A stretch of DNA of 64,000 nucleotides, from the IMG/VR virus record IMGVR_UViG_3300022893_000001, positions 1 through 64,000 of that record; one strand, 5' to 3'. The notes beneath the pieces were generated by a model. That model saw nothing but the letters and a program-made list of their open reading frames with translations. It was not told the origin of the DNA and made no database searches. The translations under genes and the position numbers were made by a program. This DNA comes from a virus. Its lineage: Duplodnaviria; Caudoviricetes. Shown here piece by piece: positions 1 to 64,000 of the stretch (the stretch's first letter is position 1; the number at the start of each line of letters is the position of its first letter).

Positions 1-22
1 TTGGCCTTATACTCGCCTCTAA

Positions 23-2002
23 GTGCCCCGTCCGAATAAACCCCTCAAGCCGGAAGCCGGCATTCCCCTCACTCCCGAACAACTGGCGCGCCAGGTAGGC
101 TCCTACAACCGCACCAAGTTCATCGCCCCTTCCGGCGAACTGATCTGGCAAGCCAATCCTGGGATGCAGGAGAACATCTTCTTCTGGTCGAACCCCGAGG
201 GCGTCACCTTCTACGACCCGGTGACGTCTGCCCCGCTTCCGCCCAACAAGAAATTCATTTGCGACGAGATCCTGGCCGGCGGGCCCCGAGGCGGAGGTAA
301 GACCGCCGCCGGCATCGCCTGGGCCGCGAGCTACGTGTCGAACCCCAAGTACGTGGGGACGCTCCTCCGACTCAGCAATGAAGCGATGAAGGAGACGATT
401 GAAAAAGCCTGGGCCATGTACCGGCTCATGGGCGCAGTCAAAAAAGGCAACCCCACCTCGTTCTTATTTCCGACTGGGGCGATCATCTACACCGGGTACC
501 TGCGCGACGACGCCTCGTTCGAACAGTATCGCGGACATGAATACCATAGGGTGGTTGTCGAAGAAGCCGAGCAGATCAAATCGGAAGCCTTGTACGCCGC
601 GATCCTGTCGTCGAACCGCACCTCGGTCCCCGGGCTGCGGCCGCAGATCCTCCTGACGGCGAATCCCGATGGGCCCGGCGCGGCTTGGCTCAAAGCCCGC
701 TTCGTCAAGGTCCGGAAGAACATCGACGGCGAGCTCTTCCCGTATGGGGAGCCCATGTTCGATCCCCATTCGAAGCGATGCAAGATCTACTTGCACGGGC
801 CGCTCAAAGACAATCCGCAACTGCTCGAACAAGATCCCCACTACGCGGATCGCCTGGCCGATCCGGCGCACCCCGAGTCGCGGCGTAAGGCGTGGATCGA
901 CGGCGACTGGGACATCTCGGCCGGCATGTTCTATCCGGGATTCCGCCCGCGCGCGATTGCCTCTGAGATCACCCAGTTTCCCGAAGCGTACCATGTGATC
1001 CCCAGTTTCCAAATCCCCGGCTGGTGTCATCGCTGGATCAGTTGCGACTGGGGCCACAAGCACCACACCGCCGTCTACTGGTTCGCCCTCGGCCAGGACA
1101 AACGCATCCACGTCGAAGACGAACTGGTGATCGCCGGCTACGGCGCGGATGAACTGGGCGCGGAGATCGCGCGGCGCTCGCTGCCGCTGCTCGAACGCAT
1201 GAGGGAGCCGCGCATCCGCTGCTACCTGAGCCCGGATGCTTTCCAGGTTCGCGACAAGGATCACATGATCAGTGATCAAATCACCTACGGCGTCCAGCGC
1301 ATCCTGGGGCCCGGCTCCTCGCTGATTATGGAATTCACGCCGCAGGAGCTCACCGTCTCGAAGCTCGATCCGCAGGCGGCGATGCGGATGCGGGAAGAGC
1401 GCCTGGCCGGCAGCGAGATCGAGGGCTCGTCGATCTGGTTCACGCGCGCCAACAACGACCGCAAGGCCGGCTGGGAGTTTATCCGCGGGCTCCTCCGTTT
1501 CCAGCCGCTCAACCGCAAAGCCGAGCCTGACCTCGCCTATGGCGACGAAATCCTGCGCACGCGGGGCATTGTCGCTTACCAGAAGTACATGGCGATGTTT
1601 GCCCAGGAGAAGAACGAAATCCTGCCCCGGCTGCGCATCCACGATAAGTGCCAGATCTTGGTCGAAACCATTCCCAAACTGATCTCGGACTACCCGAACA
1701 ATCCCGAAGACGTCAAGAAATTCGATTCGACCGAGACGACGATTGGCGATGATCCGGCAGACAGTTTGCGCTATGGCTGCATGGGGTTCAAGGACCACGA
1801 GTCCAAGGTTCCCAAGGAAGTGTACATCGACGAGGAGATCGCGCGGATCGCGGCGCTGAACCCCCAGGACTCGGACTTCAACATGCGGATTCTGATCGCC
1901 CAGCAAGCCCAGAGACGTTACGATAAGCAAACGAACGCGAACGAGTCCTGTATCTTGTTGAGAGATTCGATGCTAGCGAGGAAAGGTCTGATACACCCAT
2001 GA
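23..2002 (+). CDS. terL: Terminase large subunit
   Basis: Walker A (LAGGPRGGGKT), Walker B-like (RVVVEE), LTANP coupling motif, RNase H-like nuclease motifs (SCDWG; DDPADSLRY); heads the head-gene cluster. Confidence 0.93.
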   Translation: MPRPNKPLKPEAGIPLTPEQLARQVGSYNRTKFIAPSGELIWQANPGMQENIFFWSNPEGVTFYDPVTSAPLPPNKKFICDEILAGGPRGGGKTAAGIAWAASYVSNPKYVGTLLRLSNEAMKETIEKAWAMYRLMGAVKKGNPTSFLFPTGAIIYTGYLRDDASFEQYRGHEYHRVVVEEAEQIKSEALYAAILSSNRTSVPGLRPQILLTANPDGPGAAWLKARFVKVRKNIDGELFPYGEPMFDPHSKRCKIYLHGPLKDNPQLLEQDPHYADRLADPAHPESRRKAWIDGDWDISAGMFYPGFRPRAIASEITQFPEAYHVIPSFQIPGWCHRWISCDWGHKHHTAVYWFALGQDKRIHVEDELVIAGYGADELGAEIARRSLPLLERMREPRIRCYLSPDAFQVRDKDHMISDQITYGVQRILGPGSSLIMEFTPQELTVSKLDPQAAMRMREERLAGSEIEGSSIWFTRANNDRKAGWEFIRGLLRFQPLNRKAEPDLAYGDEILRTRGIVAYQKYMAMFAQEKNEILPRLRIHDKCQILVETIPKLISDYPNNPEDVKKFDSTETTIGDDPADSLRYGCMGFKDHESKVPKEVYIDEEIARIAALNPQDSDFNMRILIAQQAQRRYDKQTNANESCILLRDSMLARKGLIHP

Positions 2003-2355
2003 GCCCCATGATGGAAGAAGGACTGGGAGCCCCGCCGTCTTCGCTTGAAGACGCCGCCGCCGCCCCGCCGCCGGTCAAGCGATCGGAGGGCGCGGGCCTG
2101 CTCAAGAAGGGCACGACCGAGAAGACGCCCGAGTCGGTCAACTACACCTCCGCCGCCGAACGCTGCGCCACATGCGAGCACTTCGACGAAGAGGCGCTCC
2201 ACTGCAACGAGAACGATTTCGACGCCGAACCCGAGGGCCACTGCGACAAGTTCGAGCTCTTAGGCGACGGCGGCGGCGAAGAGTACACCGACCAGATGGC
2301 GGGCCAGGAGATGCTCGCCGAAGACCAGGGCGAAGAAGCCGAAGAAGAGTACTAA
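1999..2355 (+). CDS. Small acidic protein with HiPIP-like four-cysteine motif
   Basis: ATGA overlap with terL stop; NY..CATCEHF-x6-C-x10-GHCDKF; acidic tail. Confidence 0.7.
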   Translation: MSPMMEEGLGAPPSSLEDAAAAPPPVKRSEGAGLLKKGTTEKTPESVNYTSAAERCATCEHFDEEALHCNENDFDAEPEGHCDKFELLGDGGGEEYTDQMAGQEMLAEDQGEEAEEEY

Positions 2356-2359
2356 CCCC

Positions 2360-2764
2360 GTGCAGCCCGGCTTGTGGACCTCGCTCATCATGATGATCCC
2401 CGGCGTGCGCGCGGCCTACGCGGTGGCCGAAGAGAAGCGCCTCGCCGCCGCGCATTTCCAGGGGCAGATCCTCGCCATGCAGTCGCGCCTCGACCAACTC
2501 ACGGTTGAACGCATCGAGCTCCAGCGCGCCAAGGACGATGCCTACAAACTGGCGATCAACATCATGAGCCAGTACCAGTGGGGCGTGAAGCAGTACGAGG
2601 ACGTGGGCGGGATGCCGGCCCAGTTCCAGCCGCAGGGCGGGGCCATGCCGTCCGATTCGATCAACGCCAGCGCCTTGATCGGGCGCGGCAACAAGGACGC
2701 CATCGAAGAATTCCTGCGCGTCAGTATGGAGAACGACGAGTACGAGCGGGCGGGGAGCCATTAG
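2360..2764 (+). CDS. Hypothetical coiled-coil protein
   Basis: Fills gap in operon, GC3-biased codons, helical heptads. Confidence 0.7.
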   Translation: MQPGLWTSLIMMIPGVRAAYAVAEEKRLAAAHFQGQILAMQSRLDQLTVERIELQRAKDDAYKLAINIMSQYQWGVKQYEDVGGMPAQFQPQGGAMPSDSINASALIGRGNKDAIEEFLRVSMENDEYERAGSH

Positions 2765-3175
2765 ATGGCGGAGTACAACGGACGGCCCATCACGCGGTAC
2801 GGCTCACCGGCTACCAACTTCAATACGCCCCTCTCCTTCGACGAGGAACTGCGGTTTCAAAAGCACAAGGCGAAGTACTCGCCGCGCGATTCCGGGGAAG
2901 ACTACGACGAGCGCGGAGCCTTTCTCGCCGGCCAGGTGGCCGATCAGACCAAGGAAGAGCACGGCAACGACCTCTGGAAAAAGCCCAACCATCCTACGCA
3001 AAGCCACGAGAGCCTCTACGCCGGCCACGGGCCCGCCGGGGATTGGCTTCCCCAAGGCGGCTACGTTCCGGCGGGCGGTCTGCTCAAAGCCAAGTTGAAG
3101 GACGACATCGCTGCCGCCGATCCGCGCAACAAACCGACCATGCGCGCCCGCAACGCCTGGGAGAGGGACAAGTAA
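2765..3175 (+). CDS. Hypothetical virion-module protein (DYD.RGA...KKPNHPT motif)
   Basis: Abuts previous stop; motif recalled from phage virion-associated proteins. Confidence 0.7.
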   Translation: MAEYNGRPITRYGSPATNFNTPLSFDEELRFQKHKAKYSPRDSGEDYDERGAFLAGQVADQTKEEHGNDLWKKPNHPTQSHESLYAGHGPAGDWLPQGGYVPAGGLLKAKLKDDIAAADPRNKPTMRARNAWERDK

Positions 3176-3176
3176 C

Positions 3177-5435
3177 TTGATCGCCGATACCGATTCAAAG
3201 ACTGTCGTCACGCCCGCGGATTTCATCCAGACCCACTCGACCGCCCTCGGCAAGTGGATCCTGGAAGACCTCGACCGCCCGCTCTCGGCCGCGCGCGCCG
3301 CGCAACTCCTGCGCGCCAAAAAAGCCCTCTATTACTGGGAGGGAAAACAGTATGGGCATCTCAAATACGACGCGCACCTGGGCTCGTTCGACTGGGTTCC
3401 GCTCGACTTCAAAGAGGAAGTGCAGAGGGTTTTCGCGAACGTCTATAACATCGTGTACGCCGATGGGCAGAAGTTCAACTCGCTCGTAGGCCAGCGCAGA
3501 TTGAATCAGAAGGCAGTCGCTGACGACGCGCAGAATTTCACGCAGACGGCGGTGGCTTCGAAAGCCAACACGATGGCGAAGCACTTACTGAGGTATTGGA
3601 AGCTGCAACGCCGCGCCCCGAATGAAATTGCCGAAGTGGTTTGGAACACCGGCCCGGTATTCGGCTTTGTCGACCACGTCGTCGATGGAAGGAAGCACGG
3701 CTATCACAACGAACCGATTTACGGGACCGAAGAGGTCGAAGGGCCCGGCGAACTGCTCTGCCCGGTGTGCGGCGGCAAGAGCCCCGAGGACAGCCCCCAG
3801 TGCGTCAACTGCGGCTCGCCGCTCGATCCGGCGACGGCCCCGAAGATCCCCGGCCCCCCGATCCAGCAAACGGTGCAGCAGGGCGAGCAGTCCTACGCCA
3901 AGGGGATGCCCGAACTGCAACTGCTCTCCTGCATCCAGGTCATGACGCCGTACGACGCCAAATGGGTCGACGACGATCTTGAGTGGCTCGACTACTCGTA
4001 CCCGCTCTCGAAGCTCAAAGCCAAGCTGGTGCTCCAGCGGCTCAACGCCGCTAAGAAAGATCTCACGCCGCTCGCCGACTGGGACTCGGACGAGAACGTA
4101 GCCGAAGCCGGCAGGATCCTCGAAGAGATCCAGAACCCGAATGACCGCACGATTGACCGCACGCAAGAGACGGTGTCCTACGGCCGGCGATGGTTGAACC
4201 CCTGCGCCTACGACGGGATGCCGCGCGCCATGCGCCGCGCCGCCGAAAAGATGTTCATGGATGGGTGCTTGATTCACCGCATGGGCGGGAAGCCGGTGGC
4301 TATCGATGCGACGAAGATGACCGAGCACTGGAGCGTGTGCAAGGCGGGCACGAATTGCTATATCAACGGGCCCGGCTTAGTCCACAACGTGATGGGCCAA
4401 CAGGACTCGATCAACAATTTTTGGAATATGGCGGATGAAATTATTATGAGGGGGATTCCGAAGCACATCGTCGATTCGCAAGTGCTCAATCCCGAGACGG
4501 TGAAGAAGTCCGGTACCGTCAACGAGCTCTTGTTCACGAGGACCGGCGGCGTCGATTTGAGTAAGGCATTCGTCACGATTCCCACGGCGCAACTCCATCA
4601 AGGGCTCATGCCGGTGGCCGAGATGATGCGCCAGTACACGCGCGAGGCAGACAACATTCAGCCCGCGTTATTCGGTGGCGGCGACCCCGCTCCGACCTGG
4701 CGTCAGGATCAGCAACAAAAAGCCGGCGCGTTGCAGGGACTGCAGTTACCCTTCGAGGGGATGCAAAACTTCGTGAGCGACATTTTAGAGGACGGCGTGC
4801 GCCTGGGCGCGCGGCACGGCGTGGGGATGGTGTCGGTCCCATCGTCCGGATTCGGCGAGATTGGCGAGTCCATCGACCTGGCCGATCTCGAAGAAGAGGG
4901 TTGGCATATCGAGGCGGTCGACACCGCGCCGCAGTCGTTCACCGAGAAGGTGACGAAGCTATCGGGCCTCTCGCAAGAGGCTCCGCAATTGGCCCAGAGC
5001 ATTGGGTTGGGCCATCCGATTAACGCCGCGCAAACCAAGGCATATTTCGGCGTAGATGACTTCTATGCCCCCGGCGAGTTCCTCTATCAGACGGTAATGA
5101 ACCGCATTCAGAAGCTGCTCTCCGAGCCCACGATCCCGCCGCAGATCGACCCGAACACCGGACAGCCGGTGCTCGATCAGATGGGCGTGCCGGCGGTCGA
5201 AACCAGTTCGATCCCCATCGATCCGTTCCTCGACACCGACCACACCACCATCGCGACGATCATCCGCGAATGGTGCATGAGCCCCGCCGGCCAACAGGCT
5301 TCCGAAGACCCCGGCCAGTATTTCAATAACGTCAAATTGCATGGGCAGGAGCAGGACGCCGCCGCGCAAGCGGCGATGATGCAACAGGCGATGGCAGCGG
5401 CCCCGCCCGCAGAAAATGCTGCACCGCCCGCATAA
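3177..5435 (+). CDS. Portal protein (podovirus-like) with inserted zinc ribbon
   Basis: 752 aa, lies between terminase and scaffold/capsid genes, helical core, Q/P/A-rich C-terminus; CxxC..CxxC at 3759-3815. Confidence 0.8.
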   Translation: MIADTDSKTVVTPADFIQTHSTALGKWILEDLDRPLSAARAAQLLRAKKALYYWEGKQYGHLKYDAHLGSFDWVPLDFKEEVQRVFANVYNIVYADGQKFNSLVGQRRLNQKAVADDAQNFTQTAVASKANTMAKHLLRYWKLQRRAPNEIAEVVWNTGPVFGFVDHVVDGRKHGYHNEPIYGTEEVEGPGELLCPVCGGKSPEDSPQCVNCGSPLDPATAPKIPGPPIQQTVQQGEQSYAKGMPELQLLSCIQVMTPYDAKWVDDDLEWLDYSYPLSKLKAKLVLQRLNAAKKDLTPLADWDSDENVAEAGRILEEIQNPNDRTIDRTQETVSYGRRWLNPCAYDGMPRAMRRAAEKMFMDGCLIHRMGGKPVAIDATKMTEHWSVCKAGTNCYINGPGLVHNVMGQQDSINNFWNMADEIIMRGIPKHIVDSQVLNPETVKKSGTVNELLFTRTGGVDLSKAFVTIPTAQLHQGLMPVAEMMRQYTREADNIQPALFGGGDPAPTWRQDQQQKAGALQGLQLPFEGMQNFVSDILEDGVRLGARHGVGMVSVPSSGFGEIGESIDLADLEEEGWHIEAVDTAPQSFTEKVTKLSGLSQEAPQLAQSIGLGHPINAAQTKAYFGVDDFYAPGEFLYQTVMNRIQKLLSEPTIPPQIDPNTGQPVLDQMGVPAVETSSIPIDPFLDTDHTTIATIIREWCMSPAGQQASEDPGQYFNNVKLHGQEQDAAAQAAMMQQAMAAAPPAENAAPPA

Positions 5436-5440
5436 TCTCG

Positions 5441-5449
5441 TGTTATAAA
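5441..5449 (+). promoter_or_regulatory. Extended -10-like element (TGtTATAAA) 8 nt before scaffold ATG; possible leaderless start
   Basis: AT-rich intergenic patch, no Shine-Dalgarno before ATG 5458. Confidence 0.4.
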
Positions 5450-5457
5450 AGATTCCA

Positions 5458-6885
5458 ATGGAAGAACCGGGCAGCGGCCCAGCGTCCTCGACGCCAGCGG
5501 CCCTCAGCGTCAGTGCCGAACTCGACGCGATGTTCGACGATGTCACAAGCGACTCCCCTGTGGAGGAGACGACCTCTACTGAGTCCGTCAAGACATCTGA
5601 GGCGAACCCGCAAGACTCCACCGTCCAGCCGCCGTCGCCCATCGATTTCGAGGCGGACGACGACACCCCCGCCGTCGAAGACGACGCTCCGAAAACTCCC
5701 GCCAAGACCGAGTCCGAGCCCGCGCCTGAAGTAGAGGCCGCGTCGCCGATTTCGGACGAGGACAAGGAAGGCGAAGAGTACGAGATTCGCGGGAAGAAGT
5801 GGATCCGGTACCCCGAAGCCCGCGGCAAAGAGGTCTTTGCCGGCTACCAGGCGTCGAAGGCGCTCCAACGGGAGCTCGGCTACGACCAGCCCGTCACGCC
5901 CGAAGCGGTGAAGCAACTGGCCGGGGACAAGGCTCTGCTCGACAATATCGACTTCGATGTCATGTCGAACGATCCGGCAGACCAGGCGCGCGCCTTCCGG
6001 TACCTGTTCACCACCGCGCGCAAAGCCTACGACCAGGGACACGCCGCGCACAACCCGCACGCGACGATGGCCGATGCCTTCCTGCACGCCGCCGAGACGT
6101 CTGCCCCCGAGGTGATCGCCGGGATCGAGCACCGCGTCACCCAGGAGACATTCAACCGGCTCTACCAGAAGGCCATCGCGGCCGGCATCGAAACCGAAGC
6201 GGGCAAAGAACTCCTCAACTCGGTGCAGCGCGCCGAGCAAGCCCTCACCGGGAACTACCGCAAGCGGGCCGATCTCGCCAAGCAGCCGCCGCCGCCCGAC
6301 AAGATCGACCAGCGGCTCCAGGTGGTCGAAGCGAGAGAAGCCGAGCAAGCGGCGCAACAGTCGCAACAGGCCAAAGCGGCCTGGGACTACTGGTATGAAG
6401 GAACCCGAGGCGCGATCTGGGAAGGGATAACCGGCGCGATTGGGAACGTCATCAAGCCGGTCGCCGGCTCATTCAAGAATTTTCCGGAAACGCAGAAGAA
6501 CGTGGAAACACGCCTGCGTGAAGAAGTAAGGGAAGCTCTCAACGCCGACCGCAAATTGGCGTCGTTACGAGAGCAGTACGTCAAGCAAGCTAGCATTGCC
6601 GGAAGCGAAAGTGTCCGGGATGGGTGGCGCGCGCGACTCGTGCAAATGTATGCCGCCAAGGCAGACCAGGTGCTTCGTGACAAAGCGCCGAAGATTCTGT
6701 CGGAGACGGCTGCGAACATCAAGGCTCGCAGCGACAAGACTCACCAGCGGCTCCAAGGTACGCAATCGCTACGTGGAACACCAGCGGGCGGAAGCGCCCC
6801 CAACGGTACGACAGCGCCAGCATCCGGCAACAATAAGTTCGACAGTAAATCCTGGGCGAACGAATTCGAAGCCGCGTTCAACTGA
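5458..6885 (+). CDS. Capsid scaffolding protein
   Basis: Between portal and capsid; acidic disordered N-terminus, long helices, short conserved-looking C-terminal helix (FDSKSWANEFEAAF). Confidence 0.75.
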   Translation: MEEPGSGPASSTPAALSVSAELDAMFDDVTSDSPVEETTSTESVKTSEANPQDSTVQPPSPIDFEADDDTPAVEDDAPKTPAKTESEPAPEVEAASPISDEDKEGEEYEIRGKKWIRYPEARGKEVFAGYQASKALQRELGYDQPVTPEAVKQLAGDKALLDNIDFDVMSNDPADQARAFRYLFTTARKAYDQGHAAHNPHATMADAFLHAAETSAPEVIAGIEHRVTQETFNRLYQKAIAAGIETEAGKELLNSVQRAEQALTGNYRKRADLAKQPPPPDKIDQRLQVVEAREAEQAAQQSQQAKAAWDYWYEGTRGAIWEGITGAIGNVIKPVAGSFKNFPETQKNVETRLREEVREALNADRKLASLREQYVKQASIAGSESVRDGWRARLVQMYAAKADQVLRDKAPKILSETAANIKARSDKTHQRLQGTQSLRGTPAGGSAPNGTTAPASGNNKFDSKSWANEFEAAFN

Positions 6886-6933
6886 ACGCTCGATCTCCAA
6901 CGTGGCATAGTTCCGACTCAATAAGGGAGAATT

Positions 6934-8190
6934 ATGGCTACAGATCTCGTTTTCGCGCAAATGGAAAAAGTCGCCCCCAAGCTACCCGATTGGTTTGGGC
7001 GGTTCGATAACATCGTCAACAAAATCAACGCCAAGGCAGACGTCGAAAAAGTAAGTGAGCGGGATTTCCGAGCCACTTATCTCACCACGAACGGTGGGCG
7101 TGTCGGCACGTACAATCCTGACGGCGGCGGGCTCGGACTGGGCTCGGCGCAAGAAGGCGGCGTCATGATCACCACCTACTTCCCGTTCAGCTTTCGCGGG
7201 CAGATCACCCAGTTAGCGAGCCGCGCGACGGCCGCTGCGGAGCAGTCCAGGCTCCAAGGTTTCAAAAAGCTGTTGAAGACCATGATCCCGGACTTCAGCG
7301 ACTTCTTGGATCGCGCCTGGCACATGGGCGATGGCACTGCCGTGCTCGGCACCTCGCTGTCGTTCTCGACCGTGGGCGGCAAGACCGTGTATGTGATGGA
7401 CACGACCAACGGCGTCCAGGGCTTCCGGCGCGGAGAATACTACAACGTCTACGACACGACGTTGACGACTCCGAAAGCCGGCGGGCCATTCAAGCTGCTG
7501 ACCATCAACTACTCGACGCGCGCACTTACTTTCGCGGTCACGATTGCCGGCGCGGCGACCGGCGACAAGATCGTGTTCGAGGGAACTTCGGGCGCAAATC
7601 CGGCCGGTCTGAAGGGTTTGCTTTATCACAATAATACGGCGACGAGCGGCACTACGCACGGCGTCAACCGCGCCAACGAGCCCGAGATTTTGGTCAATGT
7701 GCGCGACGGCGGAGCCAGCGTGCCCACGGTGCAAATGGGGATGCAGATTGCCCATCAGATCATCGAGCGGCGCAAAATCGACCAAGGGATTCCCGGCGGC
7801 ATGATGGCCCTGGTGAATCAAAAACAGCAAGCCAATATCCGTCAGAACGTGATGGACATCGCCAACTACGATCTGACCAACGGCAAAGTGAACGCTGACA
7901 TCATGCCGAAGGTCGACATGCAGTTTATGTTTGCGGGCGTGCCGGCGACCGTCGACCCGCACCAGGCGACGAACCGCATCGACTATATCACTCCGAACGA
8001 CTGGTCAATCGCCGAAATCGACCCAGTCGGATGGTTCGAAATGAATGGCAACAAGTTGTTCCCGCTCTACGCTTTAGACGGCTCACCGGCCGCTACGGCG
8101 TGGTTCGCGCTCTATGTCCTCAGGGACTATCTGTGCCAGAATTTCGGTAATGCTGGAGTGATCTACAATCTCGCCCAGCCGACCTATTAG
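6934..8190 (+). CDS. Major capsid protein (HK97 fold presumed)
   Basis: 418 aa, strong RBS (AAGGGAGA), position after scaffold, GLKGL...GVNR segment typical of podovirus coat proteins. Confidence 0.82.
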   Translation: MATDLVFAQMEKVAPKLPDWFGRFDNIVNKINAKADVEKVSERDFRATYLTTNGGRVGTYNPDGGGLGLGSAQEGGVMITTYFPFSFRGQITQLASRATAAAEQSRLQGFKKLLKTMIPDFSDFLDRAWHMGDGTAVLGTSLSFSTVGGKTVYVMDTTNGVQGFRRGEYYNVYDTTLTTPKAGGPFKLLTINYSTRALTFAVTIAGAATGDKIVFEGTSGANPAGLKGLLYHNNTATSGTTHGVNRANEPEILVNVRDGGASVPTVQMGMQIAHQIIERRKIDQGIPGGMMALVNQKQQANIRQNVMDIANYDLTNGKVNADIMPKVDMQFMFAGVPATVDPHQATNRIDYITPNDWSIAEIDPVGWFEMNGNKLFPLYALDGSPAATAWFALYVLRDYLCQNFGNAGVIYNLAQPTY

Positions 8191-8204
8191 CCATTTAAAG
8201 GTCA

Positions 8205-8234
8205 ACGGGGCCAGGCAGGCCAGCCCGGCCCCGT
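8205..8234 (+). other. GC-rich stem-loop after capsid gene
   Basis: ACGGGGCC (8205-8212) / GGCCCCGT (8227-8234); no U-tract, so likely mRNA stabiliser or attenuator. Confidence 0.5.
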
Positions 8235-8247
8235 CCAAGGATCAAAA

Positions 8248-8847
8248 GTGGATCAAAAACTACTGGCCGAACTCAACGGGCGGCTGGCCTCGGAGTTCGG
8301 AAGGAACCATCTTGGCGAGCCGCACTACCGCTGGAGTCTCACGCAGGACATGTGGGGCTTCGAGCACCGGGGCAACGCGGTCCCGAAGCTCATCCTCACC
8401 GCCAACGGCGAGAAACTGTGGACCGTCGAAAGCCGGTACGAGCGGTTCACGGTGGCCGATATTGTCGGGCCCAACCGCTGGGCGTTTTCGAAGTGGTTCC
8501 ACTACCGGCGCGGGGAATGGCTCGCCATCTTTGGCGAGGCTTGGCCCTATCCGGCGCGCGGGGAATATCAGATGGTGGGGAGCCCGATGCCGGATGGCGA
8601 AGAGCCGTGCGAGAAATCGACCGAGGCTCTCAGCTATCACCTCAAACGCCACCTGGCGATGACGCTCGAAGACCACGAGCAGGACTTGCTCGTGCGGCTC
8701 GAAGAAAAGAAACGCATCGAGCGCGGCCCCGTCGCCGATGCCATTGACGACTCCATGTTTGCCTTCGAACACCTCCCGGGCGCGAAGGACAACGTATCGC
8801 TACCGAGCGCGCAATTCCGGGAAAACTTCCAGGAGCAACCAACTTGA
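8248..8847 (+). CDS. Hypothetical protein
   Basis: GTG start after AAGGA; operon continuity. Confidence 0.7.
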   Translation: MDQKLLAELNGRLASEFGRNHLGEPHYRWSLTQDMWGFEHRGNAVPKLILTANGEKLWTVESRYERFTVADIVGPNRWAFSKWFHYRRGEWLAIFGEAWPYPARGEYQMVGSPMPDGEEPCEKSTEALSYHLKRHLAMTLEDHEQDLLVRLEEKKRIERGPVADAIDDSMFAFEHLPGAKDNVSLPSAQFRENFQEQPT

Positions 8848-9509
8848 GCAAGATGATCATTTCGCTGTGGCCCATGCAGGAGTCCTGCTACCGGGCCATG
8901 CACATGCCGAAGACAACCGCCGATTCCAACACCTTCGTCCTGCAGCCCGGCTCGCTCGCCTTCCCGACCATGCTGCAGGTCAACGAGTTCAACAACAAGG
9001 TCTACATGGGCGCGGGGAATAGCCAGATGTTAGGCATCTCCGCCGAAGAGATTGCCCACGACCTGGTCAACATCTGGCGCAACCACAAGGGCTCCTCGGC
9101 CGATGAGGGACTGCCGGCCATCTGGGTGTGTTCGCTCGATAACCCGACCGTCGAACAGGTCAAGCAACTGCCCGAGACGATGGAGTGGTACGAGAGCCAG
9201 CGCCTCTTTGCCAACTCTAAGGTCCGGGAAGCGCGCCTGTTTGCGGCGCAGAGCCAATGGAGAAACATAACGAAACTCCATTTGTTCATGGGCGCGCTCT
9301 TGAACGTGCAGGGCGAGCCGTGGCAGGACTTCGATTCGAAGAACCAGATCGCCAAGGTGCGCTGCCCCTACTGCGATCACCCGATGACGATGGGCGCGGC
9401 GATCTGCGGCCAGTGCCGCGAGATCGTGAATCTTGAGAAGTACAATCAGATTCGAGTGAGCCAGGATCTCCCCACGAGAGCCGTGGCCGCTGCGCCGAAG
9501 CCGAGCTAG
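8844..9509 (+). CDS. Hypothetical protein with C-terminal zinc ribbon
   Basis: TTGA overlap with upstream stop; CPYC-x10-CGQC. Confidence 0.7.
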   Translation: MSKMIISLWPMQESCYRAMHMPKTTADSNTFVLQPGSLAFPTMLQVNEFNNKVYMGAGNSQMLGISAEEIAHDLVNIWRNHKGSSADEGLPAIWVCSLDNPTVEQVKQLPETMEWYESQRLFANSKVREARLFAAQSQWRNITKLHLFMGALLNVQGEPWQDFDSKNQIAKVRCPYCDHPMTMGAAICGQCREIVNLEKYNQIRVSQDLPTRAVAAAPKPS

Positions 9510-9522
9510 GAGGATCATCCGC

Positions 9523-10221
9523 ATGGCTATCCCCACCGTAGAGCAAGCTATCGACGAGGCCAGTTTCCACCTGGGCGATATCAAGAAGCGCCGGTTCACT
9601 GTGCCCGATCTGCAGATGGCAGTGGGGATGGCCTGGCGGGAAATGATCGAGGAGATGGTCAAGTGCCAGGACCAGCAGGTAGAACTCATGGCGTACTACA
9701 CGCTGCCGGTGGGCACGCTGACGCTTCTGCCGGCCACCGCGGGGATCAGTAATTTCGGATCGCTCCTGCGCCTCGAAGAGCGGCCGGCGGGCGCGTTGAA
9801 CACCCAGTTCTTCCCCGTCATGTACGCCGAGACGCTGCCGCTGCCCTGGTCCCCCACGCACCGGCTCCTCTATTACACCTGGCGCTCAGGCGAGTTCGGG
9901 TTCAACCTGGCGACCCAGGCAGTGGAGCTCCGGATCGTCTACCTGCATTCGGGCGAAGTGCCAACCACCGGGCCGCTGGGGATCGACAACTGCCTCACCG
10001 TCGTTGCCAAACTCGCCGCGCGGTACGCCGGCCCGCCGAAAGGCGTCAACGATATCCCGGCGCGGATGCACAAAGAGGTCTATGTGGACCCGAATCACAT
10101 GCAGGCTCTGATCCAGCCCTCGTTGCGGATGCAGCAAGAGCGCCGGATCCAACCTGCTGCGTACGCTGTCGGCAGTAATAGGCGACGCCCTCGCGGCACT
10201 TTCCCTTATTTTGGTCCGTAG
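9523..10221 (+). CDS. Head-tail adaptor-like protein
   Basis: RBS AGGAGG; N-terminal helix pattern and position before nozzle gene match podovirus adaptors. Confidence 0.6.
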   Translation: MAIPTVEQAIDEASFHLGDIKKRRFTVPDLQMAVGMAWREMIEEMVKCQDQQVELMAYYTLPVGTLTLLPATAGISNFGSLLRLEERPAGALNTQFFPVMYAETLPLPWSPTHRLLYYTWRSGEFGFNLATQAVELRIVYLHSGEVPTTGPLGIDNCLTVVAKLAARYAGPPKGVNDIPARMHKEVYVDPNHMQALIQPSLRMQQERRIQPAAYAVGSNRRRPRGTFPYFGP

Positions 10222-10256
10222 TCTGTTTACCGTACTGGAGAAAATGGAACACCACC

Positions 10257-10670
10257 ATGTCCTTTCAAACTGAGAAGATTCCCGGCACTCCCCTCTACAA
10301 GTCCCGCACGCCGCAAATCGCGCAGGGCAACTTACTCTTGGCCGATCTGAACGCCGGCCTCACCATCGTGGCCCCGGCGGGCCGCATCATTCAAATCACC
10401 GGCTTCATGTTCCACATGAATGGCACCTTCGCCGGCCTTACCGATCTGCGCCTGCAGACCACAGAGACGCCGACGCCCACGCCGCTTGTCACCATCGTCG
10501 CCGCCCAGATGGGCGATACGCTGATCCACACCGATTCGCTCGGTACGCATGTGCTGGCCCCGGCCTACTGGCTTCCCATTAAATCCGGCCTCCAGATCGT
10601 CAAGACCGGCGCGCCAGCGACCGGCGGCACCTCGGTCGACTACGCCATTCACTACGTCTTCGAGGGCTAA
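10257..10670 (+). CDS. Small beta-rich structural protein
   Basis: RBS GGAGA; beta-strand pattern; virion module. Confidence 0.6.
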   Translation: MSFQTEKIPGTPLYKSRTPQIAQGNLLLADLNAGLTIVAPAGRIIQITGFMFHMNGTFAGLTDLRLQTTETPTPTPLVTIVAAQMGDTLIHTDSLGTHVLAPAYWLPIKSGLQIVKTGAPATGGTSVDYAIHYVFEG

Positions 10671-10673
10671 CCC

Positions 10674-12575
10674 TTGAGCCTGGCTGAACTCAAGCAACGA
10701 GTGGTAGCCGATCTGCGCGGCTCCTGGACACGGGCCCGTACGGAGCCCAACGGGAGCCGCGCGCAAAATACGTATCTGACCAACCGGGCGTCGCGCGCCG
10801 AGAACGTCCGGTATGATGCCGGGCGAGTCATTGGCCGCGACGGGTTCATCGCCGGCAACGCCGCCACCGGCAAGATGACGACCATGTACCAGTGGCTCGC
10901 CTACGACGGCTACGCGGCGAACATCATCGTGACGTTCGAGAATGGCGCGATCCGGATTCGCGACCTGGTCTTCCAGAACCAGATGACGTGCGAGGTGATT
11001 GCAGGCGGCTACGGCATCACCGTTGTCGAAGCCGGGACGCGCGTCTACATTTCCGTCTTTGCGCAGAACTTCACAGGCGCGACCGAAATGCGCGTGCTGT
11101 TCCCGATCCTATCGGGCGATAACATCGACAACGCCTTCATGGGGCCGATGACCGTGAACCCCACGGTGTCCGAGCCCTACGAGGGATTCGTCACGGCGGG
11201 CCAGCACAAGTTCGGCTACATCGTCACTTCGCGCAGCGGCGCGCAACTCAAGCCCTCGCCCTACATGTCGGCGATCTTCAACCCGCTGTTGTTCACCACC
11301 ACCGGCAACATGACGGCGCGCGTCCAGGTCAGTGCCGTGTGGCCGCAGGACGCTGCCTTTGTGAGCGCGGTGATGAACACCGTCGAACTCCCCGAGAAGT
11401 TCTTCATCGTGCCGGGCACCGAGCTCGCGGTCATCCCCGGCCAGCAGTACACCGTCCAACTGGACTGCTCGATCACCGACGAAGTGCTCCTGGCGACCGG
11501 CACCGAGATCCTGGGCAACTTCGATTACTTTTCGCAGATGGGCGGCGTGGGGCCGCTGAAACCGTTTAACCTGGCGATGCTCGGCCGGCGGCTGTGCCTC
11601 TTTACGGGCGATAACGTGTATCTCTCGGACCAAGATGATTTCGAGCGCATCACGCCAGACCAGCACATGCTGCAAGTACCCGGCCAGCGGTGGATGGTAA
11701 CCGGCGCGCAGATCAGGGGAGTCAATTACTTTTTCGGGCCGAAATGGACGTATGGGGCGGTCGACAACGAGGACGTTCCGGTCCTGTGGTCTGCGCCCTA
11801 TGTCATCTCGCAAACGCTGGGCACGACGGCGATCCACGGCGTCTGCGTGACAACCAAAGGTGACATGTGCTGGGTGGCGAACGAGCAGGGGCTGTATGAC
11901 TTCGAGGGCTCCTACAAAGACGTGCCAGTCTCTGACATGAATTCTCCGGAGTGGTTCCGCATCAACTGGGTGGCGGCACCCACCACGCTCTGGATTGTCG
12001 ATGACACGATTGAACAGCGCGTGATGGTCTTTGCCCCGCTCGACGGAGCGACCGACAACTCGCACCGCCTGACCTGGTCCTATGCGCGCGGGCGCGGTTC
12101 GACCGATGTCGACTTCTCGCTCGATCCGCTCCCGGCTTCCTCGGCGGCGATGGTGCGCGAGCAGTTCACCCAGCGCCAGCGGCTGTGGCAGGGACCGCCG
12201 GCCGCAGCGCCGATCCTTGTCGAAGAGCGATCCGCGCTCGCCGATAACGGCGTGGCATTCATTCCGATCTGGGAATCGGGCGAAGTCTTCAAGCGGCGGC
12301 GCGAAGCCTCTTCCATCGACATGAAGGTTCATGCCGTGGAGGTAAAAGCCAAGGGTTTTGGGATTCTCCGCTCGCGCGTCTACGAAGCCGGGCGCGGCGT
12401 CTATGAGGATCTGGCGACCGAGACGCTCCGGGAGCTCCCGCGCGACGCGATTGAAATGGGCTGCGACGTCATGAGCCACGACGTCACCGTCGAATTCAAA
12501 ACCAACCAGGCGGGCGAGCGCATGGACATCTCGGACTTCACGGTTTTTCACGTTCCCTGGATCACCAACCGTTAG
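10674..12575 (+). CDS. Tail nozzle / head-closure (beta-propeller-like) protein
   Basis: 633 aa beta-rich, follows adaptor, size and layout like P22 gp10-class stabilisation proteins. Confidence 0.6.
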   Translation: MSLAELKQRVVADLRGSWTRARTEPNGSRAQNTYLTNRASRAENVRYDAGRVIGRDGFIAGNAATGKMTTMYQWLAYDGYAANIIVTFENGAIRIRDLVFQNQMTCEVIAGGYGITVVEAGTRVYISVFAQNFTGATEMRVLFPILSGDNIDNAFMGPMTVNPTVSEPYEGFVTAGQHKFGYIVTSRSGAQLKPSPYMSAIFNPLLFTTTGNMTARVQVSAVWPQDAAFVSAVMNTVELPEKFFIVPGTELAVIPGQQYTVQLDCSITDEVLLATGTEILGNFDYFSQMGGVGPLKPFNLAMLGRRLCLFTGDNVYLSDQDDFERITPDQHMLQVPGQRWMVTGAQIRGVNYFFGPKWTYGAVDNEDVPVLWSAPYVISQTLGTTAIHGVCVTTKGDMCWVANEQGLYDFEGSYKDVPVSDMNSPEWFRINWVAAPTTLWIVDDTIEQRVMVFAPLDGATDNSHRLTWSYARGRGSTDVDFSLDPLPASSAAMVREQFTQRQRLWQGPPAAAPILVEERSALADNGVAFIPIWESGEVFKRRREASSIDMKVHAVEVKAKGFGILRSRVYEAGRGVYEDLATETLRELPRDAIEMGCDVMSHDVTVEFKTNQAGERMDISDFTVFHVPWITNR

Positions 12576-12587
12576 ATAATTGCGTGC

Positions 12588-12830
12588 ATGGATCTGTTGC
12601 TAGTAAAGCCGATACGGCCCCTCGCCAATAGCATCCGCGAATCCGCGGGCCCGCCGCTGCCCAAGCTCATCGCCGAGGCGTTCGATTTGATCGACCTCAA
12701 CCAGAACGAGATTCGCTCGGCGGTGCGCGCCTTGCAGAGCGCCCCGGCCCCCGTGGAAGGAGAGGCTCCTCCGCCCGTTGAGCCGCCGCCGGTCACCGGC
12801 CTGATCCGCGTGAGTTACGAATCACTCTAA
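12588..12830 (+). CDS. Hypothetical protein
   Basis: TAATG overlap with fibre gene; Pro-rich C-terminus. Confidence 0.6.
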   Translation: MDLLLVKPIRPLANSIRESAGPPLPKLIAEAFDLIDLNQNEIRSAVRALQSAPAPVEGEAPPPVEPPPVTGLIRVSYESL

Positions 12831-15800
12831 TGCCAGGCGAAGTTTTCTACGAAGATTCAGTTGACCGATCGCTCAACTCCAAACTGGGCGAGCGGTTCAG
12901 CGTGCTCGACATTTCGCCCATCGCGGGCAAGGGCGTCGACAACGAGTCCCCGGTGTTCGCCGAAGCCTACGACGACAAGATCAAGAAAGGCGGCGGGGCG
13001 ATCTACGTGCCAGGCGCGGTGGGGCCCGGCTACAAACTCACGACGCCTCTCGAGCTCGCCGGCACCGTGCCCATCGAGTTCATTGGAGAGGGCCGCGCCT
13101 CGCGCATCTATCGCGGCGCAGACATGCCGGCGGGCAAGGGCATGATCGACCTCAATGGTGCGCGCAAGGTCACCTTCCGGCATCTGTCCTTCGACGGCGA
13201 AGTGCTCACCTCGGCGCAACTTCTCTATTCGGAATTCGGGAGCGACCCCGCGCATCCGCTGCTCACCACCAACTCGACGTTCTGGCTGAAGGGCTGCGAG
13301 GACATCACCTTTGAGGATTGCGACTTCGAACACACGGGCGGCTATGCGGCGTACATCGACGCGCGCTCACTCGACTGCCGGCGCATTCGCTTCGTGCGGT
13401 GCAGGTTCCGGAACAACCGCCCGCACACGTTCGGCACGGCAGCGGCTGACATGATGGACCCGCTGCGGCGCGTGCGGGGCGTCAAGATCGACTGGGAGCG
13501 TCACTTCCCAGACCTCCTCGCCGGAAGCGCCTCGGTCTACGGCTCGTGGACCGGCGGCATTTTCTATCACAACCAGGCGACCGGCGGCTCCTCGCGTGTG
13601 CAGGATCTATCGGTCAACAACTGCCGGTTCGAGCGCAATACCGGCAACTGCGTCTGGGGCCACGGCTACGGCTTCACGGCGTTCCATCAGCGCATCCACG
13701 TCGACTACAACACCTTCTTAGACTGCGGGCTCGACGGCATCTTGTTCGGCAATGTGGTGGGCGGCTCGGCGATTGGCAACAGTATGCGGCGGATCGGCTA
13801 CGTCTGCTCGGACGATGCCGGGCCCAGTGTCCCGCGCTGGCTCCCGAATCTCAACGCGACGGGGATCGACACCTCGGGCGTGGTCAAGCTGGTCACCTAC
13901 GCCAACAACAATTTCTTGAATGTGAACGGCGGGGCGATCAACGGCGATGGCTTCGCCTACGGGACCATCACGGGGAACACGATCCGCGTCTCACGGCCGG
14001 GCGAGCCCGAATACTCCGAGGACTTCATTGGTTCGAGCTTCGGGCCCGGCGGCAACGGAGCGAACTGGTCCCAAGGCGTGGTGACCGGCAACACGTCCGA
14101 CAAAGAAGGCGGGCTCGGCATCACGATCTCGGGCAACTTTTGTGACAACCTGGGCGGCACCGCGATTGGACTCTTCGCCGCGCGCAACTGCCAGGCGTCT
14201 GCGAACACGATCATCGTGCCCAATGCGGCGAACCAACAGCCCATCACTATCGGCGGCATCCTGACTGGGGCAAACCAGATGGCGACGGGCAACATCGTCA
14301 CCGAGAACCGGATTCAATTCGCGCCGGCCTCGATAGCGCCCGCGATCTTCGAAGATCCGACCTATCGCGTGTTCACTGCCTCTGATGTCAACAACGTCAT
14401 CAAGAACTACTGCACGGGCGCGAACGTCTTCGAGTTCCAGCGCGATCCCAACTCGCTTTCGACAACGGCGCTGTTCTTCACGACCTCCAGTGTGGCGACC
14501 TGGCAGTCGCGTCACGGCATCATGCGCGAAGGCACCGCTGCCGGCTCGGCGCTGCGGTTCTATGCGCAGGACGCTGATGCATTCGGTTGGCTGCACATGC
14601 AGCTTCAGATGTACTGGGCAGTCGGACAGCGCGGGCCGCTGCTCAATGTCTCCGAGTGGGGCCCCTCCGTTTCGGGCGAGGGCGGCGTAATCACCACCGG
14701 CAACGTAACCTCGATGCCGTACGCGAATGCGATGGCGACGTCGAAGCTCTCGGCGTCAGGGTTCCTGGCAATGGGCGATGCGACGTACTGGGAGGTCGAT
14801 GCCAACAAGCTCGGATCCGACTGGGCCCTGCTGCGCTGGGACGGGCTGCTCGGCAAGTGGCAGCAGTCGATCTCGACGACCGGCCCGCTGCCGGGCGGCG
14901 TCAGGATCTGGACCGACTTTGCCGGGAGTTCCAGCGGAGCTACCCATCCCGGCGAGCCGGATCAATCGGTGCAGTTCAACGACGGCGGCATATTCGGCGG
15001 CGACGCCTACTTCTCTTATGCCAAGGTCACACACCAGTTGACGCTGTTCAGCTTCGCCTACAACGGCATCACGATGGTCAACGGCGGTTTCCTCGGCGAG
15101 AACGTCAACGTCCGGAAGTACCTCTCGTTTGTGCCGAAGGCCAGTCTCAGTCCCGCAGGCGCGGATAGTTTCACCGGCAATGCTCTGCTCTATGCCGATA
15201 GCCCGTCAGGCCGGCTGCGCCTGGTCCGGGGCCTCACCTTCGACACCTACGAGGACTACGACTTCCAGTCGCGGAACTACTTCGCCAGCGGCACGGCGAA
15301 CAACGCGATCCAGGCAGCGTCTGGTGGCGTCACCGCGCTCACCGCGAACTTCACGCACTCCGACCGCTTCACCGTGAATGTGCCGAACGGCGGCGTGAAT
15401 GCGAAGTGGCTCATCGCGAACGATTTTCTGGTGTTCATGCAGAAACCCACGGCGGCGGTATCCGCGCTGGGCGAGGTGCGGCTCTACGCCGATACCGACA
15501 ATCTGATGTACATCTCAACGAACGGGCAACCCTATGGGCCCTTCATGAACTCCAGCCCTGGCGATCCAGAGGGTAGTGTTCAGTACAACCGTGGGGGCAG
15601 GTTTGCCGGGAACGCCAACCTCTTCTGGGACGAGGGAGTCAACCGACTGTACGTCACTTGCGCGTCGACGCTTCCGGCGATCAACGTCGACGGCGGCTGG
15701 ATCCAATCCGCGGGCGGGTATCAAACCGTTAGCGCCGGGCTCGCGGTTCAGGCTCTGAGCGGCGTAATTATCGGCCGGTACCTGGCGACCAACGAGTCAC

Positions 15801-17455
15801 TCCTCTTCAAAGGACTGGCGACGGCTCCCGGTTTGTCTGATGCTTCGGGCGGTCCTCAAGTGCGGCTCTATGCCAGTTCAGGCGGCGTGATGTACATCTC
15901 GTCGAATGGCGCGGCGTGGGGACCGCTGAACAGCGGCACTCCGCCTGGCGGCGCGAGCGGCCAGATCCAGTACAACAAAAACGGAGCCTTCTTTGCGGAC
16001 CCTTATCTGACCTGGAATTTCGACGCCCTCGTCCTGACCCAGTATGGTTATTTCCAGACCAATTCGGTGAACAACAACGTCCACTGGGTGATGAATCGCA
16101 CCTTTGCCCCGAACGCCACGGTCTACTACGTGGGGATCGACGAGTCGGCGCGCTACTTTGTCCAGGCAGCTTCCATTGGTCCCGTGCTGCTCTACCTGAC
16201 TCCAAGCGCCACGGCCACTTCATGTGTTCTGTCTACTCCGGGGACGGTGCAGGCGAATTTTGTAAATGCGCTCGGCTCAAGCTCGGCCACGATTCAAGCG
16301 GCCTCCGGTGGCGTGACCGCGCGTTGGATCTGCCCGAATGAATCGCTGATCTTCCTGGGAATAGCCCAGCCGGCCCTCTCGACCAGCGGGCAGGTGCGGA
16401 TGTACGCCTCGACGGGCGGCGTATTGTATGTCTCCGCGAATGGCGCGGCCTACGGTCCAATCGGCGGCTCGACGCCCCCGGCCGGCGCAGCCAATTATGT
16501 GCAGTACAACGGCAGCGGAGTCTTCGCCGCCAATGCTAGTTTCCAATGGGTTCCCTCCCAGGAGTGCCTGTACCTCTACAACAATCTCGCCTATTATGCC
16601 CTGCGCATGATCCGTCAGTCGGCTTCGGCTTCGGATTACGGCTGGGCGGTCATTGGGGACGGCAGTTGGATCATGGACGACAATACCCGTGGCATCAGGG
16701 TATTCACTTACACCGCCAACGCTACGGCTTCCTTGTCTCTGTTCAATCTGAATTACGGGTACTTTCAGTCAGGGGCCGGCTTTGTGACCGGCAGCGCCAG
16801 CACCTCGGCCGTCAACGCGAGCAGCGGCGGCGTGTATGCCAAGTGGCTCATCACCAATGACTCGCTCATGTTCATTCAGAGCAACGAACCGGCCCGCTCG
16901 GCGGGCGGTCAGGTCAGGATTTACGCCAATTACAACGGCCAGTTATACATCTCGACAGCCGGCCAGCCCTACGGCCCGTTCGGTGTCCCCGGGATCACCT
17001 CGACTACCCAGCCCCAGTGGACCGGCACCAACACCGGCTACAACTACACGTTCAACAACGCGAACAACTATTTCATCGTGAACGGAAACGGCGACGTCTC
17101 GGCCAACGGAGTCATGACTGCCAACGGCGGCGTCGTTTCCAACAGCCAGCAGACAAATGCGGTCCAGTCTGCGGGCGGGTTTAATGCTGGATACAACAGT
17201 GGAGCCAACGGCGTCTATCAGATCGCCGGCGGCACCGTGATCAATAACCAGCGCCAGTTTGTTGGCTACGGCGGGATCAATACCACCGGCCACATGATCG
17301 CGAGCGGCAATTGCGTCGCGGCTTCGTATCAGATCACGGGCGGGTATTATGGGCAGGACTATACCCTTGAAATCACCGCCGGGCAGTTGAAGCTCAACGG
17401 CCAGCCGAAGAACTACATGTACTTCAAGGGCGGCATTATTTGGCAAGTAACTTAG
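12830..17455 (+). CDS. Tail fibre/spike: N-terminal pectate-lyase-like beta-helix plus four repeated modules
   Basis: GxxIYVPG...YKL start and N/G-rich beta-helix rungs; four copies of ASSGGV..W...N..L.F...QVR.YA....Y.S.NG..YGP at about 15297, 15733, 16279, 16797. Confidence 0.8.
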   Translation: MPGEVFYEDSVDRSLNSKLGERFSVLDISPIAGKGVDNESPVFAEAYDDKIKKGGGAIYVPGAVGPGYKLTTPLELAGTVPIEFIGEGRASRIYRGADMPAGKGMIDLNGARKVTFRHLSFDGEVLTSAQLLYSEFGSDPAHPLLTTNSTFWLKGCEDITFEDCDFEHTGGYAAYIDARSLDCRRIRFVRCRFRNNRPHTFGTAAADMMDPLRRVRGVKIDWERHFPDLLAGSASVYGSWTGGIFYHNQATGGSSRVQDLSVNNCRFERNTGNCVWGHGYGFTAFHQRIHVDYNTFLDCGLDGILFGNVVGGSAIGNSMRRIGYVCSDDAGPSVPRWLPNLNATGIDTSGVVKLVTYANNNFLNVNGGAINGDGFAYGTITGNTIRVSRPGEPEYSEDFIGSSFGPGGNGANWSQGVVTGNTSDKEGGLGITISGNFCDNLGGTAIGLFAARNCQASANTIIVPNAANQQPITIGGILTGANQMATGNIVTENRIQFAPASIAPAIFEDPTYRVFTASDVNNVIKNYCTGANVFEFQRDPNSLSTTALFFTTSSVATWQSRHGIMREGTAAGSALRFYAQDADAFGWLHMQLQMYWAVGQRGPLLNVSEWGPSVSGEGGVITTGNVTSMPYANAMATSKLSASGFLAMGDATYWEVDANKLGSDWALLRWDGLLGKWQQSISTTGPLPGGVRIWTDFAGSSSGATHPGEPDQSVQFNDGGIFGGDAYFSYAKVTHQLTLFSFAYNGITMVNGGFLGENVNVRKYLSFVPKASLSPAGADSFTGNALLYADSPSGRLRLVRGLTFDTYEDYDFQSRNYFASGTANNAIQAASGGVTALTANFTHSDRFTVNVPNGGVNAKWLIANDFLVFMQKPTAAVSALGEVRLYADTDNLMYISTNGQPYGPFMNSSPGDPEGSVQYNRGGRFAGNANLFWDEGVNRLYVTCASTLPAINVDGGWIQSAGGYQTVSAGLAVQALSGVIIGRYLATNESLLFKGLATAPGLSDASGGPQVRLYASSGGVMYISSNGAAWGPLNSGTPPGGASGQIQYNKNGAFFADPYLTWNFDALVLTQYGYFQTNSVNNNVHWVMNRTFAPNATVYYVGIDESARYFVQAASIGPVLLYLTPSATATSCVLSTPGTVQANFVNALGSSSATIQAASGGVTARWICPNESLIFLGIAQPALSTSGQVRMYASTGGVLYVSANGAAYGPIGGSTPPAGAANYVQYNGSGVFAANASFQWVPSQECLYLYNNLAYYALRMIRQSASASDYGWAVIGDGSWIMDDNTRGIRVFTYTANATASLSLFNLNYGYFQSGAGFVTGSASTSAVNASSGGVYAKWLITNDSLMFIQSNEPARSAGGQVRIYANYNGQLYISTAGQPYGPFGVPGITSTTQPQWTGTNTGYNYTFNNANNYFIVNGNGDVSANGVMTANGGVVSNSQQTNAVQSAGGFNAGYNSGANGVYQIAGGTVINNQRQFVGYGGINTTGHMIASGNCVAASYQITGGYYGQDYTLEITAGQLKLNGQPKNYMYFKGGIIWQVT

Positions 17456-17463
17456 GAGAACTT

Positions 17464-17874
17464 ATGCAAATTTCAATCCCGATGCGCCCCAGGCTGTATC
17501 TGCTCGCGCTGATCGGTCAGGAGTCGGGCGGCTTAGAAGATGAGAAGCGCATGATCGCGACCGAATTGCTGTACAAGATCGAAGTGCCTTCAGACGAGAT
17601 CGGCCTCTATGAGACGCCTATGCCGCAGGGCGGCGCGTACCTGCACCTCGACCGGATCGCCCAGGCTCCGGACCTCCCGGTGGATCTCACCGCCGCCGAG
17701 CTCCGCCGCGCGCAGTCGCTGTTCGCGGAGTGGAAGAACTACCGCCCCGGCGACGACCGCTTCGTTCGCCCGTTCCTCAAGACGATCCGCGAGGCGCTTG
17801 AGGCCGGCGATTCCGTGAGCGCGCCTCCGCCGGTTGCCGCTATCGCCAAGAGAAAGTCCGCAAACGGTCTATAA
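17464..17874 (+). CDS. Putative fibre assembly chaperone
   Basis: RBS AGGAG before ATG 17464; follows fibre; similar to 39259-39609. Confidence 0.55.
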   Translation: MQISIPMRPRLYLLALIGQESGGLEDEKRMIATELLYKIEVPSDEIGLYETPMPQGGAYLHLDRIAQAPDLPVDLTAAELRRAQSLFAEWKNYRPGDDRFVRPFLKTIREALEAGDSVSAPPPVAAIAKRKSANGL

Positions 17875-17899
17875 GACCCATCAACAGAAAGAAGGAACC

Positions 17900-18388
17900 A
17901 TGAAGACCCCCGTCAAAGCCCCCCCCCGATCCGCTCCCACCTCGATAGATCCCTCGAAGATCCTGGTCAGAGCGATGAAGGGCTACCTCTACAGCCCATT
18001 CACCAAGCGACTCTATTACACCTATAACCGGCAGGAAGTTGGGCCTTCGGAATATGAACGGCCCTGGTCAGTCAACCCAAACTATGGCTTCGAAACACCC
18101 ATTTATCCGCTCAACCCAGTCGACTACCCAACTGCCGAAACCGCCAATACCATCCTTGAATGGGCCAGGGCGCAGTGGCCTTCGAGCGGTCTGATCTTCG
18201 ATATCTACGTCCCCACGCCGGAAGGTCACGTCACGCAACTGCAGTACTGGTTGGTGGTCACCAACGGGCAAGACCTGTATGAGATTTACAGCGCCGGCTG
18301 GTGGGCATTTGATCTCGACAAGGACGGCCAGCAAGCCGCCTACGAGCAGCGCACCGCCGAACTGCGCGATGCGGGATTCTCCGTCTAG
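17900..18388 (+). CDS. Hypothetical protein
   Basis: RBS GAAGGA before ATG 17900; W/Y/P-rich globular sequence. Confidence 0.7.
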   Translation: MKTPVKAPPRSAPTSIDPSKILVRAMKGYLYSPFTKRLYYTYNRQEVGPSEYERPWSVNPNYGFETPIYPLNPVDYPTAETANTILEWARAQWPSSGLIFDIYVPTPEGHVTQLQYWLVVTNGQDLYEIYSAGWWAFDLDKDGQQAAYEQRTAELRDAGFSV

Positions 18389-18405
18389 CAGTAGACTTGG
18401 TGCAA

Positions 18406-18478
18406 CTCGCTTGGCCCGTCAACTGGGCTAATCTCCGCAGGCCAGCGAGGCAGGGCGGTCGAACCGATGCGGCCGCCC
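18406..18478 (+). other. Two-hairpin structured intergenic region
   Basis: CTCGC-T-TGGCC (18406-18416) / GGCCAGCGAG (18440-18449); GGGCGGTCG (18453-18461) / CGGCCGCCC (18470-18478). Confidence 0.45.
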
Positions 18479-18497
18479 CGTAAAGAAAGGAGCCCGT

Positions 18498-18686
18498 ATG
18501 CCAATTATTCAAGTCATGGTGGTCATCATCGTGGTCGGCGTGCTGCTGTACTTCGCCAACCTGTACATCCCGATGGCAACGCCGATTAAGCAAATCCTCA
18601 ACATCGTTGTCATCCTCTTTTTGGTCCTGTGGCTGCTCTCAGTCTTTGGTCTGCTGCCTGGCGGCACGGTTCCTCGGCTCCGGTGA
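18498..18686 (+). CDS. Two-TM small membrane protein (Thivi_2564-like family; possible holin)
   Basis: RBS AAGGAG; two hydrophobic helices linked by YIPM..PIK.ILN. Confidence 0.75.
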   Translation: MPIIQVMVVIIVVGVLLYFANLYIPMATPIKQILNIVVILFLVLWLLSVFGLLPGGTVPRLR

Positions 18687-18729
18687 CAAATCGCGGTGGT
18701 AATGTTTAACGAAGAGGAATCGCCCCATC

Positions 18730-20223
18730 ATGGCAAAGTCTGACGACTACGCTGCTCAGGATCGACAGTTCGCCCAGCGCGGGGACCGATACCAGGAGGA
18801 AGCGCGGCAACGCGCCTACAACCAACAGCAACGGCGCGGCTGGGCGCAGGACTACCAAGCCGAGCAGTACGATCCGATGCTCGCGGGCCAGGGCGGTTAC
18901 AACCCGCAAGAAGCCGCCGACATCCGGGGCGACTATAGCGGCATTCCCACTACGCCCGAGGAGTTCCAAAGCAACTACCGCACGCAGCAAGAGCAGAACG
19001 ATGCGGTGGGGAACCCGTGGGAACGCGCAGCGTACTTCAATCCCGAAGGCATGGAGGCGGCGGGCCAGAGCGATAGTGATCGCGTGCGGGGCTCGATGGG
19101 CAGCTACCGGAGCGATATGCAGGGCGCGATGGACCCGTACGCCGCGAGTATGGAAGCGGCCATCGCAGACCAGCAGGGCCAGTCGATTGATCCCAGGTAC
19201 AAGGCGATGCAGGACGCCACGATTGCCCAAACTGGTTCTGACCGGCGGGCCGCTGTCGATCCATCCCTCCTGCGTGCCGATAAGGCGGCTCTCGACACGA
19301 TCCGCATGAGCCCCGAGGAGTATCAGCAAACGCTCGACGCCGCGGGGAACACGGTTGGGGAAAGCTATCGCGCGGCGGCGGATGACGTCGCTCGCCGCAC
19401 GAGGGCCGCTGGGGCGAGCGCGCTGGGAATGGGTGCGGCGCGCGAGCGGCTCGAAAGAGCCTCGGCGGTCGACCGGGGCGATGCGATGCTCAACGCGAAG
19501 GTTGCGGCCGGCGCGGCGCGCGCGGGACGTGCCGGAACCGCCGAAGACTTCCGGTTGCGCGGCGAAGAGGGCACCTCCGACCGCATGGGACGCGCGGCGA
19601 TGGAAGCGGGCGACTTCGAATTCAAAGGCAGATTTGGGATGGAAGACCAGCGCCTGGCGGCGGAGCGCGCCAAGCAGGGGACCAAACTCCAGGTTGCCAG
19701 CGAACTGGGCAAGGCGCGTCTTGCCAGTGCCAGCGAACTGGGCCGGGCGGGGATCGGCGTCGAAGAGGGCGCGGCGCAACGCGGGCAACAGCAACGGCAG
19801 TACAACGCCACCACCGGCACCGAGATGGCGACCGGGATCGAGCGCGACACCACGGCGCGCAAACTTGGGAACACGGTCGACCGCCAGGCGGTCAACCAAG
19901 CCAACCAGGCCACCCGTTACGGCCAGGGGATGGGTATCCAGCAAGCCAAGACCGCTGGAGCGCAGAGAGTGGCGGATAAGCGGATCGACGCGCAGTATCG
20001 GGGACAGGATTACCTCGACCGCACGCAGCAGCAAGCCGCCGCCGAGCAAGGGCAAGAGTACGACCGGGGACAGAACGCTTGGCAGACGCAGGGCGGCATG
20101 ATGCAGAACACCACCAATTCGCAGATCCAGCGCGACGCACAGCCCAAGCCTTGGGAGAAGGCGCTCGGTATGGTGATCGGCGGTGCAAAGGCCGCTTCCG
20201 GATTCAAGGCACTGGGAGGTTAA
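18730..20223 (+). CDS. Helical ejection/internal virion protein
   Basis: A/Q/R/G-rich all-helical sequence ending in a GG/A-rich hydrophobic tip; sits before the giant gene. Confidence 0.6.
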   Translation: MAKSDDYAAQDRQFAQRGDRYQEEARQRAYNQQQRRGWAQDYQAEQYDPMLAGQGGYNPQEAADIRGDYSGIPTTPEEFQSNYRTQQEQNDAVGNPWERAAYFNPEGMEAAGQSDSDRVRGSMGSYRSDMQGAMDPYAASMEAAIADQQGQSIDPRYKAMQDATIAQTGSDRRAAVDPSLLRADKAALDTIRMSPEEYQQTLDAAGNTVGESYRAAADDVARRTRAAGASALGMGAARERLERASAVDRGDAMLNAKVAAGAARAGRAGTAEDFRLRGEEGTSDRMGRAAMEAGDFEFKGRFGMEDQRLAAERAKQGTKLQVASELGKARLASASELGRAGIGVEEGAAQRGQQQRQYNATTGTEMATGIERDTTARKLGNTVDRQAVNQANQATRYGQGMGIQQAKTAGAQRVADKRIDAQYRGQDYLDRTQQQAAAEQGQEYDRGQNAWQTQGGMMQNTTNSQIQRDAQPKPWEKALGMVIGGAKAASGFKALGG

Positions 20224-20227
20224 TTCG

Positions 20228-21199
20228 ATGCCGTCAGAATGGGTTAACGATTTTCAGCCGGCAGGAGCCGCTCCCGCCGCTCCCAAGCCGATGGGGGCCG
20301 CACCCGCGCCCATGCAGCAACCGGCACCACCGGCACAACGAAGGCCGATGGGACGCCAGCAGATGCAGCAGCCCGGCGGGGCTCCTCCCGGCGGCGGCGG
20401 TGGCCGCTGGTGGCAGAACCCAGGCGGGGCGATCCGGCCCCCGATGGGTGGTGCGCCCCCTGCGGCTGGTGGAGCTCCCCCGGCTGCGGGCGGTGCGCCT
20501 CCTGCGACGGGCGGTGCGCCTCCTGCCCAAGGTGGTAGCCTGCAAGCCGCGCCTCCCGGTACGAATCCCGCCTGGTCTGCCGTCAGTCAGGCACAACGCT
20601 TCGCGCAGCCTGCGGCACCCGCTGCCCCGGCCCCCGCTGCCGCACCACCCCCCGCACCGGCCCCGCCCCCGGCGGCACCGCCGCCAGCGCAGGGCAGTTC
20701 CTTGCAAGCCGCTCCCTCCGAAGGCAACGCCCAGTCTGCCTGGCAAGCGATTGCCGGCAACATGCAGAAGGGTTTGCAGGGGTATCCGTCCAGGGAAGCT
20801 GATCCTAGAGGGGCCGATCCCAGATCGGACATGGCGCGGGCGCAAGAACAGCAGCGGTACGAACAGAGCCAAAGACAGTACGCGGCGGGCCCCGGCGGCG
20901 GCGGGCAATTTGACCGGGCCAGTTATTTTGAGCCAGACCGCCGCAGTCGGGCGTTCGGACCCCCGCCTCCCAACGGAGTAGCCAGCTACGGCGTTGCGCC
21001 CGTGGAAGACAGGGCCCTCCAAGTCGCGCCCGAGTCGGCGGATGCGCGCACCGCCATCGAAGCTGCCGCCGGTCCCGCCCCGCCTCCAGAGTCTTCGCTT
21101 GTTTCCGCAGCCGCCGGCCGAGGACTTCCGCCTCGTGGCATGGGACGCGGCGGAATGGGACGTTCGTTTGGCCGAGGACGAGGTGGTCCGGTCTATTAA
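20228..21199 (+). CDS. Pro/Gly/Ala/Gln-rich disordered protein with RGG-type tail
   Basis: RBS GGAGG before ATG 20228; GGAPPA tandem repeats; C-terminal RGMGRGGMGRSFGRGRGG. Confidence 0.6.
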   Translation: MPSEWVNDFQPAGAAPAAPKPMGAAPAPMQQPAPPAQRRPMGRQQMQQPGGAPPGGGGGRWWQNPGGAIRPPMGGAPPAAGGAPPAAGGAPPATGGAPPAQGGSLQAAPPGTNPAWSAVSQAQRFAQPAAPAAPAPAAAPPPAPAPPPAAPPPAQGSSLQAAPSEGNAQSAWQAIAGNMQKGLQGYPSREADPRGADPRSDMARAQEQQRYEQSQRQYAAGPGGGGQFDRASYFEPDRRSRAFGPPPPNGVASYGVAPVEDRALQVAPESADARTAIEAAAGPAPPPESSLVSAAAGRGLPPRGMGRGGMGRSFGRGRGGPVY

Positions 21200-21202
21200 G
21201 CT

Positions 21203-22735
21203 ATGGCCTCCTACCCTCCCCTGAAGTACGGTACGCCGCCCATCATCGATCCGCGAACCCAGCGGCCATTCGAAGAAGAGGAAGATCCGTTGGGCATGGG
21301 CATGAACACTCGGCGGAATATAGACGCTGTCCCCGCGCGCGTGCTTCCCCCGGCTCCGGTTCCAGGGCAATACGGGAATACCGGCTTCGAGCGGCCAGGG
21401 CAGTATGCGAATTCTCCCACCGGGCCCCCGCCGCCGGGCCCGCGATTCACCGACCAGGTCATGGGCGGCGGAGGCGAGTCGCAAGACGAGTGGAATCGTG
21501 GCGGGCTCGATGATGTCCTGGCGAGTAATCCTCTGCCATTGCCTGAAGTGCCAAAAGGTCCGATCCAGACCCTCACTGGCAAACCGCCTACGGTAGGTGA
21601 AGAGTGGATCGACCCGGGCGAAGACCCGTTCCTGACCGACTGGAACTCTGCCGCTGCGGAACGTGACGCCCACAAACGGGCGAAGCCGCTGATGGGTGAC
21701 AAGAAGTACGACAAGCCGCTCTGGCAGAAGCTGCTCATGGTTGGCTCGAACGCCGCCGCAGGGTACGTCAATGCCGGCCGGCGCACGCACATCGATCCGT
21801 TCAGCGACAAGGAAATTGCGGCCCGGCCCAAGTACACCGCCGCGATGGACGAATGGGGTACCGAGGAGAAGGCGCTCGAATCCAGGATGGGGAGCCTGCA
21901 GCAGAAGTACCAACTGCGGCGCCAGGCCGATGCCGACCAGCGCGCCAACAAACTCTCCAAGCGCCAGGACATCATCGCCGATGCCCAGATCGAAGAGCTC
22001 AACGCGCGAGCCGAGCAGCGACGCCGGCCCCCGGTGGTCAAGCCCACCAACCCGTTCATGTATACGCCTGGCGGCGCGCTGAACACGCTGACGGGAAAGA
22101 TCCAGGAGGGGACCGAGCCACCGGAGAAGCAGCAGAAGATCGATGCGCAGCAAGTAATTTTGGATCCTAAGTCGACGCCGGAACAGATTGAGAAGGCGAA
22201 AGACTACCTGCGGATGATCCATCCCCCGAAGCAGGGCGGCGGTGGCGGGGCCAGCGGCGTCATGGAGCGGTTCGAGGCCACTCAGCGCCGGCTCGAATTG
22301 CAGAACCAGCGCAAGATGCAGACCGACGTCGACGAGATCGAGTACGGCGTTCCCGGCAAGCCGGGACTGTGGCAGCGGCGTTCCAAGATTGGCAACGAGA
22401 TGTCTGCGCTCGACAAGAACAAGCCCAAGCCCGGCACTCCTGAATCGAGCGACGAATACCAGAAGTGGCTGAAAACCTGGAAGGCGAACGCCGATCCGGA
22501 CGCTGCCGCCGAGTACGACATCCTCACCAACGAACTGCGCAACGTCACCAAGAAGAAGCTCGACAACGGCTGGATTGACCGCGACCAGTACAACAAGATC
22601 ATGCAGGGCTTGGCCGGCGGTGCGCCTGCCGGTGGTGGGGGCGCGGCGGCTACGGGCGGCGGCGGGCAGCAGACCACGGGCAAGACGACGCCGGGCAAGA
22701 TGCGCAAGCACCTTGGGGCATTCGACTCTCAGTAG
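21203..22735 (+). CDS. Ejection/internal virion protein
   Basis: Pro-rich N-terminus then charged helices; position in ejection cluster. Confidence 0.6.
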   Translation: MASYPPLKYGTPPIIDPRTQRPFEEEEDPLGMGMNTRRNIDAVPARVLPPAPVPGQYGNTGFERPGQYANSPTGPPPPGPRFTDQVMGGGGESQDEWNRGGLDDVLASNPLPLPEVPKGPIQTLTGKPPTVGEEWIDPGEDPFLTDWNSAAAERDAHKRAKPLMGDKKYDKPLWQKLLMVGSNAAAGYVNAGRRTHIDPFSDKEIAARPKYTAAMDEWGTEEKALESRMGSLQQKYQLRRQADADQRANKLSKRQDIIADAQIEELNARAEQRRRPPVVKPTNPFMYTPGGALNTLTGKIQEGTEPPEKQQKIDAQQVILDPKSTPEQIEKAKDYLRMIHPPKQGGGGGASGVMERFEATQRRLELQNQRKMQTDVDEIEYGVPGKPGLWQRRSKIGNEMSALDKNKPKPGTPESSDEYQKWLKTWKANADPDAAAEYDILTNELRNVTKKKLDNGWIDRDQYNKIMQGLAGGAPAGGGGAAATGGGGQQTTGKTTPGKMRKHLGAFDSQ

Positions 22736-22743
22736 GTTGAACA

Positions 22744-25700
22744 ATGGCAGCGCCATCCCTAGCAGCCCCCAAAGGCTTCGATCTCGACGGAGCACGCCGG
22801 GAGGGTTACAACGATACCGAGATCGCGGACTACCTCGCCGGCTCGCGGGGCTTCGATATTGCCGGGGCGCGCAAAGAAGGCTATTCCGATCAAGAGATAA
22901 TCGGGCACCTCAACAAGCCGAAAGCGATGGCGTCGACCGTGCCTGGGGCCGAGCGCACCGGCACGCCTGGTCTGCAGAAGACGGCGGCGATCCCGCCCGA
23001 GCTCGGCGGGCCTCCCACGCCCAGGCAGGAACCTCAGCAGCCTACCCCGATGGCACCGCCCGACTATTCGGCGGGCGATCTCTACCAATCCAATCAGCCT
23101 ACCGACCTTGGTTTCGAGCCAACCGTGGACCCCTTCTCAACAGGTCCAGCGCGCGCGCCTCGTCCTCAGATGACCCAGCAAGCCGCTGGCGACGAGATGA
23201 CCCGCGTGGCGCGCGGGGACGTGGGAGCATCGCCCTATCCGAAGCCAGGCCGCTTGCCGATCCTCGGCGGGCGAGTGGCCCCCAAGCCTTTCTACCAGCT
23301 TGAGAAGCCCGGTGTCGCGGGCATCCCCGGCACCGAGCGCACCGGGTTGCCCGGCGTCCAATCAGTGGCCCAACCGCGAGTGGAGTATGACCCGCTCGGC
23401 GCGCGCCCAGACGCGCAGTATTTAGCCAAGCTGCACGCCGGTATCCCGGTCGAATCCGACGAGATCCCCAGTGCCCAGTCGATGCCAGGCGCGGCCGGGC
23501 TGATCTCGAAAGTCGGTTCACGCAGCGCACTGGGAGTGGTTAAATCGCTGGGCACCTCCGGGAGACTTCTCGGCGACACGCCCGGCCAGCGCGGCATGAT
23601 CGGGCTGAAACAAGCGGGCACAGCCATCGAGGACGTCACGCAACTGATGCTCGATCAGATCCCGCCGCCTACCCTGGAAGAATCCCACCTGATCGGCAGC
23701 AAGAACTTCGTTGAGGATCCGAACCAGCTTCGCAATCCCTATTACATGGCGAACCTGGGAGCCAATGCCGGCGGCTCGATGGTGGCCTTCATGCTGCCGG
23801 AAATTGCGCTCTTCCGAGGCGCTGCCTTGGCGGCTACCGGCGCGCGCGCTGGCGTGCTCTCTTCGATTGCCGAGACGATGGCGAACTCGGCAGAGGTCTA
23901 CCAACAGGCCAAAGACGCGGGCATGAGCGAGATCGAAGCCGCTGACCTGTTCCGCAAGAACATCCCCCTCGATTTCCCGATCACCTACGGGATGAACCGG
24001 CTGGGGATCTTCAACGACAAGCTCAAGAGCAGAACGGCTCGCGCGGTTCTCAGCCCGGTCACCGAAGCCGCGCAGGAAGTGGGTCAGGCGGTTCCCCAGA
24101 ACTACTTACTCAAGCAGCCGCTCTTCAAGGGATGGGAAGAGAACGCCCTCGGCTCCGCGTTCGGCGGTCCAGTCGGGGCGATGATGAGCCCGGTCGACAC
24201 TTTGATGGGCGCACCGCCCACGCCGCACCACGACACCACGCAGTACCAACCTGGCCCGCAGGGCCCGCAAACCTCCAGGTACCCGCTGTTAAGCCAGGCT
24301 GGAACAGCGGCCCCCGTCGTTCCGCCCTCGGCCCCGCACCACGAGCTTCCCCCGGACCCATACGAAGGGCCCCTCGACGCCTACGGCGGCGGCGCGGCCC
24401 GAGAAGCGCCAGCGGTCCCCACGGTGTCTCCCTTCCCACGGGTTCAGACTCCCCCGCCTGGCGTCGACCTGGGCCATGTGCGGCCGCTCGACAAGGAAGG
24501 GGAGAAGCCGCCAGAGCAGACTGCGCCGCCGGAACAGAAGCAACCTCCTCCGCCGCCCCCGAATGTGGACGCGGTCTACGAGGACGCGAAGACCTTCGCC
24601 GCGGATCTTCCGGAGCTCGGCGTAGGCGCGATCCGCCGGCAGTTCGGCGTCACCAAGGACGATGCCCGCGTGATCCTCGACCGCATGGTCGCAGACGGGC
24701 TCTTCGCGCAGAAGGAATTGAAGGGCGGCGGCACCTCGTTCGTCAACCTCGCCTGGCAGCGCGGCCAGGCCGGCAAGGGGATGGTGACCAAGGGCAAAGG
24801 CGTTGAGGAAGCTGTCTCCGAGTTCCTTCCGCCGGATGAGGAAGAGGAGGCTCCGCCGCCAGGCCAGCAAGCCCCGCCCCCCGGCCAGCCGCCGCCCTCA
24901 TCGCTTGAAGATCAACGAAAGGAGGGGGAAGAACAGAGACAACAAGAGCCGCCAGCATTGGGGCAGGCACCTCCGCCTGCCACAGCGGCCCCTCCCCAGA
25001 TCGACGCGGGCAAGGTCACCTCGATTGAGGAGCGCCCCGAGCGGCCACCCGAGCCCCGGCTCGCCGAAGACGTATTCGAGATGGATCCGAATACCATCGA
25101 GGCCGATCCGGTTCGCTTCCAGTTCAAACGGGATACCGGCGGCAAGGCTGGAGTAGGCGATGAACTGAAAGACCCAGACGTCCCCTGGAACCGCCGGATG
25201 GCCGGCACAATCACCGTCTGGAAAGACCCGGCAGACGGCAAGACCTACGTCGTCAACGGGCACCACCGGCTTGAGAAAGCCCAGCGCATGGGCGTTCCCA
25301 GTATCAAAGTGCAGTATTCCACTGCAAAAACGGCCCAGGAAGCCAGGGCCGAGGGCGCGCTCGACAACATCGCCGAGGGCAGAGGCACCGCCATCGACGC
25401 GGCCAAGTTCCTGCGCGACACCGGCATCACTCCCGAGGAAGCCAAGGGGCGCGGCGTTCACCTCAAAGGCGAAAAGGCCAGGCAGGGTACCGCGCTCGCC
25501 AAGCTGCCAGACAGGCTCTTCGAACAGATCCTGAGCGGAGACTTGAACGTCGAACGGGCCACGATTATCGGCGAAGGGCTCACCAATCCGGACGACATGC
25601 TGGCAGTGGCAGAGGCCGGCTCGAAGATGAACGACGCCCAGTTGCGGGAACTCATCCGGCGTCAGAGCGGCCGAGCTCGAACCGAAGAGACTCAGGTTTC

Positions 25701-28700
25701 CCTGTTCGGGGAAGACGTCATCTCGAAGAGTCTGATCCGCGAAGAGGCCACGCTGTCGGAAGCCATCCGGAAGCAACTCTCGAACGAGAAGCGGCTGTTC
25801 GCCACAGTCGGAACCAAGGGCGCAGCGACGACGCTTGAACAGGGCGGGAACGTCATCGCTACCGACAAGAACCGCGCCATCGCCGATGCCGCCGCGCAGG
25901 CTCTGGAGATCTATGACCGTCTGAGTCTACAGACTGGTCCGGTTGCCGATGCCTTAGCCGCCGGGGCCAAGGAGATGGCCGGCGGCGCGAACTTTGCTAC
26001 CGTCAGGGAGAACACTTATGCCGCAGTCCGAAACGCCGTACAGGAAGCTATCGGCGGAGGAAAAGAATCGCGTGCTGGACAGCCTCAGGCGCAAGATCGA
26101 GGCCGGGACGCTGGTACCGGAGAACGAGCACCCGCCGGCCCAGCAAAAGCAGCCCCCGCAAAAGTAGAGGAGATCGGCAAGGTCACCTCGGTCGAGCAGG
26201 GCGAGACATTCACCGCGCGGATGCAAGCCGCCGAGACTGCCGATGAGGGGCGGAAGATCCTGGGCGAGGCCGAGAAGGCCATTGGTAGCCTGCAGCAGGA
26301 CATTGGCGTCACGCCTACAGTTGGACAGGTCGAGCCGAATTACTTTGTAGGGCTCCACGTTCTTAACGACAAAACCATCAAGAAGGCGGTCAAAGAGGCC
26401 CAGGCCAAAGATCCGGCCAAGGCGGCGCAACTCGAAGCCATGATGCGCGACGCCTTCCACGCTCGCGAGAAGGAATGGCCGCGCCTCCAGGGCATCGAGG
26501 ACCAGAGGGAAGCGGATCGCTACGAGGAATTCAAGGCCCAGCGAGGACCGAAACTCCCGAAGGAACTGACCAAAGCCGCCCCGCGCTACGGCGCATTCGA
26601 ACTCCAGTTTGAGTCCGATGTTGACAAGGCTGCGTACATCACAGCCCAGGCGAAACCCTCCAAGCGGGATGCCGACTATCTCAAATTTGTGATGGACGCC
26701 ACCGGCAAGTCGGAGGCCGAGGTCCGGAAGGCAGGAGCCGCCATCCGCGCCTCCCTCAAGACGATAGCGAAGGGCGCTGATCCCGCCGATGGCCCGCTTG
26801 AGGTTCCTCTTCATGTCCAGGTGAAACCGGGCGAGGACTTGGGCCGCGTCTCCTCCGTAGAGGCGAAGCCGAAGCAGACCGGCCCCATGAGCCCGCTCGG
26901 CAAGATGGGGCCGGCCAAACCGAAAGCGGCGGTCTACCACGGGGACGTCTCCGACCGGGAAATCACCGAGGAGAATCTCAAGAACGACGTTGAGACGGGC
27001 GTCTGGCGCTTCGCCACCGCGCGCGGGCGCACCGGCAAGGGCCGCACCGGCACGGTCTACACCAACCAGGCGGGGATGCGCGTCCTGCAAAACGTCTTCG
27101 AGATGGAACGGCTTGAGGGCGTCTCGATGGACGACGTCAATGTCGCCAAGCTGCTCACCGCCCTCGACAAGAATCTCAGTCTGAGGGATCTGAGTCCGGA
27201 AGGCCGCGCCGCCCTGAGGGAGTTCAAGAAGAATCTGAACGAGTACCGGCAGCAGCATGGGCCCGGCGCATCCATCAGCTTTGTTGTGGCCGAGCGCGGC
27301 CACGGCATGGGCATCCGCAAGACGATCCGCGAGGAACTGATTCACGGCATTCAGCGCATCTTCGGGATTAACTCCGTGGACACCGTCGAAAACATGCTGC
27401 TGATGCCGGCCTTTGACAAGGCGTGGACGTGGCTGGAAGAAAACGGGTACCCAGATATAGGGGCGATGGACGCTCTCGACGAGATTACCGCCAAGGTGCT
27501 CGCCGGGGAGGATGTAGGGCTTACCCTGGAAGAGCAGCTTACGGTAGCCAAAGCCTACCGAAAGGCGCTGATCGAAGCACACGGTAACGACGTAGTCACA
27601 CTGTTCCGATACGTCAAAGCCGGCGAGGTGAAGGAGACATTCCGTGGCACAGAGACGCGAAAAGAAGATGGTGGACGCGCCGCCCCAGTTCAGCAAGAAA
27701 GCGGTTTCGAACTTCAACGAGGCGCAGTTAGCGGCCGAGGCGGCACGGTTAGCCGGGGAGGACGAGGAGAAGGCGTTCGAGAACGCCTTACGCTCTCGGT
27801 GGAGCCAGTCGGGCGAATCACCCGATTCCTCCGAAGACTCCACGGCGGGTCGCAAGCCCAGTTAGTTCAGGCGTCCAACGGCAAATACTACGTCGTCAAG
27901 TTCGCCGACAACCCGCAGGACGCGCGGGTTCCCGTCAACGAACTGATAGCCGGGCGTCTCTTCCACGCGCTTGGCTTCAAGACCCCGCTGCCGGTGGTTC
28001 TCGAATATGGCGGGGACCAGGATCTGTCCTACGTCTGGCACGGCGGGAAGGAACTGAAGATCAAGGCCGGCCCGGCAATCGCCACCGAGTTCGTCGTCGA
28101 CCCCGAGCGCGGCGGCAAGGTCTATGACGAACTGCGGGACAGCGACTTCTCCAAGGTGACCAACGTTTCCGACCTGGTCAATGCCCTGGTGGTCGACAAG
28201 TGGCTCGCCAACTGGGACTCGCGCCAGGCAGTCTTCCACGCAGACAGTTCCGGCGAAGGCTATGTCGTCACGCTGATCGATCACGGCTTCGTCTTCAACG
28301 GCGATAGTTGGCAGTTCAAGACCAACGCTTGGTCCGGTGTGTACCACCAGCAGAACGTCTACGATGGCGTCCGGTCGATGGACGACTTTGCCCCCACCAT
28401 CGAAAAGATCCGGAAGCTCGATCCGGATTACATCCGTAGCATGTTTGAGGCGGTCCCGGAAGAGTACAAGGAATTCGCCGATGACGAAGACCGGGGGCAT
28501 CTGGCCGATGAAGTAATCAAACGCCGCGCCAAGCTCGAAGACTTCATCCTCGAACTCACTAACGTCAAATTCGGCCAGTTCACATTCAACAACTGGGAAG
28601 GTCACAAGGCGCGGAGGCCCGGCCAGGGGTTGCTGTTCTCGCGCAAGAAGAACACGATTCAGGGCGAGCAGAGTCAACTTGGGTTGTTCGACCTGGCCGC

Positions 28701-31700
28701 GACAGCCGCGACAGGCCAGGTCCAGCATGTAACCGCCGAGGGGCTCACCAAGCCCGAAGCGCGCGAGACGGTCGCCTGGCTTGAGAAGGCCGATCTGCCT
28801 GGCTCGGTCGAAGCGGCCAAGGTTCTCGAAGCGGCTGTAGCGGATGCGCCGGCCAAGGAACCCGTCAAGTTTGAGACGACCGAGGCTCCTGCCGAGACGA
28901 AGGAGCCCGCTGCCGAGACGGGGAAACGGGGCGAGCAGACCCGCATCGAGATGGAGGAGCAGCCCGACAACGAGGCGATCCTCCAGGGCGAGCGCCTCAC
29001 CGCGGCGTTTGCCGGGGAGCTCTCGCCGGAAGAGAAGCGCCGGAAGCTGAAGCGGGCCGAGGTCGAACAGACCGGGCTCTTCGAGACGAGCGAGGAGAGG
29101 GTAGAGCGTCCTGGGCTGCTGTTCCGCCGGGACGACCGGAAGACCACCAGCGCCCGGGCCATCAAATACCTGGCAGACCTGGCGAGCGGCAAGGTCAAAC
29201 CCAACTGGTCCCATGCCTACGAGGCGGTGACCCGGCTCATCACCTCGGCCAAGTCCAAGGAATACAACTCGCCCGATCTGCTCGTCACCGGCCAGGGCTT
29301 CGAGAAGAAAGCAGACGGCACCTGGAAGAACCCGGAAGCCATCAAGCGGGCCGTCAACCTGATCAAGAACTATGCGAACTTCGACGGCAAGAAGTACGCG
29401 AACGACGAGGCGCGCATCGAGGCTTTCGTAGAGCACGTCAAAGAGAACCTGATCTGGCTGTACAAGAAGTACGAGGCGCAGCACGGCGATCTGATCAAGC
29501 GGGCCAAGCAGTGGTACGACGGAGGCCGGAAGCTCGCCGAACGCTACGCCAAGGTGGCCGGCGTCGAACCGCACCAGATGAGCGCGGTGATCGCGGTCCT
29601 CTCGCCGAAGAAGGATTGGTTTCAGAACATAGACCTGGCGCGGCGCATCGCCGATTTCTGGGCGATCCGCCACAAAGTGAAGTGGAACGCCCCGGCGATG
29701 GAAAAGGGCTACGCCAAGATGCTCAAGTCCAAAGCCGAGATGGACGAGGACACTCGGAAGAAGACGGAGAAGCGGAACAAGGTCAGGCGGGCCAGGCTCA
29801 ACGCCAAGAATTCCAGAGGGAGGAAGAAGGCTAGGGAAACGGGCGTGGCCTTCGAGGCGGCGGTCTTCGAAGCCGAGGTTTTCACCCCGAGCCGCGACCT
29901 GCAGAAAGCGTACGCGCGCATCCGAGGGAAGGCGTTCGCCGAGATCAAGCGGCCCTATGACCGCGCGGTCTGGATGCGAATGTGGGACGAGGGCCACCAC
30001 AGCCGGAACTACAACGTCCTGACGCCCGAGGGCGAGTCGCAGGGCGTCGCAACCTCGACCGCCGAGAAGACCAAGGGCAAACCCCTGACGTCGGTCTGGC
30101 AGAGTTACGACGCCGTCACCAAGGCGCTCTCGATCCTCGATGACGGCTCGATGAAGAACATCAGCGCCAAGCTGGGCAAGCAGCACAAGGTGCGGTCCTT
30201 CTACAACAACATCGTCGATCCGGACTCGCCGAACCTCCACGTCACCATCGACACCCACGCGGTGGCGGCGGGCTTCCTGCGGCCGCTCGGCCAGTGGGAC
30301 AAGGAGGTCAAGGACAATCTCAACGCGCCCTCCAAGGTGAGCGGCGAATCGCCCACCTACGGTCTGGTGGCGCGGGCCTACCGGGAAGCGGCGGCGGAGA
30401 TGGGACTCCTGCCGCGCGAATTCCAGTCCATCACCTGGGAAGCGGTGCGCGGGCTGTTCTCGCCGTCGTTCAAAAAGGGTAATAAAACTGTCATAAAGAA
30501 CATCTGGATCGATGTTGCGCAAGGTAAAATTACAGCAGCAGCAGCGAGAGAGAAGATCTATGGCCTTGCAGGAAAAATCGATAGACCGGCATGGGCTGGA
30601 GCAATACCGGGACGAGTTTCCGATACTCGAACAGATGTTGGACGACAAGCTGCCGCTGACACGAAGGCAGTACCTGGGCATGGCGCACCCCGGAGCGGAT
30701 CCGAACGTGCCGCTGGACATGGAACTGGAGGCGGAACTGCCGCCGCCGTTCGTGCACCCGAGTCTAAAAGAGGAACTGAACCCCGACGAGGAGTAGGGAC
30801 CGTCCAGCGGGCCCTCGGCTTTGGTCCCGGCGGCGTCTGGGGCACTCCCAACGACTGGGTCGAACGCTCGGCCTTCAAATTCGCCACCAAACCCAGTCAG
30901 ACCGGCTCGGTCTATGCGAACCGATCCGCGATGAATCTCATCGGGTATGTCATCAGGGACACCAAGACCACCGGGGCTTCTTTCGGTTCTCAGACAATCC
31001 AGATTCTCCTCGACGCCCTCGACGGCAAGCCCGTCCCCGCTGCCAAGTGGGAGAAGCTCAACCTCAACGACCTGTCTGCCAATGCGCACAAGGAACTGGC
31101 GAAGTTCCGCGCACAGATCGTCAACTGGAAGAACACGATCCAGGCCGCTGATCCCCAGGCTTCGCTGAACTTCGTGCTGGCGTCTCCAGCCGAGACGATG
31201 GAGTACGTCAAGGAGACGGCGAGCGAAGAGTACATACACGGGGCCCAGCGCCACTCCCCGGTTGGTATGCCGGCCCTCGTGGGGATGATGAAGACCGCGC
31301 CCTTCCAGAGCGGCTGGAAGCGTCTGATCCAGATTGGCTACGACGTCTCGATTGACCCGGCTGACAGCATACAGGACATCCATAGGAAAGCCATCGAGGC
31401 TTTCAACGAAGTCACCGCCAAGGTGCTCAGTGGGCAGGAGCTCGGTCTGTCGCTGGCCGAGCGCATCGAGATCGCCAAAGCCTACCGGAAGGCGCTCATC
31501 AACTTCCACGGCAGCGACACCGTCCTCCTCCGGTTCAAGTACGTCAAAGCGGGGGCGGTGAGGGACGCCTTCTTTGATAAGCAGCCTGCGGCGACCGCCG
31601 CGCCCGTGCCCGCTGCCGCTACGACGCCGCCGTCGAACTTCCTCAGTTGGGTGCGCCAGGCGGCGGGGATTGCGCCCCGAATTGAGGAGCGCCAGGCACC

Positions 31701-34700
31701 GGCCCGGCGGATCGAGGAACGTGAACAGACCGAGACGGCCCCGGATGTAATGAAGGCTCGCCGGCCCCCGCAGCAGCCGCAGCAGCCCGCTACCCAGGCG
31801 GTCACCACCACCACGCAGCCGCCGGCTACCGGAGCCGCCGCGCCCGCGATGTCCCGCTCGGCGCGCTTCGACCAACTCAACGAGACGGTAGACCAGACCG
31901 GCAAGGAGCGGGACAAGACCCGGTACGAGAAGTTCAAGGAGTCGCTGACGACCTTCGGCCACTCGATGACGCGCCAGTTCGTCGACATCCCGGCCGGCGC
32001 GACCTACGCCAGTTTCAAGCAGAAGCTGAACTTCGTATCGAAGGCGCAGGGCACCGCCATCCACAAAGCCGCCCAGGCCATCATCGACCAACTCGAGAAG
32101 CTCTCCCCGGCGCAGTACGACGCTTTCGTTCGCGTCATCTTCTACGACGATCTCTCCGCGCGCGTCAAACAGCAGATCGCGGAGGGTACGCCTGTCCTCG
32201 ACAAGGACATTGGCTGGGGCATCAAGGACTCACACGAGCTCTACGCCATGCGGGCCGAGGCGCGCGACCGGGTCCGGAACGATCCACAGATCGTCGAAGC
32301 CCTCCGCCAGCGCAAGGCCATGTGGGCGAAGATCAAGCCCGAGTACATCGCCGCCATGAAGAAGGCGGGCGTCGATATCGAGAAAGCCCTCTCGCGCAAA
32401 GACTACTTCCGCCATCGTGTGATCGAGCATCTCCAAGCCCAGGAGTTACCTGGGAACGAGGGGACCGGAGCCGGCCAGCGGTTCAAGCTGCCCACCGGCC
32501 GATCCTGGCTCAAGAAGGCGCACGTCAACGCCAAGGCGTACTCCATCGACTACATTCGCGCCGAGTTCGAAGTACTCAGCGAGATGATGTACGACACCGA
32601 GAGGGCCGGATTCATCGGCTGGTTGAAGCACGACAGCGGCCACAACATCGCCCCGCGGCTAATGCGCCAGGCGGCGGCGCATAACAAGAAAGTCATCATG
32701 CCGACCTTCGTCAAGATGGCGAAGTATTACAACAAGAAGAATCCCCGCGCGACCCCGGTGACCGCCGAGATGATGTACCAGCGCGTCATGAAGTCGCGCC
32801 CGAATGACCCAGGTTGGCGCACGCGCGTCACCAAGCGGATGGCCGGCGCGGATTACATCGGGAGCCTGGAGAAGGCATACAATACGTTCGCTCTCAAGAC
32901 CCACCAGATCTATACGGCGGATAAGCGGGACCACTTCTTCTTTAAGCCCACGATCTCAGACGCGCTCGCCAATGCCATCGAGGCGGCGGGCATGGGTACG
33001 GTCCTCGCCAATCAGATCCAGAAGCTCAAGGTCAAGGGCAAGCGCCGGGGGCAGATGGTCCTGCCGCGTGAAGTCATCGAAACGATGAAAGAGTTCATGC
33101 AGCCCCCGTCCGACAAGACGAGTAAGTGGACCGAGAAGCTCTGGACGAAGCCTATGGGCTGGTGGAAGCAGTCTAAGCTGATCCATCCCGTCTCGGTGGT
33201 CAAGTACAACCTCAGGAACCTGTCGGGCGATCTGGAGCGCGTGGTGATCGCCAACCCGAAAGCACTCAAGATGGTTGGGCGGTCCACAATGGAGATCCGC
33301 CAGTTCCTCAAGACCGGCAAGCCGCCGTCGAAGGAGTTCGAGGCATGGTGGCGGCGCGGCGGCATGGACGCAAACCTCCAGGTAGCCGAGATCGGGGACG
33401 TCAACAAACTCAGAAAGCTCAAGCACCTCAGAGAGGACTTCCGCTCGACCAGCACGGCGGATAAGGGAATAGACTACGCCGTCGATAAGTGGGAGCGCGT
33501 CTGGGGCAAAACGCGACAGTTGACCGATTTCCGCGAAGGGATTTTGCGCTACGCCACGTTCCTCGAATATCAACGCCAGATCGCCGCGAATGCCGGCGGG
33601 CGTCCGGATAACTTTGGAGCCTCGCTCCGCGACGAAGTCATGGCGATCCGGAACCATGATGACCGGGCCTACAAACTATCGAATGATCTGATGCTCGCCT
33701 ACGACGAGGTGTCTGCGCTCGGCCAGAGACTCCGCCGGAACTGGGTTCCCTTCTGGAGCTTCCAAGAAAAGAACGCCCAGGCATACAAGCGGCTCGTGGG
33801 CAACGCCGTCGCGGATGGCAGAACCTCGGCGGCGATAGGCTACGCCGCACTCGGAGGCGCTGCCGTGGCGGCGCGCGTGGGTGTCTATACAGCCGCCAAG
33901 GTGGGCAAGACGCTCACACTGGCGCTGGCGCTCAAGACCCTGAGCGAACTGTGGAACAACTACGTCTTCGACGATGAGGAAGACGACCTCCCGGAGAACG
34001 TCAGGAAGAGTTCGCATATCATCCTGGGCCGGGACGCAAATGGCAAAGTGCTGGCCTTCACGCGCGTGGGCACCTCGGACGATCTGCTCGAATGGGGCGG
34101 GCTCGAAGCCGCGCCGTACTACGTGCGCGAGTACCTCAACGGCCGGATGAGCTACGAGGATCTGGCTAAGGAGATCGCCTTCCGACCCTTCGGCGTCCCG
34201 ATTCCGCTCAAGCCGGCGTTCAACAAGATCGCCCAGTCGATCACGCCGTTCATCAAGACGACCGCTGAACTGGCGAGCGGGCGCGCCTGGTTCCCGAACT
34301 TCTTTGAACAGCGCGAGATTCGCAGCCGGGGCGAGTACATCGCCCGCGAGCTCGGTGTGACCGCCCTCTACAAAGCCGCGTGGAGTAAGCCGCAGCCCAA
34401 GGTCTTCTCGGTCGACAAGCTGCTCGACCTCTTCGTATATCGGTACGATCCCGGCGAAACACACTACAACGCTTTCAAATACGATAAGGTCGCAAAATGG
34501 GGGGCCGAACATGGCGAAGATCCCGGCGGCGGGCTCTCGCAGAAGAAAGCGGCCCAGGCGCTCTATGACATCCGCATGGCTATCCGGTATGACGACGAGC
34601 GGGCCCAGGCGGCGGCGCTCATCGCCTACAAAGAAGTCGGCGGCACCAGGGCGAATCTCAAAGAATCGATTGATCGCCTGCACCCGCTCGGGAGCCTCAA

Positions 34701-34866
34701 GAAATCCCTGCGCGACGAGTACAAGAAGTCTCTGAGCCCCGCCGAAGCGATCCAACTGCAGAAGGCGGAACTATTCTGGGTTGAGAACTTCCAGTCCAAG
34801 TGGAAGGCGCTCGACCGGGCCGCTGCGGCCGCGAAGCTGCCCGATAAGAAAGTGAGGAAGAAGTAA
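22744..34866 (+). CDS. Giant polyvalent virion-associated protein (4040 aa): ParB-like, zincin-like x2, HipA-like kinase, HhH-glycosylase-like, LPD38-like
   Basis: 12.1-kb open frame; YVVNGHHR (25246-25269); REELIHG (27328) and SEEYIHG (31222); GGSQA/YVVKF/NELIA/DKWLANWDSR/LIDHG (about 27800-28290); WY..SP..W..N..K..SF..NI..VTIDTHA..QSITW (about 29500-30440); DDLPENVRKSSHIILGRD near C-terminus. Confidence 0.85.
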   Translation: MAAPSLAAPKGFDLDGARREGYNDTEIADYLAGSRGFDIAGARKEGYSDQEIIGHLNKPKAMASTVPGAERTGTPGLQKTAAIPPELGGPPTPRQEPQQPTPMAPPDYSAGDLYQSNQPTDLGFEPTVDPFSTGPARAPRPQMTQQAAGDEMTRVARGDVGASPYPKPGRLPILGGRVAPKPFYQLEKPGVAGIPGTERTGLPGVQSVAQPRVEYDPLGARPDAQYLAKLHAGIPVESDEIPSAQSMPGAAGLISKVGSRSALGVVKSLGTSGRLLGDTPGQRGMIGLKQAGTAIEDVTQLMLDQIPPPTLEESHLIGSKNFVEDPNQLRNPYYMANLGANAGGSMVAFMLPEIALFRGAALAATGARAGVLSSIAETMANSAEVYQQAKDAGMSEIEAADLFRKNIPLDFPITYGMNRLGIFNDKLKSRTARAVLSPVTEAAQEVGQAVPQNYLLKQPLFKGWEENALGSAFGGPVGAMMSPVDTLMGAPPTPHHDTTQYQPGPQGPQTSRYPLLSQAGTAAPVVPPSAPHHELPPDPYEGPLDAYGGGAAREAPAVPTVSPFPRVQTPPPGVDLGHVRPLDKEGEKPPEQTAPPEQKQPPPPPPNVDAVYEDAKTFAADLPELGVGAIRRQFGVTKDDARVILDRMVADGLFAQKELKGGGTSFVNLAWQRGQAGKGMVTKGKGVEEAVSEFLPPDEEEEAPPPGQQAPPPGQPPPSSLEDQRKEGEEQRQQEPPALGQAPPPATAAPPQIDAGKVTSIEERPERPPEPRLAEDVFEMDPNTIEADPVRFQFKRDTGGKAGVGDELKDPDVPWNRRMAGTITVWKDPADGKTYVVNGHHRLEKAQRMGVPSIKVQYSTAKTAQEARAEGALDNIAEGRGTAIDAAKFLRDTGITPEEAKGRGVHLKGEKARQGTALAKLPDRLFEQILSGDLNVERATIIGEGLTNPDDMLAVAEAGSKMNDAQLRELIRRQSGRARTEETQVSLFGEDVISKSLIREEATLSEAIRKQLSNEKRLFATVGTKGAATTLEQGGNVIATDKNRAIADAAAQALEIYDRLSLQTGPVADALAAGAKEMAGGANFATVRENTYAAVRNAVQEAIGGGKESRAGQPQAQDRGRDAGTGERAPAGPAKAAPAKVEEIGKVTSVEQGETFTARMQAAETADEGRKILGEAEKAIGSLQQDIGVTPTVGQVEPNYFVGLHVLNDKTIKKAVKEAQAKDPAKAAQLEAMMRDAFHAREKEWPRLQGIEDQREADRYEEFKAQRGPKLPKELTKAAPRYGAFELQFESDVDKAAYITAQAKPSKRDADYLKFVMDATGKSEAEVRKAGAAIRASLKTIAKGADPADGPLEVPLHVQVKPGEDLGRVSSVEAKPKQTGPMSPLGKMGPAKPKAAVYHGDVSDREITEENLKNDVETGVWRFATARGRTGKGRTGTVYTNQAGMRVLQNVFEMERLEGVSMDDVNVAKLLTALDKNLSLRDLSPEGRAALREFKKNLNEYRQQHGPGASISFVVAERGHGMGIRKTIREELIHGIQRIFGINSVDTVENMLLMPAFDKAWTWLEENGYPDIGAMDALDEITAKVLAGEDVGLTLEEQLTVAKAYRKALIEAHGNDVVTLFRYVKAGEVKETFRGTETRKEDGGRAAPVQQESGFELQRGAVSGRGGTVSRGGRGEGVRERLTLSVEPVGRITRFLRRLHGGSQAQLVQASNGKYYVVKFADNPQDARVPVNELIAGRLFHALGFKTPLPVVLEYGGDQDLSYVWHGGKELKIKAGPAIATEFVVDPERGGKVYDELRDSDFSKVTNVSDLVNALVVDKWLANWDSRQAVFHADSSGEGYVVTLIDHGFVFNGDSWQFKTNAWSGVYHQQNVYDGVRSMDDFAPTIEKIRKLDPDYIRSMFEAVPEEYKEFADDEDRGHLADEVIKRRAKLEDFILELTNVKFGQFTFNNWEGHKARRPGQGLLFSRKKNTIQGEQSQLGLFDLAATAATGQVQHVTAEGLTKPEARETVAWLEKADLPGSVEAAKVLEAAVADAPAKEPVKFETTEAPAETKEPAAETGKRGEQTRIEMEEQPDNEAILQGERLTAAFAGELSPEEKRRKLKRAEVEQTGLFETSEERVERPGLLFRRDDRKTTSARAIKYLADLASGKVKPNWSHAYEAVTRLITSAKSKEYNSPDLLVTGQGFEKKADGTWKNPEAIKRAVNLIKNYANFDGKKYANDEARIEAFVEHVKENLIWLYKKYEAQHGDLIKRAKQWYDGGRKLAERYAKVAGVEPHQMSAVIAVLSPKKDWFQNIDLARRIADFWAIRHKVKWNAPAMEKGYAKMLKSKAEMDEDTRKKTEKRNKVRRARLNAKNSRGRKKARETGVAFEAAVFEAEVFTPSRDLQKAYARIRGKAFAEIKRPYDRAVWMRMWDEGHHSRNYNVLTPEGESQGVATSTAEKTKGKPLTSVWQSYDAVTKALSILDDGSMKNISAKLGKQHKVRSFYNNIVDPDSPNLHVTIDTHAVAAGFLRPLGQWDKEVKDNLNAPSKVSGESPTYGLVARAYREAAAEMGLLPREFQSITWEAVRGLFSPSFKKGNKTVIKNIWIDVAQGKITAAAAREKIYGLAGKIDRPAWAGAIPGRVSDTRTDVGRQAAADTKAVPGHGAPRSGSERAAGHGTGGGTAAAVRAPESKRGTEPRRGVGTVQRALGFGPGGVWGTPNDWVERSAFKFATKPSQTGSVYANRSAMNLIGYVIRDTKTTGASFGSQTIQILLDALDGKPVPAAKWEKLNLNDLSANAHKELAKFRAQIVNWKNTIQAADPQASLNFVLASPAETMEYVKETASEEYIHGAQRHSPVGMPALVGMMKTAPFQSGWKRLIQIGYDVSIDPADSIQDIHRKAIEAFNEVTAKVLSGQELGLSLAERIEIAKAYRKALINFHGSDTVLLRFKYVKAGAVRDAFFDKQPAATAAPVPAAATTPPSNFLSWVRQAAGIAPRIEERQAPARRIEEREQTETAPDVMKARRPPQQPQQPATQAVTTTTQPPATGAAAPAMSRSARFDQLNETVDQTGKERDKTRYEKFKESLTTFGHSMTRQFVDIPAGATYASFKQKLNFVSKAQGTAIHKAAQAIIDQLEKLSPAQYDAFVRVIFYDDLSARVKQQIAEGTPVLDKDIGWGIKDSHELYAMRAEARDRVRNDPQIVEALRQRKAMWAKIKPEYIAAMKKAGVDIEKALSRKDYFRHRVIEHLQAQELPGNEGTGAGQRFKLPTGRSWLKKAHVNAKAYSIDYIRAEFEVLSEMMYDTERAGFIGWLKHDSGHNIAPRLMRQAAAHNKKVIMPTFVKMAKYYNKKNPRATPVTAEMMYQRVMKSRPNDPGWRTRVTKRMAGADYIGSLEKAYNTFALKTHQIYTADKRDHFFFKPTISDALANAIEAAGMGTVLANQIQKLKVKGKRRGQMVLPREVIETMKEFMQPPSDKTSKWTEKLWTKPMGWWKQSKLIHPVSVVKYNLRNLSGDLERVVIANPKALKMVGRSTMEIRQFLKTGKPPSKEFEAWWRRGGMDANLQVAEIGDVNKLRKLKHLREDFRSTSTADKGIDYAVDKWERVWGKTRQLTDFREGILRYATFLEYQRQIAANAGGRPDNFGASLRDEVMAIRNHDDRAYKLSNDLMLAYDEVSALGQRLRRNWVPFWSFQEKNAQAYKRLVGNAVADGRTSAAIGYAALGGAAVAARVGVYTAAKVGKTLTLALALKTLSELWNNYVFDDEEDDLPENVRKSSHIILGRDANGKVLAFTRVGTSDDLLEWGGLEAAPYYVREYLNGRMSYEDLAKEIAFRPFGVPIPLKPAFNKIAQSITPFIKTTAELASGRAWFPNFFEQREIRSRGEYIARELGVTALYKAAWSKPQPKVFSVDKLLDLFVYRYDPGETHYNAFKYDKVAKWGAEHGEDPGGGLSQKKAAQALYDIRMAIRYDDERAQAAALIAYKEVGGTRANLKESIDRLHPLGSLKKSLRDEYKKSLSPAEAIQLQKAELFWVENFQSKWKALDRAAAAAKLPDKKVRKK
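26018..26167 (+). CDS. Nested gene 1 (49 aa, +1 frame in giant gene): MPQSETPYRKLSAEEKNRVLDSLRRKIEAGTLVPENEHPPAQQKQPPQK
   Basis: AGGGAG at 26005-26010, 7 nt before ATG; amphipathic helix; G/C-ending codons move to this frame; below the ORF-track length cutoff. Confidence 0.6.
   Translation: MPQSETPYRKLSAEEKNRVLDSLRRKIEAGTLVPENEHPPAQQKQPPQK
27644..27865 (+). CDS. Nested gene 2 (73 aa, +1 frame) directly upstream of and overlapping the kinase domain
   Basis: AAGGAG at 27631-27636, 7 nt before GTG; helical FSKKAVSNFNEAQLAAEAARLAGEDEEKAFENALRSRW; host frame reads as G/R-rich filler. Confidence 0.65.
   Translation: MAQRREKKMVDAPPQFSKKAVSNFNEAQLAAEAARLAGEDEEKAFENALRSRWSQSGESPDSSEDSTAGRKPS
30560..30796 (+). 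CDS. Nested gene 3 (78 aa, +1 frame) right after the glycosylase-like domain
   Basis: GAGAGAG 7 nt before ATG 30560; globular acidic PILEQMLDDKLPLTRRQYLGMAHP..DMELEAELPPPF; host frame is G/A/R filler; AT-rich patch with TAAAAT upstream. Confidence 0.7.
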   Translation: MALQEKSIDRHGLEQYRDEFPILEQMLDDKLPLTRRQYLGMAHPGADPNVPLDMELEAELPPPFVHPSLKEELNPDEE

Positions 34867-35097
34867 ATGCTGCTAGGTCCATACAAACGGGCGACGGTGA
34901 TCACGCCGCACGATACCAATCCGATCAACGTGCCCTGCGAGGCTCTGATCGCAGACACCGGGGGCACTGTGAATGTGGTCGACTGGGCGGGCGTAACATT
35001 GACGCTCACGCTGGCAACGGGCGTGCCGCTGGAGTTCACGCCGCGCATCGTAAAAACCGGCGGTGCAGCCGCTGGCCTCAAGGCACTTTGCAGGTAA
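34867..35097 (+). CDS. Head-spike base-like protein (RcGTA Rcc01079-like)
   Basis: ATVITPHD...LIADTGGTVNV...G..L.L.LATG..LEFTPRIVKTG pattern. Confidence 0.65.
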   Translation: MLLGPYKRATVITPHDTNPINVPCEALIADTGGTVNVVDWAGVTLTLTLATGVPLEFTPRIVKTGGAAAGLKALCR

Positions 35098-35106
35098 GAT
35101 AAGCCA

Positions 35107-35445
35107 ATGCTGACCGAGGACTTGGAAATCTACCAGGGCGACGACTATGTCGTGACGGTGACCGTCAAGAAGGCGGATGGCACTGCCGCCGATCTGACCG
35201 GGCACACCGCGAAGGCGCAGATCCGGCGCACGCCCGCGGATTCCGGCCCGGTGATGGCCGAGTTTGGAACCCAAGTCCAGTTGCCCAACCTCGTTATTCT
35301 TACCCTGACCGCCATCCAGACGCTTCCGCTCGCCGGCACCTACTTCTGGGACGTCCAGATCAAGTCTTCCGCTGGCGCGGTGACGACACTCGCCCGTGGC
35401 CGAGTCCTCTCCCCGCAGGAAATCACGCGCGAAGTAGGGGCTTGA
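35107..35445 (+). CDS. Fibre adaptor (BppU-N/LtfC-like beta-sandwich)
   Basis: IYQGDD..V.V...[15 protein letters not shown]...LT..QT..L...Y.WDVQI pattern. Confidence 0.7.
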
Positions 35446-35446
35446 C

Positions 35447-38400
35447 GTGAAGAGAACCGTCGAGCTTGAGGCGATCATCGTTCGCCCGAATCTGCTTGTG
35501 ACCCTGAACGGGTCAACCGATTTCGTCATCTCTCTGCAGGCGGGTCAACCGATACCCGGCCCGGTTGGTCCCCCCGGTCCCCAAGGCATACCCGGCCCGG
35601 TTGGTCCCCAAGGCATACCCGGAAACACGGGCCCCAAAGGCGATAAAGGCGATACCGGAAGCACCGGAGCCACGGGCAGTACCGGAGCCACCGGAAGCCA
35701 GGGCCCCCCAGGCAATACAGGCCCCCAAGGCATACCCGGTGTCCCCGGCGAAATTGGTCCGGTTGGTCCCGCTGGCAGCACCGGCAGCACTGGAGCCACG
35801 GGCCCCCAAGGCATTCAAGGCATACCCGGAGTCCCCGGAACGCAAGGCCCCCAAGGCATCCAAGGCAACCCCGGAGCCAAAGGTGATACCGGCACCGCCG
35901 GCACGCCCGGCGCTCCTGGTGCGATCTCGATTGTGCAGGATGAAGGCATCGCGGTCCCAGTTCAGAACACGCTGAACTTCGTGGGGGCGGGCGTCACGGT
36001 CACCAACGATGCGCCTGGCACTCGAACTCTCATCACCATCCCCGGCGCAACCGCTGGCGCGAATCAGACGCCCTGGACGAGCGACATAGACGCCGCGAAC
36101 TTCAACCTCCATAGCGCGGGCGGGATTGGCCTGGGCGTAGGAACCTCGGCGCAAGTTAGCGTTGGAATCACTGTCGGCGGCACGTCGATCTTCGACAGCC
36201 TCTCGCAACTCAACGGACTCGCGGCCGGCTGGGCCGGCATCTCTCTGCAAAGCGACGGCGGCAAGGGGCTGACCCTGAGAGTCCAGGGTTCGGCCAGAGC
36301 TTTTCCGAATATCGCCGAGCTCGCGCTCAACAACGTCCCGCTCGTCTTCAGGATGGATAACAACGAGCGGATGAGGCTCATCCCCTCAGGGCTGCTCGGC
36401 ATCGGCAAAGTCCCGGCCACTTACAGGCTGGAGGTGGCTGGAGACGTGGACGTGACCGGAACCTACAGGGTTAACGGTGTCCCCTTCACCTCTGGTCAAC
36501 CCCAGACGCCTTGGGCGCAGGACATCAACGCCGCCACCTTCAAGCTCAACAACTCTGGCGGGATCGGCATAGGCGTGGCCTCGCCCACTCAGGCTCTGCA
36601 CGTAGCCAAAGCAGACAACAACGACGTTATCCTGGTTTCCGGCTCTAGCACCAGCGTGTACATGGCGTTCCAGTCGAACGCCACGTCTGGCCGCATCACG
36701 CACTTTAATGGCTCGGCATGGGGGAATATTCTCCTCGCCCCGTTCGGCGGAAAAGTGGGCATCGGCATCCCCGCTACGATCAACTACCCGCTCGACGTTG
36801 TAGGTGATGTCAACATCTCTGCCGGCAGTGTCTACCGCATCAACGGTGTCCCGCTTAGTACCGGCGTGCCTACTTCCAGGCAAGTGATTGCCGGGACCGG
36901 CATGTCTGGCGGCGGCGCACTGACTGCGGATGTAACTTTGAATGCGCTGCCCATGATCGCGAGCGGCGCGACGGGGCGCGGCGGTACTGTACCCACGCCA
37001 GGAGCGACGGCGGGATCGACTAAGTTCCTCCGCGAGGACGCAACGTGGGGAGTCCCGGTGGGCGCGGCCCAGACGCCTTGGCTCACCGATATTAACGGCA
37101 ACGGCAAGATCCTCTACAGTGTCGCTGCCATAGGCATTCAGGTAGCCAGCCCACAGGTTGCCCTGCAAATAGCCGGTCAAATCTGGTCAACCGCCGACAC
37201 AGTCATCCTGGAATACGCCGCCCATAGTAGCGGGTACGGGCGGGTAGGATGCATGAGCTTCCATCCGTTGACACTCTGGACTAACCAATTGGAGCGGATG
37301 CGGATCACCGCCGCAGGCGCTATCGGCATCGGCAACAGCACTCCATTCTCGAAGTTGAGTTTCGGCAACACGGACCCCACCTCTGCATCCCGTATCGCTT
37401 TCTACGAGGCACCGGACGGACTAAGTTTTCGTGGCATCGGCATGTGCAACCCGACAGGAGCCACCTGGGGGGTGGCTATCTGGGCACACGGCACCCTTGC
37501 ACCAACGGAAACCAATGCCAGAGTATTCGTTCAGGACAACGGCAACGTGGGGATCGGCACGACGGCACCCGCGCACGCGCTCGACATTGTAGGCAACTGC
37601 AACATCACCGGCCAGTATCTAGTCAATGGCGTCCCCATCAGCACTGGTGGCGCGGCCCAAACCCCGTGGACCTCCAACATTGACGGTGGCGGGTTCAGCC
37701 TGTCCAATGTCGCGCGGATCTCCACCACCAGCACTCTCGCACTCGTCATGGACTCTCCCGCCGCTACCGCCTGCCAGATGTACTTCCAGACCGCAGGCGC
37801 AAACAAGTGGGCAGTCGGCAAAGGCGCAGGCGACAACAGCGACGACTACAACATCTACTCCTTTATCGCTCCCGGCATTATTGTGCGAGTCAAACCGGAT
37901 GGCAATTTTATTGTTACCGGCCCAATGTCGTTCAATACATCCATTATCGGCAACGGTAAGGCCGTCGCAGAGACATCGGATGCCTATCTGCGTCTCAACC
38001 AGTCCAACCAGTTCAGCCTCGGTATCTGGCTCGGTCCCAGTGCCGTAAAGATGGCTGGCGGGCATTTATACATAGGCACCAACGGCGCCGACACCGGATC
38101 TATTGACATTTCCGCCACTGCTTCGGACACCGTGAACCGAATCACCATAAACGGCAATGCCGGTGGCGGCATCATATGCAGAAACCGCATCACCCTGTCT
38201 AGTGATAACGTCACCGGGACATATGCGTCAGCCGCCATGGAAGTTCGCCAGACCAATGAGACGCAAGGTGTAGCTGGCGATAACACCTATGCTCCCCGTA
38301 TTGGCTTTCACTGGACCGGGGCGGTAGCTTCGCAAATCGGCATGGACGGCAACGGCATAATCCGCACGTTCAACAATCCAGGGACGGGATATGAGCAATT

Positions 38401-38950
38401 TGCCTGCTCCTACCTGACTGCGTATGGCAACGTCAACGTCACGGGCGGCTACTACGTCAATGGCGTAGCCCTCGCCACGGGCCAAGCCCAGACGCCGTGG
38501 GCACAGGCGATAAATGGCAATGGGCAAACTCTCACCGGAGTGTCCGGTATAGGCATCAACTCCGGCTTGGTCAACTCGCACAAGCTAACCGTCATCCCCG
38601 CTGCCAATCCCGGTACTGGTACCGTCGGGGATTACCCTGTTGTCATTGGGGAGTCCTCAAACAACAGCGTCTACCGCCTATGCTTCGGCTATGGCGTGTA
38701 CTACTCGGGCGTTTATAGCGGGTCGATCCAGGTGTATAGTAACAGTGCCCCGGGGTTCCTGTACCTGAACCACATGCCGGGGGCAGCAGCAGGCGTTTGC
38801 ATAGGAGTCCCCGCCTATACGTCTCTCACCCAGGCTTGGGTCAAGAACATGACCGTGTGCATGGCCCTCGACGACACCGGTAACAGGCTGTACTTCTATG
38901 TGCGTAACAATGGCGCGGTAATGAAAACCGGTTACGTTACCCTAGTGTAG
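35447..38950 (+). CDS. Collagen-like fibre with five QTPW modules
   Basis: About 40 G-X-Y triplets (35551-35925), then QTPW..DI(D/N) units at 36065, 36503, 37070, 37658, 38489, and ERMRI..G..GIG / L(D/E)V.G.V...YR.NGVP motifs. Confidence 0.85.
35551..35925 (+). repeat. Collagen G-X-Y coding repeat
   Basis: GPQGIPG/GSTGATG units; exact 22-bp DNA repeat ATACCCGGCCCGGTTGGTCCCC at 35552 and 35588. Confidence 0.9.
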
Positions 38951-38971
38951 AATATCCAGGAGATATACCCA

Positions 38972-39259
38972 ATGACTTACAAAGAATCCGCTGAACTTAT
39001 GAGCGACCAGTCGTTTCAAGGGCGCATCAAGGTGGCGGTACTCAAGTACGCCGACAGCATCATGATCGAGGCCGGTAGCGTCCCGGCGCATAATACCCGC
39101 GAAAAATGGGCAGTGCAAACGATGCAGAACCCACAGATGGTGGCGATGCAGGTTCAGCCGCCCACGGTGATGGACCCAGCGGTGCAGACGGCCGGGGCGA
39201 CGGTTACAGATGAGGCTTTGCAGGGCGCGGTGGAAGGGGTTGTGAATAAACTACTCTAA
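38972..39259 (+). CDS. Hypothetical fibre-associated protein
   Basis: RBS AGGAG; TAATG coupling to next gene. Confidence 0.75.
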   Translation: MTYKESAELMSDQSFQGRIKVAVLKYADSIMIEAGSVPAHNTREKWAVQTMQNPQMVAMQVQPPTVMDPAVQTAGATVTDEALQGAVEGVVNKLL

Positions 39260-39609
39260 TGCAAAGTCTGACCTTGCCCTTCTATCAACGGGTTTTTCTC
39301 TGGAATATTATTGGGAACCATGCCGCCCCCAACCTCAAGGAGGCCAGCGTGGGGCTGCGCGTCATCGAGAAACTGCGCCTCACCGACGAGGAGCAGTTGG
39401 AAAGCGAGTTCGCCGTCAACGGCCAGCAGTACGGCTGGAAGCTGCCAGACCCAGACTACGGGACCAAGACCGTGGACCTCGAAACCGACGAGGGGAAGTC
39501 GCTGGCGGCGGCAATCGAGGCCGCGCCTACCCGCGTGATGGACGCCGTCTGGTTGCAGCCGATTGTCGATAAACTGACCGTTTCGCCGAACGGCTCCAAG
39601 CCCTCGTAG
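39259..39609 (+). CDS. Putative fibre assembly chaperone (paralogue of 17464-17874)
   Basis: Similar N-terminal pattern (MQ.l.l...R..L..lIG); last gene of virion operon. Confidence 0.55.
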   Translation: MQSLTLPFYQRVFLWNIIGNHAAPNLKEASVGLRVIEKLRLTDEEQLESEFAVNGQQYGWKLPDPDYGTKTVDLETDEGKSLAAAIEAAPTRVMDAVWLQPIVDKLTVSPNGSKPS

Positions 39610-39612
39610 CTG

Positions 39613-39654
39613 TTGCGCAAAGCCCCGTTTCACTGTATTCTGGCTTTGCGCAAA
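39613..39654 (+). promoter_or_regulatory. Sigma70-type promoter with two TTGCGCAA palindromes
   Basis: TTGCGC (39613-39618)-N17-TATTCT (39636-39641); palindromes at 39613-39620 and 39645-39654 (TTTGCGCAAA). Confidence 0.65.
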
Positions 39655-39658
39655 AGCG

Positions 39659-39877
39659 ATGCAGAAGAACGGTTTCGGCAACTTCCCTGAACGCTCCGAG
39701 ATCCTCAGAAACCATCCAGGACTCCTCAGCCGCGTAGCCCGTGGGCTGGGGATGTCCCCGGCGGCGGTATCGAGGACGTTCCACGGGATCACGCGCGAAA
39801 CCAATCCCACGATTGTCGAAGCCCTGCAACGGGCCATCGCCGAAGCGCCAGAACTGAAAGGAACAGAGGTGAAGTAA
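39659..39877 (+). CDS. Small HTH (Cro-like) regulator
   Basis: LLSRVARGLGMSPAAVSRTFHG helix-turn-helix; first gene of operon. Confidence 0.75.
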   Translation: MQKNGFGNFPERSEILRNHPGLLSRVARGLGMSPAAVSRTFHGITRETNPTIVEALQRAIAEAPELKGTEVK

Positions 39878-41187
39878 TGGCAGACCAGGAACAAGCCCTC
39901 GTCCGGGGCTCAGGCCACGTCACGCGCACCGTGATGGGAGAAGAGACGGAATACCAGGCGGTCGATATCGCCGGCACGGGCCAGGATGCCTATGCCACGG
40001 CGCTCATCCAGTCGCGCTACGTGATGGCGGTCAAACGGCCACGCAGCGAGGAACAGTTTCGTAGCGAACTGATGAAGCGCGTATTGGATAAGGATTTCGC
40101 CTCAATCTGCGAGTACTCGCGCCCAGTCGGGAGAGAGAAGAACGCGCAGGGCAAGTGGGTCGAGAAGATTGCCAAGGGCCCGACGATCCACCTGTTGAGG
40201 ACCGCGCTGCGCCTGTTCAAAAACAACTCCTCGGAACCCACGGTCATCACTGAGACTCCGGAGCTCCGAGTCGTTGCCATAACTATATCGGACTACGAAT
40301 CGAATTTTCACGTTGTTCGCACGTTCACCTTAGAGAAGCGGATCGAGAAGCGGGCCGTTCAGGACCGCCAGACTGGCGAGTGGGGCCCGCCGCCAGGCCG
40401 GCAGATCCTCGGCGAGCGCGTCAATACGGACGGCGAACGGGTCTACATCTGCCGCACGACGCTCGATGAGTTGCGGAAAGAAGACTTGCGCCTGACCGCC
40501 TTGACCAAGCGCGCCGCCGCCGAAGAGTTCCTCCCCAAGCACATCATTCTGGCTGCGCTGGCGAAGGCTGTCCAGACCACCCAGGAACATGACACCAAAG
40601 ATCCGGCCGGCGCGAAGAACCGGCTGATCGACGCCTTCGCCGGTCTGAATATCATGGCGGTCGATCTTGAGCAGTACATCGGCCATCCGCTCGACCGGCT
40701 GTCGACCGACGAGCTCGCGAACCTCCGGAGCGTTTGGTCCCGCATCTCGAATGAGGAGGCGACCTGGGAAGATTGCCTGGCCGAGCGCAATCCCACCGGC
40801 ACCAGCGAGGACGCCGAGAAGGTCAAGCAGGACAAGCTCGCCGCGCTGCGCGGTCAAACCGTAACCCACACAGAAGAAGCGAAGGGTAAAAGCGCACCTG
40901 GGGGGCCGAACGAAAAGGCCGTTCGCCTGAACGCGGAACTCGACGAATCAACCAAAGTTGGAACGGTGAAAACAGTGGACGCCCCCGCTCCGGATAAACA
41001 GTTCATCACGTCCGATCAGGCGCAGGAGTTCGCTCAGGTCATCCACGAGAACCATCTCGACGACGAGCAGATCCAGAAGCTCGTGAAAGCCGGCGGGGCC
41101 GATAGGTACGACCGCATGAGGTCCGATCTCTTCGAAGTCGTCTTGAAGATGGCGAAGGCCACCAAGGGCAAGGACAAGAAGAAATGA
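39877..41187 (+). CDS. Putative single-strand annealing/recombination protein
   Basis: IQSRYVMAVKRPR..EYSRPVG..GPTIHL pattern recalled from phage annealase-like families; acidic/basic C-terminal tail. Confidence 0.5.
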   Translation: MADQEQALVRGSGHVTRTVMGEETEYQAVDIAGTGQDAYATALIQSRYVMAVKRPRSEEQFRSELMKRVLDKDFASICEYSRPVGREKNAQGKWVEKIAKGPTIHLLRTALRLFKNNSSEPTVITETPELRVVAITISDYESNFHVVRTFTLEKRIEKRAVQDRQTGEWGPPPGRQILGERVNTDGERVYICRTTLDELRKEDLRLTALTKRAAAEEFLPKHIILAALAKAVQTTQEHDTKDPAGAKNRLIDAFAGLNIMAVDLEQYIGHPLDRLSTDELANLRSVWSRISNEEATWEDCLAERNPTGTSEDAEKVKQDKLAALRGQTVTHTEEAKGKSAPGGPNEKAVRLNAELDESTKVGTVKTVDAPAPDKQFITSDQAQEFAQVIHENHLDDEQIQKLVKAGGADRYDRMRSDLFEVVLKMAKATKGKDKKK

Positions 41188-42524
41188 CTCGCCGGCTGAA
41201 GTCTGTTCAAATTAAAAACATCAAGGGTATCGAATCGCTAACCTTTGATACCAGCGCCGTGACGGTCTTACGAGGCAAGAACGGCGCTGGAAAAACTTCC
41301 GTGGTCGACGCGCTCATCAGCGTGTTTGAGGGGGGCCACGATCCGGGTTTGATTCGTGCGGGGGCCAAAGAGGGATCGGTCCTCCTCACACTCGACGATG
41401 GCGTCACCATCCGAAAGGTCATCAAACCCGAGAGATCTACGCTCGAAGTTCGCACCGCCGATAAAGGGAAAGTCTCGGCGGAAGCCACCTTTGTCAAGAA
41501 GCTCACGAGCGGCTTGAGGTTCAATCCGGCGGCGTTCATCAGCCTCAGTGGCAAGGAGCGCGCCGCCGAACTGGGGAAGGTGATGCCGATCACCTTCACG
41601 GGCCGCGAGGTCAACCAGGCGGCGAACGAAGCGATCCTCCTCGACAGCGAGGCAATCGATCAGCGGCGGTTCACTGAGATCCGCGACGGGCGGTATGCGA
41701 CCCGCACCGAGGTAGCGCGCGAGCAGTCGATGGCCGAAGGGTTCATCGTCGAAACCGAGAAGGCGCTGCCCACGGGCACGCATAGCTCGTGGCAGGGTAC
41801 GGTGGAGATGCTTCGCGCCCAGGTGGGCGACGGGAAAGCCGAACTGGAACGGGATCTGGCCGAGGTGGAGCGCAAGGCCAGAGGCGTCGTCAACGAGTTG
41901 CGGGGCATCCTGGACTCGCGGCTCGCCACGATCAAGAAGGACTACGACGAGAAGGTAGCCGCGCTCAACCTGGAATACGACACCGACCAGGCGCGCATCG
42001 TCCAGGACACGGCGACTTCGAAGGAAAGACTCCACGCAGCCTCCAACGATCAACTGGGACAATTGATTAGCCTCCTCGCCAAGGCGGAGCAATCCTTGGC
42101 GGATCAGAATCGCGTTGAAGGCCAGCGCCAGCAGCTTGAAAAGATGCGGGCCACCGCACAGCAACTGCAGAATCGCTGGGTCCATCTCGACGCCGCGGTT
42201 AAGGGACTCGACAGACTCAAATCTGCCAAGCTCGCCACTTTGCCCGTTCCAGGGGTAGAGGTGCGGCTCGACGACAAAAATATGCCCGAAGTTTTTGTCG
42301 AAGGAGTCCCCTGGCCGCACGTAAACAAATCGATGCAATGCAAAATCGCGATCACCATCGCGGCTCAGGCATTGGGCGATCTCCCCTTGATGGTCTTGGA
42401 CGAGTCTGAGGTTCTAGACGAAGACTCTATGCACATGTTGATCGACGCGGCGAAGTCGATTGGACTGCAGATCATCATGGCGCGCGTGGAATCGGGGGCC
42501 GCACTGGAGGCGGTCGAAGCGTGA
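41184..42524 (+). CDS. SbcC/Rad50-like ABC ATPase with coiled coil
   Basis: IKNIKGI, Walker A RGKNGAGKTS, coiled coil, signature-like NKSMQ, Walker B MVLDESEVLD. Confidence 0.88.
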   Translation: MTRRLKSVQIKNIKGIESLTFDTSAVTVLRGKNGAGKTSVVDALISVFEGGHDPGLIRAGAKEGSVLLTLDDGVTIRKVIKPERSTLEVRTADKGKVSAEATFVKKLTSGLRFNPAAFISLSGKERAAELGKVMPITFTGREVNQAANEAILLDSEAIDQRRFTEIRDGRYATRTEVAREQSMAEGFIVETEKALPTGTHSSWQGTVEMLRAQVGDGKAELERDLAEVERKARGVVNELRGILDSRLATIKKDYDEKVAALNLEYDTDQARIVQDTATSKERLHAASNDQLGQLISLLAKAEQSLADQNRVEGQRQQLEKMRATAQQLQNRWVHLDAAVKGLDRLKSAKLATLPVPGVEVRLDDKNMPEVFVEGVPWPHVNKSMQCKIAITIAAQALGDLPLMVLDESEVLDEDSMHMLIDAAKSIGLQIIMARVESGAALEAVEA

Positions 42525-42985
42525 GGGCCCTCACTCTCTACCAGCCGTATGCCTCGCTGATCGCCATCGGAGCCAAGCAGTACGAGACGCGCGCCTGGGC
42601 TATCGGGGACTGGCCGGTCCCCATCGCCATTCATGCCGGCAAGATCCAGCCCGGCAAGAAAAAGCAAGAGGTGGCCGATCTGTTCTGGGACCGCTATTTC
42701 ACCGAGGTTCTTCAGGAGGCTGGCTACCATACCCCGGACGAATTGCCGAGCGGCGCAGTTGTTTGCATCGCCACGGTCGAAGATTGCATTCTCATCACCG
42801 ACAAGAATCGGCATGACATCCCTATGCGTACGCCGGAAGAGTGGTTGTCGTTCGGCGACTTCGCCGAGGGCCGGTACGCCTGGAAACTTTCTAACGTGAG
42901 GCGAATCGAGCCGCCGATTGTGGCTCGCGGTTACCAAAACATTTGGGAATGGGACGCGCCACCGGAGGTTCTGGCGCTCCTCTAG
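42521..42985 (+). CDS. ASCH-domain protein
   Basis: ALTLYQPYASLIAIGAKQYETR...IAIHAG..G.VV..A.V..C; RGYQNIW. Confidence 0.9.
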   Translation: MRALTLYQPYASLIAIGAKQYETRAWAIGDWPVPIAIHAGKIQPGKKKQEVADLFWDRYFTEVLQEAGYHTPDELPSGAVVCIATVEDCILITDKNRHDIPMRTPEEWLSFGDFAEGRYAWKLSNVRRIEPPIVARGYQNIWEWDAPPEVLALL

Positions 42986-42997
42986 GGAGACAACTCG

Positions 42998-43360
42998 ATG
43001 GACAGACGACGGTTCGAGGTACTCGACCGCCTGATACAGGGCGGCTGGACGGACGTGAAGCAAGAGGATATTCCAGACGACGTCATGGAAGCGGCCGAGG
43101 AAGGCCGGCCCCTCCCGACACTGGGCCCGTGCCGGGAGACGCGCTTCAGCATTCCCATCTGGGATCCCCCGGCGATCCCCGGAAAGCGAATCAGACCGCC
43201 GGCCAAGAAGGCGGAGCATCCGCGCATCCTCACCCAGGAACAGCGCGACCGCCGCAACGCCCGTAAGCGGGCCCAGTGGTTTTACAAATACGGGCCGCGC
43301 GAGAGGCCCAAGCAACAGGAGAATCAGAACGAATGCCGGGATGCACTTTTACGGGCGTGA
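42998..43360 (+). CDS. Hypothetical protein
   Basis: RBS AGGGAG; operon continuity. Confidence 0.6.
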   Translation: MDRRRFEVLDRLIQGGWTDVKQEDIPDDVMEAAEEGRPLPTLGPCRETRFSIPIWDPPAIPGKRIRPPAKKAEHPRILTQEQRDRRNARKRAQWFYKYGPRERPKQQENQNECRDALLRA

Positions 43361-43815
43361 GGATTATGGATCTGGGAGAACGTGGAGTCACCAATGGCTT
43401 CATGGTTTCCTGCGTGATGGCGGCTGATCTCACCAGCCGCGTGGCGAAGGAGTTCGGCTGGGACGATCTGATGAACGTCGATGGCTGGGAGAAGGTATCG
43501 CTCAAGAGCGCGGTGGGCGAGGGTTCGGGAACCCTGAAACCGAATACCAAGAACGCCCCGCCGCTGTCCTTCGTATTCGATTCGATCAAAGCCTTCCAGG
43601 CGACCGAGTCCGACACCGAGAACGGCAAGCAGAAACACGAGGTCCGTTTTACGGTACGCTCCTCTCAGAAGGACGCGATGATCCTCCTCGACCACTACTG
43701 GCGCACCAACAAGGAGCTCCACTCCGCGTTCACCGTCAAGTTCCAAGAACTCCTCGATCAGGGCAAGGACGAGAAGCCGGAAGGGACCAGGGCGAGCGCC
43801 GGGCTTGAGGAATAG
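43333..43815 (+). CDS. Hypothetical protein
   Basis: GC3-biased codons; start uncertain (43333 or 43366). Confidence 0.6.
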   Translation: MPGCTFTGVRIMDLGERGVTNGFMVSCVMAADLTSRVAKEFGWDDLMNVDGWEKVSLKSAVGEGSGTLKPNTKNAPPLSFVFDSIKAFQATESDTENGKQKHEVRFTVRSSQKDAMILLDHYWRTNKELHSAFTVKFQELLDQGKDEKPEGTRASAGLEE

Positions 43816-44544
43816 ATGACGGCCCTCGAAGCCTGGAAGGAGAGTCTTCCCGAGGTGGCCGAGGAGCGTCTGCCCAAGGCGCTGAAGCTGGTAGTGCTCG
43901 GCGCTCCCAGGACGAAGAAGAATTCTCCGGTAATAGTCCGTAACATCACCGACGCTTTCCTGAAGGACTTCATCTGGGCGTGGGAGTCGGAGAAGCCTCC
44001 CCGCCCGATCCTCAGCGAGGCCGAGATCTGGGAGTGGCTCAAAAACCGGGACACCGTGCTGCCGCATCCCAGGCTGCTCCCCTCCCAGGCGTACCGCGAC
44101 TGGCACGCAGCGGCCATCAAAGCGGTCCTACCTGTCCTCGAACCGCTACGGCGGTTCTTCCCCGTCACATACGCATGTCACTTACTGTGCAAGGTTTATC
44201 GAGATGCGGATCGCGGAGACTGGGCCGGCTACATCCAGGGAATAGGGGACTTTTTAGAGGACGTGGGAATCGTCGAAGACGACGTGCTCCTCCGATCGTT
44301 TGATGGCTCCCGGCTCTACAAGGATGCGGAGAATCCGCGAGTCGAACTGTGGCTGAGTCCCTGGACGCAGGAAGGGAACATGGGGCTGTTCGAGCGGCCG
44401 GCGCGCGAATGGGCCGAGCATGAGGAGCCCGAACCGGACCCGGTGGACTCCCTCAACGCCGATACGGAGGAGATGATCTCGGCGGATGAAGAACAGCGGG
44501 GGGGCTACAGGCCCCTCGTTAGTAGATATGCCACCAATCGGTGA
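43816..44544 (+). CDS. RusA-like Holliday junction resolvase with insertion
   Basis: LGAPRTKKNS; DRGDWAGYIQGIGDFLEDVGIVEDD; KDAENPRVEL. Confidence 0.75.
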   Translation: MTALEAWKESLPEVAEERLPKALKLVVLGAPRTKKNSPVIVRNITDAFLKDFIWAWESEKPPRPILSEAEIWEWLKNRDTVLPHPRLLPSQAYRDWHAAAIKAVLPVLEPLRRFFPVTYACHLLCKVYRDADRGDWAGYIQGIGDFLEDVGIVEDDVLLRSFDGSRLYKDAENPRVELWLSPWTQEGNMGLFERPAREWAEHEEPEPDPVDSLNADTEEMISADEEQRGGYRPLVSRYATNR

Positions 44545-44558
44545 AAGGGCGCATTTAA

Positions 44559-44912
44559 ATGACGAGTATTTTCCTCGAAGACAGTTTCGACGCCGCGCAC
44601 CGATTGCCGCATGTGCCGCCAGACCACAAGTGCGCCAGGTTGCACGGGCATACGTACCGTATCCGCATCGAGGTCACCGGGCCCGTGGGCGAACAGACCG
44701 GCTGGATCATGGATTACGCCAAACTTCGGACTGTCTGGAGGGAGGTCAAATACTATCTCGATCACCGGGATCTGAACGTGCATTTCGCCAATCCAACCTG
44801 CGAGATCATCGCGATCTGGATCGCCGAGAAACTGAAGGAACTGAAGATTGCCGGCCTCTCCCGGATCGAGCTCCGGGAAACCGAGCACTGCGGTGTAGTC
44901 TACGTTCCATGA
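44559..44912 (+). CDS. queD: 6-carboxy-5,6,7,8-tetrahydropterin synthase
   Basis: FDAAHRL, CARLHGHTY (CxxxHGH), LDHRDLN, NPTCEIIA, ELRET. Confidence 0.93.
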   Translation: MTSIFLEDSFDAAHRLPHVPPDHKCARLHGHTYRIRIEVTGPVGEQTGWIMDYAKLRTVWREVKYYLDHRDLNVHFANPTCEIIAIWIAEKLKELKIAGLSRIELRETEHCGVVYVP

Positions 44913-45520
44913 CCTTTCTGCTCGACACCTCGGAAGACCTGGCTGTCTGTGCGTCTGATTTGAATGTCGACGTCGCCCAGGTGGGGCAACTCCTGACGCC
45001 GCTCAACCGGCTCGCCAATCGCGGCGGGCTCTTTGCGATAGACAACGGAGCCTACTCCGAGGGTCTGCAACTCAAAGCCTTCGAAACCAGGCTAGAGAAG
45101 GAATTGCCAAACCGGAAGCGGTGCAAGTTCGTCGTCGTCCCGGACGTCGTGGGCTCCCAGCGCCGTACGCTGGAACTCTTCCCGATCTGGCAGGAGCGGC
45201 TCATGGGATGGCCCCTGGCGCTCGCCATCCAGAACGGCGTAGAACACTTCGATCTGCCGTGGGCGGAGATCGAGGCGGTCTTCATCGGCGGAGACAACCA
45301 GTTCAAGATCTCCGCGCCGGCCCTTCATGTGATCCGCACCGCCCAGGCGCTCGGCAAGTGGACCCATGTGGGCAGAGTCAATACGGCGGATCGCTATGAG
45401 TGGTGTGTCAAACACGGCGTAGACTCCATCGACGGCAGCGGCATCAGCCTGTACTCGCACATGCGCCGGCAGATTATCAGCGACCAACCTTCGCTTCCCC
45501 TCGTGGAGGCTTTCACATGA
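44909..45520 (+). CDS. Minimal TGT-fold (DpdA-like) base-exchange enzyme, 203 aa
   Basis: ATGA overlap with queD; motifs AIDNGAY, VVPDVVG, AIQNG, VFIGG, THVGRVN, GVDSIDG in the same order as TGT active-site motifs. Confidence 0.6.
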   Translation: MTFLLDTSEDLAVCASDLNVDVAQVGQLLTPLNRLANRGGLFAIDNGAYSEGLQLKAFETRLEKELPNRKRCKFVVVPDVVGSQRRTLELFPIWQERLMGWPLALAIQNGVEHFDLPWAEIEAVFIGGDNQFKISAPALHVIRTAQALGKWTHVGRVNTADRYEWCVKHGVDSIDGSGISLYSHMRRQIISDQPSLPLVEAFT

Positions 45521-45777
45521 GGTATCCCCTCGACGTTAACCTTGCAGGACTGCTGCAACCAGGCTTTCGCGTGAACATGCACCGCGCCGGGGAAGACCTG
45601 GTGGAGATCGAGATCGTCACGTCCGACATTACCTATCAACTATCCGGCGTCATGCGCCCAGGCTCGGCGGCGCGGGACTTGGACAACCTGGTGCATCTCC
45701 TGGTGGAGCAAATCATTGGACATGAAGACGAGATCAAAGCCAAGCTCAAAGCCAAGGATTCCGCGAGCGCCCAGTGA
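45517..45777 (+). CDS. Hypothetical protein
   Basis: ATGA coupling, RBS GGAGG. Confidence 0.6.
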   Translation: MRYPLDVNLAGLLQPGFRVNMHRAGEDLVEIEIVTSDITYQLSGVMRPGSAARDLDNLVHLLVEQIIGHEDEIKAKLKAKDSASAQ

Positions 45778-46114
45778 ACCCGAGGAGCGGTTCGCGCTCA
45801 CCTGGAAGACGCTCAAGGGCCCGGCGTTCGAGCGCGAGTACCGCTTCTGCGAGCGGAAGTGGCGCTTCGATTTCGCCTGGCCGGCCGCGAAGGTTGCCGT
45901 GGAGATCGAGGGCGGGATTCACGATCACGGGCCAAGCCGCGGCTATCACCTTCGCAAGGCCGGCTTCTTGAAAGATGCCACCAAATATAACCGCGCGGCG
46001 GTCCTGGGCTGGAGGGTAATGAGATTAGCGCCCTCCCAGATCCAGCCTGGGACGCTCATCGAACTGGCCGAAATGATCGAGGAGGTGCTTAGTGGACGAC
46101 AAAGAGATACTTGA
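45722..46114 (+). CDS. PD-(D/E)XK endonuclease (DUF559/Vsr-like)
   Basis: EREYRF..RKWRFDFAWP..KVAVEIEGG..D..KYN.A..LGWRV; start uncertain. Confidence 0.85.
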   Translation: MKTRSKPSSKPRIPRAPSEPEERFALTWKTLKGPAFEREYRFCERKWRFDFAWPAAKVAVEIEGGIHDHGPSRGYHLRKAGFLKDATKYNRAAVLGWRVMRLAPSQIQPGTLIELAEMIEEVLSGRQRDT

Positions 46115-46301
46115 GCGGGTCCGGGAGGCCATCGCCTGCCTGGACGAGGCTGCTTGGGCCACCCAGATGAACACGCGCGAGCAGCGCAAGCTGCACACCC
46201 GCATTCAGGACGCTGGCGACCGGCTGATCGAGGTGCGCGAGGAACTCCAGGTGCGGATCGCGGCCCGAGAGAACCTCGCGCGTGTGCTTGAGCGGAAGTG
46301 A
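46092..46301 (+). CDS. Small coiled-coil protein
   Basis: RBS GGAGG before GTG; heptad pattern. Confidence 0.65.
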   Translation: MDDKEILERVREAIACLDEAAWATQMNTREQRKLHTRIQDAGDRLIEVREELQVRIAARENLARVLERK

Positions 46302-46303
46302 GC

Positions 46304-46726
46304 CTACTTAGGCTGCGCTATCGGAGGTGTCGGAGGCTTGGGACCGCTGGGGCCGGTAGGAGGCTTGCCATCAGCGTCCACTAGAATCCAGCGATACCTG
46401 GAATGCTCGGTCCCGACCACGAAGACCAACAGCCAGCACTTGCCACTTACACCATCGCCGGGATTGAGCGGAGGCCAGATGGTCCCCGGAGGTGTGGGCG
46501 CAGGCGGTATCGGCAGCGTATTGTCCGGACGATCAGGAATGTGGATCGGGTAGGAGGGATGCCCGCCCGAGGGCAGCGTATTGTCAGGGAGGTTGACGCC
46601 TGGGGGCGTGGGAGGCAGCACGATGGGATTCGAGGGGCGGTTGATGCCTGGGTGTCCCTGGCCGTAGCCGGGATCGATGGGGTTGCCGCTGGCGTCGACG
46701 GGAGTGATGATCGCGAGTTGGCTCAT
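46304..46726 (-). CDS. Pro-rich protein (PDNTLP repeats), antisense to the operon
   Basis: Coherent protein from ATG 46726; repeated PDNTLP and C-terminal WLLVFVVG..YRWILV; TATCAT 6 nt upstream suggests a leaderless start. Confidence 0.65.
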   Translation of the reverse strand: MSQLAIITPVDASGNPIDPGYGQGHPGINRPSNPIVLPPTPPGVNLPDNTLPSGGHPSYPIHIPDRPDNTLPIPPAPTPPGTIWPPLNPGDGVSGKCWLLVFVVGTEHSRYRWILVDADGKPPTGPSGPKPPTPPIAQPK

Positions 46727-46761
46727 GCCGGCATGATACCCCGAAAAACCCAAAAAACACC

Positions 46762-46791
46762 TTGCGCAAAGGGAATTGCTATTGATAGACT
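46762..46791 (+). promoter_or_regulatory. Promoter for replication genes with TTGCGCAA palindrome on the -35
   Basis: TTGCGC (46762-46767)-N18-TAGACT (46786-46791) with TGn extension; A-tracts upstream. Confidence 0.55.
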
Positions 46792-46844
46792 TGACCCGTT
46801 CGACGGAAGCGGTTCGGCTGATCACTGAACTGTACGAACGATTC

Positions 46845-46913
46845 TGCTAAGGCCACCGGGGGGTTTCCAAGACCTTCTTTCCGCTCCCCGGAGCCTTGGC
46901 AAGAGAAAGAAGG
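46845..46913 (+). ncRNA. Candidate cis-regulatory pseudoknot in initiator 5' leader
   Basis: Stem 46845-46863 / 46884-46901; loop segment CCTTCTTTC (46873-46881) is the exact complement of GAAAGAAGG (46905-46913), which covers the RBS. Confidence 0.5.
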
Positions 46914-46918
46914 CCACG

Positions 46919-47788
46919 ATGGCGCGAACCCGTAATATAAAACCGGGGTTCTTCCGAAACGAAGACCTCGCCGAGCTTGGCGCGTATGCCATGCTCCTCT
47001 ACGCTGGACTCTGGACTATAGCTGACCGTGAAGGTCGACTGGAGGACAGACCCAAGCGAATCAAGGTTGACGTGCTTCCTTACTTCGATCAGCCGGTCGA
47101 TGAGTTGCTTGATTCCCTTGCAAAGGCGGGGTTTATCATTCGCTACGACGGGTTCATTGCGATCCCCACATGGGCGAAGCATCAGAATCCCCACGTCAAG
47201 GAAACACCGAGCATCATACCTGCACCAGACGAGAACCGGACTAGCACAGTGCAAGAACCGGACAAGAACAGTTCTAGCCGGGCCTTAACCCTTAACCCTT
47301 CTTCCTTAACCCTTAACCCTTCCTCCCTTCCTGCCGCTGTCGCGGCTGAGTGTGTTCCCTCAAAGATTGTTTTTTCTCCTGATACCGAGAACACTTCAGT
47401 TCTAGTAACCCGCTCAAAAGCCCGTTGGGAAGTCGATGACCAATACGCGGCGTTCGTCTCGACGTGGCGGGAAGCGCAACCCAACTGCCTCCCCAGCGAA
47501 TTCGAAGCCGCCTATCGGCCCTTCCTGGCCCTCGCCTTCGAGCAGAGGGTAGCGGCGGTCAGGGGAATCACTCAGCGCCTCAGGACAGGCACCTGGACGC
47601 CGGTCAAGTGGCGAATGTGCGGGAAGCCCGTCGCCTACCTCCAGGAGGAATGGAAGCGCATCATCCCCGATGTAGTCGAGATCCCCCGGAAGCTATCGAA
47701 GACAGAAACGCTGATGTCCGAAATGTTTGAAGAGGCGGAGGAGGAGGATAGACGTCGTGCACAAGCTAACCGCAGCACAGGCAACTAG
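46919..47788 (+). CDS. Phage replication initiator (lambda O-like)
   Basis: MARTRNIKPGFF..EDL...LLY.GLWT.ADREGRLEDRP.RIK winged-helix N-terminus; repeats in the linker. Confidence 0.88.
   Translation: MARTRNIKPGFFRNEDLAELGAYAMLLYAGLWTIADREGRLEDRPKRIKVDVLPYFDQPVDELLDSLAKAGFIIRYDGFIAIPTWAKHQNPHVKETPSIIPAPDENRTSTVQEPDKNSSSRALTLNPSSLTLNPSSLPAAVAAECVPSKIVFSPDTENTSVLVTRSKARWEVDDQYAAFVSTWREAQPNCLPSEFEAAYRPFLALAFEQRVAAVRGITQRLRTGTWTPVKWRMCGKPVAYLQEEWKRIIPDVVEIPRKLSKTETLMSEMFEEAEEEDRRRAQANRSTGN
47232..47322 (+). repeat. Iteron-like repeats in initiator gene (candidate origin)
   Basis: AGAACCGGAC at 47232 and 47254; CCTTAACCCTTAACCCTTC at 47283 and 47304; T-rich run follows. Confidence 0.6.
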
Positions 47789-48290
47789 ACAGGTCAACCG
47801 GCTGAGTGGGCTCCCCCGGTTCGCCGAACTGGGCAAGCCGGGAATCGCCGAGATGGTCCGGGTACTGTGCGACCGTGCCTCGGACGAGGACCATGCCGAG
47901 CGCACGGTGACCCGGTGGATCGACACGAGCAAGTGGCTCCCCAGTTGTGCGGAGCTCGTGGAGGCGCTCGACGCAACGCCCGAGAAAGCCCTGTCGCTCA
48001 AGCCGAACTGGGAGTGCGAGCACTGCCAGGGCAGCGCCTACGAGCGGATCTGGCTCCTGGTGACCTACGTGCGCCATCCGAGCGGGCACCAGAAAGAGTG
48101 CGAGGAGAAGGAAATTACGGCCGAGGTGGCCCAGCAACTGATGAACGAGGTCGACGGGCACTTCCAGAAAGTCTGTAGCGCGGTCAAGTATTGCCGGTGT
48201 AAGTTTGGGCAGGAGATCAAGCGGCTTCGCCTCATCAAGATGGCCGAGAACGAAGACAAAGCGCACCGGGGCAGCAAGAGGGAAAAGTGA
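47757..48290 (+). CDS. Putative helicase loader/replication partner with Zn-binding Cys
   Basis: Follows initiator; ..TSKWLPSCAEL motif; CEHC and CRC; GTG after GGAGGA. Confidence 0.5.
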   Translation: MHKLTAAQATRQVNRLSGLPRFAELGKPGIAEMVRVLCDRASDEDHAERTVTRWIDTSKWLPSCAELVEALDATPEKALSLKPNWECEHCQGSAYERIWLLVTYVRHPSGHQKECEEKEITAEVAQQLMNEVDGHFQKVCSAVKYCRCKFGQEIKRLRLIKMAENEDKAHRGSKREK

Positions 48291-49045
48291 AGGAAGTTCA
48301 ACTCGCTTTCGATTACTTCACGCTCGACGCCGAGACGCGAGCTTACGTGCAGGAGCGGGCCGAACGCATCCACAACCTTGCCAGGATGAGCGCCTCAAGT
48401 ATCGTGCAGATCGGGCAGTACCTGGGCCAGGTGAAGGAGCGGATCGGTCACGGCAACTTCCTGGGCTGGATCGGGCAGGAGTTCAACTGGTCCGAGCGAA
48501 GCGCGCAGCGGTTCATACAGGTACATGGGCAGTTCAAATCCGCCAAATTGGCGGATTTGGAGATCGACTTGAGCGCGCTCTACCTGATCGCCGCGCCATC
48601 GATGCCCGAGCCGGTACGTGCCTCGGTCATGCGCCGTGCCGAGAACGGCGAGCCGGTGACCCGCATGGGTACGCGCGCCCTCGTGCAGCGGTTCGCCGAG
48701 ACTGGCGAGATGCCCGAGGAAGACGTGACGCTCGACGAACTGATTAAAGAGCGGATAGCTTTACGCGCCCCCGCGCCGCCGCCGCGATTGAAGCCCTCGC
48801 CGGCCGAGGAAGCCCGCCTCAGGGAACTCGACAAAATGCGCGCCCAAGCGAAGCTCAACGGTGAGCGCAACTTCAAAATCTTCAGCGTCGTCCACGCTAT
48901 CGAGGCGTTGAACGGGACTGAATTTACAGCCAAGGAACTAGCCGGTGAAATCCTGAAGATGGATACGCCCGACAAAGACTGGCGGGGGCAATCGGAAGGT
49001 GCGCGGCGAATGCTCGCGGCCATTTGTCAGGAGTTGAAGAAGTGA
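48287..49045 (+). CDS. DUF3102-domain protein
   Basis: IVQIGQYLGQVKERIGHGNFLGWIGQEFNWSERSAQRFIQV; SALYLIAAP. Confidence 0.85.
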   Translation: MKEVQLAFDYFTLDAETRAYVQERAERIHNLARMSASSIVQIGQYLGQVKERIGHGNFLGWIGQEFNWSERSAQRFIQVHGQFKSAKLADLEIDLSALYLIAAPSMPEPVRASVMRRAENGEPVTRMGTRALVQRFAETGEMPEEDVTLDELIKERIALRAPAPPPRLKPSPAEEARLRELDKMRAQAKLNGERNFKIFSVVHAIEALNGTEFTAKELAGEILKMDTPDKDWRGQSEGARRMLAAICQELKK

Positions 49046-49560
49046 CCACCAACCGCACATACACGATGATTGAACTCGTCGAGGAGGCTCTCGACTCTAC
49101 AGGGAGTGCCAAGACGGTAGAAGTCCGGAGGTGGATGCAGTTGAATCGGCGCGTCAGTCTCGATGAGCATTTCTGCCTCATCGAGGCCGAGGGACTGGAC
49201 GCCATGATCCGCCGCTACCGCAAGTCGCGTGACCGCACACCGGAGGAGGAAGCTGATGGCTTCAGCCTCTGCTTCGATTTCGGTTTGGAACAGATCGAGC
49301 TTCCTTCGGAAATCTCCGTGCCGGTTGACATGAACAACGTCGCGTACGGATCTTGCGATTGGCCTCTGCTCGAAGAAGCCACGCTTGACGATCTCGACAA
49401 ACACATGGTCCTGCTCCACGTACAGCAGATTCAACTGGGTGTCAGCCGCGAGAACATACTGAGGCTGCGCCAAGCGGCCGCTTCTATCGTGCCGGGACGC
49501 ACCGACATTCCCTTGCGCGTGCTGCGGGAGATTGCCCGAGGCGAGAGGCAATCTCCCTAG
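49042..49560 (+). CDS. Hypothetical protein
   Basis: GTGA coupling to DUF3102 gene; last rightward gene. Confidence 0.65.
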   Translation: MTTNRTYTMIELVEEALDSTGSAKTVEVRRWMQLNRRVSLDEHFCLIEAEGLDAMIRRYRKSRDRTPEEEADGFSLCFDFGLEQIELPSEISVPVDMNNVAYGSCDWPLLEEATLDDLDKHMVLLHVQQIQLGVSRENILRLRQAAASIVPGRTDIPLRVLREIARGERQSP

Positions 49561-49564
49561 CGGT

Positions 49565-49960
49565 TTACTGGACGTCGCCGAAGGTGATGATGACCTCCCC
49601 GTTGTTGCGAACGGTGAGCGCCGTGCCATCCGGCCAGGTGAAACAGCCGAACTGGAGGCCGGCTCCCTTCATCGTCTCCGTCGTCTCGCGCAACTGATCG
49701 AGCACCTCGCGGAGCGGGCCCATGTTGCCGGCCACGGTGAGCGCCGTCGCTGCCTTGGCCGCTTTGTTCTCGTGTTTCGGGCTCAGTCTGATGCTCAACT
49801 CCTCGTCTGCCCACTTTGAAAGCCGCTTGGCGGCGGCTTTGATCGGATCGGCGGATTTGGCATCAGCGGCGGCTTCCCGCTTCTCTCTTTGCTGGCGCGC
49901 GTACCAGTCGCGCGAGTACTGCCGCGCTTTCTCTTTCTGTGCTTCCGTTTTCTTTGCCAT
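49565..49960 (-). CDS. Hypothetical protein, basic N-terminal helix
   Basis: RBS AGGAGA; ATG 49960. Confidence 0.65.
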   Translation of the reverse strand: MAKKTEAQKEKARQYSRDWYARQQREKREAAADAKSADPIKAAAKRLSKWADEELSIRLSPKHENKAAKAATALTVAGNMGPLREVLDQLRETTETMKGAGLQFGCFTWPDGTALTVRNNGEVIITFGDVQ

Positions 49961-50061
49961 ATACTGGGGTTCTCCTGTCAGTAGTGTTCGGTTTGGTTCT
50001 GTTGATGCAGGCACCTGAGGAGCGGAGTTCTTGGAGGACTTCCGCCCCTCAGGGGCTCTCA

Positions 50062-50373
50062 TCAGAGCTTGCGATACTCCTCGCGATGGAACTCGCACAG
50101 CAAGAACGGGCAGTCGTTGATCCCGTCGTAGTCGACGGCCCGCACCTTCCCTGAGCACTTGGGCCCCGGCATCCGGCAAGCGTCCTGCGGGCCCCACGAG
50201 TCGTGGCCGGTCCAATCCCTGTCATCGCCCGGCGGGACCAGCCGCTCGAAGATCTGCTCGCGGATTGCTTGCTCGATCTCGACCGGCTTGACCTCGGCGA
50301 TCTTGGCGATCTCCTTGATCGAGCGCCCCGAGAGGAACTCGACCCACATGGCGCGCGGCTCTCTGAGCATCAC
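50062..50373 (-). CDS. HTH (sigma region-4-like) plus Cys-rich tail
   Basis: FLSGRSIKEIAKIAEVKPVEIEQAIR; C..PGPKC...LLCEFH. Confidence 0.65.
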   Translation of the reverse strand: MMLREPRAMWVEFLSGRSIKEIAKIAEVKPVEIEQAIREQIFERLVPPGDDRDWTGHDSWGPQDACRMPGPKCSGKVRAVDYDGINDCPFLLCEFHREEYRKL

Positions 50374-51008
50374 AGGGGGATCCATTTCTCGAACCGCGCC
50401 ATCGCCCGTTCGAGCGCCTGGAGGCCCCCCGGCTCCTCCCTCGCCACCGCTTCGAGAGCCGGGAGCCCGCCGTCAATCGAGGCGATCACCTCGGAGCGCG
50501 TGGCCTCCCGTCCCTCGCAGTACCACTCGACGAATTCGGGCTCGCCCATCTGGAGGAGCGGCCCGGTTTCGCTCCGGAAGATCTCGTAGTGGCGGGTCAC
50601 CCAGAGCATGGCGACGCCGGGATTGCGCGTGAGAGCCAGGCCCGGCGCGTTCTCCACCAGTTGGGCGTTGTTCATCCGCTCGTCCTCGCGGCGCACCATC
50701 CGCGGATTCGAGAGGAACGGGCAGTTCTTGGCAGACCAGGTCGCGCACTCCTGGTGCGACGGGGGCTCGGACGACGTCCGGTTGACGCCGCACATGGGCC
50801 CGGCGACGAAGACCTTGTAGACGCCAAGCGGCTCGCCGCAGACCCAGCACAGCCGGCGCTTGACGGCGGCGGTGAACTTCTTGGGATCCATCGCGCGGAA
50901 CTCGGGCAGACCGTCCACGTAGGCGACGAACCAGGGAATGGGAACGCCACGGTCAGTGAGCTTCAGGGAGCGCATACGCTCGGGGAGGGTTTCGAGGTTG
51001 ATGGTCAT
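50370..51008 (-). CDS. Conserved phage protein with Cys/His metal-binding motif
   Basis: GVPIPWFV..P.FR..RRLCWVCGEPL..GPMC..EPPSHQECA..CPFL. Confidence 0.75.
   Translation of the reverse strand: MTINLETLPERMRSLKLTDRGVPIPWFVAYVDGLPEFRAMDPKKFTAAVKRRLCWVCGEPLGVYKVFVAGPMCGVNRTSSEPPSHQECATWSAKNCPFLSNPRMVRREDERMNNAQLVENAPGLALTRNPGVAMLWVTRHYEIFRSETGPLLQMGEPEFVEWYCEGREATRSEVIASIDGGLPALEAVAREEPGGLQALERAMARFEKWIPL
50985..51008 (-). repeat. Direct repeat copy 2 flanking the recombinase (ATGACCATCAACCTCGAAACCCTC)
   Basis: Matches 51791-51811 with 12-bp exact core, one mismatch and one 3-nt indel. Confidence 0.8.
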
Positions 51009-51811
51009 AGTTTGATTGCATCGCACGCCGGATTGGCGAGGTCTACGGTCGAATGGAGGTAGCGGTTGGTGACCGCCACCGAGGAATGCCCCAAGGTCAA
51101 CTGGATCTGGGTCAGGTCTGCTTTGCCCTTCATGGCGAGCCGGGCGAACGTCCTCCGCAGATCGTGCGGAGCCAGTTGCGGCACGCCGATCCGCTTGCCG
51201 GCGGCTTTCACCACCGCGTGAATGTGGTCCGGTGTCAGCCCCTCGTCAGCCGCCCGGCCGCGCCAGACCCGCCGGATCACCGGGCCCGTGGAGATGCCCG
51301 CCGCCTCGATCCAGCAATTTAACGGCAGGATGGCCCAGGACGGCACGGGGACCGTCCGGACCCGCCGGCCCTTGCCAACCAGGTCCAGAAGCACCAGACG
51401 CCCGTCCAGGCTCTGCAAGTGGGCAAATTTCAGGTCTGAGAGCTCTGAGCGGCGGAGGGCGCAGCCGGCGAGCAGCGCCAGGAGACAGCGGTCGCGGGTC
51501 TGAACCAGGTCTTCGCCGCCTGGCGCGAGGAGATCGGACACCTGTTCGAGCGAGAGCCAGGTTCCCATCCGCACGCCGCGTACCGGGATCGCCTTCATGT
51601 ACTGGATGGCGGGATCGGCCCCCTCGGCCCGCGCCTTGAATTTGAGCGCGCTGAGTTTGACGTTGCAGGTTGACGGCGCGGCCCCCTGGTCCCGGTAGGC
51701 GGCGATGTAGGACTGGATGCCGGCGACAGTCAGTTCGCCATCGAAGTCGCGGTAGACCGCCGCGTAGCGGGCCCGCGAGTGCGGACTGTTGAGCGTTTCG
51801 AGGTTGGTCAT
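51005..51811 (-). CDS. Tyrosine recombinase (Xer/Cre-like, no arm-binding domain)
   Basis: Catalytic residues: LRRSEL (R), GKGRR (K), PHDLRRT (HxxR), LGHS (H), TNRY (Y); 268 aa. Confidence 0.93.
   Translation of the reverse strand: MTNLETLNSPHSRARYAAVYRDFDGELTVAGIQSYIAAYRDQGAAPSTCNVKLSALKFKARAEGADPAIQYMKAIPVRGVRMGTWLSLEQVSDLLAPGGEDLVQTRDRCLLALLAGCALRRSELSDLKFAHLQSLDGRLVLLDLVGKGRRVRTVPVPSWAILPLNCWIEAAGISTGPVIRRVWRGRAADEGLTPDHIHAVVKAAGKRIGVPQLAPHDLRRTFARLAMKGKADLTQIQLTLGHSSVAVTNRYLHSTVDLANPACDAIKL
51791..51811 (-). repeat. Direct repeat copy 1 flanking the recombinase (ATGACCAACCTCGAAACGCTC)
   Basis: Start of recombinase gene duplicates the start of the downstream gene. Confidence 0.8.
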
Positions 51812-52011
51812 CGCGGCATCCTTGCGAGCCGGTCGAGTTCGGCGTCGACGCCCCGTTGCAACTCGGGATCTTTCATCGCGTTCCGGTACGTCATCGCCCC
51901 GGCGATGAACGTGCCATGCAGCACGGCGAAGGCAACCGGAATTTTCGGCATGGGATGGCCTTCGAGGATCTGGTCGATCCAGGCGTTAAACTTCTCGCGC
52001 AGGTAGGTCAT
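51808..52011 (-). CDS. Small helical protein (TFIAGA motif)
   Basis: ATGA coupling to recombinase; paralogue of 52165-52481. Confidence 0.7.
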   Translation of the reverse strand: MTYLREKFNAWIDQILEGHPMPKIPVAFAVLHGTFIAGAMTYRNAMKDPELQRGVDAELDRLARMPR

Positions 52012-52168
52012 CGCTTCTCCCCTCCTTCTGCCGGATCAGATCGTTGGCGAGGGCCATGCTCTTTGCGACAAGCCCAGGCTTGCCATCCCTCGAAGCGGCT
52101 CCGCCCCCCAGTCCCAGGAGGAACACGAGCATCTGAAAATCGCCTTCGGACAACTCGAACCGGATCAT
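51986..52168 (-). CDS. Hypothetical protein
   Basis: Coupled starts/stops within operon. Confidence 0.6.
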   Translation of the reverse strand: MIRFELSEGDFQMLVFLLGLGGGAASRDGKPGLVAKSMALANDLIRQKEGRSDDLPAREV

Positions 52169-52481
52169 TGGGGCGGCTCCTGTGCTTTCGCTTTCGCTTT
52201 TCGCGCCGAGGCAATAATGGCCTCTTCGACGGCTACCCTCTGCGCCCTTTGAATGTAGGCGAGAAACCCATCAATCTCGGCATCGATTAGCTGCCTCACC
52301 TGGCCGCTCGGATACTGGACAGCTTCGCGGTAGACCCGCGCCCCGGCAAAGAAGGTCGTGCGCAGCAGATCGAGCGTGAGCCGGTCCCGACCGTGCCGCT
52401 CGCCGCATCCGGCGCTTGTCCGTGGAACACATGATCGAGGTACTGCAGGAAGGATCTTTCCAGAGGGTTTTCTATCTTCAT
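52165..52481 (-). pseudogene. Frameshifted paralogue of 51808-52011
   Basis: MKIENPLERSFLQYLDHVFHG in one frame; LTLDLLRTTFFAGARVYREAV..IDAEIDGFL..EPPQ* in the -1 frame, ending in ATGA overlap with next gene. Confidence 0.7.
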
Positions 52482-52666
52482 CGCTTGGACTCCAGGCGCA
52501 CCCACATGCTCAGAATCAGCCGGGCTAGGATCTGTTCGGCCCGGTTGAGTTCCTCGGTCAGCCAGTAGTGGCCGCGCGGAGTCACGATCTCGACGTGGCC
52601 GTTCTCGAGAGCGGTAGCCGCAAAAGCGGGCATACGTGTTTCGTCAGGAATGCTAAGTACTATCAA
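52478..52666 (-). CDS. Hypothetical protein, first gene of leftward unit
   Basis: GAGGTG RBS 5 nt before TTG. Confidence 0.65.
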   Translation of the reverse strand: MIVLSIPDETRMPAFAATALENGHVEIVTPRGHYWLTEELNRAEQILARLILSMWVRLESKR

Positions 52667-52679
52667 CGTTTCACCTCAA

Positions 52680-52733
52680 AGTAAATATACCAATAATTTT
52701 GATGGCATAATATAGTTTACGAAGAATCACTCT
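52680..52733. promoter_or_regulatory. AT-rich divergent promoter region
   Basis: Minus-strand TGgTATATT (52684-52692) and plus-strand TGgCATAAT (52703-52711) extended -10 elements between divergent genes. Confidence 0.55.
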
Positions 52734-53048
52734 ATGCCACGAAAACGAAAGAAGCGCGTCCTGTCGCCAGCGCCCACCACTACCACTACCACCAAACCCA
52801 AACGCAAGAAGCACGTCCCCTCGCTCCAAGTCATGATGAAAGTGCTCAACCAGAAGGAGCTCGAATCGTTGCGCGAGAAAGCCACCCGGTATTCCATGTC
52901 GATGTCGGACTACCTGCGTGAGCGGGCCGGCTTCGACGCGGTGCGCCGGCCCATTGGACGCCCGGCGCGCAAGTTCCCCTGCCCGGTGTGCGCCGTAGTA
53001 GTCACCCAGACCGAATACCCCAAGCACATGAAGGAAGCCCATGCCTGA
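52734..53048 (+). CDS. Ribbon-helix-helix-like regulator fused to AT-hook-like motif and C2H2-like finger
   Basis: KELESLREKATRYSMSMSDYLRE; RRPIGRPARK; FPCPVC-x11-H-x4-H. Confidence 0.7.
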   Translation: MPRKRKKRVLSPAPTTTTTTKPKRKKHVPSLQVMMKVLNQKELESLREKATRYSMSMSDYLRERAGFDAVRRPIGRPARKFPCPVCAVVVTQTEYPKHMKEAHA

Positions 53049-53277
53049 GCCCATCGACGACATGTATGCCAAACTCCAGACGCAACGCGGGCTCATGAAA
53101 GCCATGCTCAAGCACGTTGGCGAGCCGGGGTTTTGCAAGGGCTGCGGGCAGGAGATCGCCTGGGTCTTCCATCGCGACACCAGCAAGAACACGCCCTACG
53201 ATCTCGATGGCACGAACCACTTCATCACCTGTCCCAAGGCGAAGGACTTCCGGCAGAAGAAGGCCGGCGGCGAATGA
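53041..53277 (+). CDS. Small C2HC zinc-binding protein
   Basis: FCKGCGQEIAW..TPYD.DG.NHFITCP. Confidence 0.75.
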   Translation: MPEPIDDMYAKLQTQRGLMKAMLKHVGEPGFCKGCGQEIAWVFHRDTSKNTPYDLDGTNHFITCPKAKDFRQKKAGGE

Positions 53278-53501
53278 GGAAGAAACTCAGCGATCACGAG
53301 CGCGACGTGGTGCGCGAAGCCATGCTGCACCTCGACCAGTCCGAGGAAGAGGTGATTCGCCTGGCGCTGCGGTTAGCCATCCGTGAGTACGAGAAGGAAG
53401 CGACCGTCTGCCAGAACTTCCCGCGCCTGAGCGAGCAGTTCGACCGCCAGCGCCGGGACTGCCAGCGGCTGCTTGCCAAGTTCGGGGAGCCCACCCAATG
53501 A
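53274..53501 (+). CDS. Hypothetical helical protein
   Basis: ATGA couplings on both sides. Confidence 0.65.
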   Translation: MRKKLSDHERDVVREAMLHLDQSEEEVIRLALRLAIREYEKEATVCQNFPRLSEQFDRQRRDCQRLLAKFGEPTQ

Positions 53502-53704
53502 ACCTTCCCAGGATCGCAACCGATCCGACGATGTCGTCGAACAAGCTCTACTTCATGCCGCAAGACGTGGTGGCGGCGCTGGGCCGGCTCTACCTCAAGT
53601 TGTACTGGGGCGAGATCACCCAGAGCGAATACGACGAGAAGGCCCAGGTCATTGTCGACGGGGCCAGTACCCGCATCGGCGTCATTCGAAATATCGGAGG
53701 ATAA
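53498..53704 (+). CDS. Hypothetical protein
   Basis: ATGA coupling. Confidence 0.65.
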   Translation: MNLPRIATDPTMSSNKLYFMPQDVVAALGRLYLKLYWGEITQSEYDEKAQVIVDGASTRIGVIRNIGG

Positions 53705-53707
53705 TAA

Positions 53708-54637
53708 ATGCTGGCCGTTCTGCAATCGGGGAACTCCCCCGGCGAGGGGCTGCAGCCCCAGAGAGACTCGTCAGAACAAGACGAAAACAGCACTCTGCCT
53801 TTGGCAGATAATCCTGGTTCAAGTCCAGGCGGCCAGCTTAAAATCGCCGTGCTCGCCACTTCGAGCGCCGGCAACTCGACCTTCGTAAGCGATGGAACAA
53901 GCCGTCTGTTAGTCGACTGCGGGCTGTCGCTGCTCGACACCGCTACGCGCCTGGCGGCAATCGGCGAGTCGGTCGATGCCATCGACGCCGTGCTCCTGAC
54001 GCATCCGCATATCGATCACTGCGCCGGCCTGGGGACGCTCATCCGGCGCTGGCGTCGCGGCGGTCGCCTCGTGCCGATCTTCTGCTCGTGGGAAACCAAC
54101 CTGGCGCTCGGCACGGTGATCCCGGCGTTCTGGTTCCAGCCGATCCATCAGAATTCCCGCTGGCAGGTAGGCGAGATCTCCTGCGAGAGCTTCCCTATCG
54201 AGCACGATACGGCCGAGCCGCTCGGCTTCGCCGTCCAACTGGGCAAGATGCGCGCCGCGTTCGCGCTCGACCTGGGCAAGATCGATGAGGCGCTCGGCGA
54301 GTACCTGGCCGATTCGGACTTGGTGTTCCTCGAAGCCAATCACGATCCCGACATGCTCCGCGTCGGGCCGTATGCCTACACCCTGAAGACGAGGATCGCC
54401 CAGACGCACCTGTCCAACGAAGCCGCCTGTGAGTGGATCGGGGAGCACATGACGCACCGGACCCGGCATCTGCTGCTCGGCCATCTGTCCGAGACGACGA
54501 ATGACCCGGAACTGGTGCGCCTGATGGCGCGGCGGGAACTGGATCGCCTAGAGCTCTCCGCCGCGCTCGACGTTATTTCGCCGGGATCTTCGTCTGGACC
54601 GTGGCTGCTGCCGCTGGAGCGGGCTCGGCAGACATAG
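53708..54637 (+). CDS. Metallo-beta-lactamase-fold hydrolase (YycJ/WalJ-like nuclease)
   Basis: SSAGNS, LVDCG, LTHPHIDH, EHD, LEANHD, HLSN, LGHLS. Confidence 0.9.
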   Translation: MLAVLQSGNSPGEGLQPQRDSSEQDENSTLPLADNPGSSPGGQLKIAVLATSSAGNSTFVSDGTSRLLVDCGLSLLDTATRLAAIGESVDAIDAVLLTHPHIDHCAGLGTLIRRWRRGGRLVPIFCSWETNLALGTVIPAFWFQPIHQNSRWQVGEISCESFPIEHDTAEPLGFAVQLGKMRAAFALDLGKIDEALGEYLADSDLVFLEANHDPDMLRVGPYAYTLKTRIAQTHLSNEAACEWIGEHMTHRTRHLLLGHLSETTNDPELVRLMARRELDRLELSAALDVISPGSSSGPWLLPLERARQT

Positions 54638-54881
54638 CCGCCGCCCCGCTGGGCGCTGCGCCGTCGACGACAGTCGCGGTGTAGTAGCCGCCCATGACGA
54701 ACGTGTCGGAGGCAATGGGGAGGGTAACTGAGAAGGACGCTCGCGGCGAGAAGCCGGGCGCGGCGGAGACTTCCTGGAGGTTGATACTGACGGCATCAGT
54801 GGCCGGCGCTTCGCCCGTGGCGGGGATCGACGCGAGGTTCTTATTCTGGCAGCGGAAGCTGATCGTGAGGGACGTAGCCAT
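54573..54881 (-). CDS. Small beta-rich hypothetical protein
   Basis: Protein-like composition; tail overlaps MBL gene convergently. Confidence 0.55.
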   Translation of the reverse strand: MATSLTISFRCQNKNLASIPATGEAPATDAVSINLQEVSAAPGFSPRASFSVTLPIASDTFVMGGYYTATVVDGAAPSGAAAMSAEPAPAAAATVQTKIPAK

Positions 54882-54886
54882 GCGGT

Positions 54887-54988
54887 CTATCGTGTCACAG
54901 TCACAAAGTAAATAATCGCCAGCGAGACGATCCAGTAGAACGCCATCGCGCCCCAGATGAGCAGCCGCTTGAACGTCTCACGCTTCAT
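54887..54988 (-). CDS. 33-aa single-TM peptide (MKRETFKRLLIWGAMAFYWIVSLAIIYFVTVTR)
   Basis: ATGA coupling to upstream gene; basic N-terminus plus hydrophobic helix. Confidence 0.55.
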   Translation of the reverse strand: MKRETFKRLLIWGAMAFYWIVSLAIIYFVTVTR

Positions 54989-55182
54989 CGGTCGCACTCG
55001 CAATCGGCCCAGCGCCTGGTGCACTCCGGACACCAGACGCCCCAGGAGGGATCGTCAGCCGTCTGTGAGCCGCCTGTACCTGCCGCCTGTTGCGCCGCCG
55101 CCCGCGCAGCCGCGGCTTCCGCCGCCACCTCCTCGGCGAGCCGCTTCTTGTACTCGATAGCCTTGCGCTGCGCGAACGTCAT
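54985..55182 (-). CDS. Small protein with C-terminal CxxC..CxC
   Basis: WCPECTRRWADCEC; ATGA coupling. Confidence 0.6.
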   Translation of the reverse strand: MTFAQRKAIEYKKRLAEEVAAEAAAARAAAQQAAGTGGSQTADDPSWGVWCPECTRRWADCECDR

Positions 55183-55406
55183 TTCCGCCGGCCCTCCTTC
55201 TTCTTCTCCGCCAGTTGGGCGCGCACGATCACCTTGACTGCCAGGTCGTAGATGGCGTCATAACTCACGCTGAACCGCCGCCTGGTCCCCTTCTGGCGTA
55301 ACTCAATGTGCCTGGGGTGAAGCTCCACCAGGAGCGGGCGAGATCGCCCGCCGTCCCTGATGCCTACCGCCGTTTCCCGTCTTACTACCTTATCGAGCCG
55401 CGTCAC
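55179..55406 (-). CDS. Small basic protein
   Basis: GGAGG 7 nt before GTG 55406. Confidence 0.65.
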   Translation of the reverse strand: MTRLDKVVRRETAVGIRDGGRSRPLLVELHPRHIELRQKGTRRRFSVSYDAIYDLAVKVIVRAQLAEKKKEGRRK

Positions 55407-55579
55407 TTGGGTTCCTCCATCTTCGGACGGTTCGGACATTCCATCCAATGCCGGCGCAGGATGCGATGGTAAACATCGGCCCCGCAGCCCCACCAGCACT
55501 TGGCCGTTAGTCCGGGGGGACAGCCGGTGTTATTCGGGTCGCCCGGCTTGCGCCCGCTCTTCTGTTTCTTCTTAGTCAT
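55403..55579 (-). CDS. 58-aa protein with TRAF-type-like C2HC zinc finger
   Basis: MTKKKQKSGRKPGDPNNTGCPPGLTAKCWWGCGADVYHRILRRHWMECPNRPKMEEPK; overlaps neighbours at both ends; not in ORF track. Confidence 0.6.
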   Translation of the reverse strand: MTKKKQKSGRKPGDPNNTGCPPGLTAKCWWGCGADVYHRILRRHWMECPNRPKMEEPK

Positions 55580-55997
55580 ATTGGTCCTCGGTTAGCTCGG
55601 CTTCGGGCTCCTCCTCGTCTGCGAAGTAGCCTGGCGGGATGTTATCGGGGTTGTCGAACTCTTCGAGCATGTCGCGCTCGATGTCTACCAGGTCGCTGTC
55701 GCCCACGGCGTTGCTGATGGCGTCGTCGAGGTCTTCGTACTCGCCGGTCGTGTCCCCGCAGTAGTCGCAGTTGCAGACGTAGCTGCCCGTGCCTACGCGC
55801 GCCACGCTGGGGATCGCCTGGAAGCCCCTAGCCTCCCGGTCGATAAAGTCGTCCGAGCGGTTGATGTGCTCGGACCATTCCACCTTGCCCGTCCGGTAGA
55901 CGTGCAGCTTGTGCCAGTTGCGGTGGTGTTCGTGGGCGGAGTATTCGGGCGCAGCGGCGATCACCGCTTCGCGCGCCTGTTCGCGGAGCGTGCTCAT
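55572..55997 (-). CDS. Acidic hypothetical protein (CNCDYC)
   Basis: ATGA coupling; GC3 bias. Confidence 0.7.
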   Translation of the reverse strand: MSTLREQAREAVIAAAPEYSAHEHHRNWHKLHVYRTGKVEWSEHINRSDDFIDREARGFQAIPSVARVGTGSYVCNCDYCGDTTGEYEDLDDAISNAVGDSDLVDIERDMLEEFDNPDNIPPGYFADEEEPEAELTEDQYD

Positions 55998-56221
55998 GCG
56001 GTCTTCTCCGCGACGTCGTCGGGCTCCATGCCCATTTCGAGCAGCCTGGCGCGGGCCTCGCTGCGGCTCAACGGGGTTGTCTTGTTGGCGCGGTCCTGCC
56101 AGGCTCCGCGTTCGCCCCCGTTCTCGTCTCGAAAGAAGTAGTCCTCGCCGATTCGGACGACGGACTCGGTTGTGAATTCGTACTCTTGCGTAGCCAGTAC
56201 GATGGCTTTGTCTTTTGCCAT
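55994..56221 (-). CDS. Hypothetical protein
   Basis: GAGGTGAGG RBS. Confidence 0.7.
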   Translation of the reverse strand: MAKDKAIVLATQEYEFTTESVVRIGEDYFFRDENGGERGAWQDRANKTTPLSRSEARARLLEMGMEPDDVAEKTA

Positions 56222-56282
56222 AACCTCACCTCGGGGAAAGAATCCCAGCGGAGCGCACTGTCACTGCGCCCTCCGCGACTCT

Positions 56283-56819
56283 CTACTTCTTTTGCTTTTG
56301 GATCAGCTTGGTCAGTCGGACCTGTTCGACCAGGTCAGCCGCTCGTTGCTCCTCTTGCTTCGCCCACTCCCACGGGGTTGCAGGGTTCGCTTTGTCCGGG
56401 ATGCCAAACTCCGCCTTGACCATCGCCACGGCTCCGTAATAGCCGCGCGCCTCGCGCAAGGCATCCTCGTCTACCTGGCCGTTCGAGTTCACCGGGATCA
56501 GAGGCCGGTCGTCGTCGTCGGACGCGCGCACCTCCCACAACTCCCCGCCCAGCGCGGCAAACATGCCCGCGCTATAAGCCCCGCCGGCACTGTGATGGCC
56601 GAAAAACGAGATGCCCGCCTTGGCCCAGTCGGTCACCTCCTGGGCATGGCCGTAATTGGCGTCGCCGTCGTATAACTGGGTATAGAGTTCGGTTTCCTCC
56701 TGGATCGTGTCTTCGTCGTACCCGACTTCGTCCACATTCACGCAAAGGCCGATATCCTCGGCCATCCGCTCTGCCTTCTTCGCTGGGGCATAAATCGTAA
56801 AGCTGCATCGGTCGCCCAT
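56283..56819 (-). CDS. Acidic hypothetical protein
   Basis: GGAGGTGAAGTAATG junction. Confidence 0.7.
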   Translation of the reverse strand: MGDRCSFTIYAPAKKAERMAEDIGLCVNVDEVGYDEDTIQEETELYTQLYDGDANYGHAQEVTDWAKAGISFFGHHSAGGAYSAGMFAALGGELWEVRASDDDDRPLIPVNSNGQVDEDALREARGYYGAVAMVKAEFGIPDKANPATPWEWAKQEEQRAADLVEQVRLTKLIQKQKK

Positions 56820-57121
56820 TACTTCACCTCCTGTTTTTCGAGTCTGATCTTGAACACGGAACTACCCATCTCGCCGTCGCCATAGCCCTCGCCGTCGCCG
56901 ATTGTCATCGAACCCAGGACTTCCAGGTCGCCTTCGGCGAGTTCGACGGTGTCCATGTCGTAGCGGAGGTTATATTCCGCCGCTTGCTGCATGGCAAGGT
57001 ACGTCACCGGGCTCCAACCGCCGCACACGCTCTCGTCTTCGTAGATCTCCATCGCCAAATGGGTGTCGTCCGGGTCGCCCTCATAGGGACGCCAGGAAAG
57101 AATCGCCATGACTGCCGCCAT
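56819..57121 (-). CDS. Acidic hypothetical protein
   Basis: GGAGGTGAAGTAATG junction. Confidence 0.7.
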   Translation of the reverse strand: MAAVMAILSWRPYEGDPDDTHLAMEIYEDESVCGGWSPVTYLAMQQAAEYNLRYDMDTVELAEGDLEVLGSMTIGDGEGYGDGEMGSSVFKIRLEKQEVK

Positions 57122-57624
57122 TACTTCACCTCCGCTTTCGATATGTCCGTTGCCGCCGCCGGAACGTCCTCGTGGTCGAAGTCATCGACCTTGCCCCGGT
57201 AGCCGCACGCGACGCAGTAGGCCGGCGAGTCTCCGCCCCACTCGGTGTCCTGGCACTGGGCGTCATCCGTGGACGTCTCGATGTCGTCCTCATCGTGTTC
57301 GATCAGCCGCGCGTTGACCTGCATCGTGATTTCAATGCGGTCAATGCGCTTGCACTTCGGACACCAGAAGCGCGTGAGCGGCTTGTGATCGCTCATCACC
57401 TCGCTTGCCGGTTCCGGCTGTTGAATCCACTTTTCGAGCGACGTGAACGCTAGCGCCCACTCATCGAAGAACGCCTCCAGCGTGTTATACAGATCCGCCT
57501 CGCCAGGTTCGTTCGATACCTGGATCACCGGCCCGCAGTCTATCGGTAGCTCGCGCAGGTAGACGGGCAGGACTTCGTTAAGCCCGTTCACTACCGTGCC
57601 GATTTGAAATTTGATGTTACTCAT
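57121..57624 (-). CDS. Two-domain protein with zinc ribbon
   Basis: FWCPKC...YCVACG; RBS GAGGTGA. Confidence 0.7.
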   Translation of the reverse strand: MSNIKFQIGTVVNGLNEVLPVYLRELPIDCGPVIQVSNEPGEADLYNTLEAFFDEWALAFTSLEKWIQQPEPASEVMSDHKPLTRFWCPKCKRIDRIEITMQVNARLIEHDEDDIETSTDDAQCQDTEWGGDSPAYCVACGYRGKVDDFDHEDVPAAATDISKAEVK

Positions 57625-57842
57625 CGCTTCACCTCTAATTTGAATTGCCAATCCTCGGATAATGCGCGGTTCCGCTGGCTCACATAGAAGCCGGCATCCT
57701 CGCGCGATAACTGAAACTCGCTCATGAAATAATCGGCCAACTCTTGATCGGTCGAAGATTCATCGTTCACGAGTGCCATCGCAATTAAATCGGCGCGCTC
57801 GCGCGCCAGTACGGCACTCGCCCGGTGGGCTGGTATCTTCAT
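57621..57842 (-). CDS. Hypothetical protein
   Basis: ATGA couplings. Confidence 0.65.
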   Translation of the reverse strand: MKIPAHRASAVLARERADLIAMALVNDESSTDQELADYFMSEFQLSREDAGFYVSQRNRALSEDWQFKLEVKR

Positions 57843-58081
57843 CGCTCCCATGCCTCCCGAATCAATTCGCCTTCGCCGTCGTTGGCCTCCACCGGCTCGA
57901 CTTCGATTACCTCCCATTGGTAGGCGGCACGCGCCTCGGTGCGCTCGCGCTTAGTGGGCTCCAGTGCCACCATCTCGCGTTTCCACTCGCGCGCCCACGT
58001 CTCCGCCTTGCGCTTCGAAGTGAACTCATAGGGGAATGTGTCGCAAGCGTGGCCGTTATCCCAATACACCTTGTAGGTCAC
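57839..58081 (-). CDS. Hypothetical protein
   Basis: GTGA coupling; GGAGG RBS. Confidence 0.65.
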   Translation of the reverse strand: MTYKVYWDNGHACDTFPYEFTSKRKAETWAREWKREMVALEPTKRERTEARAAYQWEVIEVEPVEANDGEGELIREAWER

Positions 58082-58410
58082 CGCTTGGCCTCCAACTGGG
58101 CCCGGCACGCCTCATAGAGCAAGGCGCGAAACGCGAGATAGCCCGCCTGGTTCAGCGTGTCCACAACCGCCGCATAGCGGTTGTCTTCTTCGATCCAGAG
58201 CAAGTCGAGCCCGCCCGAATAGTCGCAAGGCGGGGACTCTTTAATCCAGATGACGGCTAACTCCTGGGCCCGGTCTTTGAGCGTCTGGATAGCGTACTCG
58301 CTCAACCATTCCGGTTGATTGCATGGGTTGTTCGGACAATCCCGGTGATGGTCCGACTGATCGTCCTGAATGAACATGCCGCAGTTGCAGTCAACCTTAT
58401 TCCTCTTCAT
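58078..58410 (-). CDS. Hypothetical protein with Cys/His N-terminus
   Basis: CNCG..HHRDCP..C. Confidence 0.65.
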   Translation of the reverse strand: MKRNKVDCNCGMFIQDDQSDHHRDCPNNPCNQPEWLSEYAIQTLKDRAQELAVIWIKESPPCDYSGGLDLLWIEEDNRYAAVVDTLNQAGYLAFRALLYEACRAQLEAKR

Positions 58411-58594
58411 GGAAGCCCCACTCGCCCACGGTGTTACCGTTCGCGTCCCGGATCTTGCCTTCGTCGTTCCGGTCGAAGTCGGTGCGCCTCGCCAGTTGTT
58501 TCAATGCCAGGGCTACGTCGTCGCGCGATTGCATGGCGTCGTTGCCCATTTCGATTTGGAGTCGGAATACTACCGTTGCTCGTTTGATTCTCAT
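58397..58594 (-). CDS. Hypothetical protein
   Basis: F.L.IE.GNDAM..G.IRD.NGNTVGEW pattern; RBS GAGGTGA. Confidence 0.7.
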   Translation of the reverse strand: MRIKRATVVFRLQIEMGNDAMQSRDDVALALKQLARRTDFDRNDEGKIRDANGNTVGEWGFHEEE

Positions 58595-58606
58595 CGCTCG
58601 TCACCT

Positions 58607-58849
58607 CTAACCTTTCTTCCACTGCGCCACTTCTAGACTGGTCAACTCAGGGATGGCAGACATAGAAACCTCCGCCGCCCCCGAGCCAATCCAGTCTTCA
58701 AAAAGATCCTCCCGGACCTTGATAATGAGCCAAGCGGGAATGCCTGTAATGGGCGCGGCCACCCGCTCCCCGCTTTCTACGTCGATCACTAACAATGTGT
58801 AGTGCCGAGCGAGTGCAATGCAGTCGATGCGTACCTTTTGAACTGCCAT
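58607..58849 (-). CDS. Hypothetical protein
   Basis: RBS GAGGTGA. Confidence 0.65.
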   Translation of the reverse strand: MAVQKVRIDCIALARHYTLLVIDVESGERVAAPITGIPAWLIIKVREDLFEDWIGSGAAEVSMSAIPELTSLEVAQWKKG

Positions 58850-58901
58850 CTTTCACCTCGAAACCAACTTATCCCGGCTCCGCCAAGAGCCTTACCACTT
58901 G

Positions 58902-58944
58902 AGCATGACACGAGCAACTACACCGCGCAACTTTATTTTCAAAT
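58902..58944 (-). promoter_or_regulatory. Leftward sigma70-type promoter
   Basis: TTGCGC (58930-58925)-N17-CATGCT (58907-58902) with AT-rich UP-like element at 58931-58944. Confidence 0.5.
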
Positions 58945-58962
58945 CCGCGGTGGAGCTCTGGA

Positions 58963-59020
58963 TCAGCCGTCTGTCAGCCGCCTGCGCGCGCCACTTCAGC
59001 CGTCTGTCAGCCGCCTGCGC
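58963..59020. repeat. 25-bp exact direct repeat containing four phased TCAGCCG heptamers
   Basis: TCAGCCGTCTGTCAGCCGCCTGCGC at 58963-58987 and 58996-59020. Confidence 0.9.
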
Positions 59021-59101
59021 CCGCCCGGCGGGCCGGCTCCGCCGGCCGCGCGGCCTGGGCCGGGGCCCGGCGGGAGCCCTCGCCCCCGCCCGCCCGCCCG
59101 C

Positions 59102-59371
59102 CTACTTGCGCCACCGGCACGGCACTTGCCCGGTCGCGCACTTCGCGGCAAACTCTCGCCGCGCTCGCGCCTCGGCGCGCTCGAAAGCTACCGCCTCGGC
59201 TGCGGCTTCCTCCGCCGCTTCGCACTCTGAATCGGTCGCGCATCCGCCGAGCGTGCGCACCTGGGCCGGCGGAGGGGCTCGGCGGGAACCCCCCGCCGCC
59301 GTCCAACCCGCCGCCGCCATCAGGACCGCGCCCGCGATCAGGACCAACCACTCGCGCCAACGGGAACTCAT
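59102..59371 (-). CDS. Membrane-anchored small protein with CATDSECE motif
   Basis: N-terminal hydrophobic helix; ATGA coupling. Confidence 0.6.
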   Translation of the reverse strand: MSSRWREWLVLIAGAVLMAAAGWTAAGGSRRAPPPAQVRTLGGCATDSECEAAEEAAAEAVAFERAEARARREFAAKCATGQVPCRWRK

Positions 59372-59565
59372 ACCGCCGTCCCCCCGATGCCTTTGAACAG
59401 TTCGCCTGGGTCAAGTTCAAGCTCCAAAACGACACGCGCGGGCCTGGAGTCGTTCGCCAGGCGCATAATCGCGAGCCGCATGTCCAGGTGCACGTCGCCC
59501 CCGGTATGGAACCCAAGATCCTCCAGAGTCGCGAGCGCGTTGTCTAACGCCTCCCGGATTCTCAC
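59368..59565 (-). CDS. Small helical protein (paralogue of N-terminus of 61593-61937)
   Basis: IREALDNALATLEDLGFHTGGDVHLDMRLAIMRL; GTGA coupling. Confidence 0.7.
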   Translation of the reverse strand: MRIREALDNALATLEDLGFHTGGDVHLDMRLAIMRLANDSRPARVVLELELDPGELFKGIGGTAV

Positions 59566-59798
59566 GGGGCCACCATGAGCAGAACTTCCTCGGCTCCGTA
59601 CACTTTCGACTCGCCGCAGGACTCGCACTCCCCGCCGCGCGTGTCGGGCTCGTACCCGCTGAAATGCTGGGCTCCGCAACCCAGGCAGTAACTGACGTAT
59701 TCGGTCCCGAACATGCTCGTTCGAACCGCTTGCATGAGTTCGTCCAAGTCAATCTTGGAAGCCGCCTCACGCGCGTTAAATTTGGCCTTCTGAGCCAT
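59562..59798 (-). CDS. Zinc-ribbon protein
   Basis: YCLGCG..EPD.R..CESCG...VYGAEE. Confidence 0.75.
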   Translation of the reverse strand: MAQKAKFNAREAASKIDLDELMQAVRTSMFGTEYVSYCLGCGAQHFSGYEPDTRGGECESCGESKVYGAEEVLLMVAP

Positions 59799-59880
59799 CA
59801 CTACACCTCGACTATGGGAAAGTATCCCCCCGGACCATCGCGCGCCCCCAGTGGAACGCGCGGGCCCGAAGTCACACTCT

Positions 59881-60174
59881 CTAGATGTCACAGCAACCGC
59901 AACAGGGCGCATCTTCGCATCGTCCCCGCCGGTTGCGCGTGAAGGTTTGCCCGTCGCCGAAGGTCACCACATTGACCTCCGCCCCGGCTCGCCGGTACGG
60001 CCAACGCGAGCCCGCCGCAGCCGCTCGTCCCCGCCGCCCCTGAGCCACGAGCACGCGAGCCGCGCCCGCCTGGTCCTCAGGGAGTAACCAGCCCTTCTGG
60101 CCGGCGTCCCATTCGCCCCCCATCGCGCGCAACTGGGCCCGGTGCGGGTAAGTGTCGCCCGTTATCAGGATCAC
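59881..60174 (-). CDS. Small protein with GRCEDAPCCGCC motif
   Basis: ITGDTYPHR..LR..GG.WD...KGW N-domain plus Cys cluster. Confidence 0.75.
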   Translation of the reverse strand: MILITGDTYPHRAQLRAMGGEWDAGQKGWLLPEDQAGAARVLVAQGRRGRAAAAGSRWPYRRAGAEVNVVTFGDGQTFTRNRRGRCEDAPCCGCCDI

Positions 60175-60479
60175 GCCGCACCTCCCCGGTTCATCGTGAG
60201 AGCCTCTTGCAGTTCGCTCTCGTGACACGATAGATCCCCGCAAACGCATAGGCCCGTTTCCTGCATACCGTGCGCCTGTGGGCGCGCTACGGGCCCATAG
60301 AGCACCTCTACCAGGTCAAGCCCGCCGGGCCGGTTCATCGACCCATCCCGCCACGCGATCCACCGCAACGGCCACGGTCCCGGCTCGCGCTCGCAAATTA
60401 TGCCGGCGTCAATGTCGCCCCAGCCGTTCCAGTCAACGTGCGTGCCAACGGGCAACGCATCGAAAGTCTCGAATGTCAT
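60171..60479 (-). CDS. Hypothetical protein
   Basis: GAGGTGAGG RBS before ATG 60479. Confidence 0.65.
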   Translation of the reverse strand: MTFETFDALPVGTHVDWNGWGDIDAGIICEREPGPWPLRWIAWRDGSMNRPGGLDLVEVLYGPVARPQAHGMQETGLCVCGDLSCHESELQEALTMNRGGAA

Positions 60480-60493
60480 AACCTCACCTCTCC

Positions 60494-60667
60494 CTATTTC
60501 CAACCGAATAACCAGCACGCCATGCGCCAGCAAATTAAACCGCCGATCCCCAGGCATAGCAGATTCCATGCCATTTGGAATAAGAAACAAACGCCCATCA
60601 CGATGAACATAGCCGCCATAGCCAGGAAGCCCGCCACCTTGCCAATTACGTCAATAACAACTCTCAT
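60494..60667 (-). CDS. 57-aa two-TM membrane protein
   Basis: MRVVIDVIGKVAGFLAMAAMFIVMGVCFLFQMAWNLLCLGIGGLICWRMACWLFGWK; RBS GAGGTGA; not in ORF track. Confidence 0.6.
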   Translation of the reverse strand: MRVVIDVIGKVAGFLAMAAMFIVMGVCFLFQMAWNLLCLGIGGLICWRMACWLFGWK

Positions 60668-60752
60668 GCTTTCACCTCAACCTTTACCGCGATAGATTCG
60701 CGCCGGGCTCCCTCCGCTCACACTGCGGAGTGAACCCATGCGAGCCCGCCGC

Positions 60753-61241
60753 CTAGCGCCCCTGTTCGATCACCGTGCCAATGGTGTAGGACTCGCGCGC
60801 CTCTTCCATGTACTCGGAGATCATCGCTTCGTCGTCGCGATCCTCTCCGCCTGGGTGCGCGGCTTCGTATTGCTCCGCCCCGCCGTTCTCGCACACGTAT
60901 GAGAGCAACGCCCAGGTTGCCGCCGCCTCTGAATCGTGCAGAGTGACGCGAGCGGGAAGTCCCCGCCCGCCATCCCCGCCGCTAATCGACAGCGCCCACT
61001 TGAGCGACGCATACGGCCCCCGGCTACAGTGCCGCAACGGTAGGAAGCGCACGCCTTCCCCCAGTTGCATCAGGAATTCTTCGAACGACACCGGGAGCGT
61101 ATACGCTCCCCCGTTCGCCGGGTCAACGGCCCGGTTGAATCCCGGCTGGTCCTGAATTTCCCACAGTAGGCGCATGGCCTGGGTAAACTGCGCCTCCATC
61201 TGGACAGGCGTCATGCCGCGCTTAGATAATGGCGTCGCCAT
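60753..61241 (-). CDS. Hypothetical protein
   Basis: RBS GAGGAG; GC3 bias. Confidence 0.6.
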   Translation of the reverse strand: MATPLSKRGMTPVQMEAQFTQAMRLLWEIQDQPGFNRAVDPANGGAYTLPVSFEEFLMQLGEGVRFLPLRHCSRGPYASLKWALSISGGDGGRGLPARVTLHDSEAAATWALLSYVCENGGAEQYEAAHPGGEDRDDEAMISEYMEEARESYTIGTVIEQGR

Positions 61242-61243
61242 GT

Positions 61244-61591
61244 TTAGTACTCCTCGGCGAGCATGATCGTTAACACGCGCGTCGTTACGCCTGGGTTCGC
61301 CGGGTCGTCGCTCCCGTATTCGAGCCCTTTGTCGTAATAGTCGATTTTCCAGTTGACCTTGCCGGCCCCGGCTTGATCGAACGAGCCGAAGTCCCGCTCC
61401 CCGTAAGGATCGTTTTTCTCGCTGAACTGATCGAACAGTTCGACCCGCTCGCGTATCCTCGACTGCACCGCATCCGGCAACGCCCGTATACCAGGCGTCA
61501 CAACCACTTTCGAGCAAACGCCCATAGCCGTTCGCGCCAAATCGTTTAGCTTGGCGATCGCGTGCGCGTCTCGCTTTGATGCCGCCGCCAT
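61244..61591 (-). CDS. DUF3768-domain protein
   Basis: IA.LND..R..NDPYGERDFG..WKIDYYD..YGS.DPA.P.VT.RVLTIMLAEEY. Confidence 0.88.
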   Translation of the reverse strand: MAAASKRDAHAIAKLNDLARTAMGVCSKVVVTPGIRALPDAVQSRIRERVELFDQFSEKNDPYGERDFGSFDQAGAGKVNWKIDYYDKGLEYGSDDPANPGVTTRVLTIMLAEEY

Positions 61592-61592
61592 G

Positions 61593-61937
61593 TTATTGTT
61601 TCTCCCGAAATTCGCGGTAGTCCACGAGAATGTCGTCGTCGCCGGCCATCTTGGCGAAATAATCTTCCGGGTCATCCGGTCCCCAGATGTACGTCTGGAT
61701 ATCTTCCGGGTCATCCGCCGGGAACTGCAAGCGGAGCATGGCTTCGACCTCGTCTAGCGTGCGCTCGCAATAGAGCCCGGTCCCCATCACCTCATCCGCC
61801 GGCATGGCCGCGCGATCAAGCCGCCGGATAGCCGCCGCCAAGTCATCGTGAATGTCGCCCCCGGCTGTATAGCCGAGCGTCTCCAGAGCCGTTAGCGCGT
61901 TTTTGAGCCCGTCGCGCACGGTCATATTCGTCGTCAT
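61593..61937 (-). CDS. Two-domain hypothetical protein
   Basis: RBS GAGGTGA; N-domain paralogous to 59368-59565. Confidence 0.7.
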   Translation of the reverse strand: MTTNMTVRDGLKNALTALETLGYTAGGDIHDDLAAAIRRLDRAAMPADEVMGTGLYCERTLDEVEAMLRLQFPADDPEDIQTYIWGPDDPEDYFAKMAGDDDILVDYREFREKQ

Positions 61938-62018
61938 CAAATCACCTCAACTTTGAAATTGGGAAAGAATCCCGCCGCTGAAAGGCCCGGCTTCCACCGG
62001 GCCCGCTCGCGCGACTCT

Positions 62019-62342
62019 TTAGCCAAATAGAAACGTCGCCATTGAACCCATGACCATATTCCCCACCTGGAATAGCGGGCCCTCGTCGCCCCAGTTGCCG
62101 TAGGCGTCCCGGTAGGCTTTCACTACCAGGCGGTAGCCCTCCAGAGCGCCCCGGATCGAGGTGTCCAGTTCCGAGCCCGGCTCCACCTCGACAAACGCCC
62201 GCTGGAATTCCGGGTCGCCGTCTATGAGCGACTCCAGAACCCCGTCTACCTCATAGGGCCCGATCTGATATTTGATGACGGGCACGCCGTCGCCATAGCC
62301 CCAGTCAAGCCCGCCAGTTACTAACTCTGTACCTTGATCCAT
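62019..62342 (-). CDS. Acidic hypothetical protein
   Basis: RBS AGGAGA; operon continuity. Confidence 0.65.
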   Translation of the reverse strand: MDQGTELVTGGLDWGYGDGVPVIKYQIGPYEVDGVLESLIDGDPEFQRAFVEVEPGSELDTSIRGALEGYRLVVKAYRDAYGNWGDEGPLFQVGNMVMGSMATFLFG

Positions 62343-62593
62343 GAGAGTTTCTCCTGTTCTTTCTCGACACTGCCCCAGGCGCGCCCGGCCACGGTTGCCG
62401 CCATCGTGCGCACACTCGACAGTTCGACCCAGGCTGTCCCGTCGCCGGCCACCGGCTGAATTAACAGCCGATTCTTTCCCCAGGACACCTTGACGTCTTT
62501 AACGACACAATCTATCCAGAGGTCGCCGGCCCGCAACTGCACCGGCTGACCCACGGCTATGCTCATCTCGTTCGCTGTGTAACGGGCGCTCAT
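62321..62593 (-). CDS. Small SH3-like beta protein
   Basis: V.DVKVSWG..RLLI.PV.G.G..WV pattern. Confidence 0.65.
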   Translation of the reverse strand: MSARYTANEMSIAVGQPVQLRAGDLWIDCVVKDVKVSWGKNRLLIQPVAGDGTAWVELSSVRTMAATVAGRAWGSVEKEQEKLSWIKVQS

Positions 62594-63078
62594 TTCGACG
62601 CCTCCGCCCACTGCGCAGTCTGGAGGTAGCCCGCCCAGTGCGCCATTGCCCGCTCGCGCGTGCCGTGCAGTTCATGCGTGCCAAACGGCCCGCCCTCCAT
62701 CCGCCAGTGGTCCCCGGACCGGGTCAGAGCCAGCGACACCCCGCCCCGTTGCGCCACGGCTTCTAACGTGCGCTGCGCGGCGTTCATGTAGATCCCCGCC
62801 GCCCAGTCGGATATCACGTCAAGGTTGGTGCACTCCGCCGCTATCGGGGACGTGTGCGAAATGAAGGGTTGATTCCCCTCCGCCCAGTCGCGCTCGGTTG
62901 CGTAGATATCCGCGCCCCAGTTGCAATCATCGACGCCGAAGGTCACCACCGGGAACCGCTCGTCTATGCGGGCATCCGCCCCGCCCACCGCGATAAATCC
63001 CGGATACTCAAACGTCGCCGGGAGCCCGCGCTTGACGAGTTCGTCAGTCACGGCTTGCACAAGTTCTAGAGTCTTCAT
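62590..63078 (-). CDS. Hypothetical protein
   Basis: RBS GAGGTGA; ATG 63078. Confidence 0.65.
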   Translation of the reverse strand: MKTLELVQAVTDELVKRGLPATFEYPGFIAVGGADARIDERFPVVTFGVDDCNWGADIYATERDWAEGNQPFISHTSPIAAECTNLDVISDWAAGIYMNAAQRTLEAVAQRGGVSLALTRSGDHWRMEGGPFGTHELHGTRERAMAHWAGYLQTAQWAEASK

Positions 63079-63176
63079 AACTATCCTTTTCACCTCGAAA
63101 TTTGCGCCCTTCAAATCTGCGATAGAGTCGCACTTGATCCCGGCGGAGTCACACTCCCCGCCGGGCCCTTGCAAAC

Positions 63177-63422
63177 CTACAGCGGGTGCACGCGATCCGC
63201 CGGCCACTTAGCCTTTGCGGCTTCCCACAACTCAACCGCATCCGGCTCCGCCAAACCAGCCCCCAGGTAGAGCCCGCGCAACTCGGCGTAACGCATCCGG
63301 TTCGCGACGCTCTCCCGGACATCCGCCGGGCCCGCCTGGTACCAGAACCACGCGCCCGCCGCTACCATCTCGGCGCGCATCCGCCCCAGGTCCATCCGCC
63401 GGTCCTCCGCGCGCGCCTTCAC
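63177..63422 (-). CDS. Hypothetical protein
   Basis: GGAGG RBS before GTG; GTGA coupling. Confidence 0.6.
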   Translation of the reverse strand: MKARAEDRRMDLGRMRAEMVAAGAWFWYQAGPADVRESVANRMRYAELRGLYLGAGLAEPDAVELWEAAKAKWPADRVHPL

Positions 63423-63724
63423 TTGGACACCTCCGCCACCTTGGCCGGCGCGCTCTTCTGAGCCCACGCCCCGTTACCCTTCGACGCCTTCACGCCTTCA
63501 CACTCGCTATCGGTCGCACAAGCCGCCGCCGCGCGCCAGCAACGCTTGCACTCATGCAAGCCATGCTTGATCGCCTCCGCCCGCTCAGCGTGCAACTGGT
63601 GAGCCTTGCCGCCGCGCGTGCTGCACGTCACCGTCTTGTGGAACGCCTTGCTCGCGTTGCCGAAATGCACCGTTTCGGCGAGCATCCCCGCCGCCATCAC
63701 CAGCCCTAACAGAACCGTCTTCAT
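63419..63724 (-). CDS. Signal-peptide protein with Ada-like metal-binding motif and CATDSECE
   Basis: MKTVLLGLVMAAGMLA; FH...TC..AEAIKHGLHECKRC. Confidence 0.7.
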   Translation of the reverse strand: MKTVLLGLVMAAGMLAETVHFGNASKAFHKTVTCSTRGGKAHQLHAERAEAIKHGLHECKRCWRAAAACATDSECEGVKASKGNGAWAQKSAPAKVAEVSK

Positions 63725-63805
63725 TTCACTTTCACCTCAACTAAGAAATTCGGGAAAGATTCCCGCTCGGCGCGCCCCAGTCGGGATGCGCCTAGCGTGA
63801 GCCTG

Positions 63806-64000
63806 TCACGCGCACTGGGCCCATACAATCGGCCCAGGCTTAACCGGCGTCCCCGCCTCTATCGCCCGCTCGATATTGACCAACTGCAAATCTTTCTTGA
63901 ACGCATGGCCGATAGACTTCTCAACCCGGACATACTCGGAGAGCAGAGCCCGGTTGTGCTCGCCGGCAATCTGCAACGCTTCCGGCGGAGCAAAGATACA
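63806..64000 (-). CDS. Partial CDS (runs off window)
   Basis: 65 open codons ending in TGA at 63806. Confidence 0.5.
   Translation of the reverse strand, partial: CIFAPPEALQIAGEHNRALLSEYVRVEKSIGHAFKKDLQLVNIERAIEAGTPVKPGPIVWAQCA

What the first reader, a model, noticed from the sequence alone, without database searches (positions are those of the whole stretch)
25920..30800. Three hidden +1-frame genes at domain boundaries of the giant virion protein: candidate nested effector-immunity system
Seen: inside the 12-kb gene, three short ORFs (26018-26167, 27644-27865, 30560-30796) are all in the +1 frame. Each has a purine-rich RBS 7 nt upstream (AGGGAG, AAGGAG, GAGAGAG). In each, G/C-ending codons move from the host frame to the nested frame, and the host frame becomes G/R/A/P filler. 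Each is preceded by about 100 bp of A/T-ending synonymous codons, as expected for an embedded promoter. They sit after the ParB-like domain, just before the kinase, and just after the glycosylase-like domain. Internal control: ORF2's RBS lies in codons VKETF of zincin repeat 1; the equivalent VRDAF in repeat 2 has no RBS and no coherent +1 ORF. Established: polymorphic toxins and HipA kinases are neutralised by small adjacent proteins. Inference: toxic domain plus cognate inhibitor were captured as in-frame cassettes, so the phage can make and package a multi-effector protein without harming itself. I know of no description of this arrangement, but cannot check the literature.
Basis: partly seen in the sequence, partly recalled or inferred. 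Interest (0 to 1): 0.95.

Follow-up and report, generated by a model that had tools for sequence, protein, structure and literature searches.

The report
Small genes nested in giant phage gene
Three short genes lie one base out of frame inside the linkers of a 4,040-codon phage virion-protein gene; all three look like real, unannotated genes, but the idea that they are antidotes to neighbouring toxic domains is untested for one and contradicted for another.

Summary
The three +1-frame ORFs exist, and each has an SD-like motif 7 nt before its start.

- **Coding signal:** these are the only strong places in the giant gene where codon usage and GC3 periodicity switch to the +1 frame.
- **ORF3 (78 aa):** it belongs to a small-protein family found 50-250 nt after the DUF7178 module in 86 of 121 related loci, in the +1 frame in 82. 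The family occurs separated, overlapped or embedded, like Rz/Rz1 spanin genes. It folds confidently (pLDDT 83.5) and its frame is better conserved than the host frame.
- **ORF2 (73 aa):** conserved in four phages with GAAGGAG-N7-GTG. Two of them lack the kinase, so it is not a kinase antitoxin.
- **ORF1 (49 aa):** supported by one homologue only.
- **DUF7178:** its model resembles HhH DNA glycosylases (Z up to 9.1). A very acidic partner or inhibitor role for ORF3 is therefore plausible but unproven.

This scan has noted the same phenomenon before on other phage DNA. I found no paper describing it for polyvalent proteins. I class it as a new variant of embedded phage genes.

The parts
22744..34866 (+). 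Giant polyvalent virion-protein gene (4040 aa), the host frame
   Evidence: ORF list. Pfam finds DUF7178 only. Relatives carry ART-PolyVal, InPase and LPD domains. A tail-fibre-like gene lies downstream.
26005..26010 (+). SD-like AGGGAG, 7 nt before the ORF1 ATG
   Evidence: Sequence. The homologue L002 has AAGGAG at the same spacing within a heavily diverged block.
26018..26167 (+). Nested ORF1, 49 aa, +1 frame, pI 9.3
   Evidence: Codon-model switch at 26038-26166. L002 keeps the ATG, SD and open frame. Over the diverged block the nested-frame alignment scores z 4.6 against 1.5 for the host frame. The start region is unstructured, in the 0.4th percentile. No further homologues were found.
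27631..27636 (+). SD AAGGAG, 7 nt before the ORF2 GTG
   Evidence: GAAGGAG-N7-GTG is present in all four genomes, including a different host-protein context in G002.
27644..27865 (+). Nested ORF2, 73 aa, +1 frame, GTG start
   Evidence: Codon switch. Substitutions against L002 fall 21/8/10 on host codon positions 1/2/3, compared with 246/196/500 gene-wide (P 2e-4). Homologues sit in the +1 frame of the G001 and G002 giant genes. Nested identity exceeds host identity in all 6 pairs.
27826..28485 (+). HipA-like kinase module of the host protein (absent from G001 and G002)
   Evidence: Pfam HipA_2, E 2.6e-4, 20.8 bits, below the 27-bit cut-off. Window residues 1660-2060 have no BLAST match in G001 or G002.
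29140..30588 (+). DUF7178 module of the host protein, with an HhH-glycosylase-like fold
   Evidence: Pfam DUF7178. AF2 model: pLDDT 94.3, pTM 0.91. Most of the top 21 structural matches are HhH-type DNA glycosylases, alongside two DUF2419 queuine-salvage entries (Z 9.1-5.5).
30546..30552 (+). SD-like GAGAGAG, 7 nt before the ORF3 ATG
   Evidence: Sequence. Family-wide, 71 of 86 loci have an SD plus start in the nested frame, against 2 of 86 in the host frame.
30560..30796 (+). Nested ORF3, 78 aa, +1 frame, pI 4.5, a member of a widespread small-protein family
   Evidence: Strongest codon switch. 12 called small proteins match it in a 1.8-billion-protein library. The HMM hits 86 of 121 DUF7178 loci. 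AF2 model: pLDDT 83.5. In L002 a +1 stop 9 codons upstream rules out the 30512 ATG.

Best explanation
The three ORFs are separate small protein-coding genes that share DNA with inter-domain linkers of a giant polyvalent virion-protein gene.

How they are most likely made: ribosomes start internally, at each gene's own Shine-Dalgarno plus ATG or GTG, in a locally unstructured stretch of the same late mRNA. This step is inferred, not shown.

In these stretches the small gene is the constrained reading. The host-frame G/R/A/P-rich 'linker' is largely the by-product of reading the small gene one base early.

For ORF3 the history can be read from relatives. A small gene normally sits right behind the gene for the DUF7178 (HhH-glycosylase-like) module, either separate from it or overlapping its last codons. 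In many lineages, this one included, the upstream gene has read through it and fused with downstream modules, so the small gene became embedded. Stops were purged from the host frame.

ORF2 is a second such family. ORF1 is probably a third.

Function is not shown. From strict synteny, and from ORF3's strong negative charge next to a DNA-glycosylase-like fold, the most likely role is a partner of the adjacent module made in cis with it, either a chaperone or adaptor or an inhibitor. This is inferred.
For: **In the window**
- The codon-usage and GC3 switch to the +1 frame occurs in the giant gene only at the three ORFs.
- SD-like motifs lie 7 nt upstream of each start.
- The 60-nt folding energy around the three starts is in the least-structured 0.4%, 4.2% and 2.0% of windows in the gene.

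**ORF3**
- The HMM hits 86 of 121 DUF7178 loci. The hit is always just downstream of the module and is +1 in 82.
- Separated, overlapped and embedded layouts all occur, with own SD plus ATG where the host gene has already ended.
- Non-embedded members carry 2.5-3.6 stops in the frame that the host uses in embedded members.
- Across 33 fully embedded loci (19 clusters at 60% identity), nested-frame identity is .36 against .24 for the host frame, and it is higher in 92% of pairs.
- An SD plus start is present in the nested frame in 71 of 86 loci, against 2 of 86 in the host frame.
- The AF2 model has pLDDT 83.5 and pTM 0.69.

**ORF2**
- Four genomes carry it, all with GAAGGAG-N7-GTG, and the nested frame is always the better conserved.
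- Substitutions pile up on the nested third position.

**ORF1**
- The ATG, SD and frame are kept in a block that is only about 55% identical.

**Generality**
- In 61 related host ORFs there are 32 +1 switch segments against 2 in the +2 frame.
Against: There is no direct evidence of translation: no Ribo-seq, proteomics or RNA data.

ORF1 rests on a single homologue, and neither ORF1 nor ORF2 has free-standing relatives.

ORF3's SD (GAGAGAG) is weak.

Many of the 86 loci are related to one another, so the counts are not independent events. My layout classes contain a few misassignments: L081 and L114, and probably L083 and L084, are really of the overlapped type.

Function is inferred from synteny only. 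The ORF3 model has no known-fold match.
Confidence: 0.8

Rival explanations
1. Nested effector-immunity system. Each small protein neutralises the toxic domain encoded next to it, so that the phage can make and package the giant protein safely.
For: ORF3 is tightly linked to the DUF7178 module, and that module has a DNA-glycosylase-like fold. ORF3 is small and very acidic (pI 4.5, net charge -11). From my own knowledge, the phage-encoded glycosylase inhibitors Ugi and p56 are also small and acidic. Making the small protein in cis from the same mRNA would suit a stoichiometric inhibitor.
Against: ORF2 occurs without the kinase in G001 and G002, so the kinase-antitoxin pairing fails. 35 of 121 DUF7178 loci lack a detectable ORF3-like gene, and the cultured phage CRP-738 has DUF7178 without it. 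No toxicity of any domain is known. ORF1 is basic and has no identified enzyme neighbour in Pfam.
Confidence: 0.2
2. Programmed +1 ribosomal frameshifting. Ribosomes translating the giant gene slip into the +1 frame and stop, giving truncated proteins with alternative C-terminal tails. On this reading there are no separate small proteins.
For: The +1 relation to the DUF7178 frame holds in 82 of 86 loci, even where the host gene ends inside the small ORF. In some GC-rich loci the +1 frame is open far upstream.
Against: Family members stand after the host stop, in another frame, or 579 nt away behind an extra domain, each with its own SD plus ATG (L013, L092, L106, L123). SD plus start is conserved in 71 of 86 loci. 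In L002 a +1 stop lies 9 codons before the ORF3 ATG, and in all ORF2 copies one lies 4-5 codons before the GTG. No slippery site was noted, though I did not search for one systematically.
Confidence: 0.04
3. Decaying relics. The +1 ORFs are remnants of once free-standing genes swallowed by gene fusion, still carrying codon bias but no longer expressed or needed. This applies most to ORF1.
For: ORF1 has only one homologue and no family. The fusion history is evident for ORF3.
Against: ORF3 and ORF2 show continuing purifying selection in the nested frame across diverged embedded copies. Starts and SDs are kept. The ORF1 frame, ATG and SD survive about 45% divergence of the surrounding block.
Confidence: 0.08
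4. Mobile in-frame insertion elements that carry an out-of-frame gene, like the ShiLan/HNH insertion in a phage methylase (PMC11855218).
For: ORF2 with its SD appears in two different host-protein contexts. The host reads through without stops, as in ShiLan.
Against: There is no nuclease or other mobility motif in proteins of 49-78 aa (Pfam and PHROGs give nothing). ORF3 holds a fixed position behind DUF7178 in all loci. The mosaic recombination typical of polyvalent genes explains the shuffling.
Confidence: 0.03

Closest known systems
Embedded, overlapped and separated two-component spanin genes (lambda Rz/Rz1, P2, T4; Kongari et al. 2018, PMC6139136)
   Same: A small gene lies wholly inside a larger phage gene. 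In lambda it lies in the +1 frame (my own knowledge; not confirmed in the text I read). It has its own SD and start and is routinely missed by gene callers. The same gene pair occurs in three layouts. The paper proposes that loss of the upstream stop codon is a route to embedding.
   Different: Here the host is a 12-kb multi-domain virion or ejection protein rather than a lysis protein. The small proteins have no lipoprotein or membrane signals. One gene holds three different embedded genes. The ORF3 family spans all three layouts within one family, which the spanin survey did not find for embedded families.
Polyvalent proteins of phages and conjugative elements (Iyer et al. 2017, PMC5512222)
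   Same: A giant multi-domain protein encoded among virion genes. Relatives carry ART-PolyVal, InPase and LPD38 domains.
   Different: That survey does not mention overlapping, nested or frameshifted genes in these proteins: the terms 'overlapping' and 'frameshift' occur 0 times in the text.
Hepatitis B virus polymerase spacer overlapping preS/S (modular evolution of an overlap; review PMC8227390)
   Same: A large multi-domain protein whose flexible spacer is proposed to have arisen by reading across a short pre-existing gene that lay between two modules. Codon usage is used to tell which frame is ancestral.
   Different: That case is an animal virus with a single overlap and a very compact genome. 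Here the host is a dsDNA phage of about 73 kb, where compression is not an obvious driver.
ShiLan insertion with a hidden out-of-frame HNH endonuclease in a phage methylase (PMC11855218)
   Same: A phage gene reads through an internal segment without stops, while another frame of that segment encodes a separate protein with a GTG start.
   Different: That element is a homing endonuclease insertion. The ORFs here are tiny, lack nuclease motifs and sit at fixed module boundaries.
Phage-encoded DNA-glycosylase inhibitors Ugi (PBS1/2) and p56 (phi29); from my own knowledge, not tested
   Same: Small, very acidic phage proteins that act on a DNA glycosylase. ORF3 is 78 aa with pI 4.5 and sits beside a glycosylase-like fold.
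   Different: There is no sequence or fold similarity. Ugi and p56 target host UDG, not a phage domain. Binding by ORF3 is untested.

Membership tests
Embedded overlapping phage gene (Rz1-in-Rz type architecture) | Small ORF entirely inside a larger same-strand ORF, in another frame | tested here: met
   All three ORFs lie in the +1 frame inside 22744-34866.
Embedded overlapping phage gene (Rz1-in-Rz type architecture) | Own ribosome-binding site and start codon, conserved in relatives | tested here: met
   SD 7 nt upstream of each start. ORF2 has GAAGGAG-N7-GTG in 4 of 4 genomes. In the ORF3 family 71 of 86 loci have an SD plus start. ORF1 is kept in L002.
Embedded overlapping phage gene (Rz1-in-Rz type architecture) | Purifying selection on the embedded frame | tested here: met
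   ORF2 substitution pattern, P 2e-4. ORF3 nested identity .36 against host .24. ORF1 z 4.6 against 1.5, from one pair only.
Embedded overlapping phage gene (Rz1-in-Rz type architecture) | Both products actually made | not testable with these tools
Toxin-antitoxin or effector-immunity pair (HipA/HipB-like; polymorphic toxin immunity) | The small gene co-occurs with its toxin domain and is gained or lost with it | tested here: not met
   ORF2 is present in G001 and G002, which lack the kinase. For ORF3 and DUF7178 the link is strong but not obligate: 86 of 121 loci.
Toxin-antitoxin or effector-immunity pair (HipA/HipB-like; polymorphic toxin immunity) | Physical binding and neutralisation of the toxic domain | not testable with these tools
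No bench data exist.
Toxin-antitoxin or effector-immunity pair (HipA/HipB-like; polymorphic toxin immunity) | The antitoxin belongs to a known antitoxin or immunity family (for example the HTH of HipB) | tested here: inconclusive
   No Pfam or PHROGs family matches any of the three peptides.
Polyvalent protein (Iyer et al. 2017) | Many unrelated effector-type domains in one polypeptide, encoded among virion or late genes | tested here: met
   The protein has 4040 aa with DUF7178 and a HipA-like segment. Homologues carry ART-PolyVal, InPase and LPD38. One source names a relative 'conjugative element/phage-associated large polyvalent protein'. A tail-fibre gene lies next to it.
HhH-GPD-type DNA glycosylase superfamily (for the DUF7178 module) | Shared fold with HhH glycosylases | tested here: inconclusive
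   Most of the top 21 rows are HhH glycosylases and the top three include two DUF2419 entries: Tm1821 Z 9.1 with 187 of 209 residues aligned, DUF2419 Z 8.5, then AGOG, EndoIII, Mag1 and MutY at Z 5.5-7.1. The family pattern is consistent, but Z is below the level at which helical folds are safe. Foldseek and the sequence profile found nothing.
HhH-GPD-type DNA glycosylase superfamily (for the DUF7178 module) | Catalytic Asp/Lys and HhH motif in place; glycosylase activity | not tested
   An invariant T-x-D-T-H and other invariant residues are listed, but they were not mapped onto the glycosylase active site.
Programmed ribosomal frameshift product | No independent start; slippery site; fusion of the two frames | tested here: not met
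   Free-standing family members have their own SD plus ATG. +1 stops lie just upstream of the starts. Slippery sites were not systematically searched.

The most novel reading that the evidence does not exclude
Giant injected polyvalent proteins carry, inside their own linkers, genes for small partner proteins that cap or chaperone individual effector modules. ORF3 would be an acidic, DNA-mimic-like cap for the HhH-glycosylase-like DUF7178 module. It would be made in fixed proportion from the same mRNA and released, or left behind, when the protein is packaged or ejected. That would make this a general, unannotated layer of regulation of phage 'warhead' proteins.
Probability: 0.2. Interest if true: 0.85.

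Novelty: new variant of a known kind. Interest (0 to 1): 0.6.

Why it matters
Gene callers do not report these genes. A GenBank phage (OP947163) has an ORF3-like gene hidden inside a CDS annotated 'methyltransferase', and PHROGs has no family for any of the three. Whole families of conserved small phage proteins are therefore missing from catalogues.

They sit in the genes for giant virion-borne multi-effector proteins, whose assembly, packaging and control are not understood. A partner protein encoded in the linker would be a direct handle on that problem.

The ORF3 family also gives an unusually clear natural series, from separated through overlapped to embedded. The series shows how a large gene can grow by reading across a small one. 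In that direction the linker is the new frame, which is the reverse of the usual overprinting story.

Tried and rejected
**Searches that found nothing**
- Searches of viral contigs with each peptide alone.
- Word-based protein searches for ORF2 and for the L002 copy of ORF1.
- tblastn of ORF3 and P0098 against GenBank phages.
- The ESM-Atlas feature search for ORF2 gave no usable hit.

- The ORF3-family alignment was too diverse for pattern scans. I used the conserved DUF7178 C-terminus instead.
- Complex prediction (DUF7178 module with ORF3 family) was tried eight times. It was unreachable and then declared unavailable, so no binding test exists.

**ORF1**
- Host-frame searches downstream of ORF1 in viral and metagenome contigs gave only partial matches. 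None of them has an ORF1-like peptide.

**Structure searches**
- The ORF3 model had no match with Foldseek against PDB or BFVD, or with VIA-wide. In the Atlas only an unnamed 52-aa viral cluster matched (TM .55/.78).
- The DUF7178 profile gave nothing against PDB sequences.

**Candidates rejected**
- A weak fourth +1 signal at 24904-24993 comes from an E/Q/K-rich host stretch without a credible ORF.
- The internal promoter or operator idea for ORF3 is not supported. There is no sigma-70-like match. TTGCGCAA occurs 4 times against 1.4 expected, and three copies are at likely regulatory sites elsewhere, so the intragenic copy may be chance.

Full report
**What is in the window.** The window is part of a 72.9-kb IMG/VR virus record with 62% G+C. 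A single open frame runs 22744-34866 (4040 aa). It lies among virion genes, and the next large gene matches tail-fibre families. Pfam recognises only DUF7178 (aa 2455-2569) and a sub-threshold HipA_2 kinase segment (E 2.6e-4). Homologues of 2,300-4,600 aa carry DUF7178 with ART-PolyVal, InPase and LPD domains, and one source calls a relative a 'large polyvalent protein'. The host gene is therefore a polyvalent virion protein in the sense of Iyer et al. 2017 (PMC5512222).

**The observation.** The three ORFs exist and are all +1 to the host frame. AGGGAG, AAGGAG and GAGAGAG each end 7 nt before the start codon.

- ORF length means little here. The +1 frame of this GC-rich gene has more than 15 stop-free stretches of 77 codons or more.
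- The coding signal is what is not chance. Gene-wide GC at codon positions 1/2/3 is .65/.45/.79. At the three ORFs host GC3 drops to .25-.5 and the nested third position rises to .72-.84.
- A codon model trained on other genes of the window finds strong +1-over-host segments in the giant gene at 26038-26166, 27634-27852 and 30526-30810 only. It finds none in the long, well-supported genes of the window; its other hits lie in short or doubtful ORFs.
- Other low-complexity linkers of the same gene keep host-type GC3.
- The 60 nt around each start are among the least structured in the gene, at the 0.4%, 4.2% and 2.0% percentiles. This is what an internal translation start needs.
- The claimed 100 bp of A/T-ending codons upstream is clear only for ORF3, and no sigma-70-like promoter precedes any ORF.

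**ORF3.** A close homologue (P0001 = L002, mosaic, 84% identical overall) is identical across the ORF3 region. It carries a +1 stop 9 codons before ATG 30560, which fixes that start. Distant giant genes (L003-L005, about 35-46% identical in DUF7178) show the same +1 codon switch right after DUF7178. Their peptides share the motif P-L-T-R-E-x-Y-L-x-x-A-Y-P...E-L-E-A-x-L-P.

An exhaustive phmmer search found 12 small proteins of 53-90 aa, called by gene finders mostly at contig ends. In those with DNA available, the DUF7178 frame runs through them.

Using the conserved DUF7178 C-terminus I collected 116 loci from viral contigs and bacterial genomes.

- An HMM of the small family hits 86 of 121 loci, always 50-250 nt (once 579 nt) after the module. 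It is in the +1 frame in 82, +2 in 3, and in frame after a stop in 1.
- Three layouts occur:
  - About 35 are fully embedded in a host frame that continues for 300 nt up to more than 3 kb.
  - About 29 are embedded in a low-complexity host tail that stops 35-150 nt after the small stop. In the two loci I read (L039, L023) the next gene's ATG overlaps that host stop.
  - About 18 overlap only the last host codons. There the host's conserved A-G-G-I codons supply GGAGG, followed by the ATG.
  - Four stand free behind the host stop or behind an extra domain, each with its own SD plus ATG.
- Non-embedded members have 2.5-3.6 stops in the frame that the host uses elsewhere, and embedded ones have none. 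Both frames are therefore maintained.
- On the same nucleotides, nested-frame identity is .36 against .24 for the host frame across 33 embedded loci in 19 clusters, and it is higher in 92% of pairs.
- An SD plus start is present in the nested frame in 71 of 86 loci, against 2 of 86 in the host frame.
- With a 50-sequence alignment the protein folds as a small five-helix unit (pLDDT 83.5, pTM 0.69) with no known-fold match.
- It is very acidic: pI 4.5, net charge -11.

**ORF2.** Against L002, substitutions fall 21/8/10 on host codon positions 1/2/3, where the rest of the gene shows 246/196/500 (P 2e-4). This means they accumulate on the nested third position. Two 74-kb relatives (G001, G002) carry ORF2 homologues (54% and 47% identical) in the +1 frame of their giant genes. 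All four copies have GAAGGAG-N7-GTG, and the nested frame is better conserved in all six pairs. G001 and G002 have no kinase, and G002 has no 'zincin' repeat before ORF2. In both, ORF2 sits directly before the DUF7178 module. ORF2 is therefore not a kinase-linked antitoxin.

**ORF1.** Only L002 is informative. In a block about 55% identical and with several indels (all multiples of three), the ATG, an SD (AAGGAG) and the open frame are kept. The codon switch is present there too. The nested-frame alignment scores z 4.6, against 1.5 for the host frame. No other homologue was found. It is probably a gene, but this is the weakest case.

**Generality.** In 61 related host ORFs (323 kb) there are 32 +1 switch segments and 2 in +2. 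They include other peptide families about 800 nt behind DUF7178 in loci that lack the ORF3 type. Earlier follow-ups in this scan reported the same kind of nested +1 genes in giant virion genes of other genomes. Those are unchecked notes. I did not use them as evidence.

**Mechanism and function.**

- Shown: dual coding, selection on the nested frames, conserved translation signals and the layout series.
- Inferred: SD-led internal initiation on the late mRNA.
- Also inferred: for ORF3 the small gene is the older frame and the host linker the newer one. Two points support this. The small gene's codon usage is closer to the genome's, the criterion reviewed in PMC8227390. Free-standing relatives also exist.
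- The route by loss of the upstream stop is the one proposed for embedded spanins (PMC6139136).

The DUF7178 module folds with high confidence (pLDDT 94.3). Its best structural matches are almost all HhH-type DNA glycosylases and the related queuine-salvage DUF2419 (Z 9.1-5.5). Z is moderate, so this shows fold-level resemblance only. An acidic small partner beside such a module could be a chaperone or adaptor, or an inhibitor.

**Literature.** The polyvalent-protein survey does not mention overlapping or nested genes. No paper mentions DUF7178. Published analogues are Rz/Rz1 and other embedded spanins, the hidden out-of-frame HNH in a phage methylase, and the HBV polymerase spacer over S.

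**Verdict.** The three are real nested genes with confidence in the order ORF3 > ORF2 > ORF1. The immunity reading is unproven for ORF3, contradicted for ORF2 and the kinase, and open for ORF1. I class this as a new variant of a known kind, and this scan has seen it before on other DNA.

Noticed in passing
window 39613-39620, 39646-39653, 46762-46769, 30515-30522: TTGCGCAA(A) occurs 4 times against 1.4 expected. Two copies flank a TATTCT box just before ATG 39660, the start of a 72-aa ORF (39660-39878) whose text looks HTH-like. This is probably the operator of a small regulator. The copy inside the giant gene may be chance.
   Followed up: partly
L012, L016, L019 and L073, L095, L124 (about 800 nt after the DUF7178 end): Two further families of +1-frame peptides with a codon-bias switch, found in giant genes that lack the ORF3-type gene.
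   Followed up: no
L003:5774-5917 and L003:6680-6892; G001 giant-gene nt 3481-3651: Additional +1 nested ORFs with a codon switch in distant polyvalent genes. One has AAGGAG 5 nt before its ATG. They are not similar to ORF1, ORF2 or ORF3.
   Followed up: no
L147 (GenBank OP947163, Rhodobacteraceae phage LS06-2018-MD07), about nt 4021-4225: An unannotated ORF3-family gene in the +1 frame inside a giant CDS annotated 'methyltransferase'.
   Followed up: partly
window 27862-32091 and 25954-27855, minus strand: Antisense ORFs of 1409 and 633 aa opposite the giant gene. They are most likely stop-poor shadows of a GC-rich coding strand, not genes.
   Followed up: no
window 22744-34866 compared with L002:88-11994: The two giant genes are a mosaic of 100%-identical and 36-70%-identical blocks, which indicates recent recombination between module variants.
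   Followed up: partly
L039 and L023 (host stop / next gene start): Where the DUF7178 gene ends 35 nt after the small gene, its TGA overlaps the ATG of the next gene (TGATG). This suggests translational coupling through the overlapped tail.
   Followed up: no

Follow-up and report, generated by a model that had tools for sequence, protein, structure and literature searches.

In phage phiX174, the overprinted genes E and B are read within D and A, and the nested gene represents the younger frame. In lambda, the spanin gene Rz1 sits within Rz and is read in the +1 frame relative to it (Kongari et al. 2018, PMC6139136). The hipBA and hipBST loci place a small ORF immediately upstream of, and overlapping, the start of a HipA-superfamily kinase, a free toxin whose small partner carries an HTH domain (HipB) or a HipS-like domain (Gerdes et al. 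2021, PMC8262856). Large polyvalent proteins of phages and conjugative elements are giant and multi-domain, with ParB-like and kinase modules; their kinase clade is of the Ser/Thr/Tyr type, not HipA_2, and the words "overlapping" and "frameshift" do not occur in the paper that describes them (Iyer et al. 2017, PMC5512222). No description of nested genes within giant phage virion genes was found in the literature searched.

The window analyzed here, a stretch of 64,000 nucleotides from the Caudoviricetes record IMGVR_UViG_3300022893_000001 of IMG/VR, contains a locus that resembles each of these systems in part. Its host gene (22744-34866, + strand) encodes a 4040-aa giant protein of virion or polyvalent type and lies between the terminase/structural genes and the tail-fiber gene. 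The protein contains a ParB-like region, two EExxHxxQ domains, a kinase, a DUF7178 module, and a conserved C-terminal 1000 aa. Like the large polyvalent proteins, it joins ParB-like and kinase modules in one giant chain, its modules are shuffled between relatives, and its gene sits in the virion block. Within this gene, on the same strand and in the +1 frame relative to the 4040-codon ORF, lies ORF2 (27644-27865), a reading frame of 73 codons. A separate nested frame, ORF3 (30560-30796), is conserved in its own right.

ORF2 begins with GTG (27644-27646) and ends with TAG (27863-27865). It is preceded by the Shine-Dalgarno sequence AAGGAG (27631-27636, + strand), which reads as Lys-Glu codons in the host frame, and by a 7-nt spacer, ACATTCC (27637-27643). 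These letters, read directly, bear out the AAGGAG-7 nt-GTG arrangement proposed in the original prediction. Its placing of the stop codon within the first kinase codons also holds, the Pfam HipA_2 alignment beginning near nt 27826, and so does its description of the upstream host codons as AT-shifted: the 35 codons that lead up to the GTG have a host-frame GC3 of 0.66, whereas the paralogous copy that ends at 31572 reaches 0.94. The RNA is predicted to fold weakly near the start codon (-9.2 kcal/mol, compared with -17.0 +/- 4.7 for the gene), similarly so in L003, L008, L009, L010, and L013. A promoter scan of 26800-28400 identified no sigma-70-like site on the + strand, and ORF2 is therefore probably read from the mRNA of the giant gene. 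A restart of translation at the ORF2 stop to produce the kinase part is ruled out, there being no host-frame ATG, GTG, or TTG near 27863.

Like Rz1 in Rz, ORF2 is small, lies wholly inside a larger phage gene in its +1 frame and on the same strand, and has its own start, while the overlapped host segment is a flexible linker and both frames are maintained. Unlike Rz1, the ORF2 protein has no lipoprotein signal or spanin features; unlike Rz, which is a lysis protein, the host is a giant virion or polyvalent-type protein, and a partnership between the two products is only proposed here. A further difference is that in this locus the nested frame, not the host frame, has normal codon usage and constraint.

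An exhaustive phmmer search of 1.84 billion representatives returned only small proteins as matches to ORF2 (59-65 aa, E 1e-8 to 1e-7), and a profile search added three further homologues. Approximately 20 loci from about 10 lineages were fetched, several of them from the same contigs. In every one (L002-L019, L027, L034, and L035) the homologue lies in the +1 frame of an open giant ORF, of 430-3700 codons as far as the contigs reach, so that the layout of an embedded gene, a small ORF wholly inside a larger one with both frames open, recurs across the relatives. An identical layout in many independent assemblies also rules out a sequencing or assembly frameshift artefact. The family is unannotated and is found only nested in the giant genes of a clade of ~73-kb phages, which apparently originate from soil or rhizosphere metagenomes; because it is confined to this one small clade, the loci are not fully independent. 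Comparison of ORF2 and its region with 50,697 GenBank phage records by tblastn yielded no match and no cultured relative. Nor was the family found in 185,579 prokaryote genomes, which therefore hold no prophage or free-standing copy and provide no clue to the host.

The start signals are largely retained along with the peptide. AAGGAG(G)-7 nt-GTG recurs in L002, L003, L005, L008, L009, L010, and L027, and L007 carries AGGGAGG-7 nt-ATG, a switch from GTG to ATG with the Shine-Dalgarno sequence kept. In the subfamily comprising L006, L012, L018, and L019, the start is an ATG with neither a clear Shine-Dalgarno sequence nor the weak-structure signal. An AAGGAG motif inside a reading frame also brings to mind prfB, in which a Shine-Dalgarno-like element lies 3 nt before the frameshift codons. 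The same spacing separates AAGGAG from the host codons TTC CGT, and a programmed +1 frameshift at this point would yield a truncated giant protein of ~1630 aa ending in the ORF2 peptide. L007 has a potentially slippery TTT T at that place, and the L006/L012 subfamily, which lacks a clear Shine-Dalgarno sequence, has a +1 frame open far upstream. Across lineages, however, the putative slip sites vary (TTC C, CCA A, TTT T) and most cannot re-pair, while a +1-frame TGA within the Shine-Dalgarno region leaves only ~15 nt for a shift in most of them. Moreover, the start codon is kept exactly 7 nt after the Shine-Dalgarno sequence even though the host residue at that position varies (R, S, or Y), and even through the change from GTG to ATG, a precision that frameshifting does not need. 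Access to ORF2 by frameshifting is thus very unlikely, and initiation at its own start codon is the preferred reading.

By its length alone, ORF2 could have arisen by chance, alternative-frame ORFs of 50-220 codons being plentiful in this GC-rich giant gene. What does exceed chance is the switch of GC3 between frames, the frame-specific purifying selection, and the keeping of the peptide and its nested layout in all related loci found. Across 27640-27790, the ORF2 frame has a GC3 of 0.84, whereas that of the host frame drops to 0.40 from 0.8-0.9 in the flanking sequence; host-frame dips also occur elsewhere along the giant gene. Compared with L002, its closest relative, the window has a dN/dS of 0.28 for the ORF2 frame, as against 1.17 for the host frame, and a scan of this pair identified the ORF2 stretch as the only part of the 12-kb gene in which the +1 frame scores below the host frame. 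For ORF2 codons 1-53, the pN/pS values are 0.30 (ORF2 frame) and 2.85 (host frame). Pooling of five independent pairs gives 0.42 versus 1.12, with purifying selection on the +1 frame in four of the five, and in the pair L010-L027 the frames do not differ (0.73 vs 0.68). At deep divergence, differences per site amount to 0.356, 0.265, and 0.355 at codon positions 1, 2, and 3, a pattern that is not classical. The Gly/Arg-rich host-frame linker that overlaps ORF2 (27643-27825, + strand) is open but without purifying selection of its own (pN/pS 1.0-2.9). Given the peptide and its codon usage, the chance of an accidentally stop-free host frame is 0.06-0.22 per locus, and the host frame is open in every locus.

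Base composition could imitate part of this signal, as high first-position GC in host segments rich in G, A, P, E, and R automatically raises the "GC3" of the +1 frame. Other segments of the gene, such as 24784-25050, show raised +1 GC3 without conserved +1 peptides, and ORF1 (26018-26167), which the original prediction had grouped with ORF2, is not conserved, matching nothing even in L002. ORF2 might likewise be untranslated today, either the relic of an ancestral linker that compensating indels moved out of frame or a chance product of composition in a linker rich in G, R, and E. Against such an origin stand the purifying selection just described, the retention of start and stop codons of its own in all lineages, and the preservation of 17 invariant residues in distant members that share only 41-59% identity with the ORF2 of the window; the fall of host-frame GC3 to 0.40 also goes beyond what composition alone explains. 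An untranslated ORF2 is accordingly improbable in the extreme. Purifying selection combined with its own start signals, the hallmark of an embedded same-strand phage gene, is present in ORF2. The best explanation as a whole, with a probability of about 0.85, is that ORF2 represents a genuine, separately initiated overprinted gene nested whole in a virion-protein gene.

The ORF2 product is modeled as a hairpin of two helices flanked by a basic, disordered N-terminal tail and a variable C-terminal tail. Conservation is confined to codons 1-53 (27644-27802, + strand), which comprise the basic N-terminal tail and a core with the motif A-[VI]-x-[NH]-F-N-x-A-Q-[LI]-A-A-E-x-A-R ... G-x-D ... A-F ... 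L ... W; the invariant residues correspond to 17 columns of the family alignment (A2). In the AlphaFold2 model, helices span residues 18-37 and 41-56, with pLDDT of ~90 over residues 20-50. ORF2 has no match in Pfam, PHROGs, NCBIfam, or PADLOC, and ORF2 together with 12 relatives gave no Pfam match beyond noise at E <= 10. An ESM Atlas search provided no usable match, and Foldseek comparison of the hairpin with the PDB returned only noise (E > 4), the VapB and MazE rows at E 6-9 not being counted.

The domain following ORF2 (27826-28620, + strand) is assigned by profile and homologue matches to the HipA_2 kinase family (PF20613). The direct Pfam match covers profile positions 4-212 of 240 with an E-value of 1.4e-4 and 21.7 bits, against a cut-off of 27. 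The domain also matches phrog_3162, and among 34 stand-alone kinase homologues, with E-values down to 1e-31, PF20613 is present in 33. As in hipBA and hipBST, a small ORF thus lies directly upstream of a true member of the HipA superfamily and overlaps its first codons, and ORF2 is itself a real gene with a folded core. On these grounds ORF2 could be viewed as a HipB- or HipS-like antitoxin that neutralizes the adjoining kinase, the two forming a toxin-antitoxin-like module inside a virion gene.

The distribution of the kinase speaks against this assignment. Of the ORF2-bearing loci, which span about 10 lineages, only two contain the kinase (the window and L002, its close relative), and the linkage of small partner and kinase across relatives that marks hipBA and hipBST is missing. 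The DUF7178 module comes after ORF2 in L003, L005, L010, L013, and L027, and the sequence downstream of ORF2 in L007, L008, L012, and L018 is unrelated. Comparison with L027 and L010 revealed that the kinase belongs to a cassette of ~380 aa (P0001 aa ~1681-2059, nt ~27784-28920) inserted just after ORF2 codon 53, with the junction at about P0001 aa 1680. Because the kinase is a later insertion here, its adjacency does not make the small ORF an antitoxin. The remainder of ORF2, codons 54-73 (27803-27865, + strand), is the +1-frame reading of the 5' end of the cassette. This Ser-rich, acidic tail shows no conservation in A2, has pLDDT <50, and evolves similarly in both frames (pN/pS 0.50 in the ORF2 frame, 0.38 in the host frame), in keeping with the earlier caution that it may only reflect the kinase frame.

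Stand-alone kinases lead to the same conclusion. In seven stand-alone HipA_2 loci, an HMM search found no ORF2 relative and tblastn nothing below E 0.28; five of the seven instead have a downstream DUF3037 gene, the usual partner of stand-alone members of this HipA_2 branch, in contrast to hipBA and hipBST. A kinase search of viral contigs identified no related loci. Unlike HipB or HipS, ORF2 matches no HTH, HipB, HipS, or antitoxin family, and its model is a plain two-helix hairpin with no significant match in the PDB. The kinase also differs from a free toxin in being a domain of a virion protein. Most related phages that carry ORF2 lack the kinase, and this comparative evidence argues against a HipB-like antitoxin dedicated to the HipA_2 kinase; the toxin-antitoxin pairing is highly improbable. 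From the original prediction of a hipBA-like module embedded whole in a structural gene, two elements persist, a real ORF2 nested whole in a virion gene and a HipA_2 kinase after it. The pairing of the two does not, since all seven stand-alone kinase loci lack ORF2, which the prediction itself had named as evidence against it, and most ORF2 loci lack the kinase.

The most constant neighbor of ORF2, taken here as a separately initiated nested gene, is the upstream EExxHxxQ domain (copy 1, P0001 aa 1395-1634, 26926-27645, + strand), which was delimited by an alignment (A3) and by tblastn to the loci. An ORF2-like gene is present in all nine loci found with this domain and directly follows it in eight; in the lineage of L003, L013, and L017, ORF2 is not positioned after the domain. 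The domain, earlier labeled a putative zincin-like metallopeptidase, has in A3 the invariant motif EExxHxxQ rather than the HExxH of zincins. It matches no known family; its model has a pLDDT of 80.8, and neither Foldseek nor VIA-align wide yielded a significant fold match: the best Foldseek row, to a putative metallopeptidase, is weak (E 0.6, TM 0.24), and the best VIA-align row, with Z 5.5, is to unrelated helical proteins. Tentatively, ORF2 may act on one module of the giant protein as a small partner, chaperone, or inhibitor, with the upstream EExxHxxQ domain as the most likely candidate, and it would be made alongside that module as Rz1 is made with Rz.

In the proposed mechanism, ORF2 would be translated in the +1 frame from its own Shine-Dalgarno sequence and GTG on the late mRNA of the giant virion gene, while the host frame above it would serve as a weakly constrained, Gly/Arg-rich linker after the EExxHxxQ domain. 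The family product of 60-73 aa would consist of the basic disordered tail, the conserved hairpin, and the variable tail. As in phiX174, two frames of one DNA stretch are used and one product is short and compositionally odd, with expression of ORF2 being predicted here. Unlike in phiX174, the nested ORF2 appears from codon usage to be the older frame, with the host linker a newcomer laid over it, probably when neighboring genes merged into a single giant ORF.

Neither gene finders nor public annotations report both ORFs together; they give the giant one or the small one, and the conserved ORF2 family is therefore invisible in these phages. On short contigs, the small gene is the one annotated, with the giant gene cut short. 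The locus indicates that a linker in a giant virion or polyvalent protein can code in two frames, with the constraint residing in the nested one. Such linkers bear on the origin of giant genes, which may have arisen through fusions spanning small genes, and on which products are expressed together with injected effector proteins. It is possible, though rather doubtful, that the giant polyvalent protein is injected and that ORF2 and ORF3 are both cis-encoded partners (chaperones, inhibitors, or immunity proteins) of its modules. If this were true, such phages would systematically hide partner genes in the +1 frame of inter-module linkers, and these hidden genes would move with the effector modules when the modules are shuffled.

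The window covers most of a 72.9-kb IMG/VR virus record that is about 99% complete. Terminase and structural genes occupy its left part. The giant gene, a single plus-strand ORF of 4040 codons (22744-34866), is succeeded by a tail-fibre gene; the tail of phrog_21 matches a ParB-like stretch of this ORF, phrog_3162 matches a further region, and DUF7178 is present as well. Nested in the +1 frame of the giant ORF on the same strand is ORF2 (27644-27865), which opens with GTG after an AAGGAG (27631-27636) and a 7-nt spacer, and closes with a TAG stop (27863-27865); direct inspection of the sequence found the original description accurate. The closest relative, P0002 / L002, is a 3968-aa protein from a JGI metagenome. 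The two giant genes (22744-34866 in the window, 88-11994 in L002) are mosaics: stretches with 0-6 differences in 240 nt are interspersed with others that have 60-90, such as 25000-26500 and 27650-28800. This pattern suggests recent recombination swapping modules.

Because the GC-rich giant gene is full of alternative-frame ORFs, the length of ORF2 is uninformative. Four independent signals read from the sequences, namely codon composition, selection, homologues and layout, indicate that ORF2 is a real gene, with a probability of about 0.85-0.9. GC3 in the host frame, that of the giant ORF, falls from 0.8-0.9 in the flanks to 0.40 at 27640-27790, where the ORF2 frame reaches 0.84. Between the window and L002, dN/dS is 0.28 in the ORF2 frame versus 1.17 in the host frame, and a whole-gene scan identified ORF2 as the sole place in the 12-kb gene where the +1 frame scores below the host frame. 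This contrast is restricted to codons 1-53 (0.30 versus 2.85); the frames are alike over the last 20 codons (0.50 for ORF2, 0.38 for the host), and beyond the stop constraint passes to the host frame. Pooled pN/pS across five phylogenetically separate pairs is 0.42 in the ORF2 frame and 1.12 in the host frame, with four pairs concordant and the most diverged showing no difference.

Searched exhaustively with phmmer, 1.84 billion representatives yielded three small proteins (59-65 aa, 45-52% identity, E 1e-8 to 1e-7) and no other credible match; a profile search added three further homologues. At all fetched DNA loci, the homologue occupies the +1 frame of a giant ORF whose own frame stays open across it; this layout was found in L002-L019, L027, L034 and L035, representing about 10 lineages, with several loci on ~73-kb viral contigs. 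Given the peptide and phage codon usage, the chance of a stop-free host frame is 0.06-0.22 per locus, and both frames are therefore maintained. An alignment of 13 family members contains 17 invariant positions within a 35-residue core, A-[VI]-x-[NH]-F-N-x-A-Q-[LI]-A-A-E-x-A-R..G.D...AF...L...W, preceded by a basic tail (RxRK) and an A-P motif and followed by a variable tail. AlphaFold2 models two helices (residues 18-37 and 41-56, pLDDT about 90) with disordered ends; family, fold and structure-atlas searches gave no significant match.

The spacing of Shine-Dalgarno (SD) sequence, 7 nt and start is conserved across relatives, one subfamily excepted. AAGGAG(G)-N7-GTG is present in the window, L002, L003, L005, L008, L009, L010 and L027, and L007 carries AGGGAGG-N7-ATG, a two-base change that preserves the start codon; the host-frame residue there varies among Arg, Ser and Tyr. 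Predicted RNA structure in the 60 nt around the start is weak, at -9.2 kcal/mol versus -17.0 +/- 4.7 for the gene (weakest 4%), and likewise weak in L003, L008, L009, L010 and L013. This weakness accounts for the AT-shifted host codons noticed just upstream in the original prediction, a shift borne out by a GC3 of 0.66 versus 0.94 in the paralogous copy. A promoter scan found no sigma-70-like promoter near ORF2. A prfB-like +1 frameshift into ORF2 is geometrically conceivable, as an SD-like element stands 3 nt ahead of TTC CGT, but the candidate slip sites lack conservation, and such a mechanism would have no need of the conserved start codon. These sequence features are most simply read as internal initiation on the giant gene's mRNA; the start is less certain in the excepted subfamily (L006, L012, L018, L019, L034, L035), which has ATG without a clear SD.

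ORF2 had been proposed as the antitoxin of the HipA-like kinase domain that follows it. That domain is a true HipA_2 relative: its direct Pfam match is 21.7 bits, under the cut-off of 27, but 33 of its 34 stand-alone homologues (about 270 aa, E down to 1e-31) carry PF20613. The proposed pairing breaks down whichever of the two is followed. The window and L002 are the only ORF2-bearing loci with the kinase; a DUF7178 module follows ORF2 in L003, L005, L010, L013 and L027, one unrelated sequence in L007/L008, and another in L012/L018. Conversely, no ORF2 relative was found in seven stand-alone HipA_2 loci, five of which (L020, L021, L023, L024, L025) have a DUF3037 gene immediately downstream, apparently the gene that normally adjoins kinases of this branch. 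HipA_2 kinase and DUF3037 gene form a recurrent two-gene unit, and three of these loci adjoin phage portal genes. Judged against the features of hipBA modules (PMC8262856), ORF2 and the kinase are not such a module, and an antitoxin role is very improbable.

Comparison with L027 and L010 shows the kinase cassette to be a module inserted into the giant protein, where it spans residues ~1681-2059 of P0001 (nt ~27784-28920). It comprises the kinase and a linker of about 100 aa, and the giant genes of L027 and L010 are otherwise collinear without it. Its left edge falls immediately after W53, the final conserved ORF2 residue; the kinase therefore arrived beside a pre-existing ORF2. For the same reason the Ser-rich ORF2 tail, already suspected of merely reflecting the kinase frame, is a +1-frame reading of cassette DNA.

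Comparison among giant ORFs confirmed ORF3 (30560-30796, plus strand, +1 frame; 78 aa, acidic) as a second conserved nested gene, with tblastn matches of 33-44% identity in the +1 frame of giant ORFs in L010, L013/L017 and L005 and the motif PLTR..YL...P...E.ELP..F.HP. It sits in the interval separating the DUF7178 module from the second EExxHxxQ domain, and host-frame GC3 over it drops to 0.28-0.36. ORF1 (26018-26167, plus strand, +1 frame; 49 aa) coincides with a GC3 frame switch; it is unsupported as a conserved nested gene, having no tblastn match even in L002 and a pN/pS of 1.14 in its own frame against 0.78 in the host frame, and probably represents no more than a rapidly evolving linker.

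As an embedded +1-frame gene, ORF2 shares the architecture of Rz/Rz1 (PMC6139136). The terms 'overlapping' and 'frameshift' are absent from a survey of polyvalent proteins (PMC5512222), and the literature searches made found no description of this layout. The nested frame has genome-normal codon usage and encodes predicted folded helices, whereas the overlying host frame departs from that usage and encodes Gly/Arg-rich filler; the standard criteria for overlapping genes would make ORF2 the older of the two. Fusion of neighbouring genes is probably what extended the giant ORF across it; work on embedded spanins discusses this route too (PMC6139136).

A ~220-aa domain bearing an invariant EExxHxxQ motif stands immediately before ORF2 in most lineages. 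All nine viral loci found with this domain also have ORF2, directly after it in eight; the exception is the L003/L013/L017 lineage, in which ORF2 comes ahead of the DUF7178 module, with the domain farther along. In the window the domain is internally duplicated, with one copy upstream of ORF2 (26926-27645) and a second at ~30800-31572, and has invariant Y..N, EExxHxxQ and E.TAK motifs; the second copy is not followed by ORF2, and over it the host frame is under constraint (pN/pS 0.13). The domain is modelled confidently by AlphaFold (pLDDT 80.8) and has no Pfam family or significant fold match. The leading guess, a tentative one, is that ORF2 may serve as the partner of a giant-protein module.

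Follow-up and report, generated by a model that had tools for sequence, protein, structure and literature searches.

Embedded genes, protein inhibitors and polyvalent proteins

Among the described systems closest to the locus reported here are the Rz/Rz1 two-component spanins of phage lambda and its relatives, whose two genes may be embedded, overlapped or separated, and whose products are both made and act as partners (Kongari et al. 2018, PMC6139136). The present locus, located in a window of 64,000 nt (positions 1 to 64,000 of the IMG/VR virus record IMGVR_UViG_3300022893_000001, the whole stretch of DNA analysed), resembles them in that the larger gene contains the whole of a small one, placed in the +1 frame, and in that the same pair occurs in embedded, overlapping and separate forms. 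However, spanins disrupt the outer membrane, so the function is unrelated, and no sequence similarity is claimed. Moreover, unlike Rz/Rz1, the larger partner is in this case a 12-kb multidomain virion gene, with the nested gene placed at a domain boundary where the larger frame encodes only a linker. A single sequence family shows here all three architectures, which that study did not see within single spanin families (PMC6139136).

A second group for comparison is that of the phage inhibitors Ugi and p56, which act on uracil-DNA glycosylase, a host enzyme (PMC3711442, PMC3902945). The nested protein is likewise small and acidic, although Ugi and p56 are directed against a host enzyme whose fold (UDG family 1) differs from that of DUF7178, the presumed target of the nested protein. 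DNA mimics (Ugi, p56, Ocr, ArdA) typically present an acidic array resembling the DNA phosphate backbone, whereas the conserved residues of the small family described below are mostly non-acidic. In the colicin DNase-immunity and barnase-barstar pairs, the enzyme domain is followed at once by the gene for its inhibitor, so that the two proteins are produced together and the producer is safe from the enzyme. The small gene also lies directly behind DUF7178; unlike in the toxin-immunity pairs, DUF7178 is sometimes found without it. Searches of the PDB and BFVD revealed no sequence or fold similarity between the small protein and any of these inhibitor systems, and to our knowledge no HhH-GPD glycosylase has a described protein inhibitor.

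Finally, the polyvalent proteins of phages and conjugative elements have been surveyed by Iyer et al. 2017 (PMC5512222). As in these proteins, the larger gene encodes a giant multidomain product, located in a virion module, whose enzyme modules are joined by linkers. The words 'glycosylase', 'frameshift' and 'overlap' do not occur in the text of that survey (PMC5512222), and the polyvalent-protein picture is extended here by the DUF7178 module and by a partner gene embedded behind it.

An overlapping gene in the second frame of a linker

The giant gene (22744-34866, on the + strand, as are all the features of this locus given below) spans 12 kb and encodes a polyvalent virion-type protein of 4040 aa, which matches the C-terminal part of the phrog_21 portal-associated profile, as well as DUF7178. 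Its ParB-like, zincin-like, kinase-like and other enzyme modules are joined by linkers. Taking into account that a tail-fibre gene (35447-38950) lies directly downstream, and that related DUF7178 genes sit in head modules (for instance, after the portal gene in CRP-738), the giant gene is assigned to the virion (late) module. No relatives of the rest of the giant protein were found in the DUF7178 loci, nor of its downstream module in IMG/VR.

The nested gene (30560-30796) consists of 78 codons, starting with an ATG at 30560, followed by a TAG stop (30794-30796), and lies wholly within the giant ORF, one base out of step with it (+1). Its product has a pI of 4.46, with 18 Asp and Glu residues and 7 Lys and Arg residues, carries the motifs PLTRxxYL and ELEAELP, and is modelled by AF2 as a set of short helices (pLDDT 74). 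The original prediction had described this ORF as coding for a folded-looking acidic protein preceded by an AT-rich patch, a TAAAAT (30525-30530) and the 8-mer TTGCGCAA (30515-30522). All these features are present in the sequence, and the coding claim has been strengthened by a phase switch in GC3 and by a family profile match.

With regard to the first, the GC3 of the giant ORF, 0.79 overall and 0.85-0.97 just upstream, drops to 0.25-0.42 across 30520-30800, while the codon positions of the nested frame show over the same stretch a GC content of ~0.80/0.40/0.85, which is the normal pattern of this genome. The switch of G/C-ending codons from the giant frame to the nested frame matches the extent of the nested ORF. 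As judged from its sequence, ORF 30560-30796 is a real overlapping gene, under selection in its own frame and predicted to be translated separately. Selection on the nested copy in the present phage is deduced from codon-position composition; no close relatives of this phage were found, and a blastn search of GenBank phages with this region gave no match.

The same nucleotides also appear to be used in the giant frame. There they encode the end of DUF7178 and a low-complexity linker rich in G/A/R/P/T/S (30607-30849), which joins this domain to a second zincin-like module (30850-31572), homologous to the one found at ~26980-27640. Both modules share 35% identity (BLASTP, E 4e-38), with homology extending from query residue 17, that is, from nt 30850. 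The first in-frame ATG, GTG or TTG after the nested stop lies at 30931, past the start of the homology, and therefore the second zincin-like module, lacking a start codon of its own, must be read through from upstream, so that both frames are used. The giant frame runs without a stop through the nested gene, which for the present locus alone is mildly improbable by chance (P = 0.058-0.12, synonymous resampling). Among relatives the signal is much clearer: in 17 of 28 clusters the larger frame crosses the small gene without meeting a stop, when 2.31 +/- 1.36 would be expected, and the non-embedded clusters contain 1-10 stops in that frame. From the signals in the nested frame, the start of the downstream homology before any start codon and these counts, both frames are deduced to be functional at the present locus; the counts show that the larger frame is kept stop-free by selection in the embedded lineages.

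A large family of small acidic proteins

A profile built from 60 representatives, excluding the nested protein, was run as an HMM against all six-frame ORFs of the 72.9-kb genome; it matched the nested ORF alone (E 1.3e-11, 40.7 bits), with nothing else below E 8. When the full library was searched, 1,937 cluster representatives were recovered at E<=1e-3, and 440 at E<=1e-10. The members are mostly 50-110 aa long and acidic (median pI 4.69). Their near-invariant pattern comprises an Asp before helix 2, Pro-x-Thr-Arg-x-x-Tyr, a Pro, Glu-x-Glu, and a further Pro; in query numbering these are D20, P32, T34, R35, Y38, P48, E55, E57 and P61, all kept in the nested protein, in which the common Glu-Asn of TRENY is replaced by Arg-Gln. 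Within the family, conservation is strongest at Pro, Thr, Arg, Tyr and Asn residues. When related loci were compared in 22 independent pairs, 70/47/215 nucleotide differences fell on positions 1/2/3 of the nested-frame codons, and amino-acid differences amounted to 108 in the nested frame vs 239 in the larger frame. On sequence grounds, the nested protein belongs to a large and unannotated family of small acidic proteins.

Stand-alone homologues, as suggested in the original prediction, do exist within this family (for example, L003, L035, L040, L027-30, L083 and L086). Scans of Pfam, PHROG and NCBIfam with the small protein and with at least nine relatives identified no family, and the names of the members in databases are, at best, 'hypothetical protein'. 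PDB searches with single sequences and with profiles gave nothing meaningful. The fold search of the small-protein model reached a best Z of only 2.3 against PDB representatives, and a best E of 0.09 against BFVD, for an unnamed viral protein of 77 aa, and the only match from the ESM Atlas was a viral cluster without a name (score 0.78).

A probable glycosylase-like fold of DUF7178

The domain preceding the nested gene in the giant frame, DUF7178 (29500-30606; Pfam PF23802, E 8e-26; phrog_3842), overlaps the start of the nested gene with its last ~15 codons. No literature on this domain was found. Its AF2 model (pLDDT 89.8) was compared exhaustively by VIA-align, and most of the 20 best chains proved to be HhH-GPD glycosylases (endonuclease III, Ogg/AGOG, MutY, AlkA, MagIII) or the related Qng1 (DUF2419), with Z from 8.5 to 5.5. 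These matches cover residues 1-320 of the 369 in the model, and their Z values are moderate for an all-helical protein. The fold was seen only by this exhaustive comparison; Foldseek against the PDB found no match below E 0.9 with the same model, and PDB sequence searches gave no sequence-level match to any solved glycosylase.

HhH-GPD glycosylases are helical proteins of two lobes with a helix-hairpin-helix (HhH) motif; a catalytic Asp lies ~20 residues after this motif, and bifunctional members also have a catalytic Lys; in E. coli endonuclease III these correspond to Lys120 and to the Asp of Val-Asp138-Thr-His. An alignment of 32 DUF7178 sequences shows an invariant Lys (domain residue 230) and an invariant Asp-Thr-His (251-253), ~21 residues apart. 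Both this spacing and the Asp-Thr-His resemble those of endonuclease III. The domain is strongly basic (pI 10.0, net charge +27). The structural matches and the invariant residues are consistent with a DNA-glycosylase-like fold of the HhH-GPD type, as modelled and with moderate scores, and the fold search bears out the 'glycosylase-like' label initially given to this domain.

Linkage of the small protein to DUF7178

The earlier suggestion that homologues of the small protein should have the same glycosylase-like domain as neighbour has been followed up in IMG/VR, by choosing loci through a back-translated motif of the small protein alone, blind to their neighbours. When IPLTRENYL was used, DUF7178 lay directly upstream in 22 of 23 loci, the remaining one being a chance match. 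With PVTRENYL, it lay directly upstream, in relative frame +1, in 68 of 73 loci, and close by in 2, while 3 were cut by the contig end. DUF7178 adjoins the small gene in all the assessable viral contigs picked in this way (92/92): in 90 it immediately precedes the gene on the same strand, and in 2 it is convergent or ~450 nt upstream. Matches by tblastn and HMM to the small protein were also located right after DUF7178 in relatives. At the present locus, the nested ATG precedes the end of DUF7178 (30606) by 46 nt. The two genes occur in embedded, overlapping, separated (L006, L007, L105) and convergent (L034, L002) arrangements, and no natural in-frame fusion of both was detected among the 150 best representatives.

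The association has exceptions on both sides. Two family members from outside IMG/VR have no DUF7178 nearby: L062, on a bacterial-like contig, and L063, a tandem-repeat form located in a head module before the scaffold and capsid genes. Conversely, DUF7178 is found with no detectable family member in Roseobacter phage CRP-738 (gp40), in zth2-2 and in IMG/VR loci such as L004 and L037, and at some of the loci lacking a family member its place is taken by another small acidic ORF (L054, L057). Since DUF7178 can be found without it, the small protein is not indispensable to the enzyme, and a modulator fits better than a strict immunity protein. From this conserved neighbourhood, we infer that the small protein is probably a binding partner or an inhibitor of DUF7178.

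The region upstream of the nested start

The AT-rich patch (30478-30532; GC 0.345), which holds TAAAAT and TTGCGCAA and also codes for a C-terminal part of DUF7178, is the lowest-GC 55-nt stretch of the 12-kb ORF (0.03% of such stretches) and falls within the lowest 0.1% by GC in the 64-kb window. It encodes a Lys/Asn/Ile-rich portion of DUF7178, whose counterparts in relatives are likewise Lys/Asn-rich. Synonymous sites are also shifted towards AT, the giant-frame GC3 being 0.41 in the patch vs 0.89 upstream, and a milder GC dip appears at the matching place in most of the 17 relatives checked. The 80-nt fold at 30464-30543 has an energy of -11.3 kcal/mol vs a mean of -24.5 (sd 5.5), and is the third least structured of ~600 such stretches. 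A purine-rich stretch similar to a Shine-Dalgarno sequence, GAGAGAGAAG (30546-30555), lies 4 nt before the nested ATG.

It had been suggested that this patch is promoter-like, that its 8-mer TTGCGCAA is also found at two early promoters, and that the nested gene is possibly expressed early. An early promoter is not supported. A scan for sigma-70-like -35/-10 pairs (16-18 nt spacing), a scan that covers this promoter type only, found none in 29800-31300, so that TAAAAT stands by itself, and the gene lies in a late virion module. The 8-mer occurs 4 times in the window vs 1.39 expected, a marginal excess that is reached in 4 of 100 shuffles. Beyond the 8-mer, the other three sites have only one or two flanking bases in common with the nested site, and promoter scans at them were also empty; accordingly, TTGCGCAA was rejected as a shared promoter element. 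Taking into account the low GC and weak structure, the Lys/Asn-rich coding, the dip in relatives and the presence of GAGAGAGAAG before the ATG, the patch fits better as an unstructured, AU-rich ribosome-loading region for the initiation of translation than as a promoter.

Proposed mechanism and alternative explanations

It is proposed that the nested gene is a separate gene whose product binds and masks DUF7178, the linker being made from the same nucleotides, a reading to which we assign a probability of about 0.5. The gene would be transcribed within the late virion mRNA, and ribosomes would load on the AU-rich and weakly structured region 30478-30555, starting at the ATG at 30560. The acidic 78-aa protein would then bind the glycosylase-like DUF7178 made from the same message, the contrast in charge between them being marked (pI 4.46 vs 10.0), and would most likely mask the basic DNA-binding or active cleft of this domain during synthesis of the giant protein and its packing beside phage DNA. 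Read in the giant frame, the same nucleotides would provide a flexible connection from DUF7178 to the second zincin-like module. A further step, in which this family would be the first seen to inhibit an HhH-GPD-type DNA glycosylase, or to serve it as an obligate regulatory subunit, and would be delivered by overprinting in the second frame of a linker, is put forward only tentatively.

The strongest alternative is that the small protein is indeed a partner of DUF7178 but not its inhibitor, acting instead as an activating or specificity subunit, or as a chaperone for folding or packaging. This possibility, which we consider less likely than masking, accounts equally well for the linkage, and the occurrence of DUF7178 without the small protein is what would be expected of an accessory factor. 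The conserved residues do not form an acidic array but are polar or aromatic (Thr-Arg-x-x-Tyr), and the pair sits among genes for head morphogenesis (behind the portal gene in CRP-738, ahead of the scaffold and capsid genes in L063). However, none of the observations points positively to activation or chaperoning, and an acidic protein opposite a basic DNA-binding domain, encoded directly behind the enzyme, is the classic layout of a nuclease inhibitor.

It is unlikely that the small protein acts on a host target, such as a defence or repair enzyme that it would block by mimicking DNA, and merely hitch-hikes with DUF7178. Its acidity, the similar size of Ugi and p56 (PMC3711442) and the two family members located away from DUF7178 would agree with such a role, but hitch-hiking would not preserve a proximity found in 92/92 assessable viral loci from very divergent phages in three architectures, and the gene, for which no early promoter was found, sits inside a late virion gene.

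Programmed +1 frameshifting, which would yield a shortened form of DUF7178 ending in an acidic tail, and no free 78-aa protein, is suggested by the relative frame, +1 in nearly all loci, and by the overlap of 40-60 nt between both frames at the end of the domain. This explanation is very improbable, since 68 of 70 distinct members have their own ATG upstream of the conserved core (within a median of 27.5 upstream codons), 62 of these 68 show an SD-like 4-mer, and the convergent, separated and +2-frame copies (L034, L002, L006, L007, L105, L035, L040) cannot be frameshift products.

Least credible of all is a chance open frame, or the unexpressed and decaying relic of a once separate gene, given that, although out-of-frame ORFs are common in GC-rich DNA and no close phage relative allows dN/dS to be calculated on the nested copy, the codon-position signal in the nested frame is strong, the start codon, the SD-like stretch and the stop codon have all been preserved, and none of the near-invariant family residues is missing.

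Relevance of embedded candidate partner genes

Embedded genes are discarded by gene callers. In the GenBank phage LS06-2018-MD07, for instance, a gene whose sole annotation is 'methyltransferase' contains a +1-frame ORF that is itself unannotated and matches weakly (E 0.002). The family described here adds a large and well-supported example of dual coding that appears to be kept by selection in many phage lineages, and gives DUF7178 a predicted fold and a likely chemistry. Its pairing with a specific small protein offers a direct handle on the role of this virion-borne enzyme. If the tentative reading given above, of a first inhibitor delivered by overprinting, is correct, enzyme and antidote would be made from one message inside giant injected or packaged phage proteins. 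Since the giant gene bears three such +1-frame ORFs at domain boundaries, embedded partner genes could then be a general feature of how polyvalent phage proteins are designed, one so far unannotated. Should the small protein prove to be an inhibitor, it would represent a new class of glycosylase inhibitor, which could become a tool as Ugi has been.

Elsewhere in the giant gene, a GC3 phase signal at 24784-25053 was considered as another nested gene and rejected, as it corresponds to a Pro-rich stretch in which the giant-frame GC3 stays near 0.6.

The nested gene and its coding signature

Of a single contig of 72.9 kb and 62% GC, the window covers the initial 64 kb. Its giant ORF (22744-34866, 4040 aa) has three profile matches: DUF7178 (PF23802, E 8e-26) at residues 2455-2569, phrog_3842, and a PHROG associated with portals, of which the C-terminal part is matched. 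Since a tail-fibre gene (35447-38950) comes directly after it, the giant ORF is assigned to the virion module, and its product falls among the polyvalent proteins surveyed by Iyer et al. (PMC5512222), whose text makes no mention of glycosylase domains or overlapping genes.

Nested ORF3 runs from an ATG at 30560 to a TAG at 30794-30796, in frame +1 relative to the giant ORF, and encodes 78 residues (pI 4.46); every motif named in the original prediction was found at its position. GC content at codon positions 1/2/3 of the giant ORF is 0.65/0.45/0.79, and host-frame GC3 is 0.85-0.97 immediately upstream of nested ORF3. Over about 30520-30800 it drops to 0.25-0.42, while host positions 1 and 2 climb to about 0.8; re-phased to the nested frame, this stretch gives 0.80/0.40/0.85, the normal coding signature of the genome. 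When all six-frame ORFs of the genome were searched with a profile of 60 family representatives lacking the window's protein, the sole match was ORF 30497-30793 (E 1.3e-11), and the nearly invariant residues of the family are all found in the nested ORF3 protein. The phase switch and the profile match thus confirm the observation that nested ORF3 is a real, conserved gene.

The same +1-frame GC3 switch occurs at 25924-26253 and 27574-27873 (host GC3 0.40-0.50), stretches coinciding with the two other nested ORFs originally noticed, nested ORF1 and nested ORF2 (27644-27865). A fourth, weaker signal at 24784-25053 was rejected as a nested gene, being merely a Pro-rich stretch.

A small-protein family linked to DUF7178

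Because a word-based search with the nested ORF3 protein gave no match besides itself, 60 IMG/VR loci encoding relatives of DUF7178, the domain directly upstream, were fetched (28-43% identity). In many of them, tblastn and iterated HMMs located a small protein directly behind DUF7178, and four arrangements occur. In L001, L003, L013, L023, L027-30, L035 and L040 its gene stands alone and overlaps the final 40-60 nt of the DUF7178 gene; in L034 and L002 it is convergent, on the opposite strand; in L006 and L007 it lies 3.6 kb downstream; and in L032 it is embedded, as in the window. The stand-alone homologues suggested in the original prediction do therefore exist. The closest known architecture is that of Rz/Rz1 (PMC6139136), with forms embedded in +1, overlapped and separated, and whose products interact.

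A profile of 13 small proteins, searched against 1.84 billion representatives, gave 1,937 matches at E<=1e-3, of which 440 reach E<=1e-10, nearly all of 50-110 aa, with a median pI of 4.69 and a median net charge of -6 in the family. Pfam, PHROG and NCBIfam hold no model for it and no name beyond 'hypothetical protein'. The nested ORF3 protein thus belongs to a large and new family that is linked to DUF7178. In P0002, P0003 and P0041 (L063 342-911) two repeats of the small protein are tandemly duplicated in one chain. Rhodobacteraceae phage LS06-2018-MD07 (OP947163.1) carries a +1-frame ORF with a weak family match (L161 3366-3608, E 0.002), unannotated within a gene of >9 kb called 'methyltransferase', which also contains DUF7178.

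The linkage was assessed by scanning IMG/VR with two back-translated small-protein motifs, picked irrespective of neighbours. IPLTRENYL gave 23 loci, one being a chance match in a giant-virus contig; all 22 real members have DUF7178 directly upstream on the same strand. PVTRENYL gave 73 loci, all real members, with DUF7178 directly upstream on the same strand in 68, always in relative frame +1; in two others it lies nearby, either convergently or 450 nt upstream, and three are truncated at the contig end. Both motifs together yield pairing in 92 of 92 assessable loci, so the glycosylase-like domain expected next to homologues is indeed their neighbour.

Many DUF7178 loci missed by the strict profile carry, in this position, a divergent +1-frame ORF of matching pattern, Pro-Met-Thr-Gln-Glu-Ser-Phe/Tyr-Leu followed by Leu-Pro-x-Trp-Phe. 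In L054, L056 and L057-L060 the place of the family member directly behind DUF7178 is taken by another small ORF, very acidic and in the +2 frame, and this slot may hold unrelated small acidic proteins. Two members looked up outside IMG/VR do not have DUF7178 nearby: L062 (2372-2554), a high-scoring member beside FtsZ, MinD and MinE genes on a 113-kb contig that looks bacterial, not viral, and L063 (P0002), which belongs to a head module and precedes its scaffold and major head genes; the 345 nt of sequence available ahead of it contain no DUF7178.

Dual use of both frames

In most IPLTRENYL loci, and in 58 of the 68 found with PVTRENYL, the DUF7178 ORF continues beyond the small ORF for 5 nt to >4 kb. 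The family was grouped at 60% core identity into 28 clusters, and the expected number with a stop-free host frame was obtained by resampling the synonymous codons of each small gene with the locus's own codon usage. The observed host frame is free of stops through the small gene in 17 clusters, where 2.31 +/- 1.36 are expected; the 11 non-embedded clusters have 1-10 host-frame stops each. Openness is therefore selected where something lies downstream. For the window locus alone, the probability of an open host frame is 0.058-0.12. Nucleotide differences, summed over 22 independent pairs of related loci, number 70/47/215 at nested-frame positions 1/2/3; amino-acid changes total 108 in the nested frame and 239 in the host frame. 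The constrained reading is that of the small protein, and the host reading is a tolerant linker.

Two zincin-like modules of the giant protein (26980-27640 and 30850-31572) are homologous to each other (35% identity, E 4e-38). As this homology begins at nt 30850 and the first in-frame start codon comes only at 30931, the second module requires read-through of nested ORF3. Judged from these sequence comparisons, dual coding is under selection. Nested ORF2 lies after the first module and nested ORF3 before the second.

The DUF7178 domain and the proposed function of the small protein

A literature search returned no paper mentioning DUF7178. Its AF2 model is confident (pLDDT 89.8), and a 32-sequence alignment shows as invariant W5, Y6, S35, W40, N43, R160, K230, R232, F234-N237, P241, T249, D251-T-H, Y287, Q309-S and W313. 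Foldseek gave no significant match to the model; exhaustive VIA-align ranked Thermotoga Ogg first (Z 8.5), and most of the next 19 chains were AGOG, endonuclease III, MutY, MagIII, AlkA, OGG1, ROS1 or the queuosine-salvage glycosylase Qng1 (DUF2419). In DUF7178 the invariant Lys lies 21 residues from the invariant Asp-Thr-His, a pair resembling Lys120 and Val-Asp138-Thr-His of endonuclease III; the likeness is one of motif and not a residue-level superposition. Thus, in keeping with its original description as glycosylase-like, the modelled domain is probably a DNA glycosylase/lyase-like enzyme. In the window it is basic (pI 10.0, net charge +27). Much of this charge is supplied by a Lys/Arg-rich insertion (29700-29860, DUF7178 residues about 75-131) modelled as a long helical hairpin, present in this phage and absent from the relatives.

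The nested ORF3 protein is small, acidic and helical (model pLDDT 74), and is encoded on one message with the basic, probably DNA-acting domain. Because of this shared message, and of a pairing kept across very divergent phages, the most economical reading is that the small protein is a specific binding partner of DUF7178. On the model of the colicin-immunity, barnase-barstar and Ugi-UDG pairs, we favour masking or inhibition: the small protein would mask or inhibit the enzyme during synthesis of the giant protein and its packing against phage DNA. Either role, partner or inhibitor, is so far a plausible proposal. A serious rival is an accessory subunit or chaperone, since the enzyme sometimes occurs without the small gene (no copy was detectable for the DUF7178 of phage zth2-2 or for that in gp40 of Roseobacter phage CRP-738, encoded immediately behind the portal gene) and the conserved residues of the small protein are mostly non-acidic, both of which count against a strict immunity role.

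Initiation of the small gene

An ATG is present in the short upstream part of the ORF (median 27.5 codons) in 68 of 70 distinct members, with an SD-like 4-mer in 62 of the 68; in the window, 4 nt separate GAGAGAGAAG from the nested ATG downstream of it. Given these ATGs, and the existence of +2-frame, convergent and separated copies, independent initiation is favoured over frameshifting.

No other 55-nt stretch of the 12-kb giant gene has a GC content as low as the AT-rich patch just upstream (30478-30532). This patch encodes a Lys/Asn/Ile-rich part of DUF7178, whose counterparts in relatives are likewise Lys/Asn-rich; its synonymous sites are AT-shifted too (GC3 0.41 vs 0.89 upstream), and a milder dip occurs at this position in most of 17 relatives. 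Of about 600 segments of 80 nt in the giant gene, only two are less structured than 30464-30543. In our reading, the patch serves ribosome loading on the late mRNA. The early promoter originally proposed here finds no support: no sigma-70-like promoter was found in 29800-31300, enrichment of TTGCGCAA is marginal, and its four sites share no other common sequence. An internal promoter of a non-sigma-70 type is conceivable.

Two copies of TTGCGCAA, 33 bp apart, lie inside a short direct repeat at 39613-39653, where a simple scan gave no sigma-70-like promoter. This repeat, in a gap of roughly 900 nt between the tail-fibre gene and a gene starting at 39877, could be an operator or regulatory repeat.
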